A stretch of DNA of 60,824 nucleotides. Origin: Thermoproteota archaeon. Its GTDB lineage: Archaea > Korarchaeota > Korarchaeia > Korarchaeales > JAOZGB01. Each line of letters begins with the position of its first letter. Position 1 is the first letter of the stretch. Shown here one piece after another: positions 1 to 60,824 of this stretch. Where the stretch lies: positions 1-60,824 of the forward strand of contig JAVCBU010000001.1 in the NCBI GenBank assembly GCA_037917685.1. Reading direction: 5' to 3'. Made by a program: the position numbers and the translations under genes. Below the pieces are notes generated by a model. It worked only from the letters and a program-made list of their open reading frames with translations. It did no database searches and had not been told where the DNA came from.

Positions 1-1
1 C

Positions 2-814
2 AAATGCTATCGAACTTACATACTCACTTATAGGTCCTGCACGTGATGTGTCAACAAGATCGATAGCAATTTTTAGAAAAGGAGCTCCATGACTTTTTCC
101 TCCTCCCAGATGAATAAGGGTTCTATACATGAGATTTCCACTTATTCCATCTGGTGCTATTATTATATTTGCGTTGTCTTTTATTGCGTTTTCAATCAAA
201 ATTTCGTAGTGCTTGATACTATTCGTAATACCTTTGTCCTTTGCTACACTTACAACAAACTCACTGTCAGCAAGCATTCTATCTACTCGAGGTGACCTTC
301 CTATGTCATCCCTTCTTCCACCTGAAATAATTGCAACTTTAGGTTCTAAGCCTAGCGCCTTAACTAAGTTAACGCCTTCCTCTACAAAAACTAATTTTTC
401 GCCTATGCTTTCACCTTCATCTATTCCTACAGGCGCAAAAAAGAATTGATGCCCATTAGCAGATTCTAAAAGCGCCAATCTGAAAACTTTGCTCAAATTT
501 AATTTTTCCTTTAGAGAGAGAAGAATTTTTGAAGCACCTAGAGATCCTCTAACTGCTGCATCGAAATTGTGTTCAATAAGGACTCTTATCATGTCTTCTT
601 CCGGTTTAGAGCTCATAAATACATCGAATTCATCTTTATATTTTTTTAATGTTTGATGTTTGCCCATTAATGTGACCTTAGCATACCCTTCATTAATAGC
701 TTTTTTAGCAGCGTTTACTGCTCTTATAACCTGGTCTTCTGTTTCCCCAGCACCTATTAGCACCTTTGCATTTGATTTCTTTGCAATTGAGAATACTTTG
801 TCCATAATTTTCAT
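2..814 (-). CDS. mtxX: Methanogenesis marker protein 4 / MtxX-family putative methyltransferase (partial, runs off the left edge; absent from the ORF track)
   Basis: Manual translation from ATG at 814: MKIMDKVFSIAKK...AAVRGSLG...FFFAPVGIDEG...SGGRRDDIGRS...APDGISGNLMYRTLIHLGGG..GAP...VDTSRA, which are the motifs I recognise for MtxX/Mmp4. Confidence 0.85.
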   Translation of the reverse strand, partial: MKIMDKVFSIAKKSNAKVLIGAGETEDQVIRAVNAAKKAINEGYAKVTLMGKHQTLKKYKDEFDVFMSSKPEEDMIRVLIEHNFDAAVRGSLGASKILLSLKEKLNLSKVFRLALLESANGHQFFFAPVGIDEGESIGEKLVFVEEGVNLVKALGLEPKVAIISGGRRDDIGRSPRVDRMLADSEFVVSVAKDKGITNSIKHYEILIENAIKDNANIIIAPDGISGNLMYRTLIHLGGGKSHGAPFLKIAIDLVDTSRAGPISEYVSSIAF

Positions 815-1092
815 TTTTTAGTCGACACCTCAGAGACGATATTAGCATAATTATTTTAAAGTTAATTAATATTTTGAAGTGAAATAGTGAGCATAGTGAT
901 TACAGTTGGACTTATAAAGAGATATATAGAAAAATTGTTGGTGAATAGCTAAGGATGGAGTATTTACATTAATAAACTAATGCAGTAAGGTTTGTTGCCG
1001 GGTATTCTTTGGTTTAAGACACATATGAAATCACGAAAAAGAATATAGAAAATGTAAATATAAAAATATGTAGGAAATGGAGGAAAATTAGT

Positions 1093-1902
1093 ATGAAATT
1101 ACGTGTTTCTGCAGTGCAGATAGCACCTAAACTAGGTGATTTAGAGAATAATATTGTAAAAACATGTATGTTCATAGAAAAGGCTATAGAGCAGGAAGCG
1201 AGACTTATAGTTCTTCCAGAATTGTCTAATTCGGGTTATAATTTGAAAAATAGGCAACAGGCATTAGAATCCTCGGAACCAATACCAAGTGGGCCAACTG
1301 TAAAAGAATGGGAGAAACTAGCTAGGAGAAATGATGTCTGGATTATAGGTGGAATAAATGAGAAATGTGAAGATAAACTATACAATTCAGCTGTGATTCT
1401 GGGTCCAGAAGGTTACGTTGGAAAGTATAGAAAACTCCATCTATTTGCTAAAGAAAAATTACTTTTCCAGCCAGGCGATTTACAATTGGAGGCTATAAAG
1501 ACAAAGGATTTTGCATTTGGAGTTATGATATGTTTTGACTGGGCATTTCCAGAAGTTGCGCGGGTTCTTACCTTGAAAGGTGCGGAAATTATATGTCATC
1601 CTGCAAATTTGGTTTTGCCCTATGGCCAAAAAGCAATGCAAGTAAGAGCCCTTGAAAACCATATTTTTACGATAACTGCGAATAGAGTTGGTAAGGAAGA
1701 GGACCTTACATTCACGGGTCAAAGTCAAATAACTGATGTGAAAGGAAAAGTCTTAGCTAAGGGGAGCAGAAGTAAGGAAGAAGTAATAATTGCCGAAATA
1801 AACATAAAGGAGGCAAGAAACAAGAAGATAACTCTCTACAACGATCTCATAAAAGATAGACGTCCTGAATTCTATTCGCTTCTAACATCTCCTATAGGTT
1901 AA
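1093..1902 (+). CDS. Carbon-nitrogen hydrolase (nitrilase superfamily)
   Basis: Glu-Lys-Cys triad motifs LPELS, YRKLHL, ICFDW; ANRVG and GQSQI. Confidence 0.92.
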   Translation: MKLRVSAVQIAPKLGDLENNIVKTCMFIEKAIEQEARLIVLPELSNSGYNLKNRQQALESSEPIPSGPTVKEWEKLARRNDVWIIGGINEKCEDKLYNSAVILGPEGYVGKYRKLHLFAKEKLLFQPGDLQLEAIKTKDFAFGVMICFDWAFPEVARVLTLKGAEIICHPANLVLPYGQKAMQVRALENHIFTITANRVGKEEDLTFTGQSQITDVKGKVLAKGSRSKEEVIIAEINIKEARNKKITLYNDLIKDRRPEFYSLLTSPIG

Positions 1903-2290
1903 AACCTTAAACCTAAGCTTCAATTTAAAGTGTTTCTGCTTCAATCGGATGTACGTCAGTCTACAAATTTGATTACGTATAAGGTATTAAAGTTGTAATT
2001 ATGCAGCTTTTCGAACAATTTGTGATGACTGCTTTTAATGGAATATTAAGGTTTGTTTTTGTCTTAGCTGATTTGAATTTGGTCAAATAAAATTATCGTA
2101 TAGATTTTAATGAAGCTCATAACTCCTAGTTAAAATGTCAAAGAAAGACTTATATTCTTGTTTTTTAACTTAAAACCATCATAAAAATTCAAAGCGAAAA
2201 ATAAACAAACAAAAAGGAAAAATAACTCTATAAGCTCTACATGAAAAATTTAAAAACAGGTAGAACTATTTTCTAGTGAGGTGGGCGTGA

Positions 2291-3664
2291 ATGAAAAAGT
2301 TAACAGTTGAAGAACTTCTCGAAAAGGCTAAGAAACCTGCAAAATTAGCAATGGCATATCACCCATTTTATGAAGGAAAACTGCAAGTAATGCCCAAATG
2401 TGCCATAAGAAATATGTATGATTTCGCAATTTGGTACACGCCTGGTGTCGCTGCGCCATGTAGGGAAATCCATAAGGATCCTGAGCTATCCTTTAAGTAT
2501 ACTAACAGATGGAATTACGTTGCCGTTGTAAGCGATGGAAGCAGAGTTCTTGGACTAGGTGATATCGGTCCTGAAGCAGCTATGCCGGTCATGGAAGGGA
2601 AAGCTATACTCTTCAAATATTTAGGAGGTGTTGATGCTTTCCCGATCTGTTTAGCAACAAAAGATCCCAATGAGATTATAACCGCGCTTAAGTGGCTCGA
2701 GCCAACATTCGGAGGGATCAACTTAGAGGATATTGAAAAACCAAAATGCTTCCACATACTTGAGAAAGCTCGTGAAGAACTTAACATTCCAGTTTGGCAT
2801 GATGACCAACAAGGAACTGCAACAGTAGTGCTTGCAGGACTAATAAACGCTCTAAAGATAGTAGGCAAGAAAATGGATGAAGTTAAAGTTGCTATGATTG
2901 GAGCAGGTGCAGCTAACTATAGAACTGCTGTTGTCCTCATCAAAGCAGGGGTTAAACCTGGAAACATTATTATGGTCGATAGTAAAGGTATCTTGCACCA
3001 AAATAGGAAAGATATTGAGGCTGAAAAAGATGAGAATCCATGGAAATGGGAAATGTGTATTAAAACTAATGCTGAAGGAAGAGAGGGTGGAATTCCGGAG
3101 GCAATGAAAGATGCAGATATTTGCATAGCTATGTCTCGACCTGGGCCCGGTGTTATAAAACCTGAATGGGTTAGCAGCATGGCAACTGACGCCATTGTTT
3201 TCGCATGTGCAAACCCTATACCTGAAATATGGCCTTGGGAAGCTAAGGAAGCAGGGGCTCGAATCGTAGCAACAGGTAGGTCAGACTTCCCGAATCAAAT
3301 TAATAACTCTTTAGGATTTCCAGGTATATTCAGAGGAGTTTTAGATGTAAAAGCAAGGACTATTACAGATGATATGTGCATTGCAGCTGCAAAAGCGTTA
3401 GCTGAATATGCTGAGGAAAAGGGTATTCATGAAGATTACATAGTACCCACTATGGAGGAATGGGACGTATATCCACGAGAAGCTGTTGCATGTGCATTAG
3501 AATCCATTAAGGAAGGAGTTGCTAGAGTTAAGCTGAGTAAACAAGAACTTTGGGAAAGAGCGACTGCAATAATAAAAAGAGCTCGAGAAGCCACCCATCT
3601 ATTAATGAAGGAAAGCATAATTCCACCACCACCCCCAGAAGAAGAAGTGTTGGGAAAGAAATAA
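2291..3664 (+). CDS. NAD(P)-dependent malic enzyme
   Basis: YTPGVA, SDGSRVLGLG, VMEGKA, INLEDI, HDDQQGT, GAGAA, TGRSDFPNQINN. Confidence 0.95.
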   Translation: MKKLTVEELLEKAKKPAKLAMAYHPFYEGKLQVMPKCAIRNMYDFAIWYTPGVAAPCREIHKDPELSFKYTNRWNYVAVVSDGSRVLGLGDIGPEAAMPVMEGKAILFKYLGGVDAFPICLATKDPNEIITALKWLEPTFGGINLEDIEKPKCFHILEKAREELNIPVWHDDQQGTATVVLAGLINALKIVGKKMDEVKVAMIGAGAANYRTAVVLIKAGVKPGNIIMVDSKGILHQNRKDIEAEKDENPWKWEMCIKTNAEGREGGIPEAMKDADICIAMSRPGPGVIKPEWVSSMATDAIVFACANPIPEIWPWEAKEAGARIVATGRSDFPNQINNSLGFPGIFRGVLDVKARTITDDMCIAAAKALAEYAEEKGIHEDYIVPTMEEWDVYPREAVACALESIKEGVARVKLSKQELWERATAIIKRAREATHLLMKESIIPPPPPEEEVLGKK

Positions 3665-4001
3665 CTTTCTATTACTTTATTTTTAGTCTAATTTCTAGCA
3701 GCATTGTGATTAATAAATATTCAATGCGTTAGTTAAGTTGATGTTTTTAGGCAGCAACGAAAAACTTGTAAATATCGGTGGGGAAATTCTGATGGTCGAT
3801 AATGTTCCTACTAGTGGAGAGTCTTGAAATTTAGTCTAGATCCATTTGGCTAGTTAATTATCAACATATAGCTTTACGTTTTACATTAGAGGACCTTACA
3901 TATTCAACTTGTATCCGCATTACTACCTTTTAATATTACCTTGCTTATTGCTCCGTAAAGTATTTTAAGTAGTTTAAGGAATTCCTCAAGGAGGCGATCA
4001 C

Positions 4002-5732
4002 GTGGCAGATTTCGTTCTTATACATCCACCAAGTGTTTATGATTTCAGGGAAAGAGCGTTATTACACGGCCCTATTAGCGATGTGGTGCCCTCGACCTCG
4101 GTTTTTGAATCCTACCCAATCGGGTTCATAAGTATGTTAAGTTATCTACGCCGACATGGATATAAAGTTAGGATCGTCAATATGGCTTTAAAAATGCTTA
4201 GCAACCCTAAATTTGACCCTGAAAAATTAATTAAATCACTTAACCCTTTAGCTTTTGGAATAGATTTACATTGGCTTGTTCATGCACATGGAAGCCTAAA
4301 ACTAGCAGAAATCATTAAAAAATGGCATCCAAACACCCCTATAATATTTGGAGGACTGTCAGCGACTTATTTTCATACCCAACTAATTAAAGATTACCCC
4401 TATGTAGATTACATTGTCAGGGGAGATACAACAGAAGAACCTTTGCTAAAATTACTTAATTATATAGAGAAGGAGAAGCCTCCCGAAGATGTACCAAATA
4501 TTACGTGGAGAGATGCTAATAGAATTCGAATCAACAAGATGTCTTTTGTACCCGAAAATCTTGATGAATATACGTTGGATTACGGAACGGTAATAAAATC
4601 AGCCATTAAAGATATGGATCTTAAAGGATATCTTCCTTATCATGACTGGTTTGAATATCCATTGACAGCTGTATTAACATGTAAAGGGTGTATCTATAAC
4701 TGTATTACATGTGGTGGTTCAAGATTTAGTTATCAAAATATTTGCCATAGACGTCGTGCTGCGTTTAAAAGTGTTAAAAAACTTGTTGAAGAAATGAAAA
4801 TTATGGGGGAATACGTTAAAGGGCCCATTTTTGTCTTAAATGATATAAGAATAGGTGGGAAAAAATACGTAGAAGACTTACTTATGGAAATCAAGAAAGA
4901 AAAAGTTCAAAACCCCTTAATAATAGAGCTTTTTAGACCCGCTAGTAGGAAATTTCTTAAAGACGTGTTAAAAGCATCGAACGAAGTAAGCCTAGAGATT
5001 TCGCCCGAGTCTCATGATGAAAAAGTGAGAAAAAGTTTTGGTAGAAATTATAATAATGCGGAACTTGAAAAAACGCTTTCTTTTGCCTCAGAGCTCGGTT
5101 ATAAGAGAATTGACGTTTTTTTCATGATAGGACTCCCATATCAAGATACAGAATCAGTGTTGGATACTGTTCGCTACGCTGAGGTACTAATTCAACGTTA
5201 CGGGAAAGATGGTAGGCTTCATCCTTTTATAGCTCCTTTAGCGCCGTTTTTGGATCCGGGAAGTTTAGCCTTTGAAAAACCGGAATCCTATGGATATCAA
5301 TTGTTCTTTAACACTCTCGAAGAACATAGAACAGCCTTAGAAGCACCAAGTTGGAAATACACCTTAAGCTACCAAACTAGATGGATGACGAGAGATGAAA
5401 TAGTTAGCAGCACATATGAAGCAGCAAGACTACTAAATAGAGCTAAAAAAGAACATATGCTAATATCGGAAAGAGAAGCAGAAATCATATTTAATAAAAT
5501 ATATCTCGCTGAGACAATAACCGGCAGAGTTGATGAAATACTAAAGTTGAAAGATGAGAAAACCCGTTTAGAGCAGCTACAAGCACTACGGGAATGGGCT
5601 AGAGATGCAAGTAAAGAAATCTTGTGTTCAAACAATGAGTTGCTTAGGTGGCCGTTCAAAAACGTACTTAATAATAAATTAAAGTTATTTTTCTCTGTAA
5701 TGAAAGCCTTGATAAAAAACAGTATTAGATAA
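4002..5732 (+). CDS. B12-binding-domain radical SAM protein (resembles the TIGR04190/Ta0216-type family)
   Basis: N-terminal HPPSVYDFR...GPISDVVPS...YPIG, cobalamin-domain GIDLHW/GGLSAT, CxxxCxxC (CIYNCITC), SPESHDE, PFLDPGS. Confidence 0.85.
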   Translation: MADFVLIHPPSVYDFRERALLHGPISDVVPSTSVFESYPIGFISMLSYLRRHGYKVRIVNMALKMLSNPKFDPEKLIKSLNPLAFGIDLHWLVHAHGSLKLAEIIKKWHPNTPIIFGGLSATYFHTQLIKDYPYVDYIVRGDTTEEPLLKLLNYIEKEKPPEDVPNITWRDANRIRINKMSFVPENLDEYTLDYGTVIKSAIKDMDLKGYLPYHDWFEYPLTAVLTCKGCIYNCITCGGSRFSYQNICHRRRAAFKSVKKLVEEMKIMGEYVKGPIFVLNDIRIGGKKYVEDLLMEIKKEKVQNPLIIELFRPASRKFLKDVLKASNEVSLEISPESHDEKVRKSFGRNYNNAELEKTLSFASELGYKRIDVFFMIGLPYQDTESVLDTVRYAEVLIQRYGKDGRLHPFIAPLAPFLDPGSLAFEKPESYGYQLFFNTLEEHRTALEAPSWKYTLSYQTRWMTRDEIVSSTYEAARLLNRAKKEHMLISEREAEIIFNKIYLAETITGRVDEILKLKDEKTRLEQLQALREWARDASKEILCSNNELLRWPFKNVLNNKLKLFFSVMKALIKNSIR

Positions 5733-5804
5733 AAGACAAAGCTTTGAAAAAGGAAAATAAAATCGGCTTTTAAAAATAGTTAAGTAAGATGTAAAAGCAA
5801 TGTT

Positions 5805-6809
5805 CTATAGGCTTTTATTTAATTTTTCTTTATGTTCGATTATATTTGCCATGTAAATAAGATAATTTTTAAACGGACTTTCCTTAAGATTATATATGCT
5901 TGTGCAAGCTTTATCTATATTTTCAACTATTTTTTCTTTGCAATATTCTATAGCTCCTGTGTTTTCGAGTTCTTTTAACACTTTTTCGATAACGTTTTTA
6001 GGTAGATCTCGCTTCCCAAAATACTCGTCCAAGAGTTTTCTTATGTCGTTATCTCCATGTTGATAAAGATATATGAGAGGAAGTGTTGCCCGCCCATTTC
6101 TCATATCAAGCAAGAGACTATCTGGAGCTATTAGGTCTTCAAGGTCATCTTTCAGCTGATAGGCTATCCCATAATACTCACCGAAATTTGCCAGCGACTC
6201 AACTTCAATAGCTGACCCTCCTCCTGCAATTGCACCACACTTCGTTGCTGCTCTGAATAGGCTAGCTGATTTCCCCTTAATTTTTACAAAATAGTCTTCT
6301 TCATCCATATCATTTAGAGATAACGATATGTCCATCATCTCCCCACTAGAAAGTTGTAAGCCACAAGCAGATGTTATTTTTATTACTTGCGGCCCATAAT
6401 CTGCGACCAAACCTATCGATATAGCAATTAAAGCATCTCCTACAAGTATAGCATCATTTATAGACCATTTTTCATGTAATGTCGGAAGACCTCTACGTAC
6501 CCTATCTCTATCTATAATATCATCGTGAACCAACGTTGATGTGTGTAAAACCTCAAAAGCCAGTGCCAATCGAATTACACTCTCTCTATCTCCTCCTACG
6601 CTCTGAGCACTTAAAATAGTAAGTATAGGCCTCAATCTTTTCCCACGTGATAAAAGAGCGTAACCTATACGGGCACGGAGACTAGGGTGAGGAATCTTCG
6701 AAACTAATTTTGATAACTTTTGATTAATTATTCCTCTTAGTTCACGTATGTATGCTTGAAAAGCATTTACAAAGTCCGAATTGAAAATACGTCGATATCT
6801 CTGCAACAT
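5805..6809 (-). CDS. trans-Polyprenyl diphosphate synthase, probably medium/long chain
   Basis: GKRLRP, FARM DDIIDRD..RRG, SARM QLKDDLED; Ser at -5 before FARM. ATG 6809 preferred over the ORF-track start at 6845. Confidence 0.9.
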   Translation of the reverse strand: MLQRYRRIFNSDFVNAFQAYIRELRGIINQKLSKLVSKIPHPSLRARIGYALLSRGKRLRPILTILSAQSVGGDRESVIRLALAFEVLHTSTLVHDDIIDRDRVRRGLPTLHEKWSINDAILVGDALIAISIGLVADYGPQVIKITSACGLQLSSGEMMDISLSLNDMDEEDYFVKIKGKSASLFRAATKCGAIAGGGSAIEVESLANFGEYYGIAYQLKDDLEDLIAPDSLLLDMRNGRATLPLIYLYQHGDNDIRKLLDEYFGKRDLPKNVIEKVLKELENTGAIEYCKEKIVENIDKACTSIYNLKESPFKNYLIYMANIIEHKEKLNKSL

Positions 6810-6928
6810 AACTATCTCTCCTACGTTAGCATCCCGTACTGCCACTGTTATTAGCGTGGGGAAAAATTTAAATTTACCGCAAGTGAGAGTATGTGGGAAC
6901 TATACATAACGCCGATCGCGTGGTAAAA

Positions 6929-7291
6929 ATGGAGATCGTAAGCGAATCTATAGCTTTCTGGCTGTTTGCTTTGCTACTTGTCGTGTTGATGGTATTTCTG
7001 GTCATACTCGGAAAAATGTTTTCTCCCTCCAAACCTAATCCAGTGAAGACAACAACGTACGAATGTGGACAACCACCCATGGGAAAAGCTCATAGTTTTA
7101 TGATAAGTGGTTCTATCCGGTATTTTGCGTATGCTGTGGTATTCTTTGCTTTAGATGCATTTTCTTGGATTTTAATGGCATGTTCAACAGCGGTGACAAT
7201 TGTTAACATTTCACTTGTCACTATTTATACACTGATAATAACTCTTGGAATAATATACTTTCTCAAATCGTTGAGAAGGTTGGTGAGCTAA
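6929..7291 (+). CDS. nuoA: Complex I-like subunit A
   Basis: Three TM segments, YECGQPP loop, RYFAYAVVFFALD; ATG 6929 preferred over 6893. Confidence 0.88.
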   Translation: MEIVSESIAFWLFALLLVVLMVFLVILGKMFSPSKPNPVKTTTYECGQPPMGKAHSFMISGSIRYFAYAVVFFALDAFSWILMACSTAVTIVNISLVTIYTLIITLGIIYFLKSLRRLVS

Positions 7292-7777
7292 GTGTCCAAA
7301 AGCATGTCATCTAAAGGAACTAACATTTTTGACTCAATAAAACAAATTTTTAGAAGTGTAATAAGCTGGGGTTGGAAGTATTCTTTATGGCCTATTCACT
7401 TTGTTACTGGCTGCTGTTGCCCAGAATTTATGCAGGTAGCTGGACCTAGATATGATATGGAAAGGTTTGGAATGTTGCCGATGGCCGGTGCTCGGCAAGC
7501 GGATGTTATGGTAATTATTGGAGTTCTTACCAAGAAAATGGCCAAAAGAGTTAAGATGTTATGGGAACAAATGCCTGAACCGAAATTTTCTGTTGCCATT
7601 GGTGCATGTCCGATTGGCAAAGGCCCATTTTACGATTCTTATTCTCTTGTTAGAGCGGATGAAGTTATACCGATAGATGTGTATATTCCTGGATGCCCAC
7701 CGAGGCCCGAAGCCATGCTTCAAGGTTTTTTGCTTTTGCAGAAGAAGGTGCAAGAGAAAATTAAGGAAGGAGTTTGA
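7292..7777 (+). CDS. nuoB: Complex I-like subunit B (Fe-S cluster N2)
   Basis: GCCCPE, YDMERFG, RQADV, QMPEPK, GAC, DVYIPGCPPRPE. Confidence 0.95.
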   Translation: MSKSMSSKGTNIFDSIKQIFRSVISWGWKYSLWPIHFVTGCCCPEFMQVAGPRYDMERFGMLPMAGARQADVMVIIGVLTKKMAKRVKMLWEQMPEPKFSVAIGACPIGKGPFYDSYSLVRADEVIPIDVYIPGCPPRPEAMLQGFLLLQKKVQEKIKEGV

Positions 7778-7778
7778 A

Positions 7779-8252
7779 ATGGGTGAAGAAGTGGAAAGAG
7801 AAATAGTTGAAAACATTAAGTCAAAGTTCCCTGATGCTATCGAAGAGACAAAAGCGCTTAGGTCTAAAAGAATATCCGTAACTGTGAAGATGGAAAAAAT
7901 TTTGGAAATTGCCCGTTATATTAGAGATGAACTTGGGTTCGACTATCCTATCTCGGCTGGAGCCATAGATTATATTAAGGAAAAATATTTTCAAGTTGTC
8001 TACTATCTGCTTTCATCGGAAAAAAAGATAGTTTTAATGCTTAGAGTTAATATTCCTAGGGATAATCCAGTTATGCCTTCCCTAATTCCTATATGGGAAG
8101 CAATGAACTTTCATGAAAGAGAAATGTGGGAAATGTTTGGAATAACATTTGAGGGACATCCCAACCTTACAAGGCTACTTTTACCTGAAGATTGGGAAGG
8201 CGGATACCCATTAAGAAAAGATTTCAAACTTTCATCGAAGGAGGGCAGTTAA
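7779..8252 (+). CDS. nuoC: Complex I-like subunit C
   Basis: HEREMWEMFGITFEGHPNLTRLLLPEDWEGGYPLRKD; true start ATG 7779 directly after nuoB. Confidence 0.93.
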   Translation: MGEEVEREIVENIKSKFPDAIEETKALRSKRISVTVKMEKILEIARYIRDELGFDYPISAGAIDYIKEKYFQVVYYLLSSEKKIVLMLRVNIPRDNPVMPSLIPIWEAMNFHEREMWEMFGITFEGHPNLTRLLLPEDWEGGYPLRKDFKLSSKEGS

Positions 8253-9365
8253 GTGTCTGAAGAACCCTCTAAACAGGTAATGCGTATCAGCTGGGGACCA
8301 CAACATCCAATGAGCGGACAGATTAGGATACTTGTTGATACAGATGGAGAAAGAGTTCTAAATATTATTCCAGACTTAGGTTTTACACATAGAGGTATTG
8401 AGAAAATCCTTGAGAATAGAAACGTTATACAAGGAGTTGTACCAGTAGAACGAATGGTTATGGTCGATACTGCTAATAATGCTTTAGCTTATGTAAGAGC
8501 TGTTGAAGAACTTTTAGGTATTGAGCCCCCCAAACGAGCCCAATATATTAGAGTTATTATTTGCGAGGTTTGCAGAATCCTTAGCCATCTTTATGGGTTT
8601 GGACTTGGAGCAGAATCGGGCGGAGGGTATCCTGCAGTATTTTTATGGACTACTGCCGATAGAGAACCTTTCCTAGATATGATGGAGAGAATTACTGGAA
8701 CTAGATGGAGTTATTCCTTTTTTGTTCCAGGGGGGGTTTACAGAGATTTCCCGGATAAGATAAAGAATAGATTCCTAGAAACTTTAAGTTACTTTGAAAA
8801 TAGACTTGAATCTTATAGACGTGCCTGGTTTGAAAATAAAATATTCGAAGCCAGAGCTAGAAATGTCGGTGTTTTAAAACCAGAAGACGCCATTAGATTA
8901 GGAGCAACAGGCCCTTCACTAAGAAGTTCAGGTGTTAGCTTAGATGTTCGTAAGGATGAACCTTATGAAGCTTATGAAGAAATAGATTTTAAGGTTGTTA
9001 CTTTGACTGAGGGCGACTCTTATGCACGTTTATATGCTCGATATTTAGAAATGGTTGAGAGTGTTAAAATAATCCGACAAGCTATTGAAAACATGCCTTC
9101 AGGGCCGTATCGAAAGTCTGTTAACCTTTTTGGAAGACTTCCGAAAGGTGAAGCTTATTCGAGAGTTGAGGCAGCCCGAGGAGAACTAGGAGTTCATATA
9201 ATTTCAGATGGAGGTTTTAAACCCTACAGAGTTAAAATAACTTCACCTACCTTAAGGAATCTCTATGTAGTTTCACAACTACCTAAAATCAGCGACATAC
9301 TGCTTGCCGATTTACCAGTAATATTATATTCGTTTGATCCATGGTATTTAGATGCTGATAGGTAG
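8253..9365 (+). CDS. nuoD: Complex I-like subunit D (no NiFe-binding CxxC motifs)
   Basis: GPQHP, GFTHRGIEK, TGPSLRSSG, EAARGELG, C-terminal DPWYLDADR. Confidence 0.93.
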   Translation: MSEEPSKQVMRISWGPQHPMSGQIRILVDTDGERVLNIIPDLGFTHRGIEKILENRNVIQGVVPVERMVMVDTANNALAYVRAVEELLGIEPPKRAQYIRVIICEVCRILSHLYGFGLGAESGGGYPAVFLWTTADREPFLDMMERITGTRWSYSFFVPGGVYRDFPDKIKNRFLETLSYFENRLESYRRAWFENKIFEARARNVGVLKPEDAIRLGATGPSLRSSGVSLDVRKDEPYEAYEEIDFKVVTLTEGDSYARLYARYLEMVESVKIIRQAIENMPSGPYRKSVNLFGRLPKGEAYSRVEAARGELGVHIISDGGFKPYRVKITSPTLRNLYVVSQLPKISDILLADLPVILYSFDPWYLDADR

Positions 9366-9370
9366 GAGGG

Positions 9371-10426
9371 TTGATGATGTTAAATAGTATATTAAAGCCC
9401 CTAACGAAATTTATCGGGAATTTGTGGGAGTTTGCTATTCAATTGCTAATAGCTTTTGGCCCTGTACTTCTAATACCGGGATTAACATTCATATTAGTAT
9501 TTGTTATTGTGGTTATCTGGTTTGAACGTAAATATCTAGCTCATGCAATGCTTAGAATGGGACCAGTCTACGCTGGGAGAGTTTTTGGATGGCTTCAATG
9601 CATGGCGGACTTTCTCAAAGTACTTACAAAAGAAATTATAGTGCCATCAGATACGGACAAAACTCTTTTTTACTTAGCGCCCATTCTTCTTCCTGTTGTA
9701 GATGGGATAGCTATAGCTTTCATTCCTGTTGCTCCCGATTGGGTCATTTTTAGGGGTTTTGGTTATGGATTGCTGTTGTTTCTAGCAATAGCTAGTTTGG
9801 GCCCATTATTCCCTCTAATAGCAGGATGGGCATCAAACAATAAATACACAATTATAGGTAGTTTAAGAGGAGCTTATATGTGCATTGCAGCTGAAATGCC
9901 TTTGCTTCTTTCAGCTGCAGGAGTCGCTATCCTAGCTGGATCATTCGACCTTGTCGATATAGTTGAAGCACAGTCGAATATGTGGTTCATAATACCTGGG
10001 TTCCTTGGCGCCTTAGTGTTTTTCATAGGTATTTTGGCGGAATCTGAACGTACACCCTTTGACATATCCGTTGCGGAACAGGAAGTAGTTTTTGGATGGA
10101 GAACAGAATATAGCGGGATCCTCTTTATGTTAACTATGATGGCTGAGTACATAAGTTTGCTAGCTTGGGAATTGTTATTTATAACTCTTTTTCTTGGAGG
10201 ATATAAAGGTCCATTAATTTTTGGATCACAATTTATTTCAAATATTACGTGGCTTTTGGTAAAACTTGGAGTTTTAACAGCAATAATAATACTGTTGAGA
10301 ACTGTTTTTCCGAGATTTAGATTGGATCAAGCGATAAAAATAGGTTGGCGATACCTTATACCGATTGCGATTGCAAATATTTATATAGCAATAATTATAA
10401 GGCTCTTCTTCCCATTTGCAGGCTGA
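9371..10426 (+). CDS. nuoH: Complex I-like subunit H
   Basis: ERK...RMGP, ADFLKVLTKE, GWASNNKY, AESERTPFD, EYSG, PRFRLDQ. Confidence 0.95.
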   Translation: MMMLNSILKPLTKFIGNLWEFAIQLLIAFGPVLLIPGLTFILVFVIVVIWFERKYLAHAMLRMGPVYAGRVFGWLQCMADFLKVLTKEIIVPSDTDKTLFYLAPILLPVVDGIAIAFIPVAPDWVIFRGFGYGLLLFLAIASLGPLFPLIAGWASNNKYTIIGSLRGAYMCIAAEMPLLLSAAGVAILAGSFDLVDIVEAQSNMWFIIPGFLGALVFFIGILAESERTPFDISVAEQEVVFGWRTEYSGILFMLTMMAEYISLLAWELLFITLFLGGYKGPLIFGSQFISNITWLLVKLGVLTAIIILLRTVFPRFRLDQAIKIGWRYLIPIAIANIYIAIIIRLFFPFAG

Positions 10427-10440
10427 TGGAGTTGAGGAAA

Positions 10441-10911
10441 ATGGTAGATTTGATCAAGAAACTGGTTCAACCATTCGTTGTGGTTTTTTCACACGTTCTT
10501 AGACGTCCTCATACTACTCAGTATCCCTACGAAAGATTAATCATCCCCTCGAATTACAGGGGCCGTCACATACTGGATATGGAAAAGTGTGTGGGATGTG
10601 GTGTTTGCGCCAGGGTCTGTCCTAATAACTGCATTACATTAGTGCAAGTAGTGGGTCATAGGTTTAAACATCCACAAATAGACTATGGTATGTGTAGCTT
10701 TTGCGAAATGTGTGTACGTTATTGTCCCCATGATGCTCTTTCAATGACAGATCTTGTTGAACTATCGGCTGTAAGTAGAGAAGAATTAATTTATCCTCCG
10801 CAAAAACTGGCTGTAAAACCATCTATTAAGGAAGTTGTACCTCATCTCAAGAAAGAGTTAACCGTAGAAGTAACAAAGTCGGGAATACGCTACATTAGGA
10901 GGAAGGTGTGA
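10441..10911 (+). CDS. nuoI: Complex I-like subunit I (2x[4Fe-4S])
   Basis: TTQYPYE, YRGRH, CVGCGVCARVCP and CSFCEMCVRYCP; start at 10441 or 10426. Confidence 0.93.
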   Translation: MVDLIKKLVQPFVVVFSHVLRRPHTTQYPYERLIIPSNYRGRHILDMEKCVGCGVCARVCPNNCITLVQVVGHRFKHPQIDYGMCSFCEMCVRYCPHDALSMTDLVELSAVSREELIYPPQKLAVKPSIKEVVPHLKKELTVEVTKSGIRYIRRKV

Positions 10912-10912
10912 A

Positions 10913-11185
10913 ATGTTCTCACTACCTTTTTTAACATCGTGGATGGACTGGGTTCTATTAATCTTGTTAGTATTAGCAGTAGTTTCAGCTATACTTTCTG
11001 TTGAACACCCCAATTTAATGTACGCTGTTCTTTTCTTGCTTAGTCTTAACATTTTACTCAGCATCGTCTACTATTTATTGGGCGCTCCTTTCGTGGCTTT
11101 CTTTCAGCTTTTCATATATGCTGGTGCAATAGTGGTGTTCTTTGTAATAACAATTATGTTAACTCGTGGAGGGAAATGGGAATGA
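10913..11185 (+). CDS. nuoJ: Complex I-like subunit J, N-terminal half (split nuoJ)
   Basis: LGAPFVAFFQLFIYAGAIVVFF motif; three TM helices. Confidence 0.88.
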   Translation: MFSLPFLTSWMDWVLLILLVLAVVSAILSVEHPNLMYAVLFLLSLNILLSIVYYLLGAPFVAFFQLFIYAGAIVVFFVITIMLTRGGKWE

Positions 11186-11448
11186 AAGTAGATATAAATA
11201 GAATTTTCGGCTTCCTTGTAGCTGTAGCTTTGATACTTTGCTTAATGGAAATTTTCTTTAAGATCCCGGTTGATTTGCTTACAGTTTCACCGTTGCAACA
11301 ATTCTCACCTCCTGAAAAAATTTTAAGTGCTGAAACAAATTATCTGTGGAATGAAAGGGGTCTTGATGTTGTTTTCTCAGGTGTAGTTGTATTTACTGCT
11401 CTTTTCGGAATCCTAGACTTAATGCGTAAGGAAAAGGAGGTAGAGTGA
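11176..11448 (+). CDS. Complex I-like subunit J, C-terminal half
   Basis: Two TM helices with LWNERGLD; lies between nuoJ-N and nuoK as in split archaeal nuoJ/fpoJ. Confidence 0.7.
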   Translation: MGMKVDINRIFGFLVAVALILCLMEIFFKIPVDLLTVSPLQQFSPPEKILSAETNYLWNERGLDVVFSGVVVFTALFGILDLMRKEKEVE

Positions 11449-11759
11449 TGGATATAAGAGTTTACGTAGCTTTCGCGATCATAATGTACGGTATCGGGAC
11501 ATACTGTCTCTTAAGTAAGAGAAATTTAATTCGATTGCTTATAGGTTTGGAAATTCTGGCAAATGCTGCAAATCTAAACTTCATTGCCTTCTCGACCATT
11601 AAATCATATGGATTCATAGACCCGTTACCTCACACTTTCGTAATTGTTGCAATAGTTATTCACGGCTGTATTATTGCAATAGGGCTTTCATTAGTCGTCA
11701 TGATCTATCGAATTTACCATTCCATAGACGTTAAAAAATTAAAACGATTAAGGTGGTAG
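11445..11759 (+). CDS. nuoK: Complex I-like subunit K / MrpC-like
   Basis: KRNLIRLLIGLEILANAANL; three TM helices; operon position. Confidence 0.88.
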   Translation: MMDIRVYVAFAIIMYGIGTYCLLSKRNLIRLLIGLEILANAANLNFIAFSTIKSYGFIDPLPHTFVIVAIVIHGCIIAIGLSLVVMIYRIYHSIDVKKLKRLRW

Positions 11760-11766
11760 CGTTACA

Positions 11767-13269
11767 ATGTGGGATATAACAAACATACTCCCAAACTTTG
11801 CACTTATAGCTTTAGCTGCAATAACACCGATAATAGGCTTCATAGAAAGGAAAAGTAAAGTTAAAGGCTTAACTGGTGCATGGACAACCTTTTCCTTTAT
11901 TTTATCGTCGCTGCTTCTTTACCCATTGTATGAAAAAGTTTCCAGCGATGGAGAAATAAGACTACATTATGCAACATTTCTGCCGCCAGCTGGCGTGGAA
12001 CTCAAGATAGATATGCTTGGTGTTTTCTTTTCATTTGCATTTCTCCTATTAGGTTTAATAGCAACTTTACATTCAATACGATATATGGAACATGAAACAG
12101 GACAAGACACGTATTTTGTCTTATTACAATTAATGGTTGCAGGTATGATTGGCATAGTTTTTGCAAACGACTTTTTCAATCTTTTCGTGTTTTGGGAGAT
12201 TATGTGTATCTGCTCGTACAGCTTAGTAGGTTTCAAGAAATATCGATGGGAGGCAGTCGAAGCTGCATTTAAATACTTAGTTATGAGCACATTTGCTTCG
12301 GTTACAATGTTATTTGCGATGTCCTTCCTATACGGTTTAACTGGGTCTTTAAACTTTGACCAAATAGCACAAACGCTGTCAAACTTCACCGAGATCTCTA
12401 TATATCAGCTACTTATCGGGTTGATCATTGCATCGTTTGGAGTTCAAGCAGCAATCGTTCCATTTCACTTCTGGTTGCCCGATGCTCATCCTGCTGCCCC
12501 ATCCCCGATTTCGGCCATGTTATCTGGCGTAGTTATTACAACAGGTATTTATGCTATGTGCCGTTTTCTCTTCGCGGTTATTCCATGGCAAGTTAATATT
12601 GAAGTATTACTAGGGGCTGTTGCAATAGTCACGATGTTTGTAGGAAACTTGCTGGCCTTCCCTCAACGAGATATTAAACGTCTTTTAGCTTATTCAAGTA
12701 TTGCCCACATGGGGTATATTATGCTGGGCGTAAGCACGGCAACTACACTAGGACTTATGGGGGCAAGTTTACATGTACTAAACCATGCTATCATGAAAGG
12801 GCTAGCTTTCCTTTCAGTTGGGGCTTTTATACATCAAGCTGAGAGAATTGTTGGAAGTGAGGAAAAAGCAAGGATAATAGATAATATTATGGGAATAGGA
12901 AGATTAATGCCTATAACAGGCGTAACTTTCGCTATTTCTATTCTTGCACTTATGGGAGTTCCATCACTTAATGGTTTTGTCAGTGAATTCATTATTGTAT
13001 GGGCATCTGCTACTAAGGGTGGCATTTTCATTCTTTACGCTGCGTTGGCTCTTTTAAACATTGGGATGTCTGTAGCCTATTATCTGTTGCTTATCCACAG
13101 AATACTTTTGAGACCAGCTAGCGAAGAGTTGAAAAAGATACATGAAGCACCGTTTACAATGATAGTTTCCCTCGTCATACTTTCAGTACTTTGCTTTGCC
13201 ATTGGTATCTATCCTTGGCCATTCATAGAATTTGCCCAGAAAGCAGTTTCAGTGCTAGTCAGCCCTTAA
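11767..13269 (+). CDS. Proton-translocating antiporter-like subunit (MrpD/NuoN-type)
   Basis: FNLFVFWEIM, EAAFKY, PFHFWLPDAHPAAPSPISAMLSG, DIKRLLAYSSIAHMG, NHAIMKG. Confidence 0.9.
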   Translation: MWDITNILPNFALIALAAITPIIGFIERKSKVKGLTGAWTTFSFILSSLLLYPLYEKVSSDGEIRLHYATFLPPAGVELKIDMLGVFFSFAFLLLGLIATLHSIRYMEHETGQDTYFVLLQLMVAGMIGIVFANDFFNLFVFWEIMCICSYSLVGFKKYRWEAVEAAFKYLVMSTFASVTMLFAMSFLYGLTGSLNFDQIAQTLSNFTEISIYQLLIGLIIASFGVQAAIVPFHFWLPDAHPAAPSPISAMLSGVVITTGIYAMCRFLFAVIPWQVNIEVLLGAVAIVTMFVGNLLAFPQRDIKRLLAYSSIAHMGYIMLGVSTATTLGLMGASLHVLNHAIMKGLAFLSVGAFIHQAERIVGSEEKARIIDNIMGIGRLMPITGVTFAISILALMGVPSLNGFVSEFIIVWASATKGGIFILYAALALLNIGMSVAYYLLLIHRILLRPASEELKKIHEAPFTMIVSLVILSVLCFAIGIYPWPFIEFAQKAVSVLVSP

Positions 13270-13309
13270 AATACTTTTATTCTAGCGTTTTCATGGGTGG
13301 GGAAATGTA

Positions 13310-14506
13310 TTGACAAGCCGTGACTACGATGTAATAGTTATTGGTGCTGGTCCAGCTGGGGGGTCTGCTGCTAGAAGGGCTACGGAAATGGGAAGCAACG
13401 TCCTACTAATAGAGAAGCGAACCGAAATTGGAGTACCAGTACAGTGTGGTGAATATCTCCCAACCCTAGGGGAGTTGGTGAGACTTGTTCCACGTTCAAA
13501 ACGTGTTGGACATGTTTTAAAGGTACCAAGAGAGGTCATTGATAATCATACGAAATATGTGAGTATTATTTCTCCTTCCGGCAAAGATTATACATTTAAT
13601 TTTGATGCATATGTTCTGGATAGGAGTAAGTTCGATAAGTGGCTTGTCGAAGAAGCAGTTGATAATGGTGGAGAGCTTTGGATCGACACAAAAGCAATTG
13701 CCATTGACGAAAAAAGAGGAAAAGTACATGTGAGAAGAGGGATGGAAAAGTTTTCTGTAAAGGGTGATGTTATAATTGTTGGTGACGGCCCTTATTCTAA
13801 GCTTGCTCGATTACTTGGTTTGGATGTTAAAAAGTCACCTTACAATTATAGCCCTGCTATACAATTTTTAATGAACAATGTGGAAATTGATTCGGAAACA
13901 GTTGAAATGTACTTTGGCAGGGATTACGCTCCTGGGGGATACGCCTGGATCATTCCTAAAGGAGATAAAACAGCCAATGTTGGTCTTGGAATACGTACAC
14001 CTTTCTATAAACCTGGAATATCCCTGTACGATTACCTTACAAGATTCATAGAGAAACATCCAGTAGCGTCTGAAAAACTTAGAAAAGGAAAAATTATTTC
14101 GAGGACTGGCGGGTTAATACCTGTAGGTGGACCAATACCAAAAACATTCACTAACAAAGCTCTTATCGTAGGTGATGCTGCAGGACATGTTATGGCTTCC
14201 AATGGGGGAGGCATACCAGTTGCAGTTATTTGTGGAGACATTGCTGGAGAAGTTGCCACTCTTAGACTACAAGACAAAAGCACCCTATCTCTTTACGAAA
14301 GAACTTGGAAAAAAGAGGTTGGAAAAGAGCTCCAAACAGCTCTTGAAATTAGGAAATTGGTTGACATTCTAATGAAGAAAGATGCATTTACAGAAAAAGC
14401 CTTCCAACTTTTAGGTGAAGAAAAGATTAAAGATGTTGTATGCTGTAGGCTGCCTTTCTCGATGAAAGTTATACGGACACTGCTTAGAAAAATTCTTAAA
14501 CCCTAA
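13310..14506 (+). CDS. Geranylgeranyl reductase-family FAD oxidoreductase
   Basis: GAGPAG, PVQCGE, LDRSKFD, PGGYAWIIP, VGDAAG..GGG. Confidence 0.92.
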   Translation: MTSRDYDVIVIGAGPAGGSAARRATEMGSNVLLIEKRTEIGVPVQCGEYLPTLGELVRLVPRSKRVGHVLKVPREVIDNHTKYVSIISPSGKDYTFNFDAYVLDRSKFDKWLVEEAVDNGGELWIDTKAIAIDEKRGKVHVRRGMEKFSVKGDVIIVGDGPYSKLARLLGLDVKKSPYNYSPAIQFLMNNVEIDSETVEMYFGRDYAPGGYAWIIPKGDKTANVGLGIRTPFYKPGISLYDYLTRFIEKHPVASEKLRKGKIISRTGGLIPVGGPIPKTFTNKALIVGDAAGHVMASNGGGIPVAVICGDIAGEVATLRLQDKSTLSLYERTWKKEVGKELQTALEIRKLVDILMKKDAFTEKAFQLLGEEKIKDVVCCRLPFSMKVIRTLLRKILKP

Positions 14507-14569
14507 GTAAAAGTAAAAACTGCAATCTTTATGTTACATCTTTGATAAAACGAGACGGAGTTTGCTAAA

Positions 14570-15517
14570 ATGAAAACGAACGAATCTTTTCCAGGCAAGG
14601 TTCATGGCTCTAAAATAATAATGTTCTGTGGAAAAGGAGGAGTTGGTAAAACTACTTGTTCAGCTGCCACAGCCATTCATTTTGCTGAAAAAGGATTAAA
14701 AACACTTCTTTTGTCAAGTGATCCTTCTCCATCTTTATCGGACATATTGGAAATGGATGTTAGCAAAACAGTTACTGAAGTTAAAGGTGTAAAGAATCTA
14801 TATGCATTTGAATTAGATTATGATACTGTATTAAAGATGTGGAAAGAACGTTTTGGAGAAGAAGTTTACGAAGTTGTGTCATCTTTTCTCCCTGTGGGTG
14901 AAGAAATTATAGATTACATTGCTGGTGCGCCAGGTATAGATGAAGAATTCCTCTTAAGCTACATACTTGATATTTATGAGGAGAGATCTTATGACGTAAT
15001 AGTTTGGGATACTGCACCAGCTGGTGGCACTTTGCAACTTCTTAAACTTGAAGAAAAAGTCTATAAACATCTTGGTGAAGCTGCTCGTTTATATTTGAGG
15101 GTTAAAGGGGTTCTTAAAAAAATAAAGAGGAAGGAAGGAGGTAATCCATTAGATATTATTAACGATTGGAGAGAACTTAGTGAGAGAACTCTTAACATGT
15201 TAAAAGATGAAAATACGGAAGCTATTGTTGTAACCATACCGGAAGCTTTAGGTGTATATCAAACAGGGAGAATTATTAAAGAACTTGGAAGCGTAGGAAT
15301 ACGAGTAAGCAAGGTGATTGTCAACTACGTTTTACCTGAAGACTTATGTGACTGCGACTTTTTTAAGGAAAGAGTAAAAATGCAGAAAAAATATATTGAC
15401 CTTCTAAAAAAGCAATATTATGAAGAACCAGGACTTATCGTTCTACCATTGTTACCCCAAGAAGTTAAGGGGATTGATACGATACGGAAAATAGAGAAAT
15501 TTCTATTTAGAACGTAA
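14570..15517 (+). CDS. ArsA/TRC40(Get3)-family ATPase
   Basis: GKGGVGKTT P-loop, SSDPSPSLSD, PGIDE, DTAPAG, TIPE. Confidence 0.92.
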   Translation: MKTNESFPGKVHGSKIIMFCGKGGVGKTTCSAATAIHFAEKGLKTLLLSSDPSPSLSDILEMDVSKTVTEVKGVKNLYAFELDYDTVLKMWKERFGEEVYEVVSSFLPVGEEIIDYIAGAPGIDEEFLLSYILDIYEERSYDVIVWDTAPAGGTLQLLKLEEKVYKHLGEAARLYLRVKGVLKKIKRKEGGNPLDIINDWRELSERTLNMLKDENTEAIVVTIPEALGVYQTGRIIKELGSVGIRVSKVIVNYVLPEDLCDCDFFKERVKMQKKYIDLLKKQYYEEPGLIVLPLLPQEVKGIDTIRKIEKFLFRT

Positions 15518-15572
15518 TCAACTTTTTTCTTTTCAGTAAAAAGAAGATATTATAGCGTTAGTTTTTAATGAT

Positions 15573-16469
15573 TTAAATAGGACAAAAACTTTCAATAAGT
15601 AGGGAAAGTAAAAATGTTATTCCAAATGTCAACATCAGGTTAGATGTTAGAGCATCTGCGTTTTCTGGTACATTTGTTTTGAACGTCCTTATTAGGTTGA
15701 TAGCTTTTGGTAATGTAATTATTGTGATCATGCTCCATAGTGAAATAATTTTAAGCGCAACCAAAATGAATGTAATCATATACGAAGCTATTATAGTGCC
15801 CATATAGGTTTTTAATGCTAAACTTCTTCCAATCACTATGGGCAGTGTTTTAATCCCAACCCTACGGTCATATTCCATGTCTCTAATGTTATTGGCTAGT
15901 AATACCACCGAAACTAGAAGACCTAAGGGAACTGATGCAGCAACTGCCTTCCAAGATAAAATCCCTGTTTGAACATAGTAGGATCCAAGAACCATGAGAG
16001 GCCCCCATATTATGAAAACAGCGGGTTCACCTAGAGCTTTATACTTATATTGGAAAGGTATTCCAGAGTACGATATTGCAAGTATGGCGCCTGCTATGGC
16101 AAGTAATAGCACAAATGGGCCCCTTACAAGTGTAAGGTAAACCCCCATGATAAACGCCGCAATTAACAAGGCACCGCCGAATATCCCGAGCTTATTTAGA
16201 GTCGTAAATCCTGATAAAAATGGATGGGATCTATATTTTGCAGTTGGGGCATCAACCGTGTCAACTTTATATTTTGTATCGTAATAGTCGTTTAAGACGT
16301 TAGCTGCTGCATGAGCTAAAAGGGTTCCGATTAAAGTAATGATATAGAGACACCAGCTGAATACTCCTTCAAAATATGCGAAAAGACTACCTAGCGATAT
16401 TGAAATAATAGTCATAGGGAAGCTCCAAGGTCGTGTAGTCAAGAACCACATTTTTAACCTTTGACTCAT
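15573..16469 (-). CDS. menA: 1,4-dihydroxy-2-naphthoate prenyltransferase (UbiA/MenA family)
   Basis: TRPWSF, NVLNDYYD, KYKALGE, LANNIRDMEYD...KTL. Confidence 0.88.
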   Translation of the reverse strand: MSQRLKMWFLTTRPWSFPMTIISISLGSLFAYFEGVFSWCLYIITLIGTLLAHAAANVLNDYYDTKYKVDTVDAPTAKYRSHPFLSGFTTLNKLGIFGGALLIAAFIMGVYLTLVRGPFVLLLAIAGAILAISYSGIPFQYKYKALGEPAVFIIWGPLMVLGSYYVQTGILSWKAVAASVPLGLLVSVVLLANNIRDMEYDRRVGIKTLPIVIGRSLALKTYMGTIIASYMITFILVALKIISLWSMITIITLPKAINLIRTFKTNVPENADALTSNLMLTFGITFLLSLLIESFCPI

Positions 16470-16741
16470 TTTCATCACCCACATTTAATTATAATATTAT
16501 CTTTCCTCTTTTGATAAGCTTTGGATTTAATTGAAAGCTTCAAAGCTTAAATCTTATATTTGTCTGAACTATTAAATCGTTTAATTCAGCTACCAAAATT
16601 TTAATAGAGGATAATATAAATCCTACGGTCTTACTCTTCCCTTGGTTAAAAATATTTTATAATGCTTGCATAAAAACTCAGATATTTCAATGCTACGTAT
16701 AACACTTCGATAACGAAGTCGTCCATATTTGAGGAATTAAA

Positions 16742-17455
16742 ATGATAATTGGAGATTCTATAGGGTTACCTAAAAGTTTTTGGTTAAAGGTTATAAATGC
16801 CCTGGAGGGAATCGTTGCATACTATGATTTAGGAAACAGGTTTCTCAGCCTCTTTCAAGATTGGAGGATTAGAAACAGGGCTATTAACTTTTTATTTTCT
16901 GAAGATAACATCTATAGTGTTTTAGACTTAGGTGGAGGACCTGGAACACTTGAACCTTTGCTTTGCAGCAAAGCAAAGCACGTTATTTATGTTGATGTCA
17001 GTTCTCTTATGATTTTATATGCTAAAAGGATTCACAAAAATTTGAAAAACGTGCAATATGTTAGGGCTGTGTTTGAACATTTGCCATTTAGAGATAGAAT
17101 TATTGATGCTGGAATAGCGTGTTATTCGTTTAGAGATTCATTTAATTTGGTGAAAGCTCTACAAGAAGCGGCTAGAGTCTTAAAGAGAAAAATAGTCATT
17201 GCAGATATTGGAAAACCTGATAAAAAACTACAAGCTATATTAGTAGGTCTATATTTCAAAGTATTTGTACCTTTTGCAACTGCTTTAATTACTAGATGGA
17301 TCAAAGAAAACCCTTGGAAACTCATTTATACCACATACCTATACCTTCCATCAAACTCAAAGTATAAGAAATTTATCGAAAAAATTTTTGGCAAAGTCTC
17401 GGCAAAAAAATTCTTAATGGGTGCCGCGGTCATTTTAATTGGAGAGAAAACCTAA
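16742..17455 (+). CDS. UbiE/MenG-like class I SAM methyltransferase
   Basis: YDLGNRFLSLFQDWRIR, LDLGGGPG, LPFRD, EAARVLK; divergent from menA. Confidence 0.75.
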   Translation: MIIGDSIGLPKSFWLKVINALEGIVAYYDLGNRFLSLFQDWRIRNRAINFLFSEDNIYSVLDLGGGPGTLEPLLCSKAKHVIYVDVSSLMILYAKRIHKNLKNVQYVRAVFEHLPFRDRIIDAGIACYSFRDSFNLVKALQEAARVLKRKIVIADIGKPDKKLQAILVGLYFKVFVPFATALITRWIKENPWKLIYTTYLYLPSNSKYKKFIEKIFGKVSAKKFLMGAAVILIGEKT

Positions 17456-17715
17456 TGTTTTGTTACAAAAATCTCTAACATGAAAAGAAACTCATTCATC
17501 CAAGTTTATAGGCTTCTGATTTGCATAAAACTAAAGGAACTGAAACTAAATTTAGATAACATGCTAACCATGTATAGTTTTCTCTCAACTATGATTCGAA
17601 TGCACTTTCATTTTAAAAGAAAAATATTTTTCTGTAATTCCAAGAACCTAAGTTTTAAATATAAAACTTAAATGAGTGGAAATAGGACGGCTAATCTTAG
17701 TTTTGAGGGTTAAAA

Positions 17716-18198
17716 TTGAAGATTTTAATAGCTGGTATAGGCAATAAGCTAAAATGTGATGATGGCTTCGGTCCAAAAGTTATAGAAGAACTAGCTAAAC
17801 TTAAGCTTCCACCTGAAGTGGATATTGTGGATTATGGTACTAGCGCGTTTAAGGTTTTATTTGATCTCGAAGACTATAATCTTGTAATTTTCGTTGATGT
17901 CGTCAACAGAGATGAAAAGCCTGGAGAAATTTTCGTAATCGAACCTCATCTAAGTAAAAACGATAAAGAAGTTCTAAAGATTAGTTTACATGAAGTAGAA
18001 CTCGAGAAGCTTCTTAAAATAGCAAAAAGGCTCGAGAAGCTGCCAAGTGAAGTGATAATTGTCGGCTGCCAGCCTAAAATTTTATCCAACGGCCTTGAAA
18101 TGAGCAGAGAAGTAAAGGAAGCCGTTAAAAAAACTGTTAAAATTATTTTAGAAATTTTGAAAGAAAAATTGAAAAATAAGCTTATTTTGGAAGATTGA
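17716..18198 (+). CDS. Hydrogenase maturation endopeptidase
   Basis: GIGNKLKCDDGFG, VDYGT, SLHE, VGCQP. Confidence 0.93.
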   Translation: MKILIAGIGNKLKCDDGFGPKVIEELAKLKLPPEVDIVDYGTSAFKVLFDLEDYNLVIFVDVVNRDEKPGEIFVIEPHLSKNDKEVLKISLHEVELEKLLKIAKRLEKLPSEVIIVGCQPKILSNGLEMSREVKEAVKKTVKIILEILKEKLKNKLILED

Positions 18199-19933
18199 TG
18201 TACACTGGCATCTCTTTTACTATTTTACCTTTACCATGAAATATGTGAACAGTACATGCCAAACATGGATCAAAGCTCCTAACCACACGTACTACGTCTA
18301 TTCCGTCCAGTTCGCCTTCAATAGGTTCAGTTACTGGCGTCTCTATTATTGACCCTTCATATGGTCCAGGATTTTCCCTCATACCTCTTGGCGAAGCATT
18401 CCATGTAGTTGGCGTTATGACCTGATATCTATGTATCCTACCATTACGCATTACACACCAGTGCGCTAAAGCGCCTCTCATAGCCTCAACTAGACCTACA
18501 CCAATGCCGTTTTTCGGTCGTTTGTACGGGTTCCAGATCTTATTTTCTCCTTTTTTAACCATTTCAAGCGCTTCTAACAATAGGTTATACGCTACGTAGG
18601 CTGAATAAGCATGATAATATGCTCTTGCTCTAAGTCTCTCTATTGCGTTAACATTCTTGGGTATCTTCCATTCGAGTGTAAGTTCTTCTACGACTCTAAA
18701 TCCCGCTGCATTGGCTTTTGGTAATGTGAATCTTAAACCACTTCCTGTTGATTCTGAAACCTTCCTAGCTGCTGCAGTTGCCCACAATCTTGAAATTGGG
18801 CCTGCTTCAACTACATTTATGTCGCCGTTAACCCTGTTCTTCCAATCGTGCCACCTTGGGGCCGTTGCCCAAGAGTACTTCTCGCTCCAGTTCTTTGGTG
18901 ATCCTGGGCTTGGATTTGTTTCTTTGTTCCATGGATGTTCTCTTGCTATCTCGTTTCCTAATGGATCTTTTTCAAGATCCTTCTCTTTCCATTCCTCATA
19001 GTACGAATGATTTACAAACTCTCTGACTCCAAGGTTTATTTCAACTAAATCTGTCGTCGCTAGTCTGCCATTTATTATGACTCCGGGGGAAACCTTACGT
19101 TTTACGCCCCATTCGCTCATATCCTCATACTTCGCATTGTAGGCATAAGGATCATCGTAAGCCCCATAGCTGATTAAGTTGTTTTCTCTTACTCCGGCAT
19201 TATCGTATCCAACATCAATTAGGAAGTCCATTAGGTCATCAAATACTGCTGTTAACTCTTTTGTAAAAGCAATTTGCTGTGAAAGCATCGTTGCAAACAT
19301 TTCTAGATCTGAGACTGTAACTGTTTTAGCTACCCCACCTGGGATAAGAGTACCAACATGTGGGTGTTTAGCTCCAAAAACTATTGTCATTTTTCGTCCT
19401 AATTTTGCCATTTGTAAGCATTTGATCCAAAATGAGCCTGTAAATGGAGTTAATGCAGTCATTATATCCGCAATGGTTGAATATCCATGTAGGTCACTTC
19501 TTTCGGCTTTTCTTTTCTGAGCCTCATTCCACCACTCAGGATTAAATTTCTTTACTATAGTTTCGCAATAATCTGGTCCTTGAAGTATACCGCAACCAAG
19601 GGAAGCATCATACAATTGTTCGGCTATTAACATGAAATCTCTGATCGCAACAGCAAAAGGTGGGGGAGGAGCTTGATAAGTCATGTCAACACATTCAGCA
19701 GATGCCAATCCATGTGGAGTTGGGCACACGCCACATATTCTCTGGGTTATCCAGATAGCATCAGCTGGTTCTCTCCCCTTTAGTATTATTTCGATTCCTC
19801 TAAACATTGGAGCATATGAATGAGCTTCAACGTACTTTTTGGCTTTAACATCAGCTACTGCATGGATACCGAGATGGCCTTCAATTCTCGTTAATGGTTC
19901 GATATAAACTACCTTAGTTTTCTCGGATTCCAT
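18182..19933 (-). CDS. [NiFe] hydrogenase large subunit, group 1h-like
   Basis: RIEGH, L1 RICGVCPTPH, L2 SFDPCLACTVH plus cleavable tail; DYCE, HGYSTIADIM, HPWN, KYSW segments. Confidence 0.93.
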   Translation of the reverse strand: MESEKTKVVYIEPLTRIEGHLGIHAVADVKAKKYVEAHSYAPMFRGIEIILKGREPADAIWITQRICGVCPTPHGLASAECVDMTYQAPPPPFAVAIRDFMLIAEQLYDASLGCGILQGPDYCETIVKKFNPEWWNEAQKRKAERSDLHGYSTIADIMTALTPFTGSFWIKCLQMAKLGRKMTIVFGAKHPHVGTLIPGGVAKTVTVSDLEMFATMLSQQIAFTKELTAVFDDLMDFLIDVGYDNAGVRENNLISYGAYDDPYAYNAKYEDMSEWGVKRKVSPGVIINGRLATTDLVEINLGVREFVNHSYYEEWKEKDLEKDPLGNEIAREHPWNKETNPSPGSPKNWSEKYSWATAPRWHDWKNRVNGDINVVEAGPISRLWATAAARKVSESTGSGLRFTLPKANAAGFRVVEELTLEWKIPKNVNAIERLRARAYYHAYSAYVAYNLLLEALEMVKKGENKIWNPYKRPKNGIGVGLVEAMRGALAHWCVMRNGRIHRYQVITPTTWNASPRGMRENPGPYEGSIIETPVTEPIEGELDGIDVVRVVRSFDPCLACTVHIFHGKGKIVKEMPVYINLPK

Positions 19934-20892
19934 TAGATCTTCCTCCTCTTTAATCTATGAAGGACAGCGTAAATTTTACCCAAAATATCATGAATAGCTT
20001 CCCTAGCAAAAACTCCTGGTGGGGCCTTCTTAAAGAACGGTGAATATGGCTCATCTGGAAAATCAGGTTCTGTACATCCAATGCATATAGAGCCGGTAGT
20101 TGGACATCCTCCAACACCATCCATGAACCCTCTTTGTGGAACGTCACAATGTGTGATTGGCCCTTTACAACCCAATAGCCCCATGCAATATGGTTCACCG
20201 AAGTTTTTAGAGTATTTTCCTTCTGCAAAGAACCCTGCTCTTGGACAGCTTTCATGAGCCAATTTACCAAAGATGAAAAGTGGTCTATTATATTCGTCTA
20301 GAGCTGGCGGAGGTAAGAGTCCTCTAACAGTTAATACTAGGTGAGTTAAAGTTTCTGTAATGTGATCTCCTTGGGCTGGACATCCTGGTATACAAATTAC
20401 TGGAATTCCCAGTTTACTTTTCCACTCTTTACCAAAGTACTGGAACGCGCCCTTAGCTCCCGTAGGATTAGGACGCCCATGGGGAATCCCACCATAGGCA
20501 GCGCATGTACCAACTGCAACAAGTGCTGCAGCTTTTTCGGCAAGTTTATCAAGCCAATCGTTGAACGTCAATGTCTTGCCGTTTTCTTCACCCATCATGC
20601 ACCAAAAACCATTGGTTTTCTTGGCTAAACTTTCATCTGGAATAGATCCCTCTAGTACTAGCACGAATGGATCCAGTTTTCCTTCAATGGCTGCTTTTAG
20701 GTTTTTAAGAGCTTCTTCTCCGTGAGGAAGCATTAGAGTTGGATGATATTGAAGAACAATTCCTGTTGCTTGAGGAAGAAATCCATATAAAATGTCGACC
20801 AAGCTTGGATAAGCTGCGCCAGCTATTGAAACGGTGTCTCCTGTGCATCCTTGGCCTTGCAGCCAGATTACATTAATCCTCTCCACACTCAA
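19933..20892 (-). CDS. [NiFe] hydrogenase small subunit (no Tat signal, CxxD proximal ligand)
   Basis: WLQGQGCTGD, GTCAAYGG, PGCP, HESCPR, GCKGP, GGCPTTGSICIGC. Confidence 0.93.
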   Translation of the reverse strand: MSVERINVIWLQGQGCTGDTVSIAGAAYPSLVDILYGFLPQATGIVLQYHPTLMLPHGEEALKNLKAAIEGKLDPFVLVLEGSIPDESLAKKTNGFWCMMGEENGKTLTFNDWLDKLAEKAAALVAVGTCAAYGGIPHGRPNPTGAKGAFQYFGKEWKSKLGIPVICIPGCPAQGDHITETLTHLVLTVRGLLPPPALDEYNRPLFIFGKLAHESCPRAGFFAEGKYSKNFGEPYCMGLLGCKGPITHCDVPQRGFMDGVGGCPTTGSICIGCTEPDFPDEPYSPFFKKAPPGVFAREAIHDILGKIYAVLHRLKRRKI

Positions 20893-21136
20893 TTAGATCA
20901 CCTTAAGTGCCTATATTTTAATGTTTTATATAATTTTTCTTTTGAACCTATAATATATTTCTAGTTGAGTTTTATTTACTTACTTCTCTTTTTTGTTTGC
21001 CTTTTACTTATATTTTATATTTTGAAAAATGTATTAAGTAAAGCTGTACAGTCAGATAAGTAAAATGATTTAATGAACTATGCGGCTCTTGTTACTGTTT
21101 TTCGGCCTGAAATTGTAGGTATTACTAAGATAATGC

Positions 21137-22087
21137 CTACGAGGTATTTTTGGATAAACTTTGTTTAATTATCCTTTGCCTAAGCCGGCAGAACGAGCAT
21201 ATATCTGTGGATGTTGCCATACCACATATTTTACACTTTTTGATTTTTTCTTCTCTAATGGTTTGAAGTGACGGTTTAATTTTTTTATAAAATCCCCTAA
21301 CCATCGTTAGGGCTGAACCAGGCCTTATATCTTCAAGTTTTTTAATAATTGCTTTAAGTTTTAGCAATGGAGCGTCTTCAGAGTATGGACAAATTACATC
21401 AACGTAGTTTAAGTTTTTGAAGTTTGCATAGAGTGATATTTCATCTTCATATGTTTCAAAAAATGGTTTTATTCTGCTTACAAGCACATTTTCGAATGAT
21501 GGTTGAACTGGTCCGAACTTTGAGAGTACATATATGTCAGAATTAATCAGGTTTTGAAGAAGAACTGTCGCTTCGTCGTCGAGGTTATGTCCTGTGGCAA
21601 CTTTATCAGCAGAAAATTCAATAGCTTTTCTGTTAAGTACGTAGCGTTTAATTAGCCCACAAACGGAACACATTGGTCTTTTTAATTTTTCTGTGAGAAT
21701 TTTGTCGATCGACAAGCCATATTCATCTTGTATTTTTACTATGTTAGCATCTAATCCGAGGCTTTTACAGTTTTCCTCTACTACCTTAACGCTAATTTGG
21801 GAATAGTTGTTGGGTTGAATACCTAAGTCTATAAACAGGGGGATAATCTCGAATTTCAAGACATTTTGAAAATTCGCGAGCAAATGGAGAAGTGTTACGC
21901 TGTCTTTTCCTCCACTAACTCCGAGCAAAACTTTATCTCCTTCTTTTATCATTTTATACTTTTGAATTGTTCTAAGCACTCGTTTTTCAAAGTATTCTGT
22001 AAAATGGTCCTTACATACTAGAAGCCCAGAGTATCGTATTCTTACAGCAGCGGGCTTAGAACAGAATTTACAGTATTTAACGAACAT
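21137..22087 (-). CDS. ttuA: tRNA 2-thiouridine synthetase, TtuA/NcsA (TIGR00269-like)
   Basis: N- and C-terminal zinc fingers, PP-loop SGGKDS, CSVCG, TGHNLDDE, CPY. Confidence 0.88.
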   Translation of the reverse strand: MFVKYCKFCSKPAAVRIRYSGLLVCKDHFTEYFEKRVLRTIQKYKMIKEGDKVLLGVSGGKDSVTLLHLLANFQNVLKFEIIPLFIDLGIQPNNYSQISVKVVEENCKSLGLDANIVKIQDEYGLSIDKILTEKLKRPMCSVCGLIKRYVLNRKAIEFSADKVATGHNLDDEATVLLQNLINSDIYVLSKFGPVQPSFENVLVSRIKPFFETYEDEISLYANFKNLNYVDVICPYSEDAPLLKLKAIIKKLEDIRPGSALTMVRGFYKKIKPSLQTIREEKIKKCKICGMATSTDICSFCRLRQRIIKQSLSKNTS

Positions 22088-22309
22088 AGCAGCACCCGAA
22101 ATTAACATTCTTAACGATCTAATTACCTAGTATGGAAATTATTGAAATGTAGTAGAAATTATCGTTAGCGTTTACATAAAATATGAAACTTAAAACTTAA
22201 TTATAAATGCAATTTTGGTAGCTTACATAATGTGACGGTAATTTGCTATTTAGATACTTTAGCAAAAGAAAGTTCAAAGAAAAATAACTTAAATAAATAA
22301 TGATAATAG

Positions 22310-22927
22310 TTACGTTTTAAAGAGTAAGCTAGCTACATTTACACGAAGCTGGGCTCGCAGCCTCTCGAATCTTGCCTCAAAAGTGTTATCAACTGTAAAG
22401 AGTTGGTCCTTTGACCTAACTATTACCCCACCAATGCTTCTAACCCTGTTTTTCGATATAGTAAATGAAGTTGGTCTTCCTGTCCGTTCTTCAACTTCTC
22501 TTGCTATTTTTGCTAAATCAAGATTAACATTTGTGTTTTCTGGAAGGAGGACCTCCAAATCTCCGCCACCTATAATCATTGCTGCATCTTTAATGAGATT
22601 TTCCAGCGCAGCCTTATATTGTGTGCTTTGTGAAAATCCTTTTAGCCTTTTAACGGCTTCATCAAAAACCTCTGATATTAGCTGTTCTTTAGCATTGAGT
22701 ATCTTTAGTCTTGCTTCCAGTTTTGCTTCTGACAGTATGCGGCGGGCTTGGCTTTCAGCTTCAGCTCTTTTCCTATCAATTATCTCTTTTGCTGCCTTTT
22801 CTGCTTCTTGTTGAGCTTTATTAAGAACCTCTTTAGCTTTTTCTTTTGCTTTGGCTGTGATATTTTCTGCTTTTTCCTTTGCTTCTTTGATTATAATCTC
22901 TTCAATTTTTTCTACACGCTCGCTCAA
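22310..22927 (-). CDS. atpE: A/V-type ATP synthase subunit E
   Basis: N-terminal coiled coil, GGVIV, VDNTFEAR. Confidence 0.92.
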   Translation of the reverse strand: MSERVEKIEEIIIKEAKEKAENITAKAKEKAKEVLNKAQQEAEKAAKEIIDRKRAEAESQARRILSEAKLEARLKILNAKEQLISEVFDEAVKRLKGFSQSTQYKAALENLIKDAAMIIGGGDLEVLLPENTNVNLDLAKIAREVEERTGRPTSFTISKNRVRSIGGVIVRSKDQLFTVDNTFEARFERLRAQLRVNVASLLFKT

Positions 22928-23265
22928 CTCGTTACGCCCCCAGTTATTACATTTATGATTAGTTTTACAGCTTCTTCAAATTGTCCGCGGACTTCTGTTC
23001 TTAATTTTTCTGCTTGTTTCTCCGCTTCCTCGATTATTTTCTTTGCTTCCGCTTCCGCCCTTGTCAAGATGTTCTTCCAGATTTTTTCTGCTTCCAATTG
23101 TGCTTCCTTTAAGACTTTTTCCCTCATATTTTCTGCTTCTCTTTTTGCCTGACTAATAATTTCCTCAGCTTTTTTCTCTGCTTCAGTAATTATCTCTTTT
23201 GCTCTAGTTTCAACCTCACTTATCATTTCTATGAGTCTACTAGCCAATTTAACCCCCTGCGTCAA
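22924..23265 (-). CDS. atpH: A/V-type ATP synthase subunit H/G (peripheral stalk)
   Basis: EAEKKAEEII-type coiled coil; overlaps the atpE start. Confidence 0.8.
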   Translation of the reverse strand: MTQGVKLASRLIEMISEVETRAKEIITEAEKKAEEIISQAKREAENMREKVLKEAQLEAEKIWKNILTRAEAEAKKIIEEAEKQAEKLRTEVRGQFEEAVKLIINVITGGVTS

Positions 23266-23403
23266 GCTTTAATCCAAGTTTTTGGAAAAACTTAAGGTAC
23301 TAAATTGTGTTTTAATTCTATCCTTTTAAGTATTAGGGCGAAAACTTTTTAGAGTATAATTACAATAAAACAGTGCACACAGCGATAGTAGCTCCAGCGA
23401 GGT

Positions 23404-23697
23404 ATGGGAATGGGCTTAGGACTTACATTCAAAATTGCTCTAATTGCACCCTTAATTTTGTTTGTGGTTTTAGCTGGTAAATTAAAAAAAGTAGTTGATA
23501 TGGTTGTTTTATTTAGTCTAACAAATACGGTTCTAAGCGCGATTTTCTACGTGTTTTATGTACCTCATTTGGCAGTTATTAACCCTCTAGTGCATATTGG
23601 TACTGTTTCGATTATTTTCTTGGCAGTTTTGGGTTTAATAACGTCTAAAAATTTGTTTGATATAATTTCGAATGTTAAAAATAGGAGATTAAATTGA
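23404..23697 (+). CDS. Small membrane protein, distant NuoJ-N/DUF4040-like
   Basis: Three hydrophobic helices; AIFYVFYVPHLAV pattern echoes the NuoJ YYLLGAPFVA motif; 17 bp upstream of nuoL. Confidence 0.55.
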   Translation: MGMGLGLTFKIALIAPLILFVVLAGKLKKVVDMVVLFSLTNTVLSAIFYVFYVPHLAVINPLVHIGTVSIIFLAVLGLITSKNLFDIISNVKNRRLN

Positions 23698-23714
23698 TGG
23701 GAGGCTGTTAAGTC

Positions 23715-25811
23715 ATGTTGCCCCTAGCACCGTGGCTATGTTGGGGAATTCCTGTAATAGGTGCATTGTTAACACCCTTATTGGCGAAAATTCGTCCAAA
23801 AGTAAGAGATTATGGAGCAGTTCTTTTCAGCATTGTCGGTTTCATATTTGCCCTTTCAATGGTACCTGACATTTTCGCAGGGAAAGTTGTAAATTGGTTT
23901 ACCGGCAAAGTGCTTAGCAACAGTATCCCATATGAATCAAAAGTGGTATGGATTTCCAAATTCGGTATTGAGATGGGAGTCTTGGTTGACCCACTTAGCG
24001 TATTTATGGCAAATATTGCAAATGGTCTTGGTGCTCTAATTATGGTTTATGCATTAGGATATATGCATGGAGACCCCGACTTGACCAGATATTGGTTCTT
24101 CAAGAACTTCTTCATCGGAGGAATGGTACTTCTAGTTATGGCAAATAACTTTCTACAAATGTTTGTAGGTTGGGAAATTGTCGGAATGTGTTCATATGCT
24201 TTGATAGGTTTCTGGCATAAGAAAACAGAACCCAGTCCAGTTCCAGACTACAAGACTGAAGGTGAATATAACGCTATGTGCGGAATGAAGGCATTCATTA
24301 CGACACGTATAGGAGATGTAGCACTCCTAATAGCAATATTAACGATTTACGCTTCAACTTTAAAGGCGGGACACCCAACATTCAACTTTTTAGAACTTAG
24401 GGAAGAAGTAGAGTGGGCAAGAATCCTTATAGCAGGCGGATTACTAATACCGACGGTGATATTACTTTTCGGTGGACCAGTAGGTAAAAGTGCTCAATTC
24501 CCATTACATGTATGGTTGCCAGAAGCTATGGCAGGTCCAACAACAGTTTCTGCACTTATACATGCTGCAACAATGGTAAAGGCTGGTGTTTACCTAGTTG
24601 CCAGAGTATTACCAATATTTGTTGAAGTATTTAAAGTAATTAACTTTACTAACGCTTTATACACGTTTTCAATGATAGTTGCATGTATAGGTGCCTTTAC
24701 AGCGTTCCTAGCTGCAACTATGGGTATGGTGGCAAGAGAAGTTAAAAAAGTGTTAGCTTATTCGACTATTTCACAAATAGGATATATGATGCTCGCACTT
24801 GGAATAGGAGGGCTAATTGGGTATGTTGCGGGAGAAATAGCTGAGGGATACTATGCTGGAACATTCCACTTAATGTCGCACGCAGTTTTCAAAGCACTTT
24901 TATTTCTTTCAGCTGGTGCAGTTCTTCACGCTACCGAGACAAAAGATATGTTTGAAATGGGAGGATTAAGGCAGTATATGCCGATAACATACAAATGCAT
25001 GTCTATTGGTGCTTTGTCGCTTGCTGGTATACCTCCTCTCAGTGGCTTCTGGTCAAAAGAGACAATATTTGACGCTGCATGGGTACTTGCGAAGGAAGCT
25101 TACAAACATGGTTATACTCTTATCGGTGTAACTGGTTACATCTTACTTTTCTTGGCAGTGGTAACCGCTGCGATGACATTGTTCTATAGCATTAGAATGA
25201 TAGCTATAATATTCATATGGCCTGAAAGCGAATATCTTAAGGAAAGGGAGCGAAAGGGTGAGCATGTACATGAAGCTCCTCCTGTAATGTGGGTTCCCTT
25301 AGCTGTTCTAGCTACTGTGTCAGTTATAGGTGGTTTATTTGCTCCTACATTTCAAGTTTTTATGTTTAAAGGATGGGAGGAAATAGAGGTTCATGTAGGA
25401 ATTGAAATATTTCTAAAAACTGTGGCTTCTCCAACAATTTTTATGACGCTAGGTGCTTTTGCTCTTGGAGGGATTCCTGCATACTACTTCTATTTGGGCC
25501 GCAAAATAGATCCAGGAGAATTCTTAGAGAAACATGGGTTCTTCCGTGCTGTACATAGTTTCTTCTATAATAGATGGTATATTAACGATTTCTACACTAA
25601 GGTGATTGTTGGAGGATTCATAAAGCTTAGCAACGGGATTTACAAGTTCTTTGAACAAGCTGTAATTGATAGATTCAACTATGCGCTAGCGTGGGTAATG
25701 CGCGGCTTTACTCAGATATTTAGGAAATCGCATACAGGCGATTTAAATTATAATATGATCGCTGTAGCACTGGGTGTAATTGCAATATTACTACTACTAT
25801 TCCTTGGTTAG
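23715..25811 (+). CDS. nuoL: Complex I-like subunit L
   Basis: DPLS, GWEIVG, KAFITTRIGD, GKSAQFPLHVWLPEAMAGPTTVSALIHAATMV, HAVFKALLFL. Confidence 0.95.
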   Translation: MLPLAPWLCWGIPVIGALLTPLLAKIRPKVRDYGAVLFSIVGFIFALSMVPDIFAGKVVNWFTGKVLSNSIPYESKVVWISKFGIEMGVLVDPLSVFMANIANGLGALIMVYALGYMHGDPDLTRYWFFKNFFIGGMVLLVMANNFLQMFVGWEIVGMCSYALIGFWHKKTEPSPVPDYKTEGEYNAMCGMKAFITTRIGDVALLIAILTIYASTLKAGHPTFNFLELREEVEWARILIAGGLLIPTVILLFGGPVGKSAQFPLHVWLPEAMAGPTTVSALIHAATMVKAGVYLVARVLPIFVEVFKVINFTNALYTFSMIVACIGAFTAFLAATMGMVAREVKKVLAYSTISQIGYMMLALGIGGLIGYVAGEIAEGYYAGTFHLMSHAVFKALLFLSAGAVLHATETKDMFEMGGLRQYMPITYKCMSIGALSLAGIPPLSGFWSKETIFDAAWVLAKEAYKHGYTLIGVTGYILLFLAVVTAAMTLFYSIRMIAIIFIWPESEYLKERERKGEHVHEAPPVMWVPLAVLATVSVIGGLFAPTFQVFMFKGWEEIEVHVGIEIFLKTVASPTIFMTLGAFALGGIPAYYFYLGRKIDPGEFLEKHGFFRAVHSFFYNRWYINDFYTKVIVGGFIKLSNGIYKFFEQAVIDRFNYALAWVMRGFTQIFRKSHTGDLNYNMIAVALGVIAILLLLFLG

Positions 25812-25823
25812 GGAGGGAGAAAA

Positions 25824-27335
25824 ATGATCGACCCGCTCTTATTTACGCTTGTCTTGCTTATTGTTGGCGCAACAATAGTTTATGTTATAGGTAGAGAATC
25901 AACAAAAGCTGCAGGATGGTTAGCCTTTGCACTGTCCTTTGCATCTCTAGCAATATTTTCAATAAGTATAGTGCCTGAGGTTCTTAAAGAAGGTTTATAT
26001 TTGAAGGAATATTCATGGGCTGAGATTATTGGTTTAACATTCGGGCTACGGGCAGACAGTCTGAGTTCACCGATTGCAGGAATAATATTGCTTTTATGTA
26101 CACTTGCCACATTATATTCCATAGAGTATATGTCACATGAACATGATCAAGAATTATATTTCGCACTTCTACTTCTTTATATAGCGGGTATGTTCGGCGT
26201 TGTTCTTGCAACTAATTTAATTCAATTTTATATTTTCTGGGAATTAATGTTAATTCCATCATGGTTGCTCATCGCGCGATGGGGAACATCGGAAAAAGCC
26301 GATTTAATAGCTTTTAAGTACTTTATGTTCACACATTTAGGTGCTCTCTGTATAATCCTCGGTATTGCTGCAACATGGAGCTTAACATCAACTTTTGACT
26401 TATACTCGGCAGAAATGGTCAGTGGTATCGCGGCAGCTCCAGCATCAACCCTTAAACTAATAGTGATTCTATTTATGCTGGGTTTCGCAGTAAAAATGGC
26501 ATTATTTCCATTGCACAACTGGTTACCAGATGCTCATGCCGAAGCCCCCACCCCAATAAGCGTTATTCTTTCAGGTGTTATGATAGAATGCGGGACTTAT
26601 GCAGTTGCTAGGATCCTTCTCACCTTCTTCGGAACTATATTTGTAACATATACGATAGCATTCATGACAATAGCTGTAATAACGATGATTTATGGAGGAG
26701 TACTAGCTTTAGCTCAAAATGACCTTAAAAGGTTATTTGCATGTTCAAGTATATCACAAATGGGTTACATGTTTTTAGGGCTATCTGCAGCTACGGAATA
26801 TGGAATTGCTGGGTCGATGTTTCACATAATTAATCATGCTATATGTAAGGGTCTTCTCTTCATGGTAGCAGGTGTTCTGATGCATCAAATAGATCCAATA
26901 AAAGGTAGAGACATGAGTAAATTGGGAGGACTAGCTGGGAAAATGCCAATAACTGCCACTATAACACTTATCGCAGGATTATCAATAGCAGGGACACCGC
27001 CACTCAATGGTTTCTGGAGTGAAGTTTGGATCTTTGCAGGGGTTTTCGAATTAGGGTTCGCCTCGAAAGGCAATATGACTTCGGTGCTTTTAATTGCGGC
27101 ATTAGCTGTAATTTCAACTGTGATAACTGCTGGTTATATACTGTGGATGATAAAAAGGGTGTTCTTCGGCCCGCCGAGAGAAGAATTCGAAAACGTTAAA
27201 GAACCTCCATTGACCATGTTAGCCCCGATGGCATTTCTAGCCTTCCTTGCAGTCCTATTGGGCTTCTACCCTGATCTTGTACTAAAAATAGTTGCCTCAG
27301 CGGCGGAAGAAATATCAAAACTAATTAGTAGATAA
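25824..27335 (+). CDS. nuoM: Complex I-like subunit M
   Basis: FYIFWELMLIP, VKMALFPLHNWLPDAHAEAP, GFWSE. Confidence 0.93.
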   Translation: MIDPLLFTLVLLIVGATIVYVIGRESTKAAGWLAFALSFASLAIFSISIVPEVLKEGLYLKEYSWAEIIGLTFGLRADSLSSPIAGIILLLCTLATLYSIEYMSHEHDQELYFALLLLYIAGMFGVVLATNLIQFYIFWELMLIPSWLLIARWGTSEKADLIAFKYFMFTHLGALCIILGIAATWSLTSTFDLYSAEMVSGIAAAPASTLKLIVILFMLGFAVKMALFPLHNWLPDAHAEAPTPISVILSGVMIECGTYAVARILLTFFGTIFVTYTIAFMTIAVITMIYGGVLALAQNDLKRLFACSSISQMGYMFLGLSAATEYGIAGSMFHIINHAICKGLLFMVAGVLMHQIDPIKGRDMSKLGGLAGKMPITATITLIAGLSIAGTPPLNGFWSEVWIFAGVFELGFASKGNMTSVLLIAALAVISTVITAGYILWMIKRVFFGPPREEFENVKEPPLTMLAPMAFLAFLAVLLGFYPDLVLKIVASAAEEISKLISR

Positions 27336-27558
27336 AAATAATTAAAAATAATTTATTGATGTTTGTATACGATGAATTCCTACTAAAGGCCTTGCCACGC
27401 AATAACCATAATTAGTTATTAGGCATAATAGTGCTAGGACATGGAATTATTGAAATACTGAAAAGTTTAATTTAATTAATAAAGCAAAAGCGTTAAAACA
27501 TGTTTATGTTCCGATTAACTGCGAAAATAAAATAAAGTATTACTGTGGTGAGGCAGAG

Positions 27559-28623
27559 GTGAGTAGCGTATCAAAATATGCCTATATAAATGCGAAAGTC
27601 AGAGGAATGATGGGTAGATTACTTACCAAGGAAGCTATAGATTCTTTGATTGGTGCTGAGAGTTTTCAAACTATGGTGAGATTATTGGAACAGAGCGCTT
27701 ACGGTTCAAGACTAGTTGAGTTACCTTTCGAAGAAATAAATTCAAGAAATCTAGATAGAGTTTTCTCCGAAGACTTTATAGAAGCTTTTAATGCTGTCTA
27801 CAGGTCTTCTCCTAACAAAATACGAGAATTTTTAGATAATGTGCGGATGAAATTTGAAGCCAGAACACTTAAGACTCTTATAAGAGTTAAGGTTGCGAAT
27901 TTACCGCTAGAGGAAGCTATGCGATATGTAATACCCGTCGGTATTCTTACAATGGATTTATGTGAGGAATTGTTAAGGAAGAAGGATTTAAGAGAAATGG
28001 TTGATGCTATTCCAATTAAAATCTTTAAGGAAGCCATAAAAGAAAAATGGAGATACTACGAAGAAACTGAAAACATCTTCCCTTTTGAGGTAGCTATCGA
28101 TAAAACAGCTTTCGAAGAAATATGGAGATATATTGAGGATAATATGGGAGGTATAGATAAACAAGCGGCAGAACGTGTAGTAGGAACCGAAATAGATACA
28201 ATAAACATTAAGATAATATTAAGAGGAAAGTCTTTAGATCTTAATCCCTCCACTATTCAAGACTTTTTACTTAAGACAAAATATAAATTAAAGAAAGAAG
28301 CTGTAGAAAGAAGTTTGTACGCAAAAAACATTATAGAGGCTGCCGAAGCACTAGCAGTTTACCCCTATGAAACCGTTATGCATAGAGCTCTAAGAATGTA
28401 TGAGGAAGAGAAGTCTTTAACAGCTTTCGAAGTAGAACTTGATAAACTTGTTTACGATATGAGCAGGAAAGTGGGGCTTGGATACCCATTCCAGATAGGT
28501 ACCATACTGTGTTATCTCAACTTAAAGTGGTTTGAGATAAAGAACCTAAAAACAATAGTTGTAGGGAAAGAAGAGAGAATTATACCACTACATATAAGGA
28601 AATACTTAATATATGGAGAATAA
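27559..28623 (+). CDS. atpC: A/V-type ATP synthase subunit C
   Basis: YAYINAKVRGM..RLL, EIDTINIK, EIKNLK. Confidence 0.92.
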   Translation: MSSVSKYAYINAKVRGMMGRLLTKEAIDSLIGAESFQTMVRLLEQSAYGSRLVELPFEEINSRNLDRVFSEDFIEAFNAVYRSSPNKIREFLDNVRMKFEARTLKTLIRVKVANLPLEEAMRYVIPVGILTMDLCEELLRKKDLREMVDAIPIKIFKEAIKEKWRYYEETENIFPFEVAIDKTAFEEIWRYIEDNMGGIDKQAAERVVGTEIDTINIKIILRGKSLDLNPSTIQDFLLKTKYKLKKEAVERSLYAKNIIEAAEALAVYPYETVMHRALRMYEEEKSLTAFEVELDKLVYDMSRKVGLGYPFQIGTILCYLNLKWFEIKNLKTIVVGKEERIIPLHIRKYLIYGE

Positions 28624-28659
28624 TTATTATCTACCAGAAACCCCTGGAAGGACGTATCA

Positions 28660-28887
28660 ATGGTGAATGAGGAAAGGGCTGCTTGGAGTGAACTTTTTAA
28701 ATATTCTGGTATTGTGCTTGATATCGTAATTTTTGCTGCTATCGGATACATAATTGGCCAGCAATATGGTAATGAAGTTCTTGGTACATTAATAGGTACC
28801 CTTGTTGGCACTTTTGTAATGTGGTTTCACTTATTCTGGGTGACCGGAGTAATTAAAGGTAGGAAAAGAAACAAAATAAAATTTTAA
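28660..28887 (+). CDS. AtpZ/AtpI-like small two-TM membrane protein
   Basis: IFAAIGYIIG...GTLIGTLVG pattern; located in the ATPase cluster. Confidence 0.65.
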   Translation: MVNEERAAWSELFKYSGIVLDIVIFAAIGYIIGQQYGNEVLGTLIGTLVGTFVMWFHLFWVTGVIKGRKRNKIKF

Positions 28888-28936
28888 CTTTTTTGGCCAC
28901 CTTATTATCTTTAGGGCTTAATGAAAATTTAGGGCT

Positions 28937-29161
28937 TTATATTTGCATCAGTATCATGAACGATATCAGAAGCCCGTATATAGCTAATGCTTCCGCTAAG
29001 ACGACAGCAATCAAACTTTTTGTAAAAGCCTCAGGCCTCTCTGTCACAGCTCCAGACATAGCAGCACCCGAATACGCTATTCCAAAACCCGCACCCAAAG
29101 AACTTAATCCAACAGCACAAGAAGCTCCTAATACAGCTAACGCAACAGCTGTCATTTCCAA
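28937..29161 (-). CDS. atpK: A-type ATPase proteolipid c (K), single hairpin
   Basis: GLSSLGAGFG, ERPE loop, VLAEALAIYG carrying the essential Glu. Confidence 0.92.
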   Translation of the reverse strand: MEMTAVALAVLGASCAVGLSSLGAGFGIAYSGAAMSGAVTERPEAFTKSLIAVVLAEALAIYGLLISFMILMQI

Positions 29162-29413
29162 TTGTTTAACCTCCCGATAAATGAAATTTAATTTGTAATT
29201 TTTATTTTCGCGTCTGTTTTTCGGCGTTTTAGGTTTGCGATAATAATTTAGGCTCTTCTATATAAGTTTTCCGATATCTCACAAGAATACGTAAGATAAA
29301 AATATCTAAAAAGGAAAGCGTATTTTTTCTTTCGTTTTGATCTGCTACAAAGTTGTTTTTAACTATAGCAAGAAAACTTAATGGACATCGAAATTTTAAA
29401 TATAATGAAATTT

Positions 29414-29641
29414 TTAATGTTTTTTCATCTCTGTCTTCTCTAACTGTTTTATCATTGTATACATGGAGAGTACTCCTAAGAAATAGCCGAGTAGGCCGAA
29501 TGGCAGGATAGCTTGCCAGCCGAAAGTTACATATCCAATATAAGCTAAGATAAATGTCATTATTGGGAGGTCGGTACTAAGTCCAAGTACTTTGAATACC
29601 TTTAATGAACTGTTTCTGTTTTTTGAAGAGCTTCTCTGCAT
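29414..29641 (-). CDS. Second AtpZ/AtpI-like small membrane protein
   Basis: Two TM helices, LAYIGY...FGLLGYFLG; directly downstream of the large c subunit. Confidence 0.6.
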   Translation of the reverse strand: MQRSSSKNRNSSLKVFKVLGLSTDLPIMTFILAYIGYVTFGWQAILPFGLLGYFLGVLSMYTMIKQLEKTEMKKH

Positions 29642-29663
29642 CTCTCTCCCCGTGGACTTACTT

Positions 29664-30104
29664 TTATTGCATTAGCAACATGAACGCTATTAGCAAACCA
29701 TAGATAGCGATAGCTTCTGCTAAGACGACCGTTATCATGGATTTGCTGAAGACTGTTGGTTTTTCAGCTATTGCACCGGCCATGGCACTTCCTGTTGAAG
29801 CTATTCCTATACCAGATGCCATACCAGTTACTCCTGTGATTGCCCCCGCGCACACTGCTTTGAAGGCGAAGCTCCACGTAGGCTCTCCACCAGTGCTTAA
29901 GATTATAAACGATACTAACATGCCATATATTGCGACGGCTTCTCCTAAAACTACTGGGATCAGAAGTTTTGCGAATGTTTCGGGCTTTTCTGTTATTGCG
30001 CCGCTAAGTGAACTACCTACGCGTGAAATCGCAAGGCCTGCTCCTACTGCTGCTAATCCGATTGAAAGAGTTATACCCAAATATTCTAGGAACATTTCCA
30101 GCAT
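29664..30104 (-). CDS. atpK: A-type ATPase proteolipid c (K), double hairpin
   Basis: Two repeats: EKPE..VLGEAVAIYG and EKPT..VLAEAIAIYG. Confidence 0.92.
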   Translation of the reverse strand: MLEMFLEYLGITLSIGLAAVGAGLAISRVGSSLSGAITEKPETFAKLLIPVVLGEAVAIYGMLVSFIILSTGGEPTWSFAFKAVCAGAITGVTGMASGIGIASTGSAMAGAIAEKPTVFSKSMITVVLAEAIAIYGLLIAFMLLMQ

Positions 30105-30207
30105 GAAGTTGACCTCCTTCTCGCGATTAATATCAAAAATTTTGTTAATAAATTTTACGATTGTATATTAAAATAAGCATTCATATGATGAATTTCGGCG
30201 AGATTCA

Positions 30208-30227
30208 TATGTAAACATATTTACATA
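30208..30227. promoter_or_regulatory. Palindromic operator candidate between atpK and lrp
   Basis: TATGTAAA-cata-TTTACATA, a perfect 8-bp inverted repeat in a divergent intergenic region. Confidence 0.4.
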
Positions 30228-30463
30228 GTACATTTTGCTGCAAATGGGTGATATAATCCTTCTAAAACGGCGCAAATATATCTACATCATTAACTAATTA
30301 CCAAATATGTGCAAAATACATTGCGAAATGCGGCAAAAGATATATATTTTATCGACTTATTTCGCTATTTAGATGCCGCAAAAAATAAAAAATGATGATT
30401 AAGATATACATACTTGGACGATGATTATAAGGATGCTCAAGTGATTCTGGAGGAAATAGCAAA

Positions 30464-30916
30464 ATGTATAAAAACACACTTGATGTTATTGATGAAAAAA
30501 TAATAGAGCTTTTGAGGGAAAATTCGAGATTGTCTTTTCGCGAAATAGCAGAGAGGCTTGGAAAAACAGAGTCGACCATTAGAAGAAGAGTTAAGAGACT
30601 CGTTGACACTGGAATTATCAAAAAATTTACCATAATAACTAGTTCTTCGAGAAGCGGACACGATGTCCACGCTTTTATCAGGGTTCTCACGTCAATGGAT
30701 AAGTTAGACGGGGTAGCTGAAGAAGTAATTAAATTTGATGAAGTTAAGCAGGCATATTTCCTTGCTGGGCAGTGTGGTATAGCGATAATAGTGAGAGTAC
30801 CATGTGTAGAAGCGTTAAACGAATTTATAAGAGAGAAACTGGCAGATATAGAAGGAGTTACGGGTATAGAGACGTGTATTATTTTGCAGGAGTTAAAAAA
30901 TGTATTAGAAACGTGA
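30464..30916 (+). CDS. Lrp/AsnC-family transcriptional regulator
   Basis: DVIDEKIIELLRENSRLSFREIAERLG..ESTIRRRVKRL HTH plus RAM domain. Confidence 0.93.
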   Translation: MYKNTLDVIDEKIIELLRENSRLSFREIAERLGKTESTIRRRVKRLVDTGIIKKFTIITSSSRSGHDVHAFIRVLTSMDKLDGVAEEVIKFDEVKQAYFLAGQCGIAIIVRVPCVEALNEFIREKLADIEGVTGIETCIILQELKNVLET

Positions 30917-30953
30917 GTTTTCATTTTCTATCGAATAAAAATTAAAAAGAGTT

Positions 30954-32786
30954 TTATTTTGTGATTGTATAATATCTTTCAATTTTGAATGGTTGGAATT
31001 CAATACCTTCGCCTTCGTAGAATTTTAGGAACCACTCGACCCAGTGCAACCTAAGCGTATGTATGAATGATAGAAGTCCTTCCATTATCATTACAAATAT
31101 TGTTCCCACTAGAAATGATGCGATAAACATGGGGGTTATTGTGAAAGCGAGACCGTGTTCTGGACTAACTCCACCTAAGGTTATGAATGTTTTGCTGAAG
31201 CCTTCGTGAGCCATGTTGAGTGCCAGTATTCGGGCATAGGATATTGTGTTGGAAATTGATTCTATTAAGCTTTCTAGAACACTCATACCTCCTTCAATTG
31301 GACCTTCGGTTACTACTCTGCCGATGAACATCAGGATTAATGGTAGGATAAGCAGTAGGAACACCGGACTTGTTACAAACTTTGCTGGTTGTGATATTGG
31401 AGCATCTTTGAACCATTCTGTAAAGACTATATTTTCAGTGAAGACTATTCGTATAAGGCCTATGTAGAACCATAACCACATTCCAGGTCCTAAGATACCT
31501 TCTAGATATTCTCCGTGCCTTATTTTGTTGACAACGTCGAGGAATATTCCTAAGCTTAGATGTATCGCGCCTATTATAATTGAAAGTATGAAGAGCATCC
31601 ATGGCTCGTGGAACGGGCTAAACCATATGGGTCCATGGGGTGGTTCTGGAATATATTCTAGACCAAGATTTTCACATAGTTCTTCGTTTGTTAGTCTTAC
31701 TACTCCCTCATCGAAATCGAAGAGTATAAAGATGTATACTAGGATATCTCTAAGAAAGCTTAGCGATGGCCCGATACCGTGTGCGTACCAAGCTTCATGA
31801 TATATTGAGAACCCAAAAAACTCTCCGTAGAGGATTCCAAAGAATATTGAGAATATGCTACAGAATAGAAGCAGTGTTGATCCTTTGATAATGTAGTTGC
31901 CTATTTCCCCTAGATCGACGTTTTTCCGTTTGCCTAGGAAGCCGAGGATCGATACGATGAGAAGAAGTAATCCGTGACCTATATCTCCAAACATAAGACC
32001 AAAGAATATCGGGAATGTTATTGACATGAGAATTGTTGGGTCTATTTCACCATATGATGGAATACCGAAGCTTTTTGTCAGGGTTTCGTAGGACTCTAGG
32101 GCTTTTGGGTTTTTGAGGAGCGTCGGTGGCTTCTCTTTTTCTTCATGTTCATCGTTTTCGACAACTTCAACGATTGATGATCTGTCTGAGACCTCCGATA
32201 TGGTTTTTGTAACTGTTTCTACATTTTCAGCGGGTACCCATCCCTCTAAGATGTACGTTTTTTCTGTTTTCCCCAATAATGTCTTTGTTTCTTCTACTTC
32301 TTTTTCTATTTTCAGAACTTCTTCAAAAGTGAGAAGTTTTGTTGTATTTTTCTCCGCTATTTCGTCTAATTGCTTTCTTAGAGAATTTACTTGTTTTTTA
32401 ACCTCTGGTTCGTCTTCCTTTTCTTTTAATGCTTCTATTTCTTTGTTAATTCTGGTGCTTTCTGACTCTATTTGTTTTACTTCTTCTTCTATCTCGTTAA
32501 GGAAGTTGTCTGATGGTGTTCTTGGCACGGTTGTTTTCTTGGTGGTAGGTTTCCTTTTTATCTGTAAATCGTCAACTAATCGTTCAACTCTCGAAAGTAA
32601 GCTTAAAATCTTATAGTATCGTTCGCCTGGCTCGACAGGCTTTATTTTTTCTTCAAACTCTTCTAGTTTGTCTCTTATATTAATTAGATGTATGACGCCG
32701 AGTTCTCCTATTGTCCTAACAGTGTCGTCAATGTATTTTTCATATATAATTGCACGAATCTTCTTCATTGGGACAGGTTTAAACAT
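30954..32786 (-). CDS. atpI: A/V-type ATP synthase subunit I (a)
   Basis: MFKPVPMKK start (ATG 32786), EGWVP, PPTLL, YGEIDPT, GLMFGDIGHG, SYARILAL, HTLRLHWVEW. Confidence 0.95.
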   Translation of the reverse strand: MFKPVPMKKIRAIIYEKYIDDTVRTIGELGVIHLINIRDKLEEFEEKIKPVEPGERYYKILSLLSRVERLVDDLQIKRKPTTKKTTVPRTPSDNFLNEIEEEVKQIESESTRINKEIEALKEKEDEPEVKKQVNSLRKQLDEIAEKNTTKLLTFEEVLKIEKEVEETKTLLGKTEKTYILEGWVPAENVETVTKTISEVSDRSSIVEVVENDEHEEKEKPPTLLKNPKALESYETLTKSFGIPSYGEIDPTILMSITFPIFFGLMFGDIGHGLLLLIVSILGFLGKRKNVDLGEIGNYIIKGSTLLLFCSIFSIFFGILYGEFFGFSIYHEAWYAHGIGPSLSFLRDILVYIFILFDFDEGVVRLTNEELCENLGLEYIPEPPHGPIWFSPFHEPWMLFILSIIIGAIHLSLGIFLDVVNKIRHGEYLEGILGPGMWLWFYIGLIRIVFTENIVFTEWFKDAPISQPAKFVTSPVFLLLILPLILMFIGRVVTEGPIEGGMSVLESLIESISNTISYARILALNMAHEGFSKTFITLGGVSPEHGLAFTITPMFIASFLVGTIFVMIMEGLLSFIHTLRLHWVEWFLKFYEGEGIEFQPFKIERYYTITK

Positions 32787-33222
32787 GGCTCTGTCCACCG
32801 CCCTTTTCCCTTTATCTACATGCTTTAATATCTTTTGGCAAGTCTTACGGCGGAGCATCTAACTATTATTTAGTTGCTATATTTTAATTTTATGCTGAGT
32901 AACTACTAAAGAACTTGGGATGAAAGTCTGTTCACATCTGTTTGCTTAAAAGAACACAAAAGTTATAAACTTTTAGATGACAGCGAAAAGTTTTATTAAT
33001 AGCATGTGAAAGAAAGTGTTAAAAACCTCAACGTGCAAGATAATATGGACAAACTATATAACTGCCTTAGATTATTTTAGGGTCCCTTAAAAATTTCGTA
33101 AAGATACTCCGACAATAAATAGTTTGAATAGAAGAAATTAATGGATCACAGAACATAGGTGTAAATCGTTTCTTAATACTATTTGTAATTAATTAATGGC
33201 AACTTTATGGTGCTTGTAGAAC

Positions 33223-33861
33223 ATGAAACGTACATCTTTGGTAGAGAGGGTTAAAGGTTTTTTTAGGAAAACTAGGGAGAATTTTAGAACATATATTGAG
33301 ATTAGTGGTTTGGGGGAAATAGCTAGAAGATATTTTGTTATGAATGCTTTTGACGGCGCGTTAACTATGCTAGGAGTTATAATGGGTGCTTTGATGACTC
33401 ATCGTATTACTACTCCCGACTCTTTGAAGGTTATGATTGGTGCTGGTATAGGTGGAAGTCTTGCTATGGGTGTTTCAGGTTTCTTCGGTGCTTATATGAC
33501 GGAGAGAGCTGAGAGGACTAGGGAACTAAGACATTTAGAAGTGGCTATGTTAAAGAGCTTGGAGAATAGCATACATGCGAAGGCTTATCGTTTTGCGATA
33601 GTGTTTGCTGCTCTCATAGATAGCTCGGCGCCCATGCTTTCAGCCTTTATTTCATTAATACCTTTCATACTTGCTTATGTTGGTTTGATTCCAATAACAT
33701 ATGCAGCTATTGCTTCCATAATTTTGATCTTTTTCATGCTTTTTTTACTGGGTGTTTTTTTGGGTAAGGTTTCCAAAGAAAATATCATTTTTTCAGGTGC
33801 CAAGATGCTTTTTGCAGGTCTGATAACTGCTATTATAAGCTTAATTTTGCAGTTCATCTAA
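33223..33861 (+). CDS. VIT1/CCC1-family membrane protein (TIGR00267-like)
   Basis: RRYFVMNAFDGALT, AMGVSG..GAYMTERAE. Confidence 0.85.
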   Translation: MKRTSLVERVKGFFRKTRENFRTYIEISGLGEIARRYFVMNAFDGALTMLGVIMGALMTHRITTPDSLKVMIGAGIGGSLAMGVSGFFGAYMTERAERTRELRHLEVAMLKSLENSIHAKAYRFAIVFAALIDSSAPMLSAFISLIPFILAYVGLIPITYAAIASIILIFFMLFLLGVFLGKVSKENIIFSGAKMLFAGLITAIISLILQFI

Positions 33862-33876
33862 TGTTAAGCAATTTTG

Positions 33877-34662
33877 TTAGATTATTTTTTTAGCAAAAGT
33901 TATGTATCCTGTATGGGCTATCATGGAGGTTTCGGGACGTGTTCTTCCTTCTCTAACTAATATTCTTCTTGTGAAACATTCTATGGTTGTGATATCGTAG
34001 AAACCTGATTTTGAAAGGGTGGAAACAGTTTTTTGAACTTGTTCTATTGTTGGTGAATAGGTTACAAAGCTTCCTCCTTCCTTTAGAGCTTCGTAAGCGT
34101 GTGGAGCTACGAGCCAGGGTGTTGCCATATCTAGAATGACAGCATCTACATTTTTTTCATCAATCCCTTCGTTTATGTCCTTTAGCTTGAACGTTACGTA
34201 TTTCTCTAAGCCGGCTTTTCTTACATTCTTCATGGCTAATTTTTGGAAATTTTCTCTAACCTCGTATGTATAAACATGTCCATCGGGACGTACGTAATAT
34301 GCAAGAACAATTGTTAAAGCTCCGCTTCCAGTTCCCGCTTCAATAACTTTCCAACCTGGACCTATGCCTGAGTAGAGGAGAATTAAACCTATATCTTTTG
34401 GGTAGATGATTTGGGTTGCTCTTCTCATTTTTAAAATGTAATCTTTAGGTAGTGGTTTAAAAATTCGAAATTTTGCTCCAGTGCTACTTTTTATGCTGCT
34501 TCCGTAAGGTTTACCGATAACGTCACTTAAGGTTATTGTTCCTTTATGTGTATGAAGCTCTTTATCCTTTTCAACCTTAACCAGCCATCTTCTTTTCTCG
34601 TCAAATACTAAAAGGATTGTGTCACCTTCTTTTACTATGTTTACCGAAAACAATGTATTCAC
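33877..34662 (-). CDS. trmI: tRNA m1A58 methyltransferase
   Basis: THKG, TQIIYPKD, EAGTGSG, LDMATPW, SPTIEQV, HTGY. Confidence 0.95.
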   Translation of the reverse strand: MNTLFSVNIVKEGDTILLVFDEKRRWLVKVEKDKELHTHKGTITLSDVIGKPYGSSIKSSTGAKFRIFKPLPKDYILKMRRATQIIYPKDIGLILLYSGIGPGWKVIEAGTGSGALTIVLAYYVRPDGHVYTYEVRENFQKLAMKNVRKAGLEKYVTFKLKDINEGIDEKNVDAVILDMATPWLVAPHAYEALKEGGSFVTYSPTIEQVQKTVSTLSKSGFYDITTIECFTRRILVREGRTRPETSMIAHTGYITFAKKII

Positions 34663-34667
34663 CTGCC

Positions 34668-37268
34668 TTAAGTTAAAAATCTCTTAAACTTATCGATAAT
34701 GCTTCTTTTGACGTATTTTCCAATTATAGGAATTTTTTCTCCGCATTTTGGACATTCATTCTTTTCAGTTAAATTATACTTAACGATGTCGAAAATGTAT
34801 CTTTTAATTAAGAGTTCTTTGCAGTTGGGGCAATACGTGTTCTCCCATGGATGCCCAGGTACATTGCCTAGATAAACATAGTTTAATCCCTCTTCCAAGC
34901 CGATTCTCCTAACTTCTTCAAGAAACTCGACCTTTGGGGGAGGAGCATGGTACATATATGCTGGGTAATATCTTGTTACGTGCCAAGGTGTATTTTCACC
35001 AAGATCTCTAACTATTCGCTGAGCGATGCTTCGAAGACATTCTAAATCGTCATTAACACCTGTTACAATTAAAGTGGTAATTTCAACATGTGCACCTAAG
35101 CGTTTTGCTTCTATGCAATTACGCCAAACATATTCAACATTCGCGCTACAAAAACGTGAAACCTCGTCCTTACAGCCCTTAATGTCCACGTTAAGAGCAT
35201 CCAAACCAGCATTTATAAGCATCCTTAATGCGTCGACAGTCATATAACCATTCGTGACAAAAGTATTATAAAATCCACGCTCCTTAGCAAGTCTAAAAAC
35301 ATCTAAACTCCATTCAAAAAGAAGAGTTGGCTCATTAAATGAGATACTCGTGCCTTGACACCTATATTTATCAACCATTTCAATAAATTTCTCCGGAGAA
35401 ATGTAATTAGCTTTTTCTGGGTCAGGAGGAATCTTACTAATCTCAAAATTTTGACAGTTGGATACTAAAAAACCATTTGCGAAAAAGTTATGGTGTTTTT
35501 CTATTGTGAAATCTCTTAAGTCTGTAATGTTCTTTATTTCTTTCTTACTTACGATTTTTTCCCACAGGAGTCCTTCAGGAAGATCCTTGTTTCGTTGCTT
35601 TAACCATTCGTCGAATCCTGGGAATGTTTCGCTAGTTTTAATTTTGTTTAAATTAATTCTCCTAGTTAGCCAAAGTACTAGATTCGCTAAACTTACGTTT
35701 CCTTGCATTTTTTCGTATATATCTTTAAGTTTAAGGCCTTTTTTCTTTAAAGAAATAGCCAGTTTATAAGCCTTCTTTATTCTCTCTATTTCTCTCCTTT
35801 TAAATAGAGAATATTCTAGTGCATATTTGGACAACGTTTCCCTTTCTTTACAATATCTATACCCGATTTTGCCGTAGAGATTGATTAGATTATCCATTTC
35901 ATTACTGAAAAGGACATATAGTGTTACTGTCTTAATATTGTCCTTTTTCCTAACACTCCTCTCATGATAGTTAATTGAACTTATTTTCACTTGAAAATCG
36001 TGCAAGAGCTTTTCTAGATCCTTAACGAAATCGATAGCATTGTCCGAATATTCAACTGATTTATTTATGGAAAATATCGGTTGAAAGAAAGTTTTACCAT
36101 ACCTGTCCACACGGGGCTTTGACAACTCGCTGCCAAAATAAGCAGCTAGGAATTCTCTTTTTACATCTTTTGGCGCTTTAAATAACCATTTTGGTACTCT
36201 AAACGGTTTAATTGATTTATCGCCTATTGGAGCGCCTAGGGATATCATCAAGACACAAAAAGTTTTTGAGTGACAGTTAATATGGGTTTCAAAATCATTT
36301 ATAGCATGGGAACTACCATATCTATACACTTTAGAAATTTTTCTCCTTCTAATTATTCCCGTTGTATTGAAGCCTAATAATTTCATATCTTCCTTAATTT
36401 TTAGAAGGTCTTCTACCTTGCCGCAGAAGGAGACATAAACTTTGTCTCGTTTCTGGGTTTTACTTAGAGAAATGTAGCCATCACCAAACAAGAAGCCAAG
36501 TAATCTTGCAACTGTTCTGACTTTTATATTTGACGTCTTTAGTGGCAGAAGTCCTTTCCTGCGTAGTTCCGAGATTATAAATTTCTTATTTGATCTTGGA
36601 AGATAGGTGTCTACTACCATCTCTATATCCTGTCTATTGACTATTGTCGATTCTTCTTCATTTGTGGAATTCTCAAAAGGGTAAAAAGGGTAAATTATGA
36701 CTTTATCACCGATATTCAAGTCTTTTAGCGGTACAATACCCTTCTTAGTATAAATGGGGTGATCTTCAGATGCTACTAATTTTCTACCACAATCCGTTTC
36801 AATTTCATAGACCTTTAAACCTAGTTCCGCTGGGTTTATCCTGAAATATTTTAGAATTTTTGCTTTAACGATTTTTTTGAACGAAGCATCATAAGACAAT
36901 AGTTCTTTGTGTTTCCAGTTATTATCCAAGGAAACTATTTTTTCTACATCATATTCGTCCTTGATTACATAGGTATCTGGGGAGACGCACCAAGGACAGG
37001 TAAAATTGCAGCTCCATGTGCCTACCGTTAGGGCGGCTGATCCTGGCCAAAAATGGAATAGTGGTTTCTTTTCTATCGGGTTTGCACTTATTGAGGATAT
37101 GTCTCCGTAAACTAGAGTGTTTAGTTTGCCGTCTATGTTTTTTCTTGTTTTACAGAAGCCTGTTTCCCCTTTGCCTATAGTGCATCTCCTTTCGCAGACA
37201 TTGCATCTTACCTTTTTGTTTTCTAGTTTTTCATAGAGTAGGGCTTCTTTGATCCAAGGTTTTTTCAT
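34668..37268 (-). CDS. amrS: AmmeMemoRadiSam-system radical SAM enzyme (PflA-like) interrupted by an intein
   Basis: CNVCERRC, PIEKKPLFHF, CNFTCPW/[intein]/CQN, FNEPT, TNGY, YLGNV, CPNC...CPKC; about 355 aa after splicing. Confidence 0.9.
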   Translation of the reverse strand: MKKPWIKEALLYEKLENKKVRCNVCERRCTIGKGETGFCKTRKNIDGKLNTLVYGDISSISANPIEKKPLFHFWPGSAALTVGTWSCNFTCPWCVSPDTYVIKDEYDVEKIVSLDNNWKHKELLSYDASFKKIVKAKILKYFRINPAELGLKVYEIETDCGRKLVASEDHPIYTKKGIVPLKDLNIGDKVIIYPFYPFENSTNEEESTIVNRQDIEMVVDTYLPRSNKKFIISELRRKGLLPLKTSNIKVRTVARLLGFLFGDGYISLSKTQKRDKVYVSFCGKVEDLLKIKEDMKLLGFNTTGIIRRRKISKVYRYGSSHAINDFETHINCHSKTFCVLMISLGAPIGDKSIKPFRVPKWLFKAPKDVKREFLAAYFGSELSKPRVDRYGKTFFQPIFSINKSVEYSDNAIDFVKDLEKLLHDFQVKISSINYHERSVRKKDNIKTVTLYVLFSNEMDNLINLYGKIGYRYCKERETLSKYALEYSLFKRREIERIKKAYKLAISLKKKGLKLKDIYEKMQGNVSLANLVLWLTRRINLNKIKTSETFPGFDEWLKQRNKDLPEGLLWEKIVSKKEIKNITDLRDFTIEKHHNFFANGFLVSNCQNFEISKIPPDPEKANYISPEKFIEMVDKYRCQGTSISFNEPTLLFEWSLDVFRLAKERGFYNTFVTNGYMTVDALRMLINAGLDALNVDIKGCKDEVSRFCSANVEYVWRNCIEAKRLGAHVEITTLIVTGVNDDLECLRSIAQRIVRDLGENTPWHVTRYYPAYMYHAPPPKVEFLEEVRRIGLEEGLNYVYLGNVPGHPWENTYCPNCKELLIKRYIFDIVKYNLTEKNECPKCGEKIPIIGKYVKRSIIDKFKRFLT
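35457..36989 (-). mobile_element. Intein with LAGLIDADG homing endonuclease (511 aa)
   Basis: Block A CVSPDT, block B ASEDHPIY, LAGLIDADG-like LLGFLFGDG and FLAAYFGSE, block F/G DFTIEKHHNFFANGFLVSN followed by Cys+1. Confidence 0.93.
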
Positions 37269-37451
37269 ACTTTACACCGTTCTAATATTTTTACAACACT
37301 TAATAGTGGCAAATTCTCATAAATTATTTGCACAAAACTTGATTTAGATATACGAGTTAGGATTTGCGGATACTTATTTAGAATGCTTTACGACAAAACT
37401 GATAGGGATTGAATGGTTGTTTTAGGTTACATTATAATTTTGGAGGCTTAA

Positions 37452-38195
37452 TTACTTATGTTTTGGTTGTGTAGCTGTTTTTACAATGGCGAAAAAGTTT
37501 CTTTTTATTTTAACCCTTTTAAGGTCTTCGCTGCTAATTCTTTCAATAATAAAATTAGCTTTTTTCAGCAATTTTAGGAGTTCCCTTTTGGAGAAAAGGT
37601 GGTAAAATCTTTGGACTTCTTTATTACCGGCTTTCCATGAAACATATATATCGCCGAATTCCTTTTCGCTGTGCTTGAAGATCCTTAGGAAGAAATCCTT
37701 TAAAAAGTATCCTATGAAATTGGGTTGCCATTTTCGCCATACCGTGATTAAAGCTTTAGCATCCTTAACTAAAACCCTTTTAATTTCAAGTAAGCACTTC
37801 AACCTGGCTTTTGAAGATGGTATGTGATGTAAGGTGGCTACGAAAATTAGTCTTTCAAAACATTGGCCTCTTAGAGGTAAAGATAAGATATCTCCAATAA
37901 TTAAATGGACCTCTTTTGATAAGTTGGCTTTTTTTATTCTTTGTTTTGCCGCTCTCAAAAGCTTTGAGGCAACATCTATTCCGACTGTTCTAAATCCTAA
38001 ATTGGCACATAAAATGGAGTGTCTACCGTTACCGCATCCAGCATCAAGTATAAGCGCATCCTTAGATAAACCATTGAAAAATTTTTCACGCTTGATGAAA
38101 TCTGTGAGAACTTTCCAAGGTTTTGCTCGCAACCTATCGTAGCTCTCAGCTATTTCATTAAAAGCTATTTTTACAGATCTCCTAATTTGCAACAA
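37452..38195 (-). CDS. Class I SAM methyltransferase, Trm9/ALKBH8-like
   Basis: FNEIAESYD, LDAGCGNGR, ATLHHIP, ITVW, DIYVSW, RFYHLFSKREL. Confidence 0.75.
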   Translation of the reverse strand: MLQIRRSVKIAFNEIAESYDRLRAKPWKVLTDFIKREKFFNGLSKDALILDAGCGNGRHSILCANLGFRTVGIDVASKLLRAAKQRIKKANLSKEVHLIIGDILSLPLRGQCFERLIFVATLHHIPSSKARLKCLLEIKRVLVKDAKALITVWRKWQPNFIGYFLKDFFLRIFKHSEKEFGDIYVSWKAGNKEVQRFYHLFSKRELLKLLKKANFIIERISSEDLKRVKIKRNFFAIVKTATQPKHK

Positions 38196-38399
38196 ACCGG
38201 TTTCACCGCCTTAATAATAATCAATATTTATTTTATCGATTTGCATTAAGAAATGCAACCATTGAGTTGAGCTTTACAGTATCAACTTGACTTTAGAGCA
38301 AGCGATTACTTGATTAAGATAGTTGGTTGAAGGGAAAATATTAAATACATAACATTATCCTTTAAAGTGGTAATCTATTCTACTATTGCGATGTTAAAA

Positions 38400-38552
<153 letters not shown>

Positions 38553-38862
38553 CTACAGTGAACAAGTTCATTTTTCTATCAAACATTTCTTTTCAAAATT
38601 AATGTGCTACTCCTCAAAAATTATTTTAACTATTCACGCAAATCGGTATTCCGTCCCCTTTCATCTTCAATTACACGTCTCTGGAGTCGTGGCGCATCGT
38701 GGGGGGAGGGGGACCGAAAATCCTAGACAAGGCGCTCTTCACGGTGCTCTCTGCTATTTCTTTTGGAGTGAACCATCTTCCATGGTTTTTCCTAAGGATA
38801 CAGACCATTACCTCTAAGAAAATTTGAGGTTAAGTTTAGAATAGAGGCTCGGAGCGGGCTGG

Positions 38863-39420
38863 GTGCTTGGAGAAGCAAGCTACAAAGCGTTCAGAGACTG
38901 CTCGACCATCTTTGGCGATACATCCCGTAGCGAAGGCTCACGTGAGAAGTACTTGCATACCCTCCTACAGCTCTCCAAGTGTTCTGGCCTCAGTCCAGAA
39001 GAACTTTTAAGACTCCCAAAAAGGGAAACTGAGCTTCTAGTTCAAGGGTTTGCAGGCAGCATAGCTAGGAATGGTGCAAGCCCCGCCTATGTGAATTCGG
39101 TCATCATGAGGCTGCGAATATTCTTCCGTGTCAACGGGTACGTTGGTAAAAGAGAGTTGAAAGTGCATGGTTATTTTGTTCCCAGCGCGGTGCCGTAAGG
39201 TTCCAGAGTATATTCCGACTAAGGGTGAGGTCTACCGCATGGCTGATGCTGCTGGTAGTCCGAGGAATAAGGCTGTTACCCTTGTTCTTTGGAGTAGTGG
39301 TTTAAGGGTGAACACTTTGTGCGCCCTTAACTATGGAGATGTGGCGGAAGAGCTTGAGAGGTGAGAACCGTATGTCATGATACTGGTTTATCCCTGAGAT
39401 GAAGCAGAGGGTTCCAGATA
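38863..39420 (+). pseudogene. Frameshifted, truncated tyrosine recombinase/integrase
   Basis: ORFs 38863-39198 and 39167-39364 join by frameshift; RNKAVTLVLWSSGLRVNTLCALNYGDV catalytic-Arg box, then a stop and further frameshift; lies downstream of a tRNA. Confidence 0.75.
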
Positions 39421-39830
39421 TATGTAGAAATGAAATATCGTGATCAACACGTTTAACAGTTAACTATAACTTGAACTTCTTGTGAAAACTTAACTATTTA
39501 TATATCGGTCAGTCGACTTCTAACGTCTTTGTAACATTAAATGAAAACTAGTGAAAATCATGTAAATGCAACGTAAAATACCGTTTAAAGATATTGTTAA
39601 CCGCCAACTAACAAGTTATTTATCATTCTAACTATGAAGCACCATAAATTTACTTTAAATCACACGTATTCATTCCCTAATTTTGGTATGAGAAGTTAAA
39701 TGCAAAAAAGCATAAGGGATTTTTATAGTCTAAATAATATCTGTAATTTAATCGATTTAAGAAAAAGCCATTATACAAGGAAAAATATTTAAAAATCAGA
39801 ATATAATATAATATAATGAGAATAAAGAAA

Positions 39831-39881
39831 ATAAGAACTCGTGGGTGATCACCATGTGGGTGATACCCCACGAGTTCTTAT
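39831..39881. repeat. Long inverted repeat/hairpin in an AT-rich intergenic region
   Basis: ATAAGAACTCGTGGG...CCCACGAGTTCTTAT (15-bp perfect) enclosing ATCACC-atgtg-GGTGAT. Confidence 0.8.
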
Positions 39882-40287
39882 GGGGTGACAGACCGCCTCC
39901 ACAACATGGCTTTTCTCCTATTTTTGAAAAGTACTATGAAATTGGGTTAAAAACGTTTGTCTTTATGGAACAAGAAAAACATAGTTGCATAGCAGTTTTA
40001 AGGTTGTTAAACGACGTAATAGAGTCATCCTATCGTTAATACTTAAATTCAATAGAGATGTTATTTTAAAACCAAGATACCTTTATCTTTTTCGTAAGTA
40101 TTACTTGCAGTTCTCCACTTCTTACTTTTACTGTCCAACTCTTATTTTAACTACGGCTTTTGTTTAAAAGTAAGTTCTTACAAGGTAAACTAGTATGTGC
40201 TGCCTACGTTTGGAATTACACTTTGTTGAAATCGTACGGTTTTACTGAAAACTTCTTTACTTGTTTCACTAAAAATAAGAAATGAGT

Positions 40288-40404
40288 TGGAGCCGCCGGC
40301 GGGATTTGAACCCGCGACCACCGGATTTCTCGTCTGCCGTTATTAACGCTACGTTACGAGTCCGGCGCATTCGGCTATTTTATCTACCGCTGTGCTACGG
40401 CGGC
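40288..40404 (-). tRNA. tRNA-Thr(CGU) with two introns (22/23 at 40370-40383, 37/38 at 40327-40354); CCA encoded
   Basis: GCCGCCG/CGGCGGC acceptor stem, GCAC/GTGC D-stem after splicing, CCGGA-CT-CGT-AA-TCCGG, GCGGG-TTCAAAT-CCCGC; BHB motifs at both introns. Confidence 0.9.
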
Positions 40405-40485
40405 ATTTCCTATTTTTTAAAAGTAGGTAAAAACTTAAAGTTTTCGTCCAACATTTACATTCGTGATATGTTGGGTGGTGTTTGC

Positions 40486-41478
40486 TTGAAGGTTAAAGAT
40501 CTTGGTGAACGAGGTTTAATTGAACGTTTTTTTAAGATTATGGGCAAGTGTGAAAGGAGTGTTTTGCCTTTAGGAGATGATGCTGTAGGATATCTCATCG
40601 ATAATGAACATGTTTTGGTTGTTAATGTTGATATGCTTGTTTGGAGTACTGACGTCCCTCCTGGGATGTCTTTAAGACAAGTTGGGCGTAAAGTTGTTAC
40701 AATGTGTGTCAGTGATGTTGCTGTTAAAGGTGCAAAACCATCAGGCATTCTCGTTTCCATCGGGATACCGGAAAATTTCCAAGTTGACCACGTTGAGGAA
40801 GTTATTAAAGGTGTTAACGAAGGAGGGCATGAATACGGGGCGTGCTTTTTAGGTGGAGATACTAACGAGTGTAAAGAGCTTGTTTTGGATGGTGTAGCGT
40901 TTGGCGTAGTAAACAAAAGTTATCTGATATCTCGTAGTGGAGCGAAAACAGGTGATATTTTGGCCATTACTGGATACTTTGGCTATACCGCTGCGGGACT
41001 TAAAATATTGCTTGAAAATCTCTCTGCTCCTAAAAACATAAAGAGAAGGTTTTTAGATGCTGTCTATAATCCTAGGGCGAAAGTAAAGGAAGCGGTTTCA
41101 TTAGCCCAAAGTAGGGCGTTGACATCGAGTATTGATAGTAGTGATGGTCTTGCATGGTCACTATATGAGTTGAGTAAGGCTAGTAATGTTGGTTTCATTA
41201 TTAGAAATTTGCCAGTTCCTAGGGAAATTGCTATTTTTGCAGAAGATCATGGTTTAGATCCTTTTGATTTAATTTTATATGGTGGGGAAGAATTTGAGCT
41301 TATAGTGACAGTGAAACCAGATATGTGGAATGAAGCTGTGAAAACTGTTGAAAAAGTAGGAGGAACCCTTATTAAAATAGGGGAAGTAACAAAAGAGAAG
41401 AAAATAGTTCTCATAGATGAGGAAGGAAACGAAAGAAGAGTAAAGCCTCGTGGATACGAACATTTTACTCGCAGTTGA
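40486..41478 (+). CDS. thiL: Thiamine-monophosphate kinase
   Basis: GERGLI, GDDA, SDVAVKGAKP, GGDTN, IDSSDGL, GGEEFEL, GYEHF; TTG 40486 follows a GGTGGTG RBS (the ORF-track N-terminus runs over tRNA-Thr). Confidence 0.93.
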   Translation: MKVKDLGERGLIERFFKIMGKCERSVLPLGDDAVGYLIDNEHVLVVNVDMLVWSTDVPPGMSLRQVGRKVVTMCVSDVAVKGAKPSGILVSIGIPENFQVDHVEEVIKGVNEGGHEYGACFLGGDTNECKELVLDGVAFGVVNKSYLISRSGAKTGDILAITGYFGYTAAGLKILLENLSAPKNIKRRFLDAVYNPRAKVKEAVSLAQSRALTSSIDSSDGLAWSLYELSKASNVGFIIRNLPVPREIAIFAEDHGLDPFDLILYGGEEFELIVTVKPDMWNEAVKTVEKVGGTLIKIGEVTKEKKIVLIDEEGNERRVKPRGYEHFTRS

Positions 41479-41491
41479 GGTGAATAAAGTA

Positions 41492-43204
41492 GTGAAAGTA
41501 ACTTTGCTAGATGGATATGTAGATGAACCTACATGTCTTGGCGTGCCTCCCTATATTTCCCCCTATATAAGATATACAGCAGGAGCTGTATGGGCAGCGA
41601 ATCCACAGGCTCAAGTAAGGTACTTTACCATTGATGAAGTTAGAAGAAACGTGGAATTTTTCCTTAAGGTAGTAGAAGATTCTGATCTATTCATTGTTGT
41701 TTTTGGTGTTTCTGTTCCAGGAAGATATCTTGGAGGAAAACCGGCGACACCTAGGGAAACTTATGAATTAGCGTTGAAGATTAAGAATCCTGTTAAAGTT
41801 ATTGGTGGTCCAGTTGCGAGATTTGGGAGCGGCGTTAGAGGTGGTATGGTTGTAAGGGACACAGGCTTGTTTGAAGAAGTTTTTGATCTAGTTGTTACTG
41901 GTGATTTGGAAATAGTAATTCATGATTTAATTTTGGAGAAATTGAAGGTTAATAAAGTTGATCCTACTCGCATTAGAGAATCTGCACATAGTATTTTTGA
42001 ATACGCAGTTAAAGGTGCAAAGGTAGTTACGCAACACCCAAGATATCCGAGGGTTATTTGTGAAATCGAAACTTATCGTGGATGTAGCCGAAAAATTACT
42101 GGTGGATGTTCTTTTTGTACTACTGCCGCATATTATGGTTTACCAGATTTTAGACCTGTAAAAGATGTTGTATGCGAGATAGAGGCACTATATCGACATG
42201 GTGTAAAGTATTTTAGGCTTGGTAACCAGCCAGATCTTTTTGCATATCAGGCAAAGGGTGTAGGAGAATTGGAATTCCCAAGGCCAAATCCAGAAGCTAT
42301 AAAAAAACTGTATCAAGGTATTAGAAATGTTGCTCCCGACTGCTACTTATGGATGGACAATGTGAATCCCGGCACAATTACACATTATCCCGAAGAGTCA
42401 AGGAAAATAGCGAAAATAATTGTAACATATAATACACCAGGGGACGTTGCAGCCTTTGGCATAGAGTCAATTGACCCGAAAGTAATAAGATTAAACAATC
42501 TCAAGTGCACCCCCAAAGAAGCTATGAAAGCAATAGAAATATTAAATGAAATTGGTAGAGAAAGGGGGTGGAACGGCTTACCTAAACTTTTGCCTGGGTT
42601 AAACTTCGTTTTTGGGCTTATAGGGGAAACAGAAAAAACCTATGAATTAAACTATTTATTTTTAAAAGAAGTTTTAGAAAAAGGTCTTCTTGTTCGCAGA
42701 ATAAATTTACGGCAAGTACTTGTGTTTCCAGGAACAAAGATGTGGAAAGTTGGGACAAAAATTCTACGGAAAAATTATCATCTCTTTAAAAAGTGGAGCA
42801 AAAGAATAAGAGATGAAATAGATATTCCAATGTTGAAAAAGGTAGTGCCGGTAGGAACTGTTTTCAAAGAAGTTATAACAGAAGCCCATTTTGGAAAAAG
42901 AACATACGCAAGACAACTAGGCACATATCCAATAACTACTGTAATCCCCGATGAACTGCCCTTGAATATGATGATTGATGTAAAAGTTATAAATCATCAA
43001 GCAAGGTCAGTAACAGCAATACCCTACCCTCTCGATGTAAACAAAGCATCAATAAGAATTCTTTCCGCAATACCGCAAATAGGAAAGAAAAGAGCTGCAA
43101 GAATAATAAAGAATAGGCCAATAAAAAACCAAAAACACCTTGAAACCGTTTTAGACAACAAAACACTAGCAAAACAAATATACCAAAACTACATAAAGAA
43201 GTGA
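41492..43204 (+). CDS. Radical SAM protein with C-terminal TRAM-like and helix-hairpin-helix domains (COG1031-like)
   Basis: LDGYVDEPTCLGVPPYISPY, EIETYRGC-x7-CSFC, RINLRQV, RQLGTYP, IPQIGKKRA. Confidence 0.85.
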   Translation: MKVTLLDGYVDEPTCLGVPPYISPYIRYTAGAVWAANPQAQVRYFTIDEVRRNVEFFLKVVEDSDLFIVVFGVSVPGRYLGGKPATPRETYELALKIKNPVKVIGGPVARFGSGVRGGMVVRDTGLFEEVFDLVVTGDLEIVIHDLILEKLKVNKVDPTRIRESAHSIFEYAVKGAKVVTQHPRYPRVICEIETYRGCSRKITGGCSFCTTAAYYGLPDFRPVKDVVCEIEALYRHGVKYFRLGNQPDLFAYQAKGVGELEFPRPNPEAIKKLYQGIRNVAPDCYLWMDNVNPGTITHYPEESRKIAKIIVTYNTPGDVAAFGIESIDPKVIRLNNLKCTPKEAMKAIEILNEIGRERGWNGLPKLLPGLNFVFGLIGETEKTYELNYLFLKEVLEKGLLVRRINLRQVLVFPGTKMWKVGTKILRKNYHLFKKWSKRIRDEIDIPMLKKVVPVGTVFKEVITEAHFGKRTYARQLGTYPITTVIPDELPLNMMIDVKVINHQARSVTAIPYPLDVNKASIRILSAIPQIGKKRAARIIKNRPIKNQKHLETVLDNKTLAKQIYQNYIKK

Positions 43205-43211
43205 AGAAAAA

Positions 43212-43237
43212 TGGCGGGCCCGGCGAGATAAGCCCGC
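43212..43237 (-). other. Orphan tRNA 3'-end fragment
   Basis: GCGGG-CTTAT-CTCGC-CGGGCCC-G-CCA preceded by GAAAAG-TTTTAA (BRE/TATA-like) and followed by TTTTTCTT. Confidence 0.6.
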
Positions 43238-43926
43238 TGTAGTGAGCGGATACCTTAAAACTTTTCATTTCAATTTTCAACCAGCAAGCTATGCTACTCA
43301 CACTGCTAATAATTCTAAAGCACCATCTTATATAATGATCGATTAATAATACTTGAGTGTGCAAGCGTATTCCTAAATACAAAATATAATAGGTAGCAGT
43401 TGAAATCTGCTAATTTTAATTTCTTCTAGAGCAAAATTATGGGGAATAGCTGTCACCTCATAGATAATAGAAAAACCTATATTCATGCAGCTGTAAATGG
43501 ATTACAAGTCTGATATAGCCTTTACAACAAATAGATGAAGGGTATTAAAATTATTTAATAAGTTTCTTCCTTCGTCTAAAGCATTGGAATAGAAATTTCG
43601 ATCAATAATTCCCAAATTTTCCCTAGTGCGCGTTCGATTAGATTAAAAGCAAATCAAATCTTATTCTTCAAAGAAGAATAGGCAGAACATAGGGTTTTGG
43701 TCTCTAATCCAAAGCTTAAACTTAAATACCGAAAGAAGCAAAATATAAAGTTCACTGGGGAAAAGAATTCAAGAGAAGGTAAATCAAAGAAGATTTGAAG
43801 CTAAAAATTAGTTCTACTGTAGGATGAATAAATGGATTAAATACCTTAAATAACCACTTAATTCTTTATTGTAAGATTATTACAAGTTACGTTTATACTT
43901 TTCTATAATCTTAGGTTTAGATGATG

Positions 43927-44370
43927 TTAAATGACAAAGTATTCGGGGCATATTTTCATATTTCGAATCCAGAAAGACACTTGTACGTCTTTTACGTGTG
44001 AAATGTTTGTAACTTTGAGAATTAGGTCGTATAAGTGCTCGAAATCCCGAATCACACCAATTGCCATGAGGTCACAGTCTCCCACGATTTTTGTTGCTAA
44101 AATTAGGTCTTTTATCTCAATTAATTTATTTAGAACCTCTGAAGAATATTCAGGTTCTGCATCGATCATGAGAGCTACCATGCTTTTATATCCTATTCTT
44201 TCTGGGTTGATTACAACTGTTGAACCTTGAATTACACCTTTTTTCCGCAACATTCTAAATCTGTTCACTATAGTATCTGGTGAGACTTTAAGCTTTCTAG
44301 CAATTTCTCTGAACGAGGTACGTGCGTCTTTCTTAAGCTTTTCAATTATAGTTAAGTCAATTTTATCCAT
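43927..44370 (-). CDS. Lrp/AsnC-family regulator
   Basis: DKIDLTIIEKLKKDARTSFREIARKL HTH plus RAM domain. Confidence 0.93.
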   Translation of the reverse strand: MDKIDLTIIEKLKKDARTSFREIARKLKVSPDTIVNRFRMLRKKGVIQGSTVVINPERIGYKSMVALMIDAEPEYSSEVLNKLIEIKDLILATKIVGDCDLMAIGVIRDFEHLYDLILKVTNISHVKDVQVSFWIRNMKICPEYFVI

Positions 44371-44385
44371 GTAAATACCACCTCT

Positions 44386-44850
44386 CTAAAGTTTGAATTC
44401 GAAATTTTCTGGGCAAAGTAGAACTTGTCCGACCCAAATATTCGTACTCAAGCTTTTTACATGTGGATGGCTTTTAATAAGATCTCTTACTTCATTTAAA
44501 CGGGTAATATTCTTAAAAATTGCTATACTAAACAAGTTACATCTACCTATTGATGGAACACAGAAGAGCACCTCAGGTATTTCTCGAACAAACTTAATTA
44601 CATCGTTTATGTAGGGATAGTTGACATCGATGCAGAAACTAGCTATATGTTCATATCCGAGTTTCTTTGGGTTAAGTAAGATAGTAGTTCCAGAAATTAT
44701 TCCCATTTTCTTCATTTTATTAAACCGTCTGATTACTGTATCTGTGGAAACCTTACACTGTTTTGCGATAGCTGTAAATGGAGTTCTACCGTCTTGCTGA
44801 AGGATTCTCAATATTTTAACATCAATTTCATCAAGTTTCGCCCTCGTCAT
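44386..44850 (-). CDS. Lrp/AsnC-family regulator (tandem paralogue)
   Basis: DEIDVKILRILQQDGRTPFTAIAK HTH; shares the C-terminal W....CPE.F motif with its neighbour. Confidence 0.93.
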   Translation of the reverse strand: MTRAKLDEIDVKILRILQQDGRTPFTAIAKQCKVSTDTVIRRFNKMKKMGIISGTTILLNPKKLGYEHIASFCIDVNYPYINDVIKFVREIPEVLFCVPSIGRCNLFSIAIFKNITRLNEVRDLIKSHPHVKSLSTNIWVGQVLLCPENFEFKL

Positions 44851-45062
44851 GAACTTTCCACCTTGCGAAGCCCCTGATCTGACATTATAGTATATATTTC
44901 AGTTTAAAAACTTATAGCGTCCGACGAGGCCACGTTTTTCGGTCATTTTACTCTCGCTTTTTTATCCTTAGATGTGCGAAAATGTCAGATATTAACTCCC
45001 ATATATCGGACGAAATCTTTATTAATAACTGTAAATAACTGTACTACCCCAAATTTACAAAG

Positions 45063-45347
45063 GTGAAAGCATTGAGCATCGGACATATACTCGAAAAAGA
45101 GTTGAGAAAGAAGCGATATTGTTGTGCCCACTGTGGTTATACATGGATCGAGTATGTTGGTCTTATCATTGAAAAAAGAAAGGGGTCAGATGATTTACAT
45201 CTTCGGATAGGATACGGCATGCCCTCTGAATGTCAAGAATGTGGATGTGATCTCGTATACGAAGTAGCACTCCCCGAAGAAAATCAGCAAAATGAAGTTA
45301 GTTTTGAAGGTATTAAAAGAATCATAAAAGAAAGAATGGAAGTATAA
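45063..45347 (+). CDS. Small zinc-ribbon/rubredoxin-like hypothetical protein
   Basis: CAHC...CQEC pair; first gene of the hdr operon. Confidence 0.6.
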   Translation: MKALSIGHILEKELRKKRYCCAHCGYTWIEYVGLIIEKRKGSDDLHLRIGYGMPSECQECGCDLVYEVALPEENQQNEVSFEGIKRIIKERMEV

Positions 45348-45379
45348 CATTTATGATTAAGTAAGATGGAGGTCGCAAA

Positions 45380-48300
45380 ATGAGGAACATGACTGGAGAT
45401 ATACTTGTAATAGGTGGTGGAGTGGCTGGTATATCAGCGTCCTTAGAACTCGCCGAGAAAGGGTTTAAAGTTTACTTAGTGGAAAAGGAACCTTCAATCG
45501 GAGGACATATGGCCCAACTGGATAAAACTTTTCCGACGCTTGATTGTTCTATATGTATTCTTGGACCGAAAATGGTTGAAGTTTCCAGACATCCTAATAT
45601 AAAACTCCTTGCATATTCTGAAATCGTAGATGTAAAGCCTATAAAAAACGGGTCTGCATTCCAAGTCAAAATACTTAAAAAACCACGGTATGTAGATGAG
45701 GAAAAATGCACCGGGTGCCGAAGATGTGAAGAAAAATGTCCAACCAAAGTTCCCAGCGAATTCGAAGAACAAATGGGCTTAAGAAAAGCAATTTACATCC
45801 CTTTCCCGCAAGCTGTGCCAAATATTGCGACCATCGACAAAGATCACTGTCTTTATCTTACTAAAGGAGTTTGCAGAGTCTGTGAAAAAGTGTGTCCAGC
45901 AGGTGCGATTAATTTCGACCAAAAACCTCAGGAACTTGTGATGGAGGTTGCTTCCATAATTGTTGCAACTGGTTTTTCTCTCTTGAATCCATCCGTTTTG
46001 CCACAGTATGGGTATGGTAGATTTCAAGACGTTATAACATCATTACAGTATGAACGCCTTATGAACGCTGCTGGACCTACGAGTGGAGAGATTATTAGAC
46101 CGTCGGATAAAACACATCCAAAACGAATTGCAATTATTCAATGTGTTGGGTCCAGAAACAAAAAAATAAAGGATTATTGTTCACAGATTTGCTGTATGTA
46201 TGCAGCAAAGCAGGCTATAGTTACGAAAGAACATGACCCAAGTATAGATGTGATAGTTTTCTATAATGATCTGAAAGCATCTGGTAAAGGTCATGAAGAG
46301 CTAATAAGAAGAGCTGCCGAAGAATATCAAATTAAATACATAAAGGGATTGCCAAGCGAAGTTTTATGGAACGAGAAAAGTAAGAATTTACTAATAAGGT
46401 ATGCTGATCTTCCCAATGGAGAAATTAAATCTGTAGAAGTGGATTTGGTAGTTCTTTGTCCTGCAGTAGTCCCGGGAGATGATATGTCCAAATTAGCTGA
46501 AATTCTCGGAATAGAATTGAATGAGTTTGGTTTCTTTAAGTCTACTGGAGGCATATCAGTTAATACTAATGTTCCTGGTATGTATGTATGTGGCGCGTGT
46601 CAAAATCCCAAAGATATTTCTCACAGTGTAATGCAAGCACTAGCTGCTGCAGCTCAAGCAGCAAGTAGAGTAAAACATGCGAATAGACAAACACGCACTT
46701 TAAGCAAAGCAAGTACGTCGAAAAAGGGAAAAACATTAGCTCAAGAACCAAGAATAGGTGTTTTTGTATGTCATTGCGGTCTTAATATAGCTGCTGTTGT
46801 AGACGTTAAGTCCGTCGTGGAGGAAGTAAAGAAACTTGACAATGTTGTTCATGCAGAAGATTTAATGTTTACATGTTCTAAGGACGGAACAGAGCGAATT
46901 AAGGAGGCTATTAAAAAATACAATCTTAATAGAGTTATAGTGGCTTCATGTACTCCAAGAACTCATGAGCCGTTATTCCGCACAGTATGTGAGGAAGCAG
47001 GATTAAATCCATACTTATTTGAAATGGTTAACATTAGGGAACACGTTGCTTGGGTTCATAAAAATTATCCTGAAGAAGCAACTGAGAAAGCAAAGGAACT
47101 TGTTAGAATGGCTGTGGCAAAAGCAAGGCTTCTAGAACCATTGGAACGGATGGAAGTAGAAGTTACTCCTGCTGCCCTTGTTATTGGAGGAACAGTTAGT
47201 GGTCTTATAGCTGCGAAAAACATCGCCGACAGTGGATTTAAAACATATCTTATCGAAAGTAGAGATAAAATAGGATATGACTTACATCTTTACGGATGCG
47301 ATGAAGAGATTAAATGGGTTTCTCACCTAATTAACTCTATAAATAAACATGAAAACATTGAGGTTCTTCTCTCCACTAAAATAGAGGATATTAGGGGCTC
47401 AATAGGAAATTTCAGCGTTAAACTAAGTCAAAATGGATCCAGTAAGGAAATTAAAGTTGGAACAATAGTCGTAGCAACTGGTGCTGAAGAGCTTAAGCCA
47501 ATGGGACTATATGGTTACGGAAAATTTAACAACATTTATACTATGTCTGAGTTCCAGCAAATAGATGACAACCTGAAAGATGGAGAAACCATAGTATTTA
47601 TCTTATGTGCTGGTGCTAGAGAAAAATCTGGTCTAACATACTGTTCTGCTATTTGCTGCGAAAAAGCTCTAAGAGAAGCAATTAAAATCAAAAACAAGTA
47701 TCCAAAGCTGAATGTGTACGTTTTATACAGAGATATAAGGTTGCCAGTTGAAGGTGAAAAACTTTATCGCCAAGCTCGTGAAGCTGGAATAGATTTCATA
47801 AGGTATGATTTAGATAGAATGCCTGAAATCCGTCAAGAAGACGGAAAATTCGTTATGAATGCTTATGACGTTACGTCCCAAATAGATTTGGAAATATTCG
47901 TTGATAAAGTTGTTTTAGTTACACCAATTGTACCTATTGAAGAAAATCGCGAACTTTCATCTAAACTCAAAGTCCCTCTTGACGACCACGGGTTCTTCCT
48001 AGAAGCTCATCCAAAACTTAGACCCGCAGATTTCGCAGTCGATGGTATTTTCCTCTGTGGACCAGCCTATGGTCCGCAAAGACTAGATGAAAACATTTTC
48101 CAAGCATTAGCTGCAGCCTCGCGGGCTCTTACCCCACTAATGCAAGGAAAAGTAATTACCGAAGCTATTATAGCTGATGTTAATCCAGAACTTTGCACAG
48201 GTTGTGGACGATGTGAAAATGTTTGCGAATTCGGTGCAATCAAACTAGAATTCACTTCAGATAAACGACTGGTGGCTAAAGTTGATCCATCACTATGTAA

Positions 48301-48829
48301 AGGATGTGGATCATGTTCAGTTGAATGCCCCGCAAGAGCTATAACGTTGCATCACTTTAGAAATGACCAGATTTTGAGTATGCTTAGAGCTGCATTTGAA
48401 AAACCAGCACCAAGAGATAAGCCTAAAATTATAGCTTTCTTCTGCAACTGGTGTGGTTATGCCGCAGCGGATACGGCAGGTGTAAGCCGCTACGAATATC
48501 CACCAGCTGTTGAAATCATTCGTGTTATGTGTAGTGCCAGAGTAGATCCGCTTCACATACTTTATGCCTTTCTACTGGGGGCCGATGGTGTATTAATTGT
48601 CGGATGCCATCCAGGTGACTGTCATTATATCTCTGGAAACTTAAGGGCTGAAAGACGCATACTACAGGTAAAAGAATGGTTAAAAGACATTGGTTTAGAA
48701 CCAGAGAGAGTTAGACTTGAATGGGCTTCAGCCGGAGAAGGATTAAGAATAGCTAAGATTATTGAAGAATTTACACATCAAATAGAGGAACTTGGGTTAA
48801 ATCCTTTGAGAAGGGGGGTTAGTTCATGA
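45380..48829 (+). CDS. hdrA: Heterodisulfide reductase subunit A-like flavoprotein (two HdrA-type modules) fused to MvhD
   Basis: GGGVAG, LDKTFPTLDCSIC, QCVGSR, CSQICC, GVFVCHCG, ASCTPRTHE, NIREH, HPKLRP, ferredoxin motifs; C-terminal MvhD FFCNWCGY/RVMCSARVD/GCHPGDCHY. Confidence 0.93.
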   Translation: MRNMTGDILVIGGGVAGISASLELAEKGFKVYLVEKEPSIGGHMAQLDKTFPTLDCSICILGPKMVEVSRHPNIKLLAYSEIVDVKPIKNGSAFQVKILKKPRYVDEEKCTGCRRCEEKCPTKVPSEFEEQMGLRKAIYIPFPQAVPNIATIDKDHCLYLTKGVCRVCEKVCPAGAINFDQKPQELVMEVASIIVATGFSLLNPSVLPQYGYGRFQDVITSLQYERLMNAAGPTSGEIIRPSDKTHPKRIAIIQCVGSRNKKIKDYCSQICCMYAAKQAIVTKEHDPSIDVIVFYNDLKASGKGHEELIRRAAEEYQIKYIKGLPSEVLWNEKSKNLLIRYADLPNGEIKSVEVDLVVLCPAVVPGDDMSKLAEILGIELNEFGFFKSTGGISVNTNVPGMYVCGACQNPKDISHSVMQALAAAAQAASRVKHANRQTRTLSKASTSKKGKTLAQEPRIGVFVCHCGLNIAAVVDVKSVVEEVKKLDNVVHAEDLMFTCSKDGTERIKEAIKKYNLNRVIVASCTPRTHEPLFRTVCEEAGLNPYLFEMVNIREHVAWVHKNYPEEATEKAKELVRMAVAKARLLEPLERMEVEVTPAALVIGGTVSGLIAAKNIADSGFKTYLIESRDKIGYDLHLYGCDEEIKWVSHLINSINKHENIEVLLSTKIEDIRGSIGNFSVKLSQNGSSKEIKVGTIVVATGAEELKPMGLYGYGKFNNIYTMSEFQQIDDNLKDGETIVFILCAGAREKSGLTYCSAICCEKALREAIKIKNKYPKLNVYVLYRDIRLPVEGEKLYRQAREAGIDFIRYDLDRMPEIRQEDGKFVMNAYDVTSQIDLEIFVDKVVLVTPIVPIEENRELSSKLKVPLDDHGFFLEAHPKLRPADFAVDGIFLCGPAYGPQRLDENIFQALAAASRALTPLMQGKVITEAIIADVNPELCTGCGRCENVCEFGAIKLEFTSDKRLVAKVDPSLCKGCGSCSVECPARAITLHHFRNDQILSMLRAAFEKPAPRDKPKIIAFFCNWCGYAAADTAGVSRYEYPPAVEIIRVMCSARVDPLHILYAFLLGADGVLIVGCHPGDCHYISGNLRAERRILQVKEWLKDIGLEPERVRLEWASAGEGLRIAKIIEEFTHQIEELGLNPLRRGVSS

Positions 48830-49338
48830 GTAAAACTGTAACTTCTTTCAAATCCACCGAAGTAGATTCTAGCTTGAAATTTAAGATTGCAAATACAGAA
48901 TTAGGAGGTAAAGCTTTCTGGTGTGTACAGTGCGGTGTATGTACCTCTGGGTGTCCTGTTGCTGAATTTCTGAAGCCTCATCAAATAGTTAAGATGGTTG
49001 CGTTAGGATTAAAAGAGCAGCTAATTAACTGTAGGGAGATTTGGCTGTGTACTACCTGCTTTACATGTTCACAGAGATGCCCACAAGAAGTTGATCCAGC
49101 AAATATCCTATTTTTACTGAAGAATATGGCAGCAGAACAAGGTATACTTCCTAAAGGATTGATAGATATAGGTAAGAGTCTAACTGAAACTGGAAGGGTC
49201 ATTAAGATCAGTGCTGGTCGAGAAAGGAAAAGAGCGGAACTTGGGCTTCCAAAGGTTCCGCAAGTGCATGTTGAAAAAAATAGGAAAATTTTGGAAGAAA
49301 CTAGCCTTATAAAAACTTTGGAGGGGGTAAAGCAATGA
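48826..49338 (+). CDS. hdrC: Heterodisulfide reductase subunit C
   Basis: CVQCGVCTSGCP and WLCTTCFTCSQRCP. Confidence 0.93.
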   Translation: MSKTVTSFKSTEVDSSLKFKIANTELGGKAFWCVQCGVCTSGCPVAEFLKPHQIVKMVALGLKEQLINCREIWLCTTCFTCSQRCPQEVDPANILFLLKNMAAEQGILPKGLIDIGKSLTETGRVIKISAGRERKRAELGLPKVPQVHVEKNRKILEETSLIKTLEGVKQ

Positions 49339-50216
49339 AATATGCATACTACTTGGGATGCTGGATTCCAGCGAGATTGAATCAATATGACTTGTCCACC
49401 CGTGTCATAGCAAGGAAACTTGGAATTGAACTCGTGGATCTGGAAGGTGCAGGTTGTTGCGGTACAGTACTTGTTCGCTCTGTAAACTTTAGGACTAATT
49501 TGATGATGAGCGCTAGGATATTAGCGCTAGCTAAAAACATGGGACTTGATCTTCTTGTCCTCTGCAACGGTTGCTACGAGTCTCTCACTGAAGCGGAGAA
49601 CTTGATTAAAACAAACGAAAACTTTAGGGAAGAAGTTAACGCCCTACTCAAATCCACAGATAACTTGGTTTATGAAGACAATAAAAAAGTTAAACACTTA
49701 ATTCAAGTTTTGCACGGTGACATAGGGCTCGAAAAGCTTAGGGATGAAATCAAAGAGCCGCTTGACGGTTTAAGAGTAGCGGTTCACTACGGTTGCCATA
49801 TCTTACGACCATCTGATAGATTAAAATTTGACGATGCCGAGAACCCAAAAATACTTGATGAACTTGTTGAAGTCACTGGTGCAAAAAGTATTTACTGGCC
49901 TCTTAAACTCTGGTGTTGTGGTTCACCAATATTGGCAATAGATAGGAACTTAAGTTTATCTATAGCTGGGATGAAGCTGAAAAGCGCTAAGGAAGCTGAA
50001 GCTGACTGTATAGTAACCATCTGTCCATCTTGCCAGATTCAATTTGACACTTTGCAGCCTGAAATAAGCAAAGTTACTGGAGAACAATACAATATACCTG
50101 TACTTCTTTATCCCCAACTGCTTGGACTTGCTATGGGATTTACACCTGAAGAAGTAGGTTTACATCTTAATAAGATAGGTGCAGATAGCCTACTAAAACT
50201 TCTAAGTAAAGCTTAG
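49335..50216 (+). CDS. hdrB: Heterodisulfide reductase subunit B
   Basis: Two CCG domains: YLGC/GCCG/CNGC and HYGCH/WCCG/CPSC. Confidence 0.93.
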   Translation: MKYAYYLGCWIPARLNQYDLSTRVIARKLGIELVDLEGAGCCGTVLVRSVNFRTNLMMSARILALAKNMGLDLLVLCNGCYESLTEAENLIKTNENFREEVNALLKSTDNLVYEDNKKVKHLIQVLHGDIGLEKLRDEIKEPLDGLRVAVHYGCHILRPSDRLKFDDAENPKILDELVEVTGAKSIYWPLKLWCCGSPILAIDRNLSLSIAGMKLKSAKEAEADCIVTICPSCQIQFDTLQPEISKVTGEQYNIPVLLYPQLLGLAMGFTPEEVGLHLNKIGADSLLKLLSKA

Positions 50217-50218
50217 AG

Positions 50219-51334
50219 GTGGAAATCATGGTTAAAGAACTTAAAAAGAATGTTTGGAATGTAAATAGATGTAGTGGATGTGGAATGTGTGTTTCAACAT
50301 GCGCAAAGAACGTTATACGATTTCCCGAGGAGGAAGATCACCCAGTTTTAGATATCAGAGAAAAAACCGTTGGGTTATCACACATAGTGGTAGATACGTG
50401 TTTCTTCTGCGAAAAGCCATGTGAAGACAGTTGTCCTAAACTAAAAGAATGGAAAAAAGGGCCTGTAATTCGTACAGTTTCCGCGGTTTCAAAGTTATCG
50501 GATGGTAATGTTATTAATGCACTTCTGGTTTCAGCACTTAGATACGGGCTCATTGACGGGGCGATTTTATGGGATGTAGAAAGAAATTATTTTAAACCGT
50601 TACCTAAAGTTGTAACAACCGAAGAAGAGATACTAAAAAGTGCGGGTTATCAGCATTTGTGGTTTCCAGTTCTCGGAGCTTTAAATGATGCCATCTATGG
50701 AAGGGGATTAAAGAAAATAGCAATTGTTGGGCCACCATGTGTCGCTCAGGCAGTTAAAACTGTGCTTTCATCCACGAATAAAAAGCTTGAAATTTATAGA
50801 AAGCGGATACGTTTAACCATTGGATGGTTCTGTGACGGTGTTTATTCTTATCGGTTGATAACTGACGAAGTAGTTAATAGATTTAACATTAAGCCCTACG
50901 ATATTAAAACGATAACTGCAGATCTTAGAGATGAGTTACTGAGAATTGTATTACATGATGGATCCGAAAAGACTATCCCATTGTCAGATGTTCGAAAATA
51001 TATGAGGAATGGTTGCGCTCGCTGTACAGACTTCGCATCCGAATGGGCCGATGTGTCCGTTGGAAATGTGGGCTCAGAAAAAGGAAAAACCACTATCATT
51101 GTTAGGACCCCCATTGGTGAAAAATGTTTTGACTATGCTGTCAGGGAGAAAACTATAGAGATTATAAATGTTCCTGTTGATATGGAAGAGATACAGAGGT
51201 TTGTTTCAGATAAGGAAAGAAGAAAACATGCGCAAGAAATAGATTCACTTCTTTTGTCAACGTTGAATGCTTTGTCAGGTGTGAAAAGTAAAGAGGAAAT
51301 TGAAGAAAAGTTGGAGTTGATTAGGAGGAAGTAG
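50219..51334 (+). CDS. Coenzyme F420 hydrogenase/dehydrogenase beta-subunit-like (FrhB/FdhB family) protein with N-terminal ferredoxin
   Basis: CSGCGMCVSTC, VGPPC, IGWFC, GCARCTDF..EWADVSVGNVG, TIIVRTPIG. Confidence 0.88.
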   Translation: MEIMVKELKKNVWNVNRCSGCGMCVSTCAKNVIRFPEEEDHPVLDIREKTVGLSHIVVDTCFFCEKPCEDSCPKLKEWKKGPVIRTVSAVSKLSDGNVINALLVSALRYGLIDGAILWDVERNYFKPLPKVVTTEEEILKSAGYQHLWFPVLGALNDAIYGRGLKKIAIVGPPCVAQAVKTVLSSTNKKLEIYRKRIRLTIGWFCDGVYSYRLITDEVVNRFNIKPYDIKTITADLRDELLRIVLHDGSEKTIPLSDVRKYMRNGCARCTDFASEWADVSVGNVGSEKGKTTIIVRTPIGEKCFDYAVREKTIEIINVPVDMEEIQRFVSDKERRKHAQEIDSLLLSTLNALSGVKSKEEIEEKLELIRRK

Positions 51335-51997
51335 ATGATGGAATATAGAGTGGATGCGAATGGTAAAGATTTAAAGGCGGTAAATTCTGAGATTAGGAAA
51401 GCAATTAAGGATGGAGCTGAGAAAATAGTAGTTGAAAATGCTTCTCATATTCATGGACTTGCAGCAGGGTTAAACCGCGGCAACATTGTCATAAACGGAA
51501 ATGTAGGAGATTACACAGGTGCATTAAATGACGGGGCAACAATTACAATAAACGGTAGCGCTGGTAAATTTTTGGCTGATAACATGACTAAAGGCACGAT
51601 TATTGTTAATGGAAACACAGGATATGGAGCTGCGGAATATTGCTACGGCGGGATAGTGGTAATACGTGGAAACGCTGAAGATTTTCTAGGCGCCCTAAAT
51701 AAGGGCGCAACAATACTAGTCGCGGGAAACGCTGGAAACGACATAGGGACTTACATGGTGGGAGGAGAAATAATAGTAGTTGGAAATGTAGGTGAAAATG
51801 TAGGCAATTGGTTTATTCGTGGCAGCATTTTTGTTGGCGGGAAATGGCAGAGTTTAGGGCATAACTGCAAGAAAGTGCCGATAGAAAGCCAGGATGTAAG
51901 AAGACTTGAAGAATACTTTAATAAATTTAATATAAACGCAGATCCGAGGAAATTTAAAAAACTGGTACCTATCTCGATTAAACCATTCTATAAGTAA
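51335..51997 (+). CDS. Glutamate synthase GXGXG beta-helix subunit (GltB domain 3 / FwdC-like)
   Basis: Repeated I.G..G...G...  units (INGNVGDYTG, INGSAGKFLA, IRGNAEDFLG, VAGNAGNDIG). Confidence 0.88.
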   Translation: MMEYRVDANGKDLKAVNSEIRKAIKDGAEKIVVENASHIHGLAAGLNRGNIVINGNVGDYTGALNDGATITINGSAGKFLADNMTKGTIIVNGNTGYGAAEYCYGGIVVIRGNAEDFLGALNKGATILVAGNAGNDIGTYMVGGEIIVVGNVGENVGNWFIRGSIFVGGKWQSLGHNCKKVPIESQDVRRLEEYFNKFNINADPRKFKKLVPISIKPFYK

Positions 51998-52011
51998 GGG
52001 GTGATAGTAAT

Positions 52012-53556
52012 ATGCCTATATTAGGGTCCTATTGTGTTACGATGGATAAAGAACGTTGTATTAGTTGGAAAATGCCTTGGAAATGTTCAACCTGCGTAGA
52101 GGTTTGCCCTAATTCTGTTTTTTCTGTAGACGATATGGGCAGAGCATATGTTCTCAACGACCTGGCATGCGTTGGTTGTAGAATTTGTATTGAAAACTGT
52201 CCTAACAATGTAATTCATATCCGACCAGCTGAATCTGAACATTTCTCAAGAGGGTTATGGACATTTCAAGCCATTGAGGAAATTCACTATAAGGCTGAAA
52301 CCGGAAAATATTTACTCAGAGGATTTGGAACCATGGGGTTAATGCCACACTTCGACGATTTAGTTATTGTACCAGCTCAACTTTATCCGCCTGCCCCTAA
52401 GGACAAATATAGAGAAGAGTGCAAAATGGATGTTGTAATTGGCGAAGGAAGGGTAAAAAAGCCTTTAAAGCTTAAAATACCCATTATGTTTGCTGCCATG
52501 TCATACGGTGCAATTTCAAGAGAAGCTAAGATAGCTTTAGCTATAGCAACTGCCAAAATGGGAATTGCTGCATGTACAGGTGAAGGGGGCTCTTTCCCCG
52601 AAGAATACTATCTTGCACATGGTTATAAGAATGAAGAAGACTTCAAACGTGGTAAAAAGAGCTATGAACCAGGTGGGCAGCTAATAGTTCAGTGGGCTAG
52701 TGGTAGATGGGGAGTTTCCGTTAATTACCTTAACAGGTCAGATGCTATTGAGATTAAAATAGGACAAGGAGCAAAGCCTGGTATGGGCGGCCATTTACTT
52801 GGAGAAAAAGTTACAGAAGAGATAGCTAAGATTCGTGGTATACCAGTTGGTACAGATTGCCTTTCACCTTGTCGTCACTATGATATTTGGAGTGTTAAGG
52901 AAGATTTGAAAAAGCAGATTGCACTTCTTCGAGATGTAACAGATTATGAAAAGCCAATTATTGTAAAACTAGGTCCTGGAAGAGTTTATAAGGATGTTAA
53001 ACTTGCTGCTGAGGCAGGCGCAGATGCGATAGCTATAGATGGTACACAAGGCGGAACAGGGGCTGCTCCAGAAATGGCTATTCAAGCTGCTGGAATTCCA
53101 ACAATAGGCTGTATTCCACCTGCCGTTAGAGCACTTGAGGATCTTGGTCTACGTGAAGAAGTGAAGCTTATTGCTATGGGTGGAATTCGTAACGGGGCAG
53201 ATGCTGTAAAGGCTTTAGCATTAGGTGCTGATTGTGTAGCGATAGCTTCCGCAGCTCTGATCGCGATGGGATGCCGTGTATGTACGCAATGTCTCAGGGG
53301 AAGATGTCCTTATGGTATAACATCTCAAGACCCTGAACTTCGAAAAAGGCTTCAACCTGAAAAGGCTGCTGAACGATTAGTTAATTTCTTAAAGGCCATG
53401 TCCGAGGAGATTAAAATGCTTACGATGCTCTCAGGCCACGATGATATCCATCAACTATCAAAAGAAGATCTACGAGCCTTAAATGTTAATGTTGCAGCTA
53501 TAACAGGTGTAAAACTTGCAGGTTTCGAGAAACAGATCCCCGAAGGATGGAAATAA
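52012..53556 (+). CDS. FMN-binding glutamate synthase subunit (GltB domain 2) with N-terminal 2x[4Fe-4S]
   Basis: AMSYGAIS, TGEGG, QWASGRWG, EIKIGQGAKPGMGGHL, DGTQGGTGA, GGIRNGAD, CRVCTQCLRGRCPYGI. Confidence 0.93.
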   Translation: MPILGSYCVTMDKERCISWKMPWKCSTCVEVCPNSVFSVDDMGRAYVLNDLACVGCRICIENCPNNVIHIRPAESEHFSRGLWTFQAIEEIHYKAETGKYLLRGFGTMGLMPHFDDLVIVPAQLYPPAPKDKYREECKMDVVIGEGRVKKPLKLKIPIMFAAMSYGAISREAKIALAIATAKMGIAACTGEGGSFPEEYYLAHGYKNEEDFKRGKKSYEPGGQLIVQWASGRWGVSVNYLNRSDAIEIKIGQGAKPGMGGHLLGEKVTEEIAKIRGIPVGTDCLSPCRHYDIWSVKEDLKKQIALLRDVTDYEKPIIVKLGPGRVYKDVKLAAEAGADAIAIDGTQGGTGAAPEMAIQAAGIPTIGCIPPAVRALEDLGLREEVKLIAMGGIRNGADAVKALALGADCVAIASAALIAMGCRVCTQCLRGRCPYGITSQDPELRKRLQPEKAAERLVNFLKAMSEEIKMLTMLSGHDDIHQLSKEDLRALNVNVAAITGVKLAGFEKQIPEGWK

Positions 53557-53939
53557 TTCACTCAGAACAATTGCAAACTACTATATAGCAACTCCTAAAC
53601 TTGACGATTATTAGATAGGTAACCACTTAAAATTTTTAAAAACAAAGTGCAAACTAACTAAAGTCCACGATGTAAATGACGAAGATGGAATCAAGTTAAT
53701 AGAATTACATGGGCTGTGCCAGCGCGCATAACCTAATCCTTTTATACTAACTTAGTTGCTGAACATGATGTTGCAGATGTTTAAAACTATAATAGCTTCT
53801 TATAACACCCTTCCTACCCTAACAGTAGCCTCCCGACTCCTCCTAACAGCATACATGTTCAGGCATACTCTTCTCTAATGTCCTAAATTTTTGGCCATTA
53901 ACTGATCAAACATTTTTGACTATTTATTTGACCATTATG

Positions 53940-54436
53940 CTTCTCCGACAATGTTTCTAGCTCGTCTAATAGTTCTTCAAGAGGTTTACCTACCTTCTAT
54001 TCAAGAATTATTAGCTTTATTGCAACGTTCACAATCTTATCCTGTGAGTACTCAGACGTGGAAAGCTTTTCACAAAGTTTAGTTCAGGGTTCCACGTTGG
54101 AAGGCTTAATGCCAAGTTTCATCAACCTTCTCATGAACACCGTTGCAAGCAAAGCATGGGAACCTTTAAACCTAACTTCCTCAGCTCAACGGCAAGATCC
54201 CTAAGCACATCGACCTGACCCAGTAGGCTATTAAATTCAGGACAAATACCTTTCTTTAACTTATCAATAATGTTGACCACGGAGCTCTTCGAAATCCCAC
54301 ATGCATTAGCTATCTTATTGCAGGATTCACTTTCGAAATAGAGTTTCAAAACTTCACATGCCTCAAGACATGTAAAGGTGTAGTATGGAATTCGGCCTTC
54401 ACAAGCATCTGGAGCCATTTTGATAATTATTACCAC
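53940..54436 (-). pseudogene. Mobile-element relic: integrase fragment fused to an HTH protein fragment, with frameshifts and stops
   Basis: PDACEGRIPYYTF segment appears to continue the integrase family broken at ~39420 (..EMKQRVPD); then KIANACGISKSSV HTH; reading continues in a shifted frame with stops. Confidence 0.5.
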
Positions 54437-54494
54437 ATTAAAAATCCCGTATTCGTTACATTATTTTTGTGTAGGATAATGGAATTGGGAACTT

Positions 54495-54508
54495 TATGGT
54501 GCGGGGGT
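54495..54508. repeat. 14-bp direct repeat of the tRNA-Leu 3' end (att-like), copy 1
   Basis: TATGGTGCGGGGGT identical to 56375-56388; followed by a degenerate TTTGAACCC. Confidence 0.65.
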
Positions 54509-54590
54509 TAGGTTTATACACTCGTTTTGAACCCTCGAATACACATATTGACCCATAGCTAGCATAATTTTAATATCTTTCTTAAATCAT

Positions 54591-55391
54591 CTATTTTCTA
54601 CCAACATATAATCCGTACCCTCCCAAGTATTCGAGAAGATTCTTAGGAGCTCTCCTCTTCCCTTTTATTGACCTTATGTAACTAGGATTTGTGAATAAGG
54701 ATAATGCTCTATACAACACTCTTAGGAAATCTTTTAAACCTAACCTCCCGATTTCATTAATTAGATCGCTCAGAACATTAATTTTATAGGTTCTCCATAC
54801 TATATCTCTTAATCCAGAGCTTTTCAACAATTCTACCCACCCATCAGAGGTTTCTGGTTTAGCACCATAAGTGCGAGATACGTACTCAACCAATTCTGGT
54901 GGAGGAGGTGTCTTCATCCATGTTTCCTCATTGAGACCAACATATCCTCCTGGCTTCGTAACCCGTACATACTCGCTTACCGCTTTCTGTTTGTCTTCTA
55001 GAAATGTTGTTATTGATTCACCGATAACCACGTCGAAAAGGTTGTCATTGAAAGGAAGATTTTGCGCATCGGTTACCAAAAGTTCAACTCTACTCTCTAT
55101 GTTCTCTCTTTTCACCCTTTCTTTTGCCCACGCTATCATCCTTTCGGAAATATCTATGCCAACCACACTACAACCATACTTTTTAGCAATATAGCAAGTA
55201 GTTATTCCAACGCCACAACCAACGTCTAAGATGCATTTACCTTTATCTATATGACATAGCTCTGCTAGCTTTCTTGTGGCTTTTAGACCTCCTACGTGTC
55301 TTGAAAATCCTAGGTAAGCGTACGATTCGAATAGTTGACGCGAGAATTTAAGTCCTGAATTTTCTTCCAGTGATAATTGTTTTTTCTCCAT
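54591..55391 (-). CDS. Class I SAM methyltransferase (paralogue 1)
   Basis: HVGGLKAT, LDVGCGVG, LPFNDNLFD, GES, RVTKPGG, GYGLYVGRK; ATG 55391. Confidence 0.9.
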   Translation of the reverse strand: MEKKQLSLEENSGLKFSRQLFESYAYLGFSRHVGGLKATRKLAELCHIDKGKCILDVGCGVGITTCYIAKKYGCSVVGIDISERMIAWAKERVKRENIESRVELLVTDAQNLPFNDNLFDVVIGESITTFLEDKQKAVSEYVRVTKPGGYVGLNEETWMKTPPPPELVEYVSRTYGAKPETSDGWVELLKSSGLRDIVWRTYKINVLSDLINEIGRLGLKDFLRVLYRALSLFTNPSYIRSIKGKRRAPKNLLEYLGGYGLYVGRK

Positions 55392-55392
55392 T

Positions 55393-56178
55393 TTACTTCC
55401 TCCCAACATATATTCCATATCCAAAATATTCTGAGAAACTCTTCAGAATAACCTTGGAGGGCCCCGCTTCCTTCATAAATTTCCAGAAATCTGGTCTTCT
55501 GAGACCTAAAGATAAAAATCTGTAGAGGGAGTTCAGGTAATCTATCAATCCATACATTCTTAGCTCGTCGATCTTGCTCAAGAGCGTGAGCCTGTAAGTC
55601 TTCACTGTTAAATCTCTCAGGCCGGAGACCTCCATCAACTTTTTCCATTCTTGAGAAGTTTCGAACATTCCACCAGTAACTTTTAACATATACCCAACCA
55701 ATTCGGTTGGGGGAGTTTTCATCCAGGTTCCCTCGTTGAACCCCACGTATCCACCAGACTTTACTACGCGTCTACACTCTCTTATGCCTCTTCGCTTGTC
55801 GTCCAGAAATGCGATCACAGACTCACCGATAACAACATCAAAAGCACCGCCCTCAAATGGCATATCTTGCACATCCGCCACCCTAAACCTAACCTTGCTC
55901 AAACCTCTCCCCTTCGCCCTCATCTTTGCCTGCGCTATCATCCTTTCGGAAATATCCACACCAACAACCCTGCATTCATACTTTTCAGCTAAGTAGCAGG
56001 CAGTCGCCCCAACTCCACAACCAACATCCAGCACATAATTATTCCTCTCTATTCTACATAACCGGATCAACTCTTCTGTAGCCTTCAAACCCCCACCATG
56101 CTTAGAGAAACCCCAGAGAGACTGCAACTCAAAATAAGGAGATTCCGACTTCTCTTTAACCAATCGCCTTTCTCTCAT
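55393..56178 (-). CDS. Class I SAM methyltransferase (paralogue 2)
   Basis: HGGGLKAT, LDVGCGVG, MPFEGGAFD, GES, RVVKSGG, GYGIYVGRK. Confidence 0.9.
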   Translation of the reverse strand: MRERRLVKEKSESPYFELQSLWGFSKHGGGLKATEELIRLCRIERNNYVLDVGCGVGATACYLAEKYECRVVGVDISERMIAQAKMRAKGRGLSKVRFRVADVQDMPFEGGAFDVVIGESVIAFLDDKRRGIRECRRVVKSGGYVGFNEGTWMKTPPTELVGYMLKVTGGMFETSQEWKKLMEVSGLRDLTVKTYRLTLLSKIDELRMYGLIDYLNSLYRFLSLGLRRPDFWKFMKEAGPSKVILKSFSEYFGYGIYVGRK

Positions 56179-56376
56179 TTACCTTACACTTTAATTTACA
56201 CCTCTCAAACTTTTATTCATTTAAGAGTGGGTTTACATTATTTCTATCAGTGTATATTGACCAGAATTAGGCTTAAAATGAAATGATTCCTTTTCATTTG
56301 TAAAAATTTGAGCAAAAAGATTAGCAATTCCCTGCCAAAAAAGAGCTCGGAAACTGCTTATTTTAGGCTCTGGATA

Positions 56377-56425
56377 TGGTGCGGGGGTGGGATTTGAACC
56401 CACGACGGGACAGCCGCCTCAAGGG
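56377..56425 (-). pseudogene. Degenerate 3' half of tRNA-Leu(GAG), att-like
   Basis: TT-GAG-GC-GGCTG-TCCCGT-C-GTGGG-TTCAAAT-CCCAC-CCCCGC-A-CCA; acceptor strand one base short, variable arm shortened, 5' half absent. Confidence 0.65.
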
Positions 56426-56524
56426 GGTGCCATCAGTAGTAATTTTAATTTGCCCACCTTCTACAAGCATAAACAATATAAAACTTGACGCTGTAATATA
56501 TATATCATGAGGCGGTGACGTAGT

Positions 56525-56875
56525 ATGATCACACAATTCTCAACCCATGTGGCAAAGGAAAAATTGAAGATAAACACCGTAATAAAGCTGTTTACCCTGG
56601 TATTGCTGTACGATGGCCCGAAGCACGGCTACGAGCTCATGAAGTTCCTAGAAGTGAAGCTCGGAACGAGGATAGGCCCCTCCCAGGTCTATCCCTTCCT
56701 GAGACAGCTGGAGAAGCATGGCCTCTTGAGGTCCGTGAAGGTAGGGCCTAGGGAGAAGAAGATCTACGAGCTTACTACGGAAGGAAAGTACTTTGTAAAA
56801 GACCTGCTGGAAAGAGCGATAGAAGTAATACAGACAAGTGTCAAGGCTTTGGGCCCGGAGAGGGTCTGCCCATAG
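56525..56875 (+). CDS. PadR-family transcriptional regulator
   Basis: GPKHGYELM, VYPFLRQLEKHGL, KKIYELTTEG. Confidence 0.92.
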   Translation: MITQFSTHVAKEKLKINTVIKLFTLVLLYDGPKHGYELMKFLEVKLGTRIGPSQVYPFLRQLEKHGLLRSVKVGPREKKIYELTTEGKYFVKDLLERAIEVIQTSVKALGPERVCP

Positions 56876-57647
56876 TGCTAACCTTCTCGTCTGCGAAGAC
56901 GAAGGCGAGCAGCTCGTCTACCTCCCTCTGGTCGAGCTTCTCGTACCTCTCGGTGCTTCCAACGTCATACCAGAATGCCTCCGTGACGTAGGCCTCGACC
57001 CTCAAACCGCGCCTTATAAGTAAGGGTACAAGGTCCCTCATTATATCGGTCTGACCTCCGTAGTCAAGTAGCTCTTCGACAAGTCCCACAACGTCGGTCT
57101 TGAGCGCCAGTATGCCCATCACGGCGGGCTTGCCCAAGGGGGGCTTCTCGACGAGCTTCACTATCCTGGAGCCCCGAAGCTCCGCCACTCCCACGCTGAC
57201 CGTGTAGTTCTCAGATAGGGCGAGAGTCGCTGCGGCCTCTCTATCCTTATGTATCCTTAACAGCTCAGATATGTTAATGTTGGACAGTATGTCTCCATAG
57301 TAAACCACTATGTTGTGGGAGTCGCCCAGGTAGCCTCGGATGTAGGCGTTATACAGGGCTCCGGCGTTTCCCGGGTACCTGGGATCATCCTTAAGATACT
57401 GGATCTTCACGCCGAATCTAGATCCATCGTCAAAGTAGTTTATTATCTGCTCGGCCTTGTAGTCTACGAGTAGTACTATCTTCTCAATTCCGTGGTAGCT
57501 CAGCAACCTGACGATGTACTCAAGCAGGGGTTTCTGCCTCATGCCGACGGGTATCATGGACTTCTGGAAGTAGTAGGTGAGAGGCCTGAGCCTCGTGCCC
57601 TTGCCGCCGCACAGAATCACGCCTTTGATATCCCCCAAACGAGTCAC
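56841..57647 (-). CDS. Sugar-phosphate nucleotidyltransferase-family protein
   Basis: LCGGKGTRLRPLT, KPLLEY, YYGDILS, VEKP, WYDVGS. Confidence 0.92.
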   Translation of the reverse strand: MTRLGDIKGVILCGGKGTRLRPLTYYFQKSMIPVGMRQKPLLEYIVRLLSYHGIEKIVLLVDYKAEQIINYFDDGSRFGVKIQYLKDDPRYPGNAGALYNAYIRGYLGDSHNIVVYYGDILSNINISELLRIHKDREAAATLALSENYTVSVGVAELRGSRIVKLVEKPPLGKPAVMGILALKTDVVGLVEELLDYGGQTDIMRDLVPLLIRRGLRVEAYVTEAFWYDVGSTERYEKLDQREVDELLAFVFADEKVSTMGRPSPGPKP

Positions 57648-57876
57648 CCTTAGATAAATGGAAGTCAGAAAGGTTAATTAATATTTATTAGGCGAACTTC
57701 TAGACGTTTCAAGTAAAAGAGTTTTCTGCTCTTCCATACGATATTGTCACGCCCTGGAGGCGAATGGTGTTCTTCTACATTCTACCACCTTGCGAGCACC
57801 TTCTCGGGAATCGCACACGCCCCGCGAAGGGAATGTTTATACACGTGAGTAAGTACTGAGAATGAGAGGTGAGGAC

Positions 57877-59175
57877 ATGTACGAGCTCGACGATTTTATC
57901 ATATCTTATGTCAGGGGCCGATGGATCCTCGATTCGAGAGGAAACCCGACGGTGGAGGCCGACGTAGGCACGGCGGGCGGGGGGATGGGGACGGCCGCTG
58001 TGCCATCCGGAGCTTCTAGGGGGGCCCACGAGGCCCTGGAGCTGAGGGATGGAGGGGAAAAATTCCTCGGAAAGGGGGTGGAAAAGGCGGTGAGGAACAT
58101 AGACGAGGTAATAGCTAGGGAGATAGTCGGCCTTGACAGCAGGAACCAGAGGGAAGTAGATAACGTAATGATATCCTTAGATGGCACGCCGAACAAGTCC
58201 AGACTAGGGGCAAACGCCATACTAGCAGTTTCTCTAGCAGTCGCGAAGGCCGCCGCGAACACCTACGGCCTCCCCCTCTTCCAGTACCTGGGAGGAGCCG
58301 TGGCCAACGTTATGCCAGTCCCGCTCATGAACGTGATAAACGGGGGGAAGCATGCCGGGAACCAGCTAAGGATCCAGGAGTTCATGATCGTTCCCGTAGG
58401 CGCCGGCTCCTTCTCGGAGGCCCTGAGGATCGGCAGCGAGGTCTACCATACTCTGAAGGAGCACCTGAGGGAGAAGTACGGGAGGGGCGCGGTCAACGTG
58501 GGCGACGAGGGGGGCTTCGCCCCACCTATGAAGGAGAGCAGGGAGGCTCTGGAGGCGCTGGTCCAAGCTATAAAGGGCGCCGGTTACGAGCCAGGAGGTG
58601 ACCTGTTCCTGGCACTGGATGCGGCGGCGACGGAGTTCTATGATGGCGAGAAGGAGACTTACGAGGTGGATGGGAGAGAGCTGACAAGGGATCAGCTCCT
58701 TGAGTACTACCGAGGCCTGGTCGAGGAGTTTCCGATAATCTCGATCGAAGATCCCTTCCATGAGGAGGACTTCGAGGGATTTAGGGTAATAAGGGAGGAA
58801 CTTAAGGATCTTCAGATAGTTGGCGACGACCTCTTCGTGACCAATCTAGAGCGTCTAGCCAAGGGAATAGAGTTAGGGGCTGCAAACTCTCTGTTGCTGA
58901 AAGTTAACCAGGTAGGCACGCTGTCCGAGGCGCTCGATGCCGCCTACAAGGCTATGAGAAATGGATACACGGTCATAGTAAGCCACCGCAGCGGCGAGAC
59001 GGAGGATAACACGATAGCCCATATAGCTGTGGCGCTCAACTGCGGCCAGATAAAGACTGGCGCCCCGGCGAGGGGGGAGAGGACGGCCAAATACAACGAG
59101 CTCCTGAGGATTGAGGAGTACTTGGAGGATGCTGCCACATTCCCCGGAGCCTCGGTGTTCAAGAGAAGGTGGTAG
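57877..59175 (+). CDS. eno: Enolase
   Basis: [58 protein letters not shown]; start 57877 or 57862. Confidence 0.97.
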
Positions 59176-59180
59176 CCAGG

Positions 59181-59744
59181 TCAGATAAGTCTGCACGCCG
59201 CCAGAGTTGCGAGAAGCGCCACGGCCACGCCCCCCACCAGCTGGGGGAGGGAGTGTGCCCCCATCTTTAGCCTCGACCAGAATACGGGGATGATGAGGAT
59301 GTAAAGTACATAGAACCAAGAGCTGAGCATGTTGGCTAGGAGGGTTGTCGGAGTCACGATCCCGGCTGCATGGATGCTAACCTTCCACCACCTGCTGATC
59401 AACAACAAGATAAAGCTGACGAACATCGATACCAGGAATAGCGTGACGAACTGGCTCAGCGAGAGGACGGCAGACGCCGCCAGACCCAGGATATAGGAAA
59501 GCTCTGTTAACAAGAAGTACTTTAGTCTCTTTTCTCGCTCCGATACGAACACGTCTACTTCCCCCGCGAGGGCGTCCGTGAGGATGAATAGGAAGGGGAG
59601 CACGCTGGCGAAGAAGGAGGCGGCGGCCAACGCCACAATCCCTCCCTCATATCCGCTCCCAATCCAGAGCAGCGCCACTACCACAAGGCTGTAGGCGTGC
59701 GGAGACAGGATCAGTGAAACCAGTGTTGCCAGATCTACCTTCAT
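59181..59744 (-). CDS. PAP2-like membrane protein
   Basis: Multi-TM; WKVSIHA and WSRLKMGAHS..QL..G motifs. Confidence 0.75.
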   Translation of the reverse strand: MKVDLATLVSLILSPHAYSLVVVALLWIGSGYEGGIVALAAASFFASVLPFLFILTDALAGEVDVFVSEREKRLKYFLLTELSYILGLAASAVLSLSQFVTLFLVSMFVSFILLLISRWWKVSIHAAGIVTPTTLLANMLSSWFYVLYILIIPVFWSRLKMGAHSLPQLVGGVAVALLATLAACRLI

Positions 59745-59807
59745 GGCCGTTCCATTTGGACACTTGGTTAGACAGTTTTATTTACGTTATAAAACTATTT
59801 CCTTGGT

Positions 59808-60233
59808 ATGGATGTTCCACCTCTCCGAATACTAGGCCTCCCCGAAGAGCTGTCGTGGATGCTTGTAGGAGAGGTTGTCATCATTCTTGTCTGGGTATCC
59901 TATGGGTTGCTTAGGTCAAAGGTGAGGAGGTTTAGGCCGGAGGCATCCCTTTTCGGGGAGAGCGAGCTTACGAGCGTAAATCTCTCAGACATACTGATTT
60001 TCGGGTTGGCCAATTCGATCGTCGCGGCCCAGTATGCCTCCAGTGTGTATAGCCTAATTCTCTCATTTTTCATCCTTCAGATCGCCTTCCAGCCTTACTC
60101 GGCGACTCTCGTCTGGCTGTCCCTGCTAGTCGCATTAGTGGGAGCGGTGCTTTTATACGCCGGATACAGGAGATCTAGGGAGATAGCTAGGATCGAAAAG
60201 ACCAGGATAGAATTGAGGAGGCGAGGCTTGTGA
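59808..60233 (+). CDS. Hypothetical membrane protein
   Basis: Three to four hydrophobic segments; stop overlaps the next start. Confidence 0.6.
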   Translation: MDVPPLRILGLPEELSWMLVGEVVIILVWVSYGLLRSKVRRFRPEASLFGESELTSVNLSDILIFGLANSIVAAQYASSVYSLILSFFILQIAFQPYSATLVWLSLLVALVGAVLLYAGYRRSREIARIEKTRIELRRRGL

Positions 60234-60824
60234 GGCTGAAGCGAACTTTTGAGGGATATAGCTTCTTCCTACTGGACTGCGACGGAGTTGTGTGGAGGGG
60301 GGACGTTCCCATAGGGACGGCTATAACGGCGATAAAGGAGCTTGAAAAGGCGGGCAAGATCGTGGCCTTCCTGACGAATAACTCCTCCCTTACTAGGAGG
60401 AGCTATGTTGCCAAGCTCTCCGGAATGGGCCTCAGCGTCTCCGTCGAGAGGATATTTACGAGCTCTTACGCTACGGCGTTACTGCTTTCGCCAAAGGGAG
60501 GGAAGGCCTTTGTGGTGGGCGAGGAGGGGATAGCCGAGGAGCTCGAATCGCAGGGGATATCAGTCGTCGAGAAGGGGTGGGCGGACTACGTAGTCGTAGG
60601 AATAGACAGGAGCTTTAGCTATTGGAAGCTGGCCAAGGCCATGAGGCTGATAAGAGGTGGAGCCATCTTCGTTGCTACCAACACGGATAAAACGATACCT
60701 TCTAGGGAAGGGGAACTTCCCGGGGCTGGGGCTATGGTTTCGGCCGTCGAGGCGTGTGCGGGCAGGCCCCCGGACGTGGTCGTTGGAAAGCCGGAGAGGA
60801 CGATATTCGAAATCGCCCTGGGGG
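60230..60824 (+). CDS. HAD-IIA (NagD-like) hydrolase (partial, runs off the right edge; absent from the ORF track)
   Basis: Manual translation from GTG 60230: FLLDCDGVVWRG, FLTNNS, IFTSS, ATNTD, PGAG, VGKP. Confidence 0.9.
   Translation, partial: MRLKRTFEGYSFFLLDCDGVVWRGDVPIGTAITAIKELEKAGKIVAFLTNNSSLTRRSYVAKLSGMGLSVSVERIFTSSYATALLLSPKGGKAFVVGEEGIAEELESQGISVVEKGWADYVVVGIDRSFSYWKLAKAMRLIRGGAIFVATNTDKTIPSREGELPGAGAMVSAVEACAGRPPDVVVGKPERTIFEIALG

What the first reader, a model, noticed from the sequence alone, without database searches (positions are those of the whole stretch)
45063..53556. Heterodisulfide reductase - FrhB - glutamate synthase operon lacking the amidotransferase: candidate bifurcating amino-acid/amine oxidoreductase
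Seen in sequence: hdrA-mvhD, hdrC, hdrB, frhB-like, GXGXG subunit and FMN subunit are tightly coupled (overlaps or gaps of 0-14 bp). There is no glutamine amidotransferase gene and no mvhAG or fdhA. Established: HdrABC-MvhD bifurcates electrons from a docked donor module, and in Fdh-Hdr complexes FdhB contacts MvhD. The GltB FMN domain interconverts iminoglutarate and glutamate, and the homologous MgsBC act in N-methylglutamate synthase. Inference: the GltB2/GltB3/FrhB module replaces the hydrogenase or formate dehydrogenase as the Hdr partner. It could oxidatively deaminate glutamate (or a methylated amine adduct) to reduce a disulfide plus ferredoxin/F420, or run in reverse as an ammonia-dependent confurcating glutamate synthase. 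I know of no characterised complex with this composition.
Basis: partly seen in the sequence, partly recalled or inferred. Interest (0 to 1): 0.88.

Follow-up and report, generated by a model that had tools for sequence, protein, structure and literature searches.

The report
Hdr-linked glutamate synthase without amidotransferase
A tightly packed operon joins a heterodisulfide-reductase-type electron-splitting module to a glutamate-synthase module that lacks its glutamine-using part; the same pairing recurs in Asgard archaea and some Chloroflexi, and it may be an undescribed energy-conserving way to make or break down glutamate.

Summary
Window 45063-53556 holds a small zinc-ribbon ORF, a 1149-aa HdrA-MvhD fusion, HdrC, HdrB, an FrhB-like protein, a GXGXG protein and a GltB FMN subunit, with junctions of -4, -4, +2, 0 and +14 nt. 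The linkage is conserved. In 28 of 28 loci holding an FrhB orthologue, Hdr genes lie directly upstream. GXGXG and GltB2 follow in 23 of 23 loci with enough flank. No locus has a GltB1 amidotransferase. [quoted passage not shown] GATase_2 was found in 0 of 14 cluster-bearing genomes. Glutamate dehydrogenase genes flank 7 of 28 loci. The FrhB+GltS half is a published hypothesis; I found no paper on the Hdr link. Best reading (about 0.4): a reversible, ammonia-dependent 2-oxoglutarate/glutamate module serves as the high-potential arm of an Hdr-type flavin-based bifurcating complex. Caveat: the contig is a chimera and mis-binned, so absences in its "own genome" prove nothing. The host is probably a Baldrarchaeia-like Asgard archaeon. 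All evidence is genomic.

The parts
43927..44370 (-). Lrp/AsnC-family regulator 1, divergent from the operon
   Evidence: Pfam HTH_AsnC-type + AsnC_trans_reg. Best NCBIfam families are Lrp/LrpA/AsnC/LysM, all below cut-off. Conserved at 84% in L037 and L152 in the same position.
44386..44850 (-). Lrp/AsnC-family regulator 2, divergent from the operon
   Evidence: Pfam HTH_AsnC-type + AsnC_trans_reg. Conserved at 84-86% in L037 and L152.
44851..45062 (.). AT-rich divergent intergenic region, the likely promoter region (inferred only)
   Evidence: Sequence read. The sigma-70 scan is uninformative for an archaeon (31 sites against 31.1 expected).
45063..45347 (+). orf94, a small zinc-ribbon-like protein with two CxxC pairs
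   Evidence: No Pfam or NCBIfam hit. The CCAHCG...CQECGC motifs are seen in the translation. Conserved only in the closest loci L037 (78%) and L152 (86%).
45380..48829 (+). HdrA-MvhD fusion of 1149 aa ('type II', two thioredoxin-reductase-like halves). Residues 7-379 are the FAD domain with an inserted 2x[4Fe-4S] ferredoxin domain. Residues 455-604 are the HdrA N-terminal domain. Residues ~600-870 are a second TrxR-like domain whose GxGxxG motif is lost. Residues 871-1007 are the C-terminal ferredoxin domain. Residues 1014-1144 are MvhD.
   Evidence: NF040770 at 1185 bits; FlpD E 2.6e-52. Alignment to 5ODC_A residues 145-511, 2-151 and 516-651, and to MvhD 5ODC_D/7BKB_F. Only one GxGxxG (residue 12); Fe-S motifs at residues 110, 165, 939 and 973. 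Four invariant Cys in the MvhD part.
48826..49338 (+). HdrC-like 2x[4Fe-4S] subunit
   Evidence: Fer4_8/Fer4_17. TIGR03290 at 101.6 bits, below its cut-off of 160. 4-nt overlap with hdrA.
49335..50216 (+). HdrB-like subunit with two CCG motifs
   Evidence: PF02754 in 2 stretches. Full-length alignment to 5ODC_B at E 7e-74, with the CC, CxxC and single Cys positions of both CCG motifs conserved. TIGR03288 at 294 bits, below its cut-off of 345.
50219..51334 (+). FrhB/FsrN-like flavo-iron-sulfur protein with an N-terminal 2x[4Fe-4S] domain, the presumed adaptor between MvhD and GltB2
   Evidence: PF04422 + PF04432 + Fer4_7. Best solved relatives are the F420-reductase modules 8rja_E and 8riu_B, then FrhB and Fsr. 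Belongs to the Hdr-linked clade (18 rows, SH-aLRT 100), which sits in one well-supported clade with the methanogen FGltS-alpha clades.
51335..51997 (+). GXGXG (GltB3/FwdC-like beta-helix) subunit
   Evidence: PF01493 at 60.5 bits. TIGR03122 FwdC at 94 bits, below its cut-off of 130, and a weak match to GltS large-subunit residues 1291-1427.
52012..53556 (+). GltB2: FMN/synthase domain of glutamate synthase with an N-terminal 2x[4Fe-4S] ferredoxin domain
   Evidence: PF01645 at 390.8 bits + Fer4_7. Residues 159-475 align to A. brasilense GltS alpha residues 854-1154 at E 7.6e-48. The QGAKPGxGG motif and the three cluster cysteines are conserved, with one extra Cys.

Best explanation
The seven genes form one operon for a composite iron-sulfur flavoprotein complex. 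An Hdr-type module (HdrA with FAD and an inserted ferredoxin domain, fused MvhD, HdrC, HdrB) is wired through MvhD and the FrhB-like protein to a glutamate-synthase module (GltB2 FMN subunit plus GXGXG) that has lost its glutamine amidotransferase. Without glutamine hydrolysis, the chemistry left is the reversible reaction 2-oxoglutarate + NH4+ + 2e- <-> glutamate. I propose that this couple (about -130 mV, recalled, close to a heterodisulfide) is the high-potential arm of flavin-based electron bifurcation. A mid-potential carrier supplies electron pairs: F420H2 at FrhB in the archaeal form, NADH at a NuoEF/HydBC-like module in the Chloroflexi form. One electron goes downhill to make glutamate and the other reduces ferredoxin. 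By recalled potentials, 2 NADH + 2-oxoglutarate + NH4+ + 2 Fd(ox) -> glutamate + 2 NAD+ + 2 Fd(red) is close to equilibrium (about -39 + 35 kJ/mol). The same complex could therefore run backwards in peptide fermenters, using the reduced ferredoxin made by 2-oxoglutarate:ferredoxin oxidoreductase to pull the otherwise unfavourable oxidation of glutamate. Shown: gene content, tight coupling, conservation of the HdrA-MvhD/FrhB/GXGXG/GltB2 core, absence of GltB1, and intact cofactor motifs. Inferred: physical complex, substrates, direction, bifurcation, and the role of HdrBC, which may handle a second, unknown disulfide.
For: (1) Tight coupling: junctions of -4, -4, +2, 0 and +14 nt, with equally tight hdrB/frhB junctions in the other type-A loci. 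(2) Conservation through rearrangement. Of 28 loci with an FrhB orthologue, 27 have HdrA directly upstream, alone or with HdrC-HdrB; the 28th starts inside hdrC. GXGXG and GltB2 follow in 23 of 23 loci with enough flank. Three layouts keep the same core. Window type: HdrA-HdrC-HdrB-FrhB-GXGXG-GltB2 (8 loci). Other Asgard: double HdrA-FrhB-GXGXG-GltB2, with a second FrhB-like gene and/or HdrC-HdrB after it in some. Chloroflexi: NuoE-NuoF-[2Fe2S/4Fe4S protein]-single HdrA-MvhD-FrhB-GXGXG-GltB2. (3) Anticorrelation with the amidotransferase. GltB1 is in 0 of 28 Hdr-linked loci. In the methanogen-type loci, GltB1 is in 11 of 11 and HdrA in 0 of 11. PF00310 was found in 0 of 14 cluster-bearing genomes (the control rings in 13 of 14 known genomes). 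(4) The Hdr-linked FrhB proteins form one clade (18 rows, SH-aLRT 100) that shares a 33-row clade (97) with the methanogen FGltS clades (quick tree). (5) Link to glutamate: genes whose best families are glutamate dehydrogenase lie on the same strand beside 7 of 28 loci; two Lrp/AsnC regulators lie upstream here and in L037 and L152. (6) Cofactor motifs are intact in HdrA, MvhD, HdrB and GltB2. (7) The Chloroflexi partner has the domain set of bifurcating HydB/HydC/HydA-N proteins. (8) Solved Fdh-Hdr complexes (7bkb, 8rvu) contain an FrhB homologue (FdhB) together with MvhD and HdrA; that these touch is recalled.
Against: There are no biochemical, expression or structural data. No RNA run was listed, and the one complex prediction gave no verdict (see Tried and rejected). 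If FrhB docks on MvhD as FdhB does, the GltS module sits at the position of the electron DONOR in known Hdr complexes, not at the high-potential acceptor position held by HdrBC. My model then needs either reverse flow or a different docking. HdrBC is present in the window type and has no role in the simplest form of the model. Type-B HdrA lacks the inserted ferredoxin domain, so bifurcation there may sit in the NuoF-like subunit instead. The F420 biosynthesis marker CofD is present in only 12 of 19 cluster-bearing genomes and is not enriched over the Asgard background of 187 of 301. Cluster-bearing genomes also carry ordinary GDH (9 of 10) and GS (10 of 10), so the complex is not obviously needed for glutamate. 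The redox potentials are recalled, not computed here. HdrC, HdrB, GXGXG and the GDH-like proteins score below NCBIfam curated cut-offs.
Confidence: 0.4

Rival explanations
1. Shared-input hub, or two co-expressed enzymes. FrhB oxidises F420H2 and feeds two separate sinks. One is an ammonia-dependent version of the putative F420-dependent glutamate synthase (FrhB-GltB2-GXGXG). The other, via MvhD, is an HdrABC that bifurcates to an unknown disulfide and ferredoxin, as in F420H2-dependent HdrA2B2C2. Glutamate synthesis itself is not energetically coupled to ferredoxin.
For: FrhB+GltS exists without Hdr in methanogens (11 type-C loci) and has been proposed as FGltS (PMC3448663, PMC3087415; passages read). 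HdrA-MvhD fusions beside FrhB are proposed F420-linked Hdr complexes in methane-oxidising archaea (PMC12054007 and PMC9012536; passages). The window type keeps a complete HdrABC with intact CCG motifs. CofD is present in 10 of 13 archaeal cluster-bearing genomes.
Against: It does not explain why the amidotransferase is missing in 28 of 28 Hdr-linked loci and present in 11 of 11 Hdr-free ones. It does not explain why the Chloroflexi form keeps HdrA-MvhD-FrhB-GltS with no HdrBC nearby and adds a NuoEF-like NADH module. CofD is absent from 4 of 6 Chloroflexi carriers.
Confidence: 0.25
2. One reading: the GltB2/GXGXG/FrhB module takes the place of the hydrogenase or formate dehydrogenase at MvhD. 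Either glutamate is the donor that reduces a disulfide plus ferredoxin/F420, or, in reverse, thiols plus reduced ferredoxin confurcate onto 2-oxoglutarate+NH4+.
For: FrhB is homologous to FdhB, which occurs with MvhD and HdrA in the solved complexes 7bkb and 8rvu. MvhD is fused to HdrA and frhB follows hdrB by 2 nt. The core is conserved.
Against: By recalled potentials glutamate (about -130 mV) cannot reduce both a -140 mV disulfide and a -450 to -500 mV ferredoxin. The reverse direction would waste about 190 mV. No McrA and no ComA were found in 5 of 5 type-A genomes searched, so a CoM-S-S-CoB pool is unlikely. The Chloroflexi loci have no HdrBC within the flanks fetched.
Confidence: 0.15
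3. The GltB2/GXGXG pair has a substrate other than 2-iminoglutarate (another 2-oxo acid/imine, or an amine adduct). The complex would then be an Hdr-linked reductase unrelated to glutamate.
For: The defining amidotransferase is absent. 'FMN-binding glutamate synthase family' paralogues of unknown function are common: 32 further Asgard genomes of 301 have 38-46% identical GltB2-like genes. Identity to methanogen GltB2 is only 36-39%.
Against: The synthase-site motif QGAKPGxGG and the cluster cysteines are conserved against solved GltS. GDH-family genes flank 7 of 28 loci. Lrp/AsnC regulators lie upstream. FrhB sits in one clade with the FGltS proteins. An N-methylglutamate-synthase analogue would also need an MgsA (GATase_2-like) gene, which was not found.
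Confidence: 0.15
4. The juxtaposition has no functional meaning (an assembly artefact or chance adjacency).
For: The contig is chimeric near 56.3 kb and mis-binned.
Against: The chimeric joint lies 2.8 kb beyond the operon. Independent contig pieces bridge the hdrB/frhB junction in two runs. The arrangement recurs in 27 other loci from three phylum-level labels.
Confidence: 0.03

Closest known systems
[quoted passage not shown] Predicted, never purified according to PMC3087415.
   Same: An FrhB-like protein with an N-terminal 2x[4Fe-4S] domain lies next to GXGXG and a ferredoxin-fused GltB FMN subunit. The FrhB proteins share one well-supported 33-row clade (SH-aLRT 97).
   Different: FGltS loci carry GltB1 (11 of 11) and no HdrA (0 of 11). 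The gene order there is GltB1-GltB2-GXGXG-FrhB. Here the amidotransferase is absent and Hdr genes are attached.
HdrABC-MvhD electron-bifurcating heterodisulfide reductase complexes (Mvh-Hdr 5ODC; Fdh-Hdr-Fmd 7BKB; 8RVU)
   Same: All HdrA domains, MvhD, HdrC and HdrB with both CCG motifs are present. An FrhB/FdhB-family protein is encoded next to them.
   Different: HdrA is a 1149-aa two-half fusion with only one GxGxxG motif and a fused MvhD. There is no hydrogenase or formate dehydrogenase catalytic subunit. No McrA or ComA was found in the 5 type-A genomes searched. The partner module is a glutamate-synthase fragment.
HdrA2(MvhD-fused)B2C2 / FrhB-associated Hdr clusters of Methanosarcina, ANME and alkane oxidisers (PMC12054007, PMC9012536; passages read)
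   Same: MvhD is fused to the C-terminus of HdrA. 'Type II' HdrA has an additional thioredoxin-reductase domain. FrhB/FdhB is proposed as the F420 entry or exit point.
   Different: Those clusters carry a non-catalytic molybdopterin protein or nothing after FrhB. None of the passages I read mentions GltB2/GXGXG partners. The supplementary tables of these papers could not be opened.
Glutamine-dependent glutamate synthases (NADPH-GltS 1EA0/2VDC, Fd-GltS 1OFD)
   Same: The FMN synthase domain (E 7.6e-48), the cluster cysteines and the GXGXG beta-helix domain.
   Different: The domains are split into separate genes. There is no amidotransferase domain and no GltD subunit. A fourth Cys lies near the cluster motif, and the electron input is different.
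HydABC/Bfu-type NuoF-family bifurcating enzymes and MetFV-HdrABC-MvhD of acetogens (recalled)
   Same: In the Chloroflexi relatives a HydB/HydC/HydA-N-like trio precedes HdrA-MvhD. These are precedents for Hdr/MvhD modules driving reduction of a moderately high-potential organic substrate.
   Different: The trio is not present in this window. The substrate module is different.

Membership tests
HdrABC-MvhD heterodisulfide reductase (CoB-CoM) | HdrA with a thioredoxin-reductase FAD domain, inserted ferredoxin domain, N-terminal domain and C-terminal ferredoxin domain | tested here: met
   Alignment to 5ODC_A residues 145-511, 2-151 and 516-651. One GxGxxG and four Fe-S motifs. NF040770 at 1185 bits, above its cut-off of 1100. 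The domain order is permuted or duplicated.
HdrABC-MvhD heterodisulfide reductase (CoB-CoM) | HdrB with two CCG motifs (non-cubane clusters) and HdrC with 2x[4Fe-4S] | tested here: met
   PF02754 in 2 stretches. Full-length match to 5ODC_B with the cysteines conserved. The equivalog scores are below cut-off (294 against 345; 101.6 against 160).
HdrABC-MvhD heterodisulfide reductase (CoB-CoM) | The host makes and uses CoM-S-S-CoB (Mcr, CoM biosynthesis) | tested here: not met
   McrA (PF02249) and ComA (PF02679) were each found in 0 of 5 type-A genomes. These are MAGs, ComA is only one of the CoM routes, and the true host genome is not in hand.
HdrABC-MvhD heterodisulfide reductase (CoB-CoM) | A docked H2- or formate-oxidising donor module (MvhAG or FdhA) | tested here: not met
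   There is no hydrogenase or molybdopterin domain in the operon. The hydrogenase 25 kb upstream is NiFeSe/group-1-like.
[quoted passage not shown] | FrhB/FsrN-like subunit next to GltB FMN and GXGXG subunits | tested here: met
   clade membership.
[quoted passage not shown] | Glutamine amidotransferase subunit (GltB1); the reaction as proposed uses glutamine | tested here: not met
   Found in 0 of 28 loci. PF00310 found in 0 of 14 carrier genomes. A GltB1 protein query gave only purF/glmS-like partial hits. One GATase_6/7+ACT ORF of 283 aa in G043 is not GltB1-like.
[quoted passage not shown] | F420 available in the host | tested here: inconclusive
   CofD is over cut-off in 12 of 19 carrier genomes, including G092, the closest proxy. 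It was not found in 4 of 6 Chloroflexi carriers. The Asgard background is 187 of 301.
Glutamine-dependent glutamate synthase (GOGAT) | N-terminal class II amidotransferase domain with an ammonia tunnel | tested here: not met
   Same evidence as for GltB1.
Glutamine-dependent glutamate synthase (GOGAT) | FMN synthase domain with Fe-S cluster cysteines and the 2-oxoglutarate-site motif | tested here: met
   Alignment to 2vdc/1ea0 residues 854-1154. QGAKPGxGG and three Cys are conserved, with one extra Cys. Assignment of these motifs to function is recalled.
Glutamine-dependent glutamate synthase (GOGAT) | Catalytic turnover of 2-oxoglutarate to glutamate | not testable with these tools
   This needs an enzyme assay.
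N-methylglutamate synthase (MgsABC) | MgsA (GATase_2-like) together with MgsB (GXGXG) and MgsC (FMN) | tested here: not met
   There is no GATase_2-like gene in the operon or in the carrier genomes. Some database names for homologues say 'methylamine-glutamate N-methyltransferase subunit C', but these are automatic labels.

The most novel reading that the evidence does not exclude
This is the first member of a new class of flavin-based electron-bifurcating enzymes: a ferredoxin-coupled, ammonia-dependent glutamate synthase/dehydrogenase. In it, the ~40 kJ/mol released by reductive amination of 2-oxoglutarate is conserved as reduced ferredoxin. In reverse, reduced ferredoxin pays for glutamate oxidation to mid-potential carriers. 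It is built by grafting an amidotransferase-less GltS module onto HdrA-MvhD via an FrhB adaptor, and it is found mainly in Asgard archaea and a few Anaerolineae.
Probability: 0.33. Interest if true: 0.9.

Novelty: new variant of a known kind. Interest (0 to 1): 0.78.

Why it matters
If the coupling is real, it adds a central nitrogen/amino-acid reaction to the short list of reactions known to drive flavin-based electron bifurcation. It would explain how energy-limited anaerobes, including Asgard archaea that live on peptides, either avoid wasting the free energy of glutamate synthesis or overcome the unfavourable oxidation of glutamate. It also gives a function to one of the many orphan Hdr-like clusters of non-methanogens. 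It shows that the long-predicted but unpurified FrhB-glutamate synthase family has a second branch without an amidotransferase. The hypothesis is directly testable because one carrier, Longilinea arvoryzae KOME-1, is a cultured isolate (record title).

Tried and rejected
Own-genome reasoning was rejected. PF00310 and McrA are absent from G000, but the window contig does not belong with the rest of the bin. Its first five 10-kb chunks are the five lowest-GC chunks of the genome and are PCA outliers. Its genes duplicate housekeeping sets on C1, C6 and C7 at 24-72% identity. None of 40 taxonomic relatives of G000 has the FrhB orthologue. Word depth drops about five-fold and GC rises after ~56.3 kb, beside a high-depth repeat.

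Complex prediction of the MvhD domain (residues 1010-1149, alignment A2) with FrhB (alignment A1) returned 'no answer' with scores 0.01 and 0.00. This is neither support nor evidence against binding.

Expression: no RNA holder was listed for the operon, so co-transcription is untested.

The sigma-70 promoter scan is at chance level (31 sites against 31.1 expected) and is irrelevant for an archaeon. It found no + strand terminator-like site inside the operon.

Host identification through G042, G043 and G044 failed. A DNA search with window 1-20000 matched only the malic-enzyme gene, at 68-71%. ATPase subunit I is only 38-45% identical in G043. G092 (94% ATPase I) is the best proxy. The best named hit is a Baldrarchaeia MAG at 71%.

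CofD enrichment among carriers was tested and not found: 9 of 11 carriers in the Asgard sample against 187 of 301 overall.

orf94 was compared with the small ORFs upstream of HdrA in other Asgard loci; the sequences are not alike.

The careful maximum-likelihood tree did not finish in 300 s, so the quick IQ-TREE result is reported.

Literature: searches found no paper describing an Hdr-GltB2/GXGXG cluster. Three of them returned 0 papers ('ammonia-dependent glutamate synthase'; gltB+hdrA+frhB; and the five-term search). Only passages of PMC12054007, PMC9012536, PMC3448663, PMC3087415, PMC5736913, PMC7325909, PMC6046458, PMC11216029 and PMC8097209 were read. Supplements are closed, and the cluster tables of PMC9012536 and PMC12054007 might list such clusters.

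Full report
1. What is there.

Between 45063 and 53556 the + strand carries seven ORFs:
- a 94-aa zinc-ribbon-like ORF with no family hit;
- a 1149-aa HdrA-MvhD fusion;
- HdrC (170 aa) and HdrB (293 aa);
- an FrhB-like protein (371 aa) with an extra N-terminal 2x[4Fe-4S] domain;
- a GXGXG protein (220 aa);
- a GltB FMN subunit (514 aa) with an N-terminal ferredoxin domain.

The junctions are -4, -4, +2, 0 and +14 nt. A GGAGGT motif precedes the hdrA ATG. Two Lrp/AsnC regulators are transcribed divergently upstream, and convergent methyltransferase genes lie downstream.

2. Protein anatomy.

HdrA was compared with the solved M. wolfeii enzyme.
- Residues 7-379 match the FAD/thioredoxin-reductase domain with its inserted ferredoxin domain (5ODC_A 145-511).
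- Residues 455-604 match the N-terminal domain (2-151).
- Residues 871-1007 match the C-terminal ferredoxin domain.
- Residues 1014-1144 match MvhD.
- The second reductase-like domain (~600-870) has lost the middle glycine of GxGxxG (GGTVSG). Only one dinucleotide motif is left in the whole protein.

The fusion thus looks like one complete HdrA spread over two half-copies. This is the 'type II' architecture with fused MvhD described for methane-metabolising archaea (PMC12054007, passage).

HdrB aligns end to end with 5ODC_B, and the cysteines of both CCG motifs are conserved.

GltB2 aligns to residues 854-1154 of the A. brasilense large subunit. QGAKPGxGG and the three cluster cysteines are conserved, and there is a fourth Cys.

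The closest solved relatives of the FrhB-like protein are F420-reductase modules, FrhB and Fsr. FdhB of the Fdh-Hdr complex is more distant.

3. Provenance caveat.

The window is contig C22 of a 1.81-Mb bin. Four results show that it does not belong with the rest of the bin.
- It is a compositional outlier: GC 0.389 against 0.41-0.52, with the five lowest-GC 10-kb chunks of the genome.
- It duplicates complex-I-like, hydrogenase, enolase, TrmI and malic-enzyme genes found elsewhere in the bin at 24-72% identity.
- Its FrhB orthologue is missing from all 40 relatives of the bin.
- Laying contigs of two public sediment runs shows word depth of about 200-1040 (X1, mostly 300-700) up to ~56.8 kb. 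Depth is only 60-150 beyond that, with a repeat of depth 2000-5900 at ~56.35 kb, which is where GC rises.

The contig is therefore a chimera, and the operon belongs to an abundant organism that is not the bin's. Its ATPase subunit I is 94% identical to that of G092, a genome in the Asgard phylum sample, and 71% identical to a protein labelled Baldrarchaeia. Absences in the 'own genome' are uninformative, so I used other carrier genomes instead.

4. Conservation.

An alignment of FrhB homologues was used to scan species-representative genomes and metagenome contigs. An Asgard sample was also searched.

Of 28 loci with an FrhB orthologue (window included), 27 show HdrA immediately upstream, directly or through HdrC-HdrB. 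The 28th contig starts within hdrC. GXGXG and GltB2 follow in all 23 loci whose contig goes on far enough. Two loci (L075, L080) have a ~1.1-kb spacer with two small opposite-strand ORFs.

Three layouts share the core HdrA-MvhD / FrhB / GXGXG / GltB2.
(A) The window layout with HdrC-HdrB between HdrA and FrhB: window, L032, L033, L037, L072, L073, L152, L153 and L155, carrying labels Baldrarchaeum, 'Bathyarchaeia' and Geocrenenecus.
(A') Other Asgard genomes with a double HdrA directly before FrhB. Some have a second FrhB-like gene and/or HdrC-HdrB after GltB2 (L147-L150, L154, L038, L111).
(B) Chloroflexi and related metagenome contigs with a single HdrA-MvhD that keeps GxGxxG but has no inserted ferredoxin domain. 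It is preceded by NuoE-like, NuoF-like (HydB-type domain set) and HydA-N/HoxU-like proteins and by a two-component system. It is followed by a PPDK_N-like gene.

By contrast, the 11 methanogen-type loci are GltB1-GltB2-GXGXG-FrhB with no HdrA. In a quick ML tree the 18 Hdr-linked FrhB proteins form one clade (SH-aLRT 100). That clade lies with the methanogen FGltS clades inside a 33-row clade (97).

The system is sporadic. It was found in 11 of 301 Asgard genomes sampled. In 301-genome samples of the phyla of L040 and of L033, only the centre genome had it.

5. The missing amidotransferase is a feature, not an accident.

No GltB1 lies in any of the 28 loci. PF00310 matched in 0 of 5 and 0 of 9 carrier genomes, while the control rang in 13 of 14 reference genomes. 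These carriers include the 4.4-Mb assembly of the isolate L. arvoryzae.

A Methanocaldococcus GltB1 query hit 3 of 3 control genomes at 1e-118 to 1e-257. In the 10 carriers it gave only ~100-residue matches in ORFs of purF/glmS/asnB size. One exception was a 283-aa GATase_6/7+ACT ORF.

Carriers do have glutamine synthetase (10 of 10) and ELFV-family dehydrogenases (9 of 10 over cut-off). Genes whose best NCBIfam families are glutamate dehydrogenase sit on the operon strand beside 7 of 28 loci.

6. Mechanism.

Removing glutamine hydrolysis leaves the reversible reaction 2-oxoglutarate + NH4+ + 2e- <-> glutamate. Its standard potential (recalled from the GDH equilibrium) is about -120 to -140 mV. 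That is the range of the heterodisulfide (-140 mV) and far above F420 (-340 mV), NAD (-320 mV) and ferredoxin (-420 to -500 mV).

It is well suited to be the high-potential acceptor of a bifurcation. With NADH, the coupled reaction with ferredoxin is near equilibrium (about -39 + 35 kJ/mol, recalled values), as in other bifurcating systems.

The strict anticorrelation between Hdr linkage and the amidotransferase fits this idea, because a near-equilibrium, reversible, energy-conserving enzyme would not want the irreversible glutaminase step. The Chloroflexi version supplies an NADH module of the HydBC type. The archaeal version has FrhB, and mostly has CofD (10 of 13 archaeal carriers).

In peptide fermenters the reverse direction would recycle ferredoxin reduced by 2-oxoglutarate oxidation and deliver all electrons as NADH or F420H2. 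The flanking GDH genes and Lrp/AsnC regulators fit an amino-acid context but do not fix the direction.

Open problems:
- By homology to FdhB, FrhB should dock on MvhD, which is the donor position.
- The role of HdrBC, and its disulfide in hosts without McrA or ComA (0 of 5 each), is unknown.
- F420 is not universal among carriers.

I put 0.4 on this mechanism and about 0.75 on the weaker claim that the Hdr and GltS parts work as one unit.

7. Comparison and novelty.

The FrhB-GltS half is the predicted, still unpurified F420-dependent glutamate synthase (PMC3448663, PMC3087415, PMC9012536). The Hdr half is a type II HdrA-MvhD/HdrBC. Their union, the systematic loss of GltB1 and the GDH association were not found in the literature I could search (supplements closed).

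I classify the finding as a new variant of a known kind (Hdr-type bifurcating complexes), with a fair chance of being a new enzyme class. All support is comparative-genomic. No expression or binding evidence could be obtained.

Noticed in passing
window 56300-60824: The contig is chimeric. Word depth falls from about 200-1040 (mostly 300-700) to 60-150, and GC rises from ~0.38 to 0.49-0.56 after ~56.3 kb. A short repeat of depth 2000-5900 lies at ~56349-56382. The last 4.5 kb (NTP transferase, enolase) probably belongs to a different organism from the first 56 kb.
   Followed up: partly
window 1-56300 versus G000 contigs C1, C6, C7: The contig is mis-binned. It duplicates complex-I-like genes, a NiFe hydrogenase, ArsA, UbiA, polyprenyl synthase, TrmI and malic enzyme of the bin at 24-72% identity. 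The host is probably Baldrarchaeia-like: ATPase I is 94% identical in G092 and 71% identical to a protein labelled Baldrarchaeia.
   Followed up: partly
window 34668-37268 (-): An 866-aa radical-SAM protein interrupted by an intein (Intein_splicing at residues 119-604).
   Followed up: no
window 17716-20892: A NiFe(Se)/group-1-like hydrogenase small and large subunit with a HycI maturation protease. It is not Mvh-like. It lies between two blocks of complex-I-like genes (6893-13269 and 23715-27335).
   Followed up: no
L152 (G092) and L155 (G082): In these two genomes HdrC and HdrB are only 52% and 59% identical to the window's, while the flanking HdrA, FrhB, GXGXG and GltB2 are 79-94% identical. 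This suggests replacement of the hdrCB cassette within an otherwise conserved operon.
   Followed up: no
L147-L150, L154, L033, L153: Glutamate-dehydrogenase-family genes flank the cluster on the same strand. In the Hodarchaeota-like loci there is one divergent copy upstream and one canonical copy downstream. A conserved 255-aa protein with no Pfam hit lies in L147 and L149, with a similar 183-aa ORF (partly masked) in L151.
   Followed up: partly
L151 (G295:C1 ~1.856 Mb): A variant locus has an N-terminally shorter GltB2 (64% identity) followed by a second FrhB-like gene, HdrC and HdrB. There is no HdrA or FrhB orthologue nearby, and a solute-binding-protein gene lies upstream.
   Followed up: no
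Asgard genomes (e.g. G122, G100, G312, G135, G195, G270): About a dozen GltB2-like paralogues (38-46% identity) show a single in-frame stop (TAA, TGA or TAG) inside the match. This may mean two adjacent genes (ferredoxin part and FMN part) or recoding; it was not examined.
   Followed up: no
G000 contigs C2:28935-38722 and C4:5046-12116: The bin proper carries other Hdr-like clusters, with a weak Glu_synthase hit, HdrB/CCG proteins and weak FrhB_C hits. They are unrelated to the window operon by identity (31-51%).
   Followed up: no
L039-L041, L034, L036, L075, L076 downstream of GltB2: The Chloroflexi-type clusters end with a PPDK_N (PEP-utilising, ATP-grasp-like) protein, either ~860 aa or a ~175-aa N-terminal-like fragment. 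They start with a GAF histidine kinase and response regulator pair.
   Followed up: no
L097 (metagenome contig): A different cluster has a double HdrA (45% identity), an HdrC-like gene and a distant FrhB (26%), without GltB2.
   Followed up: no
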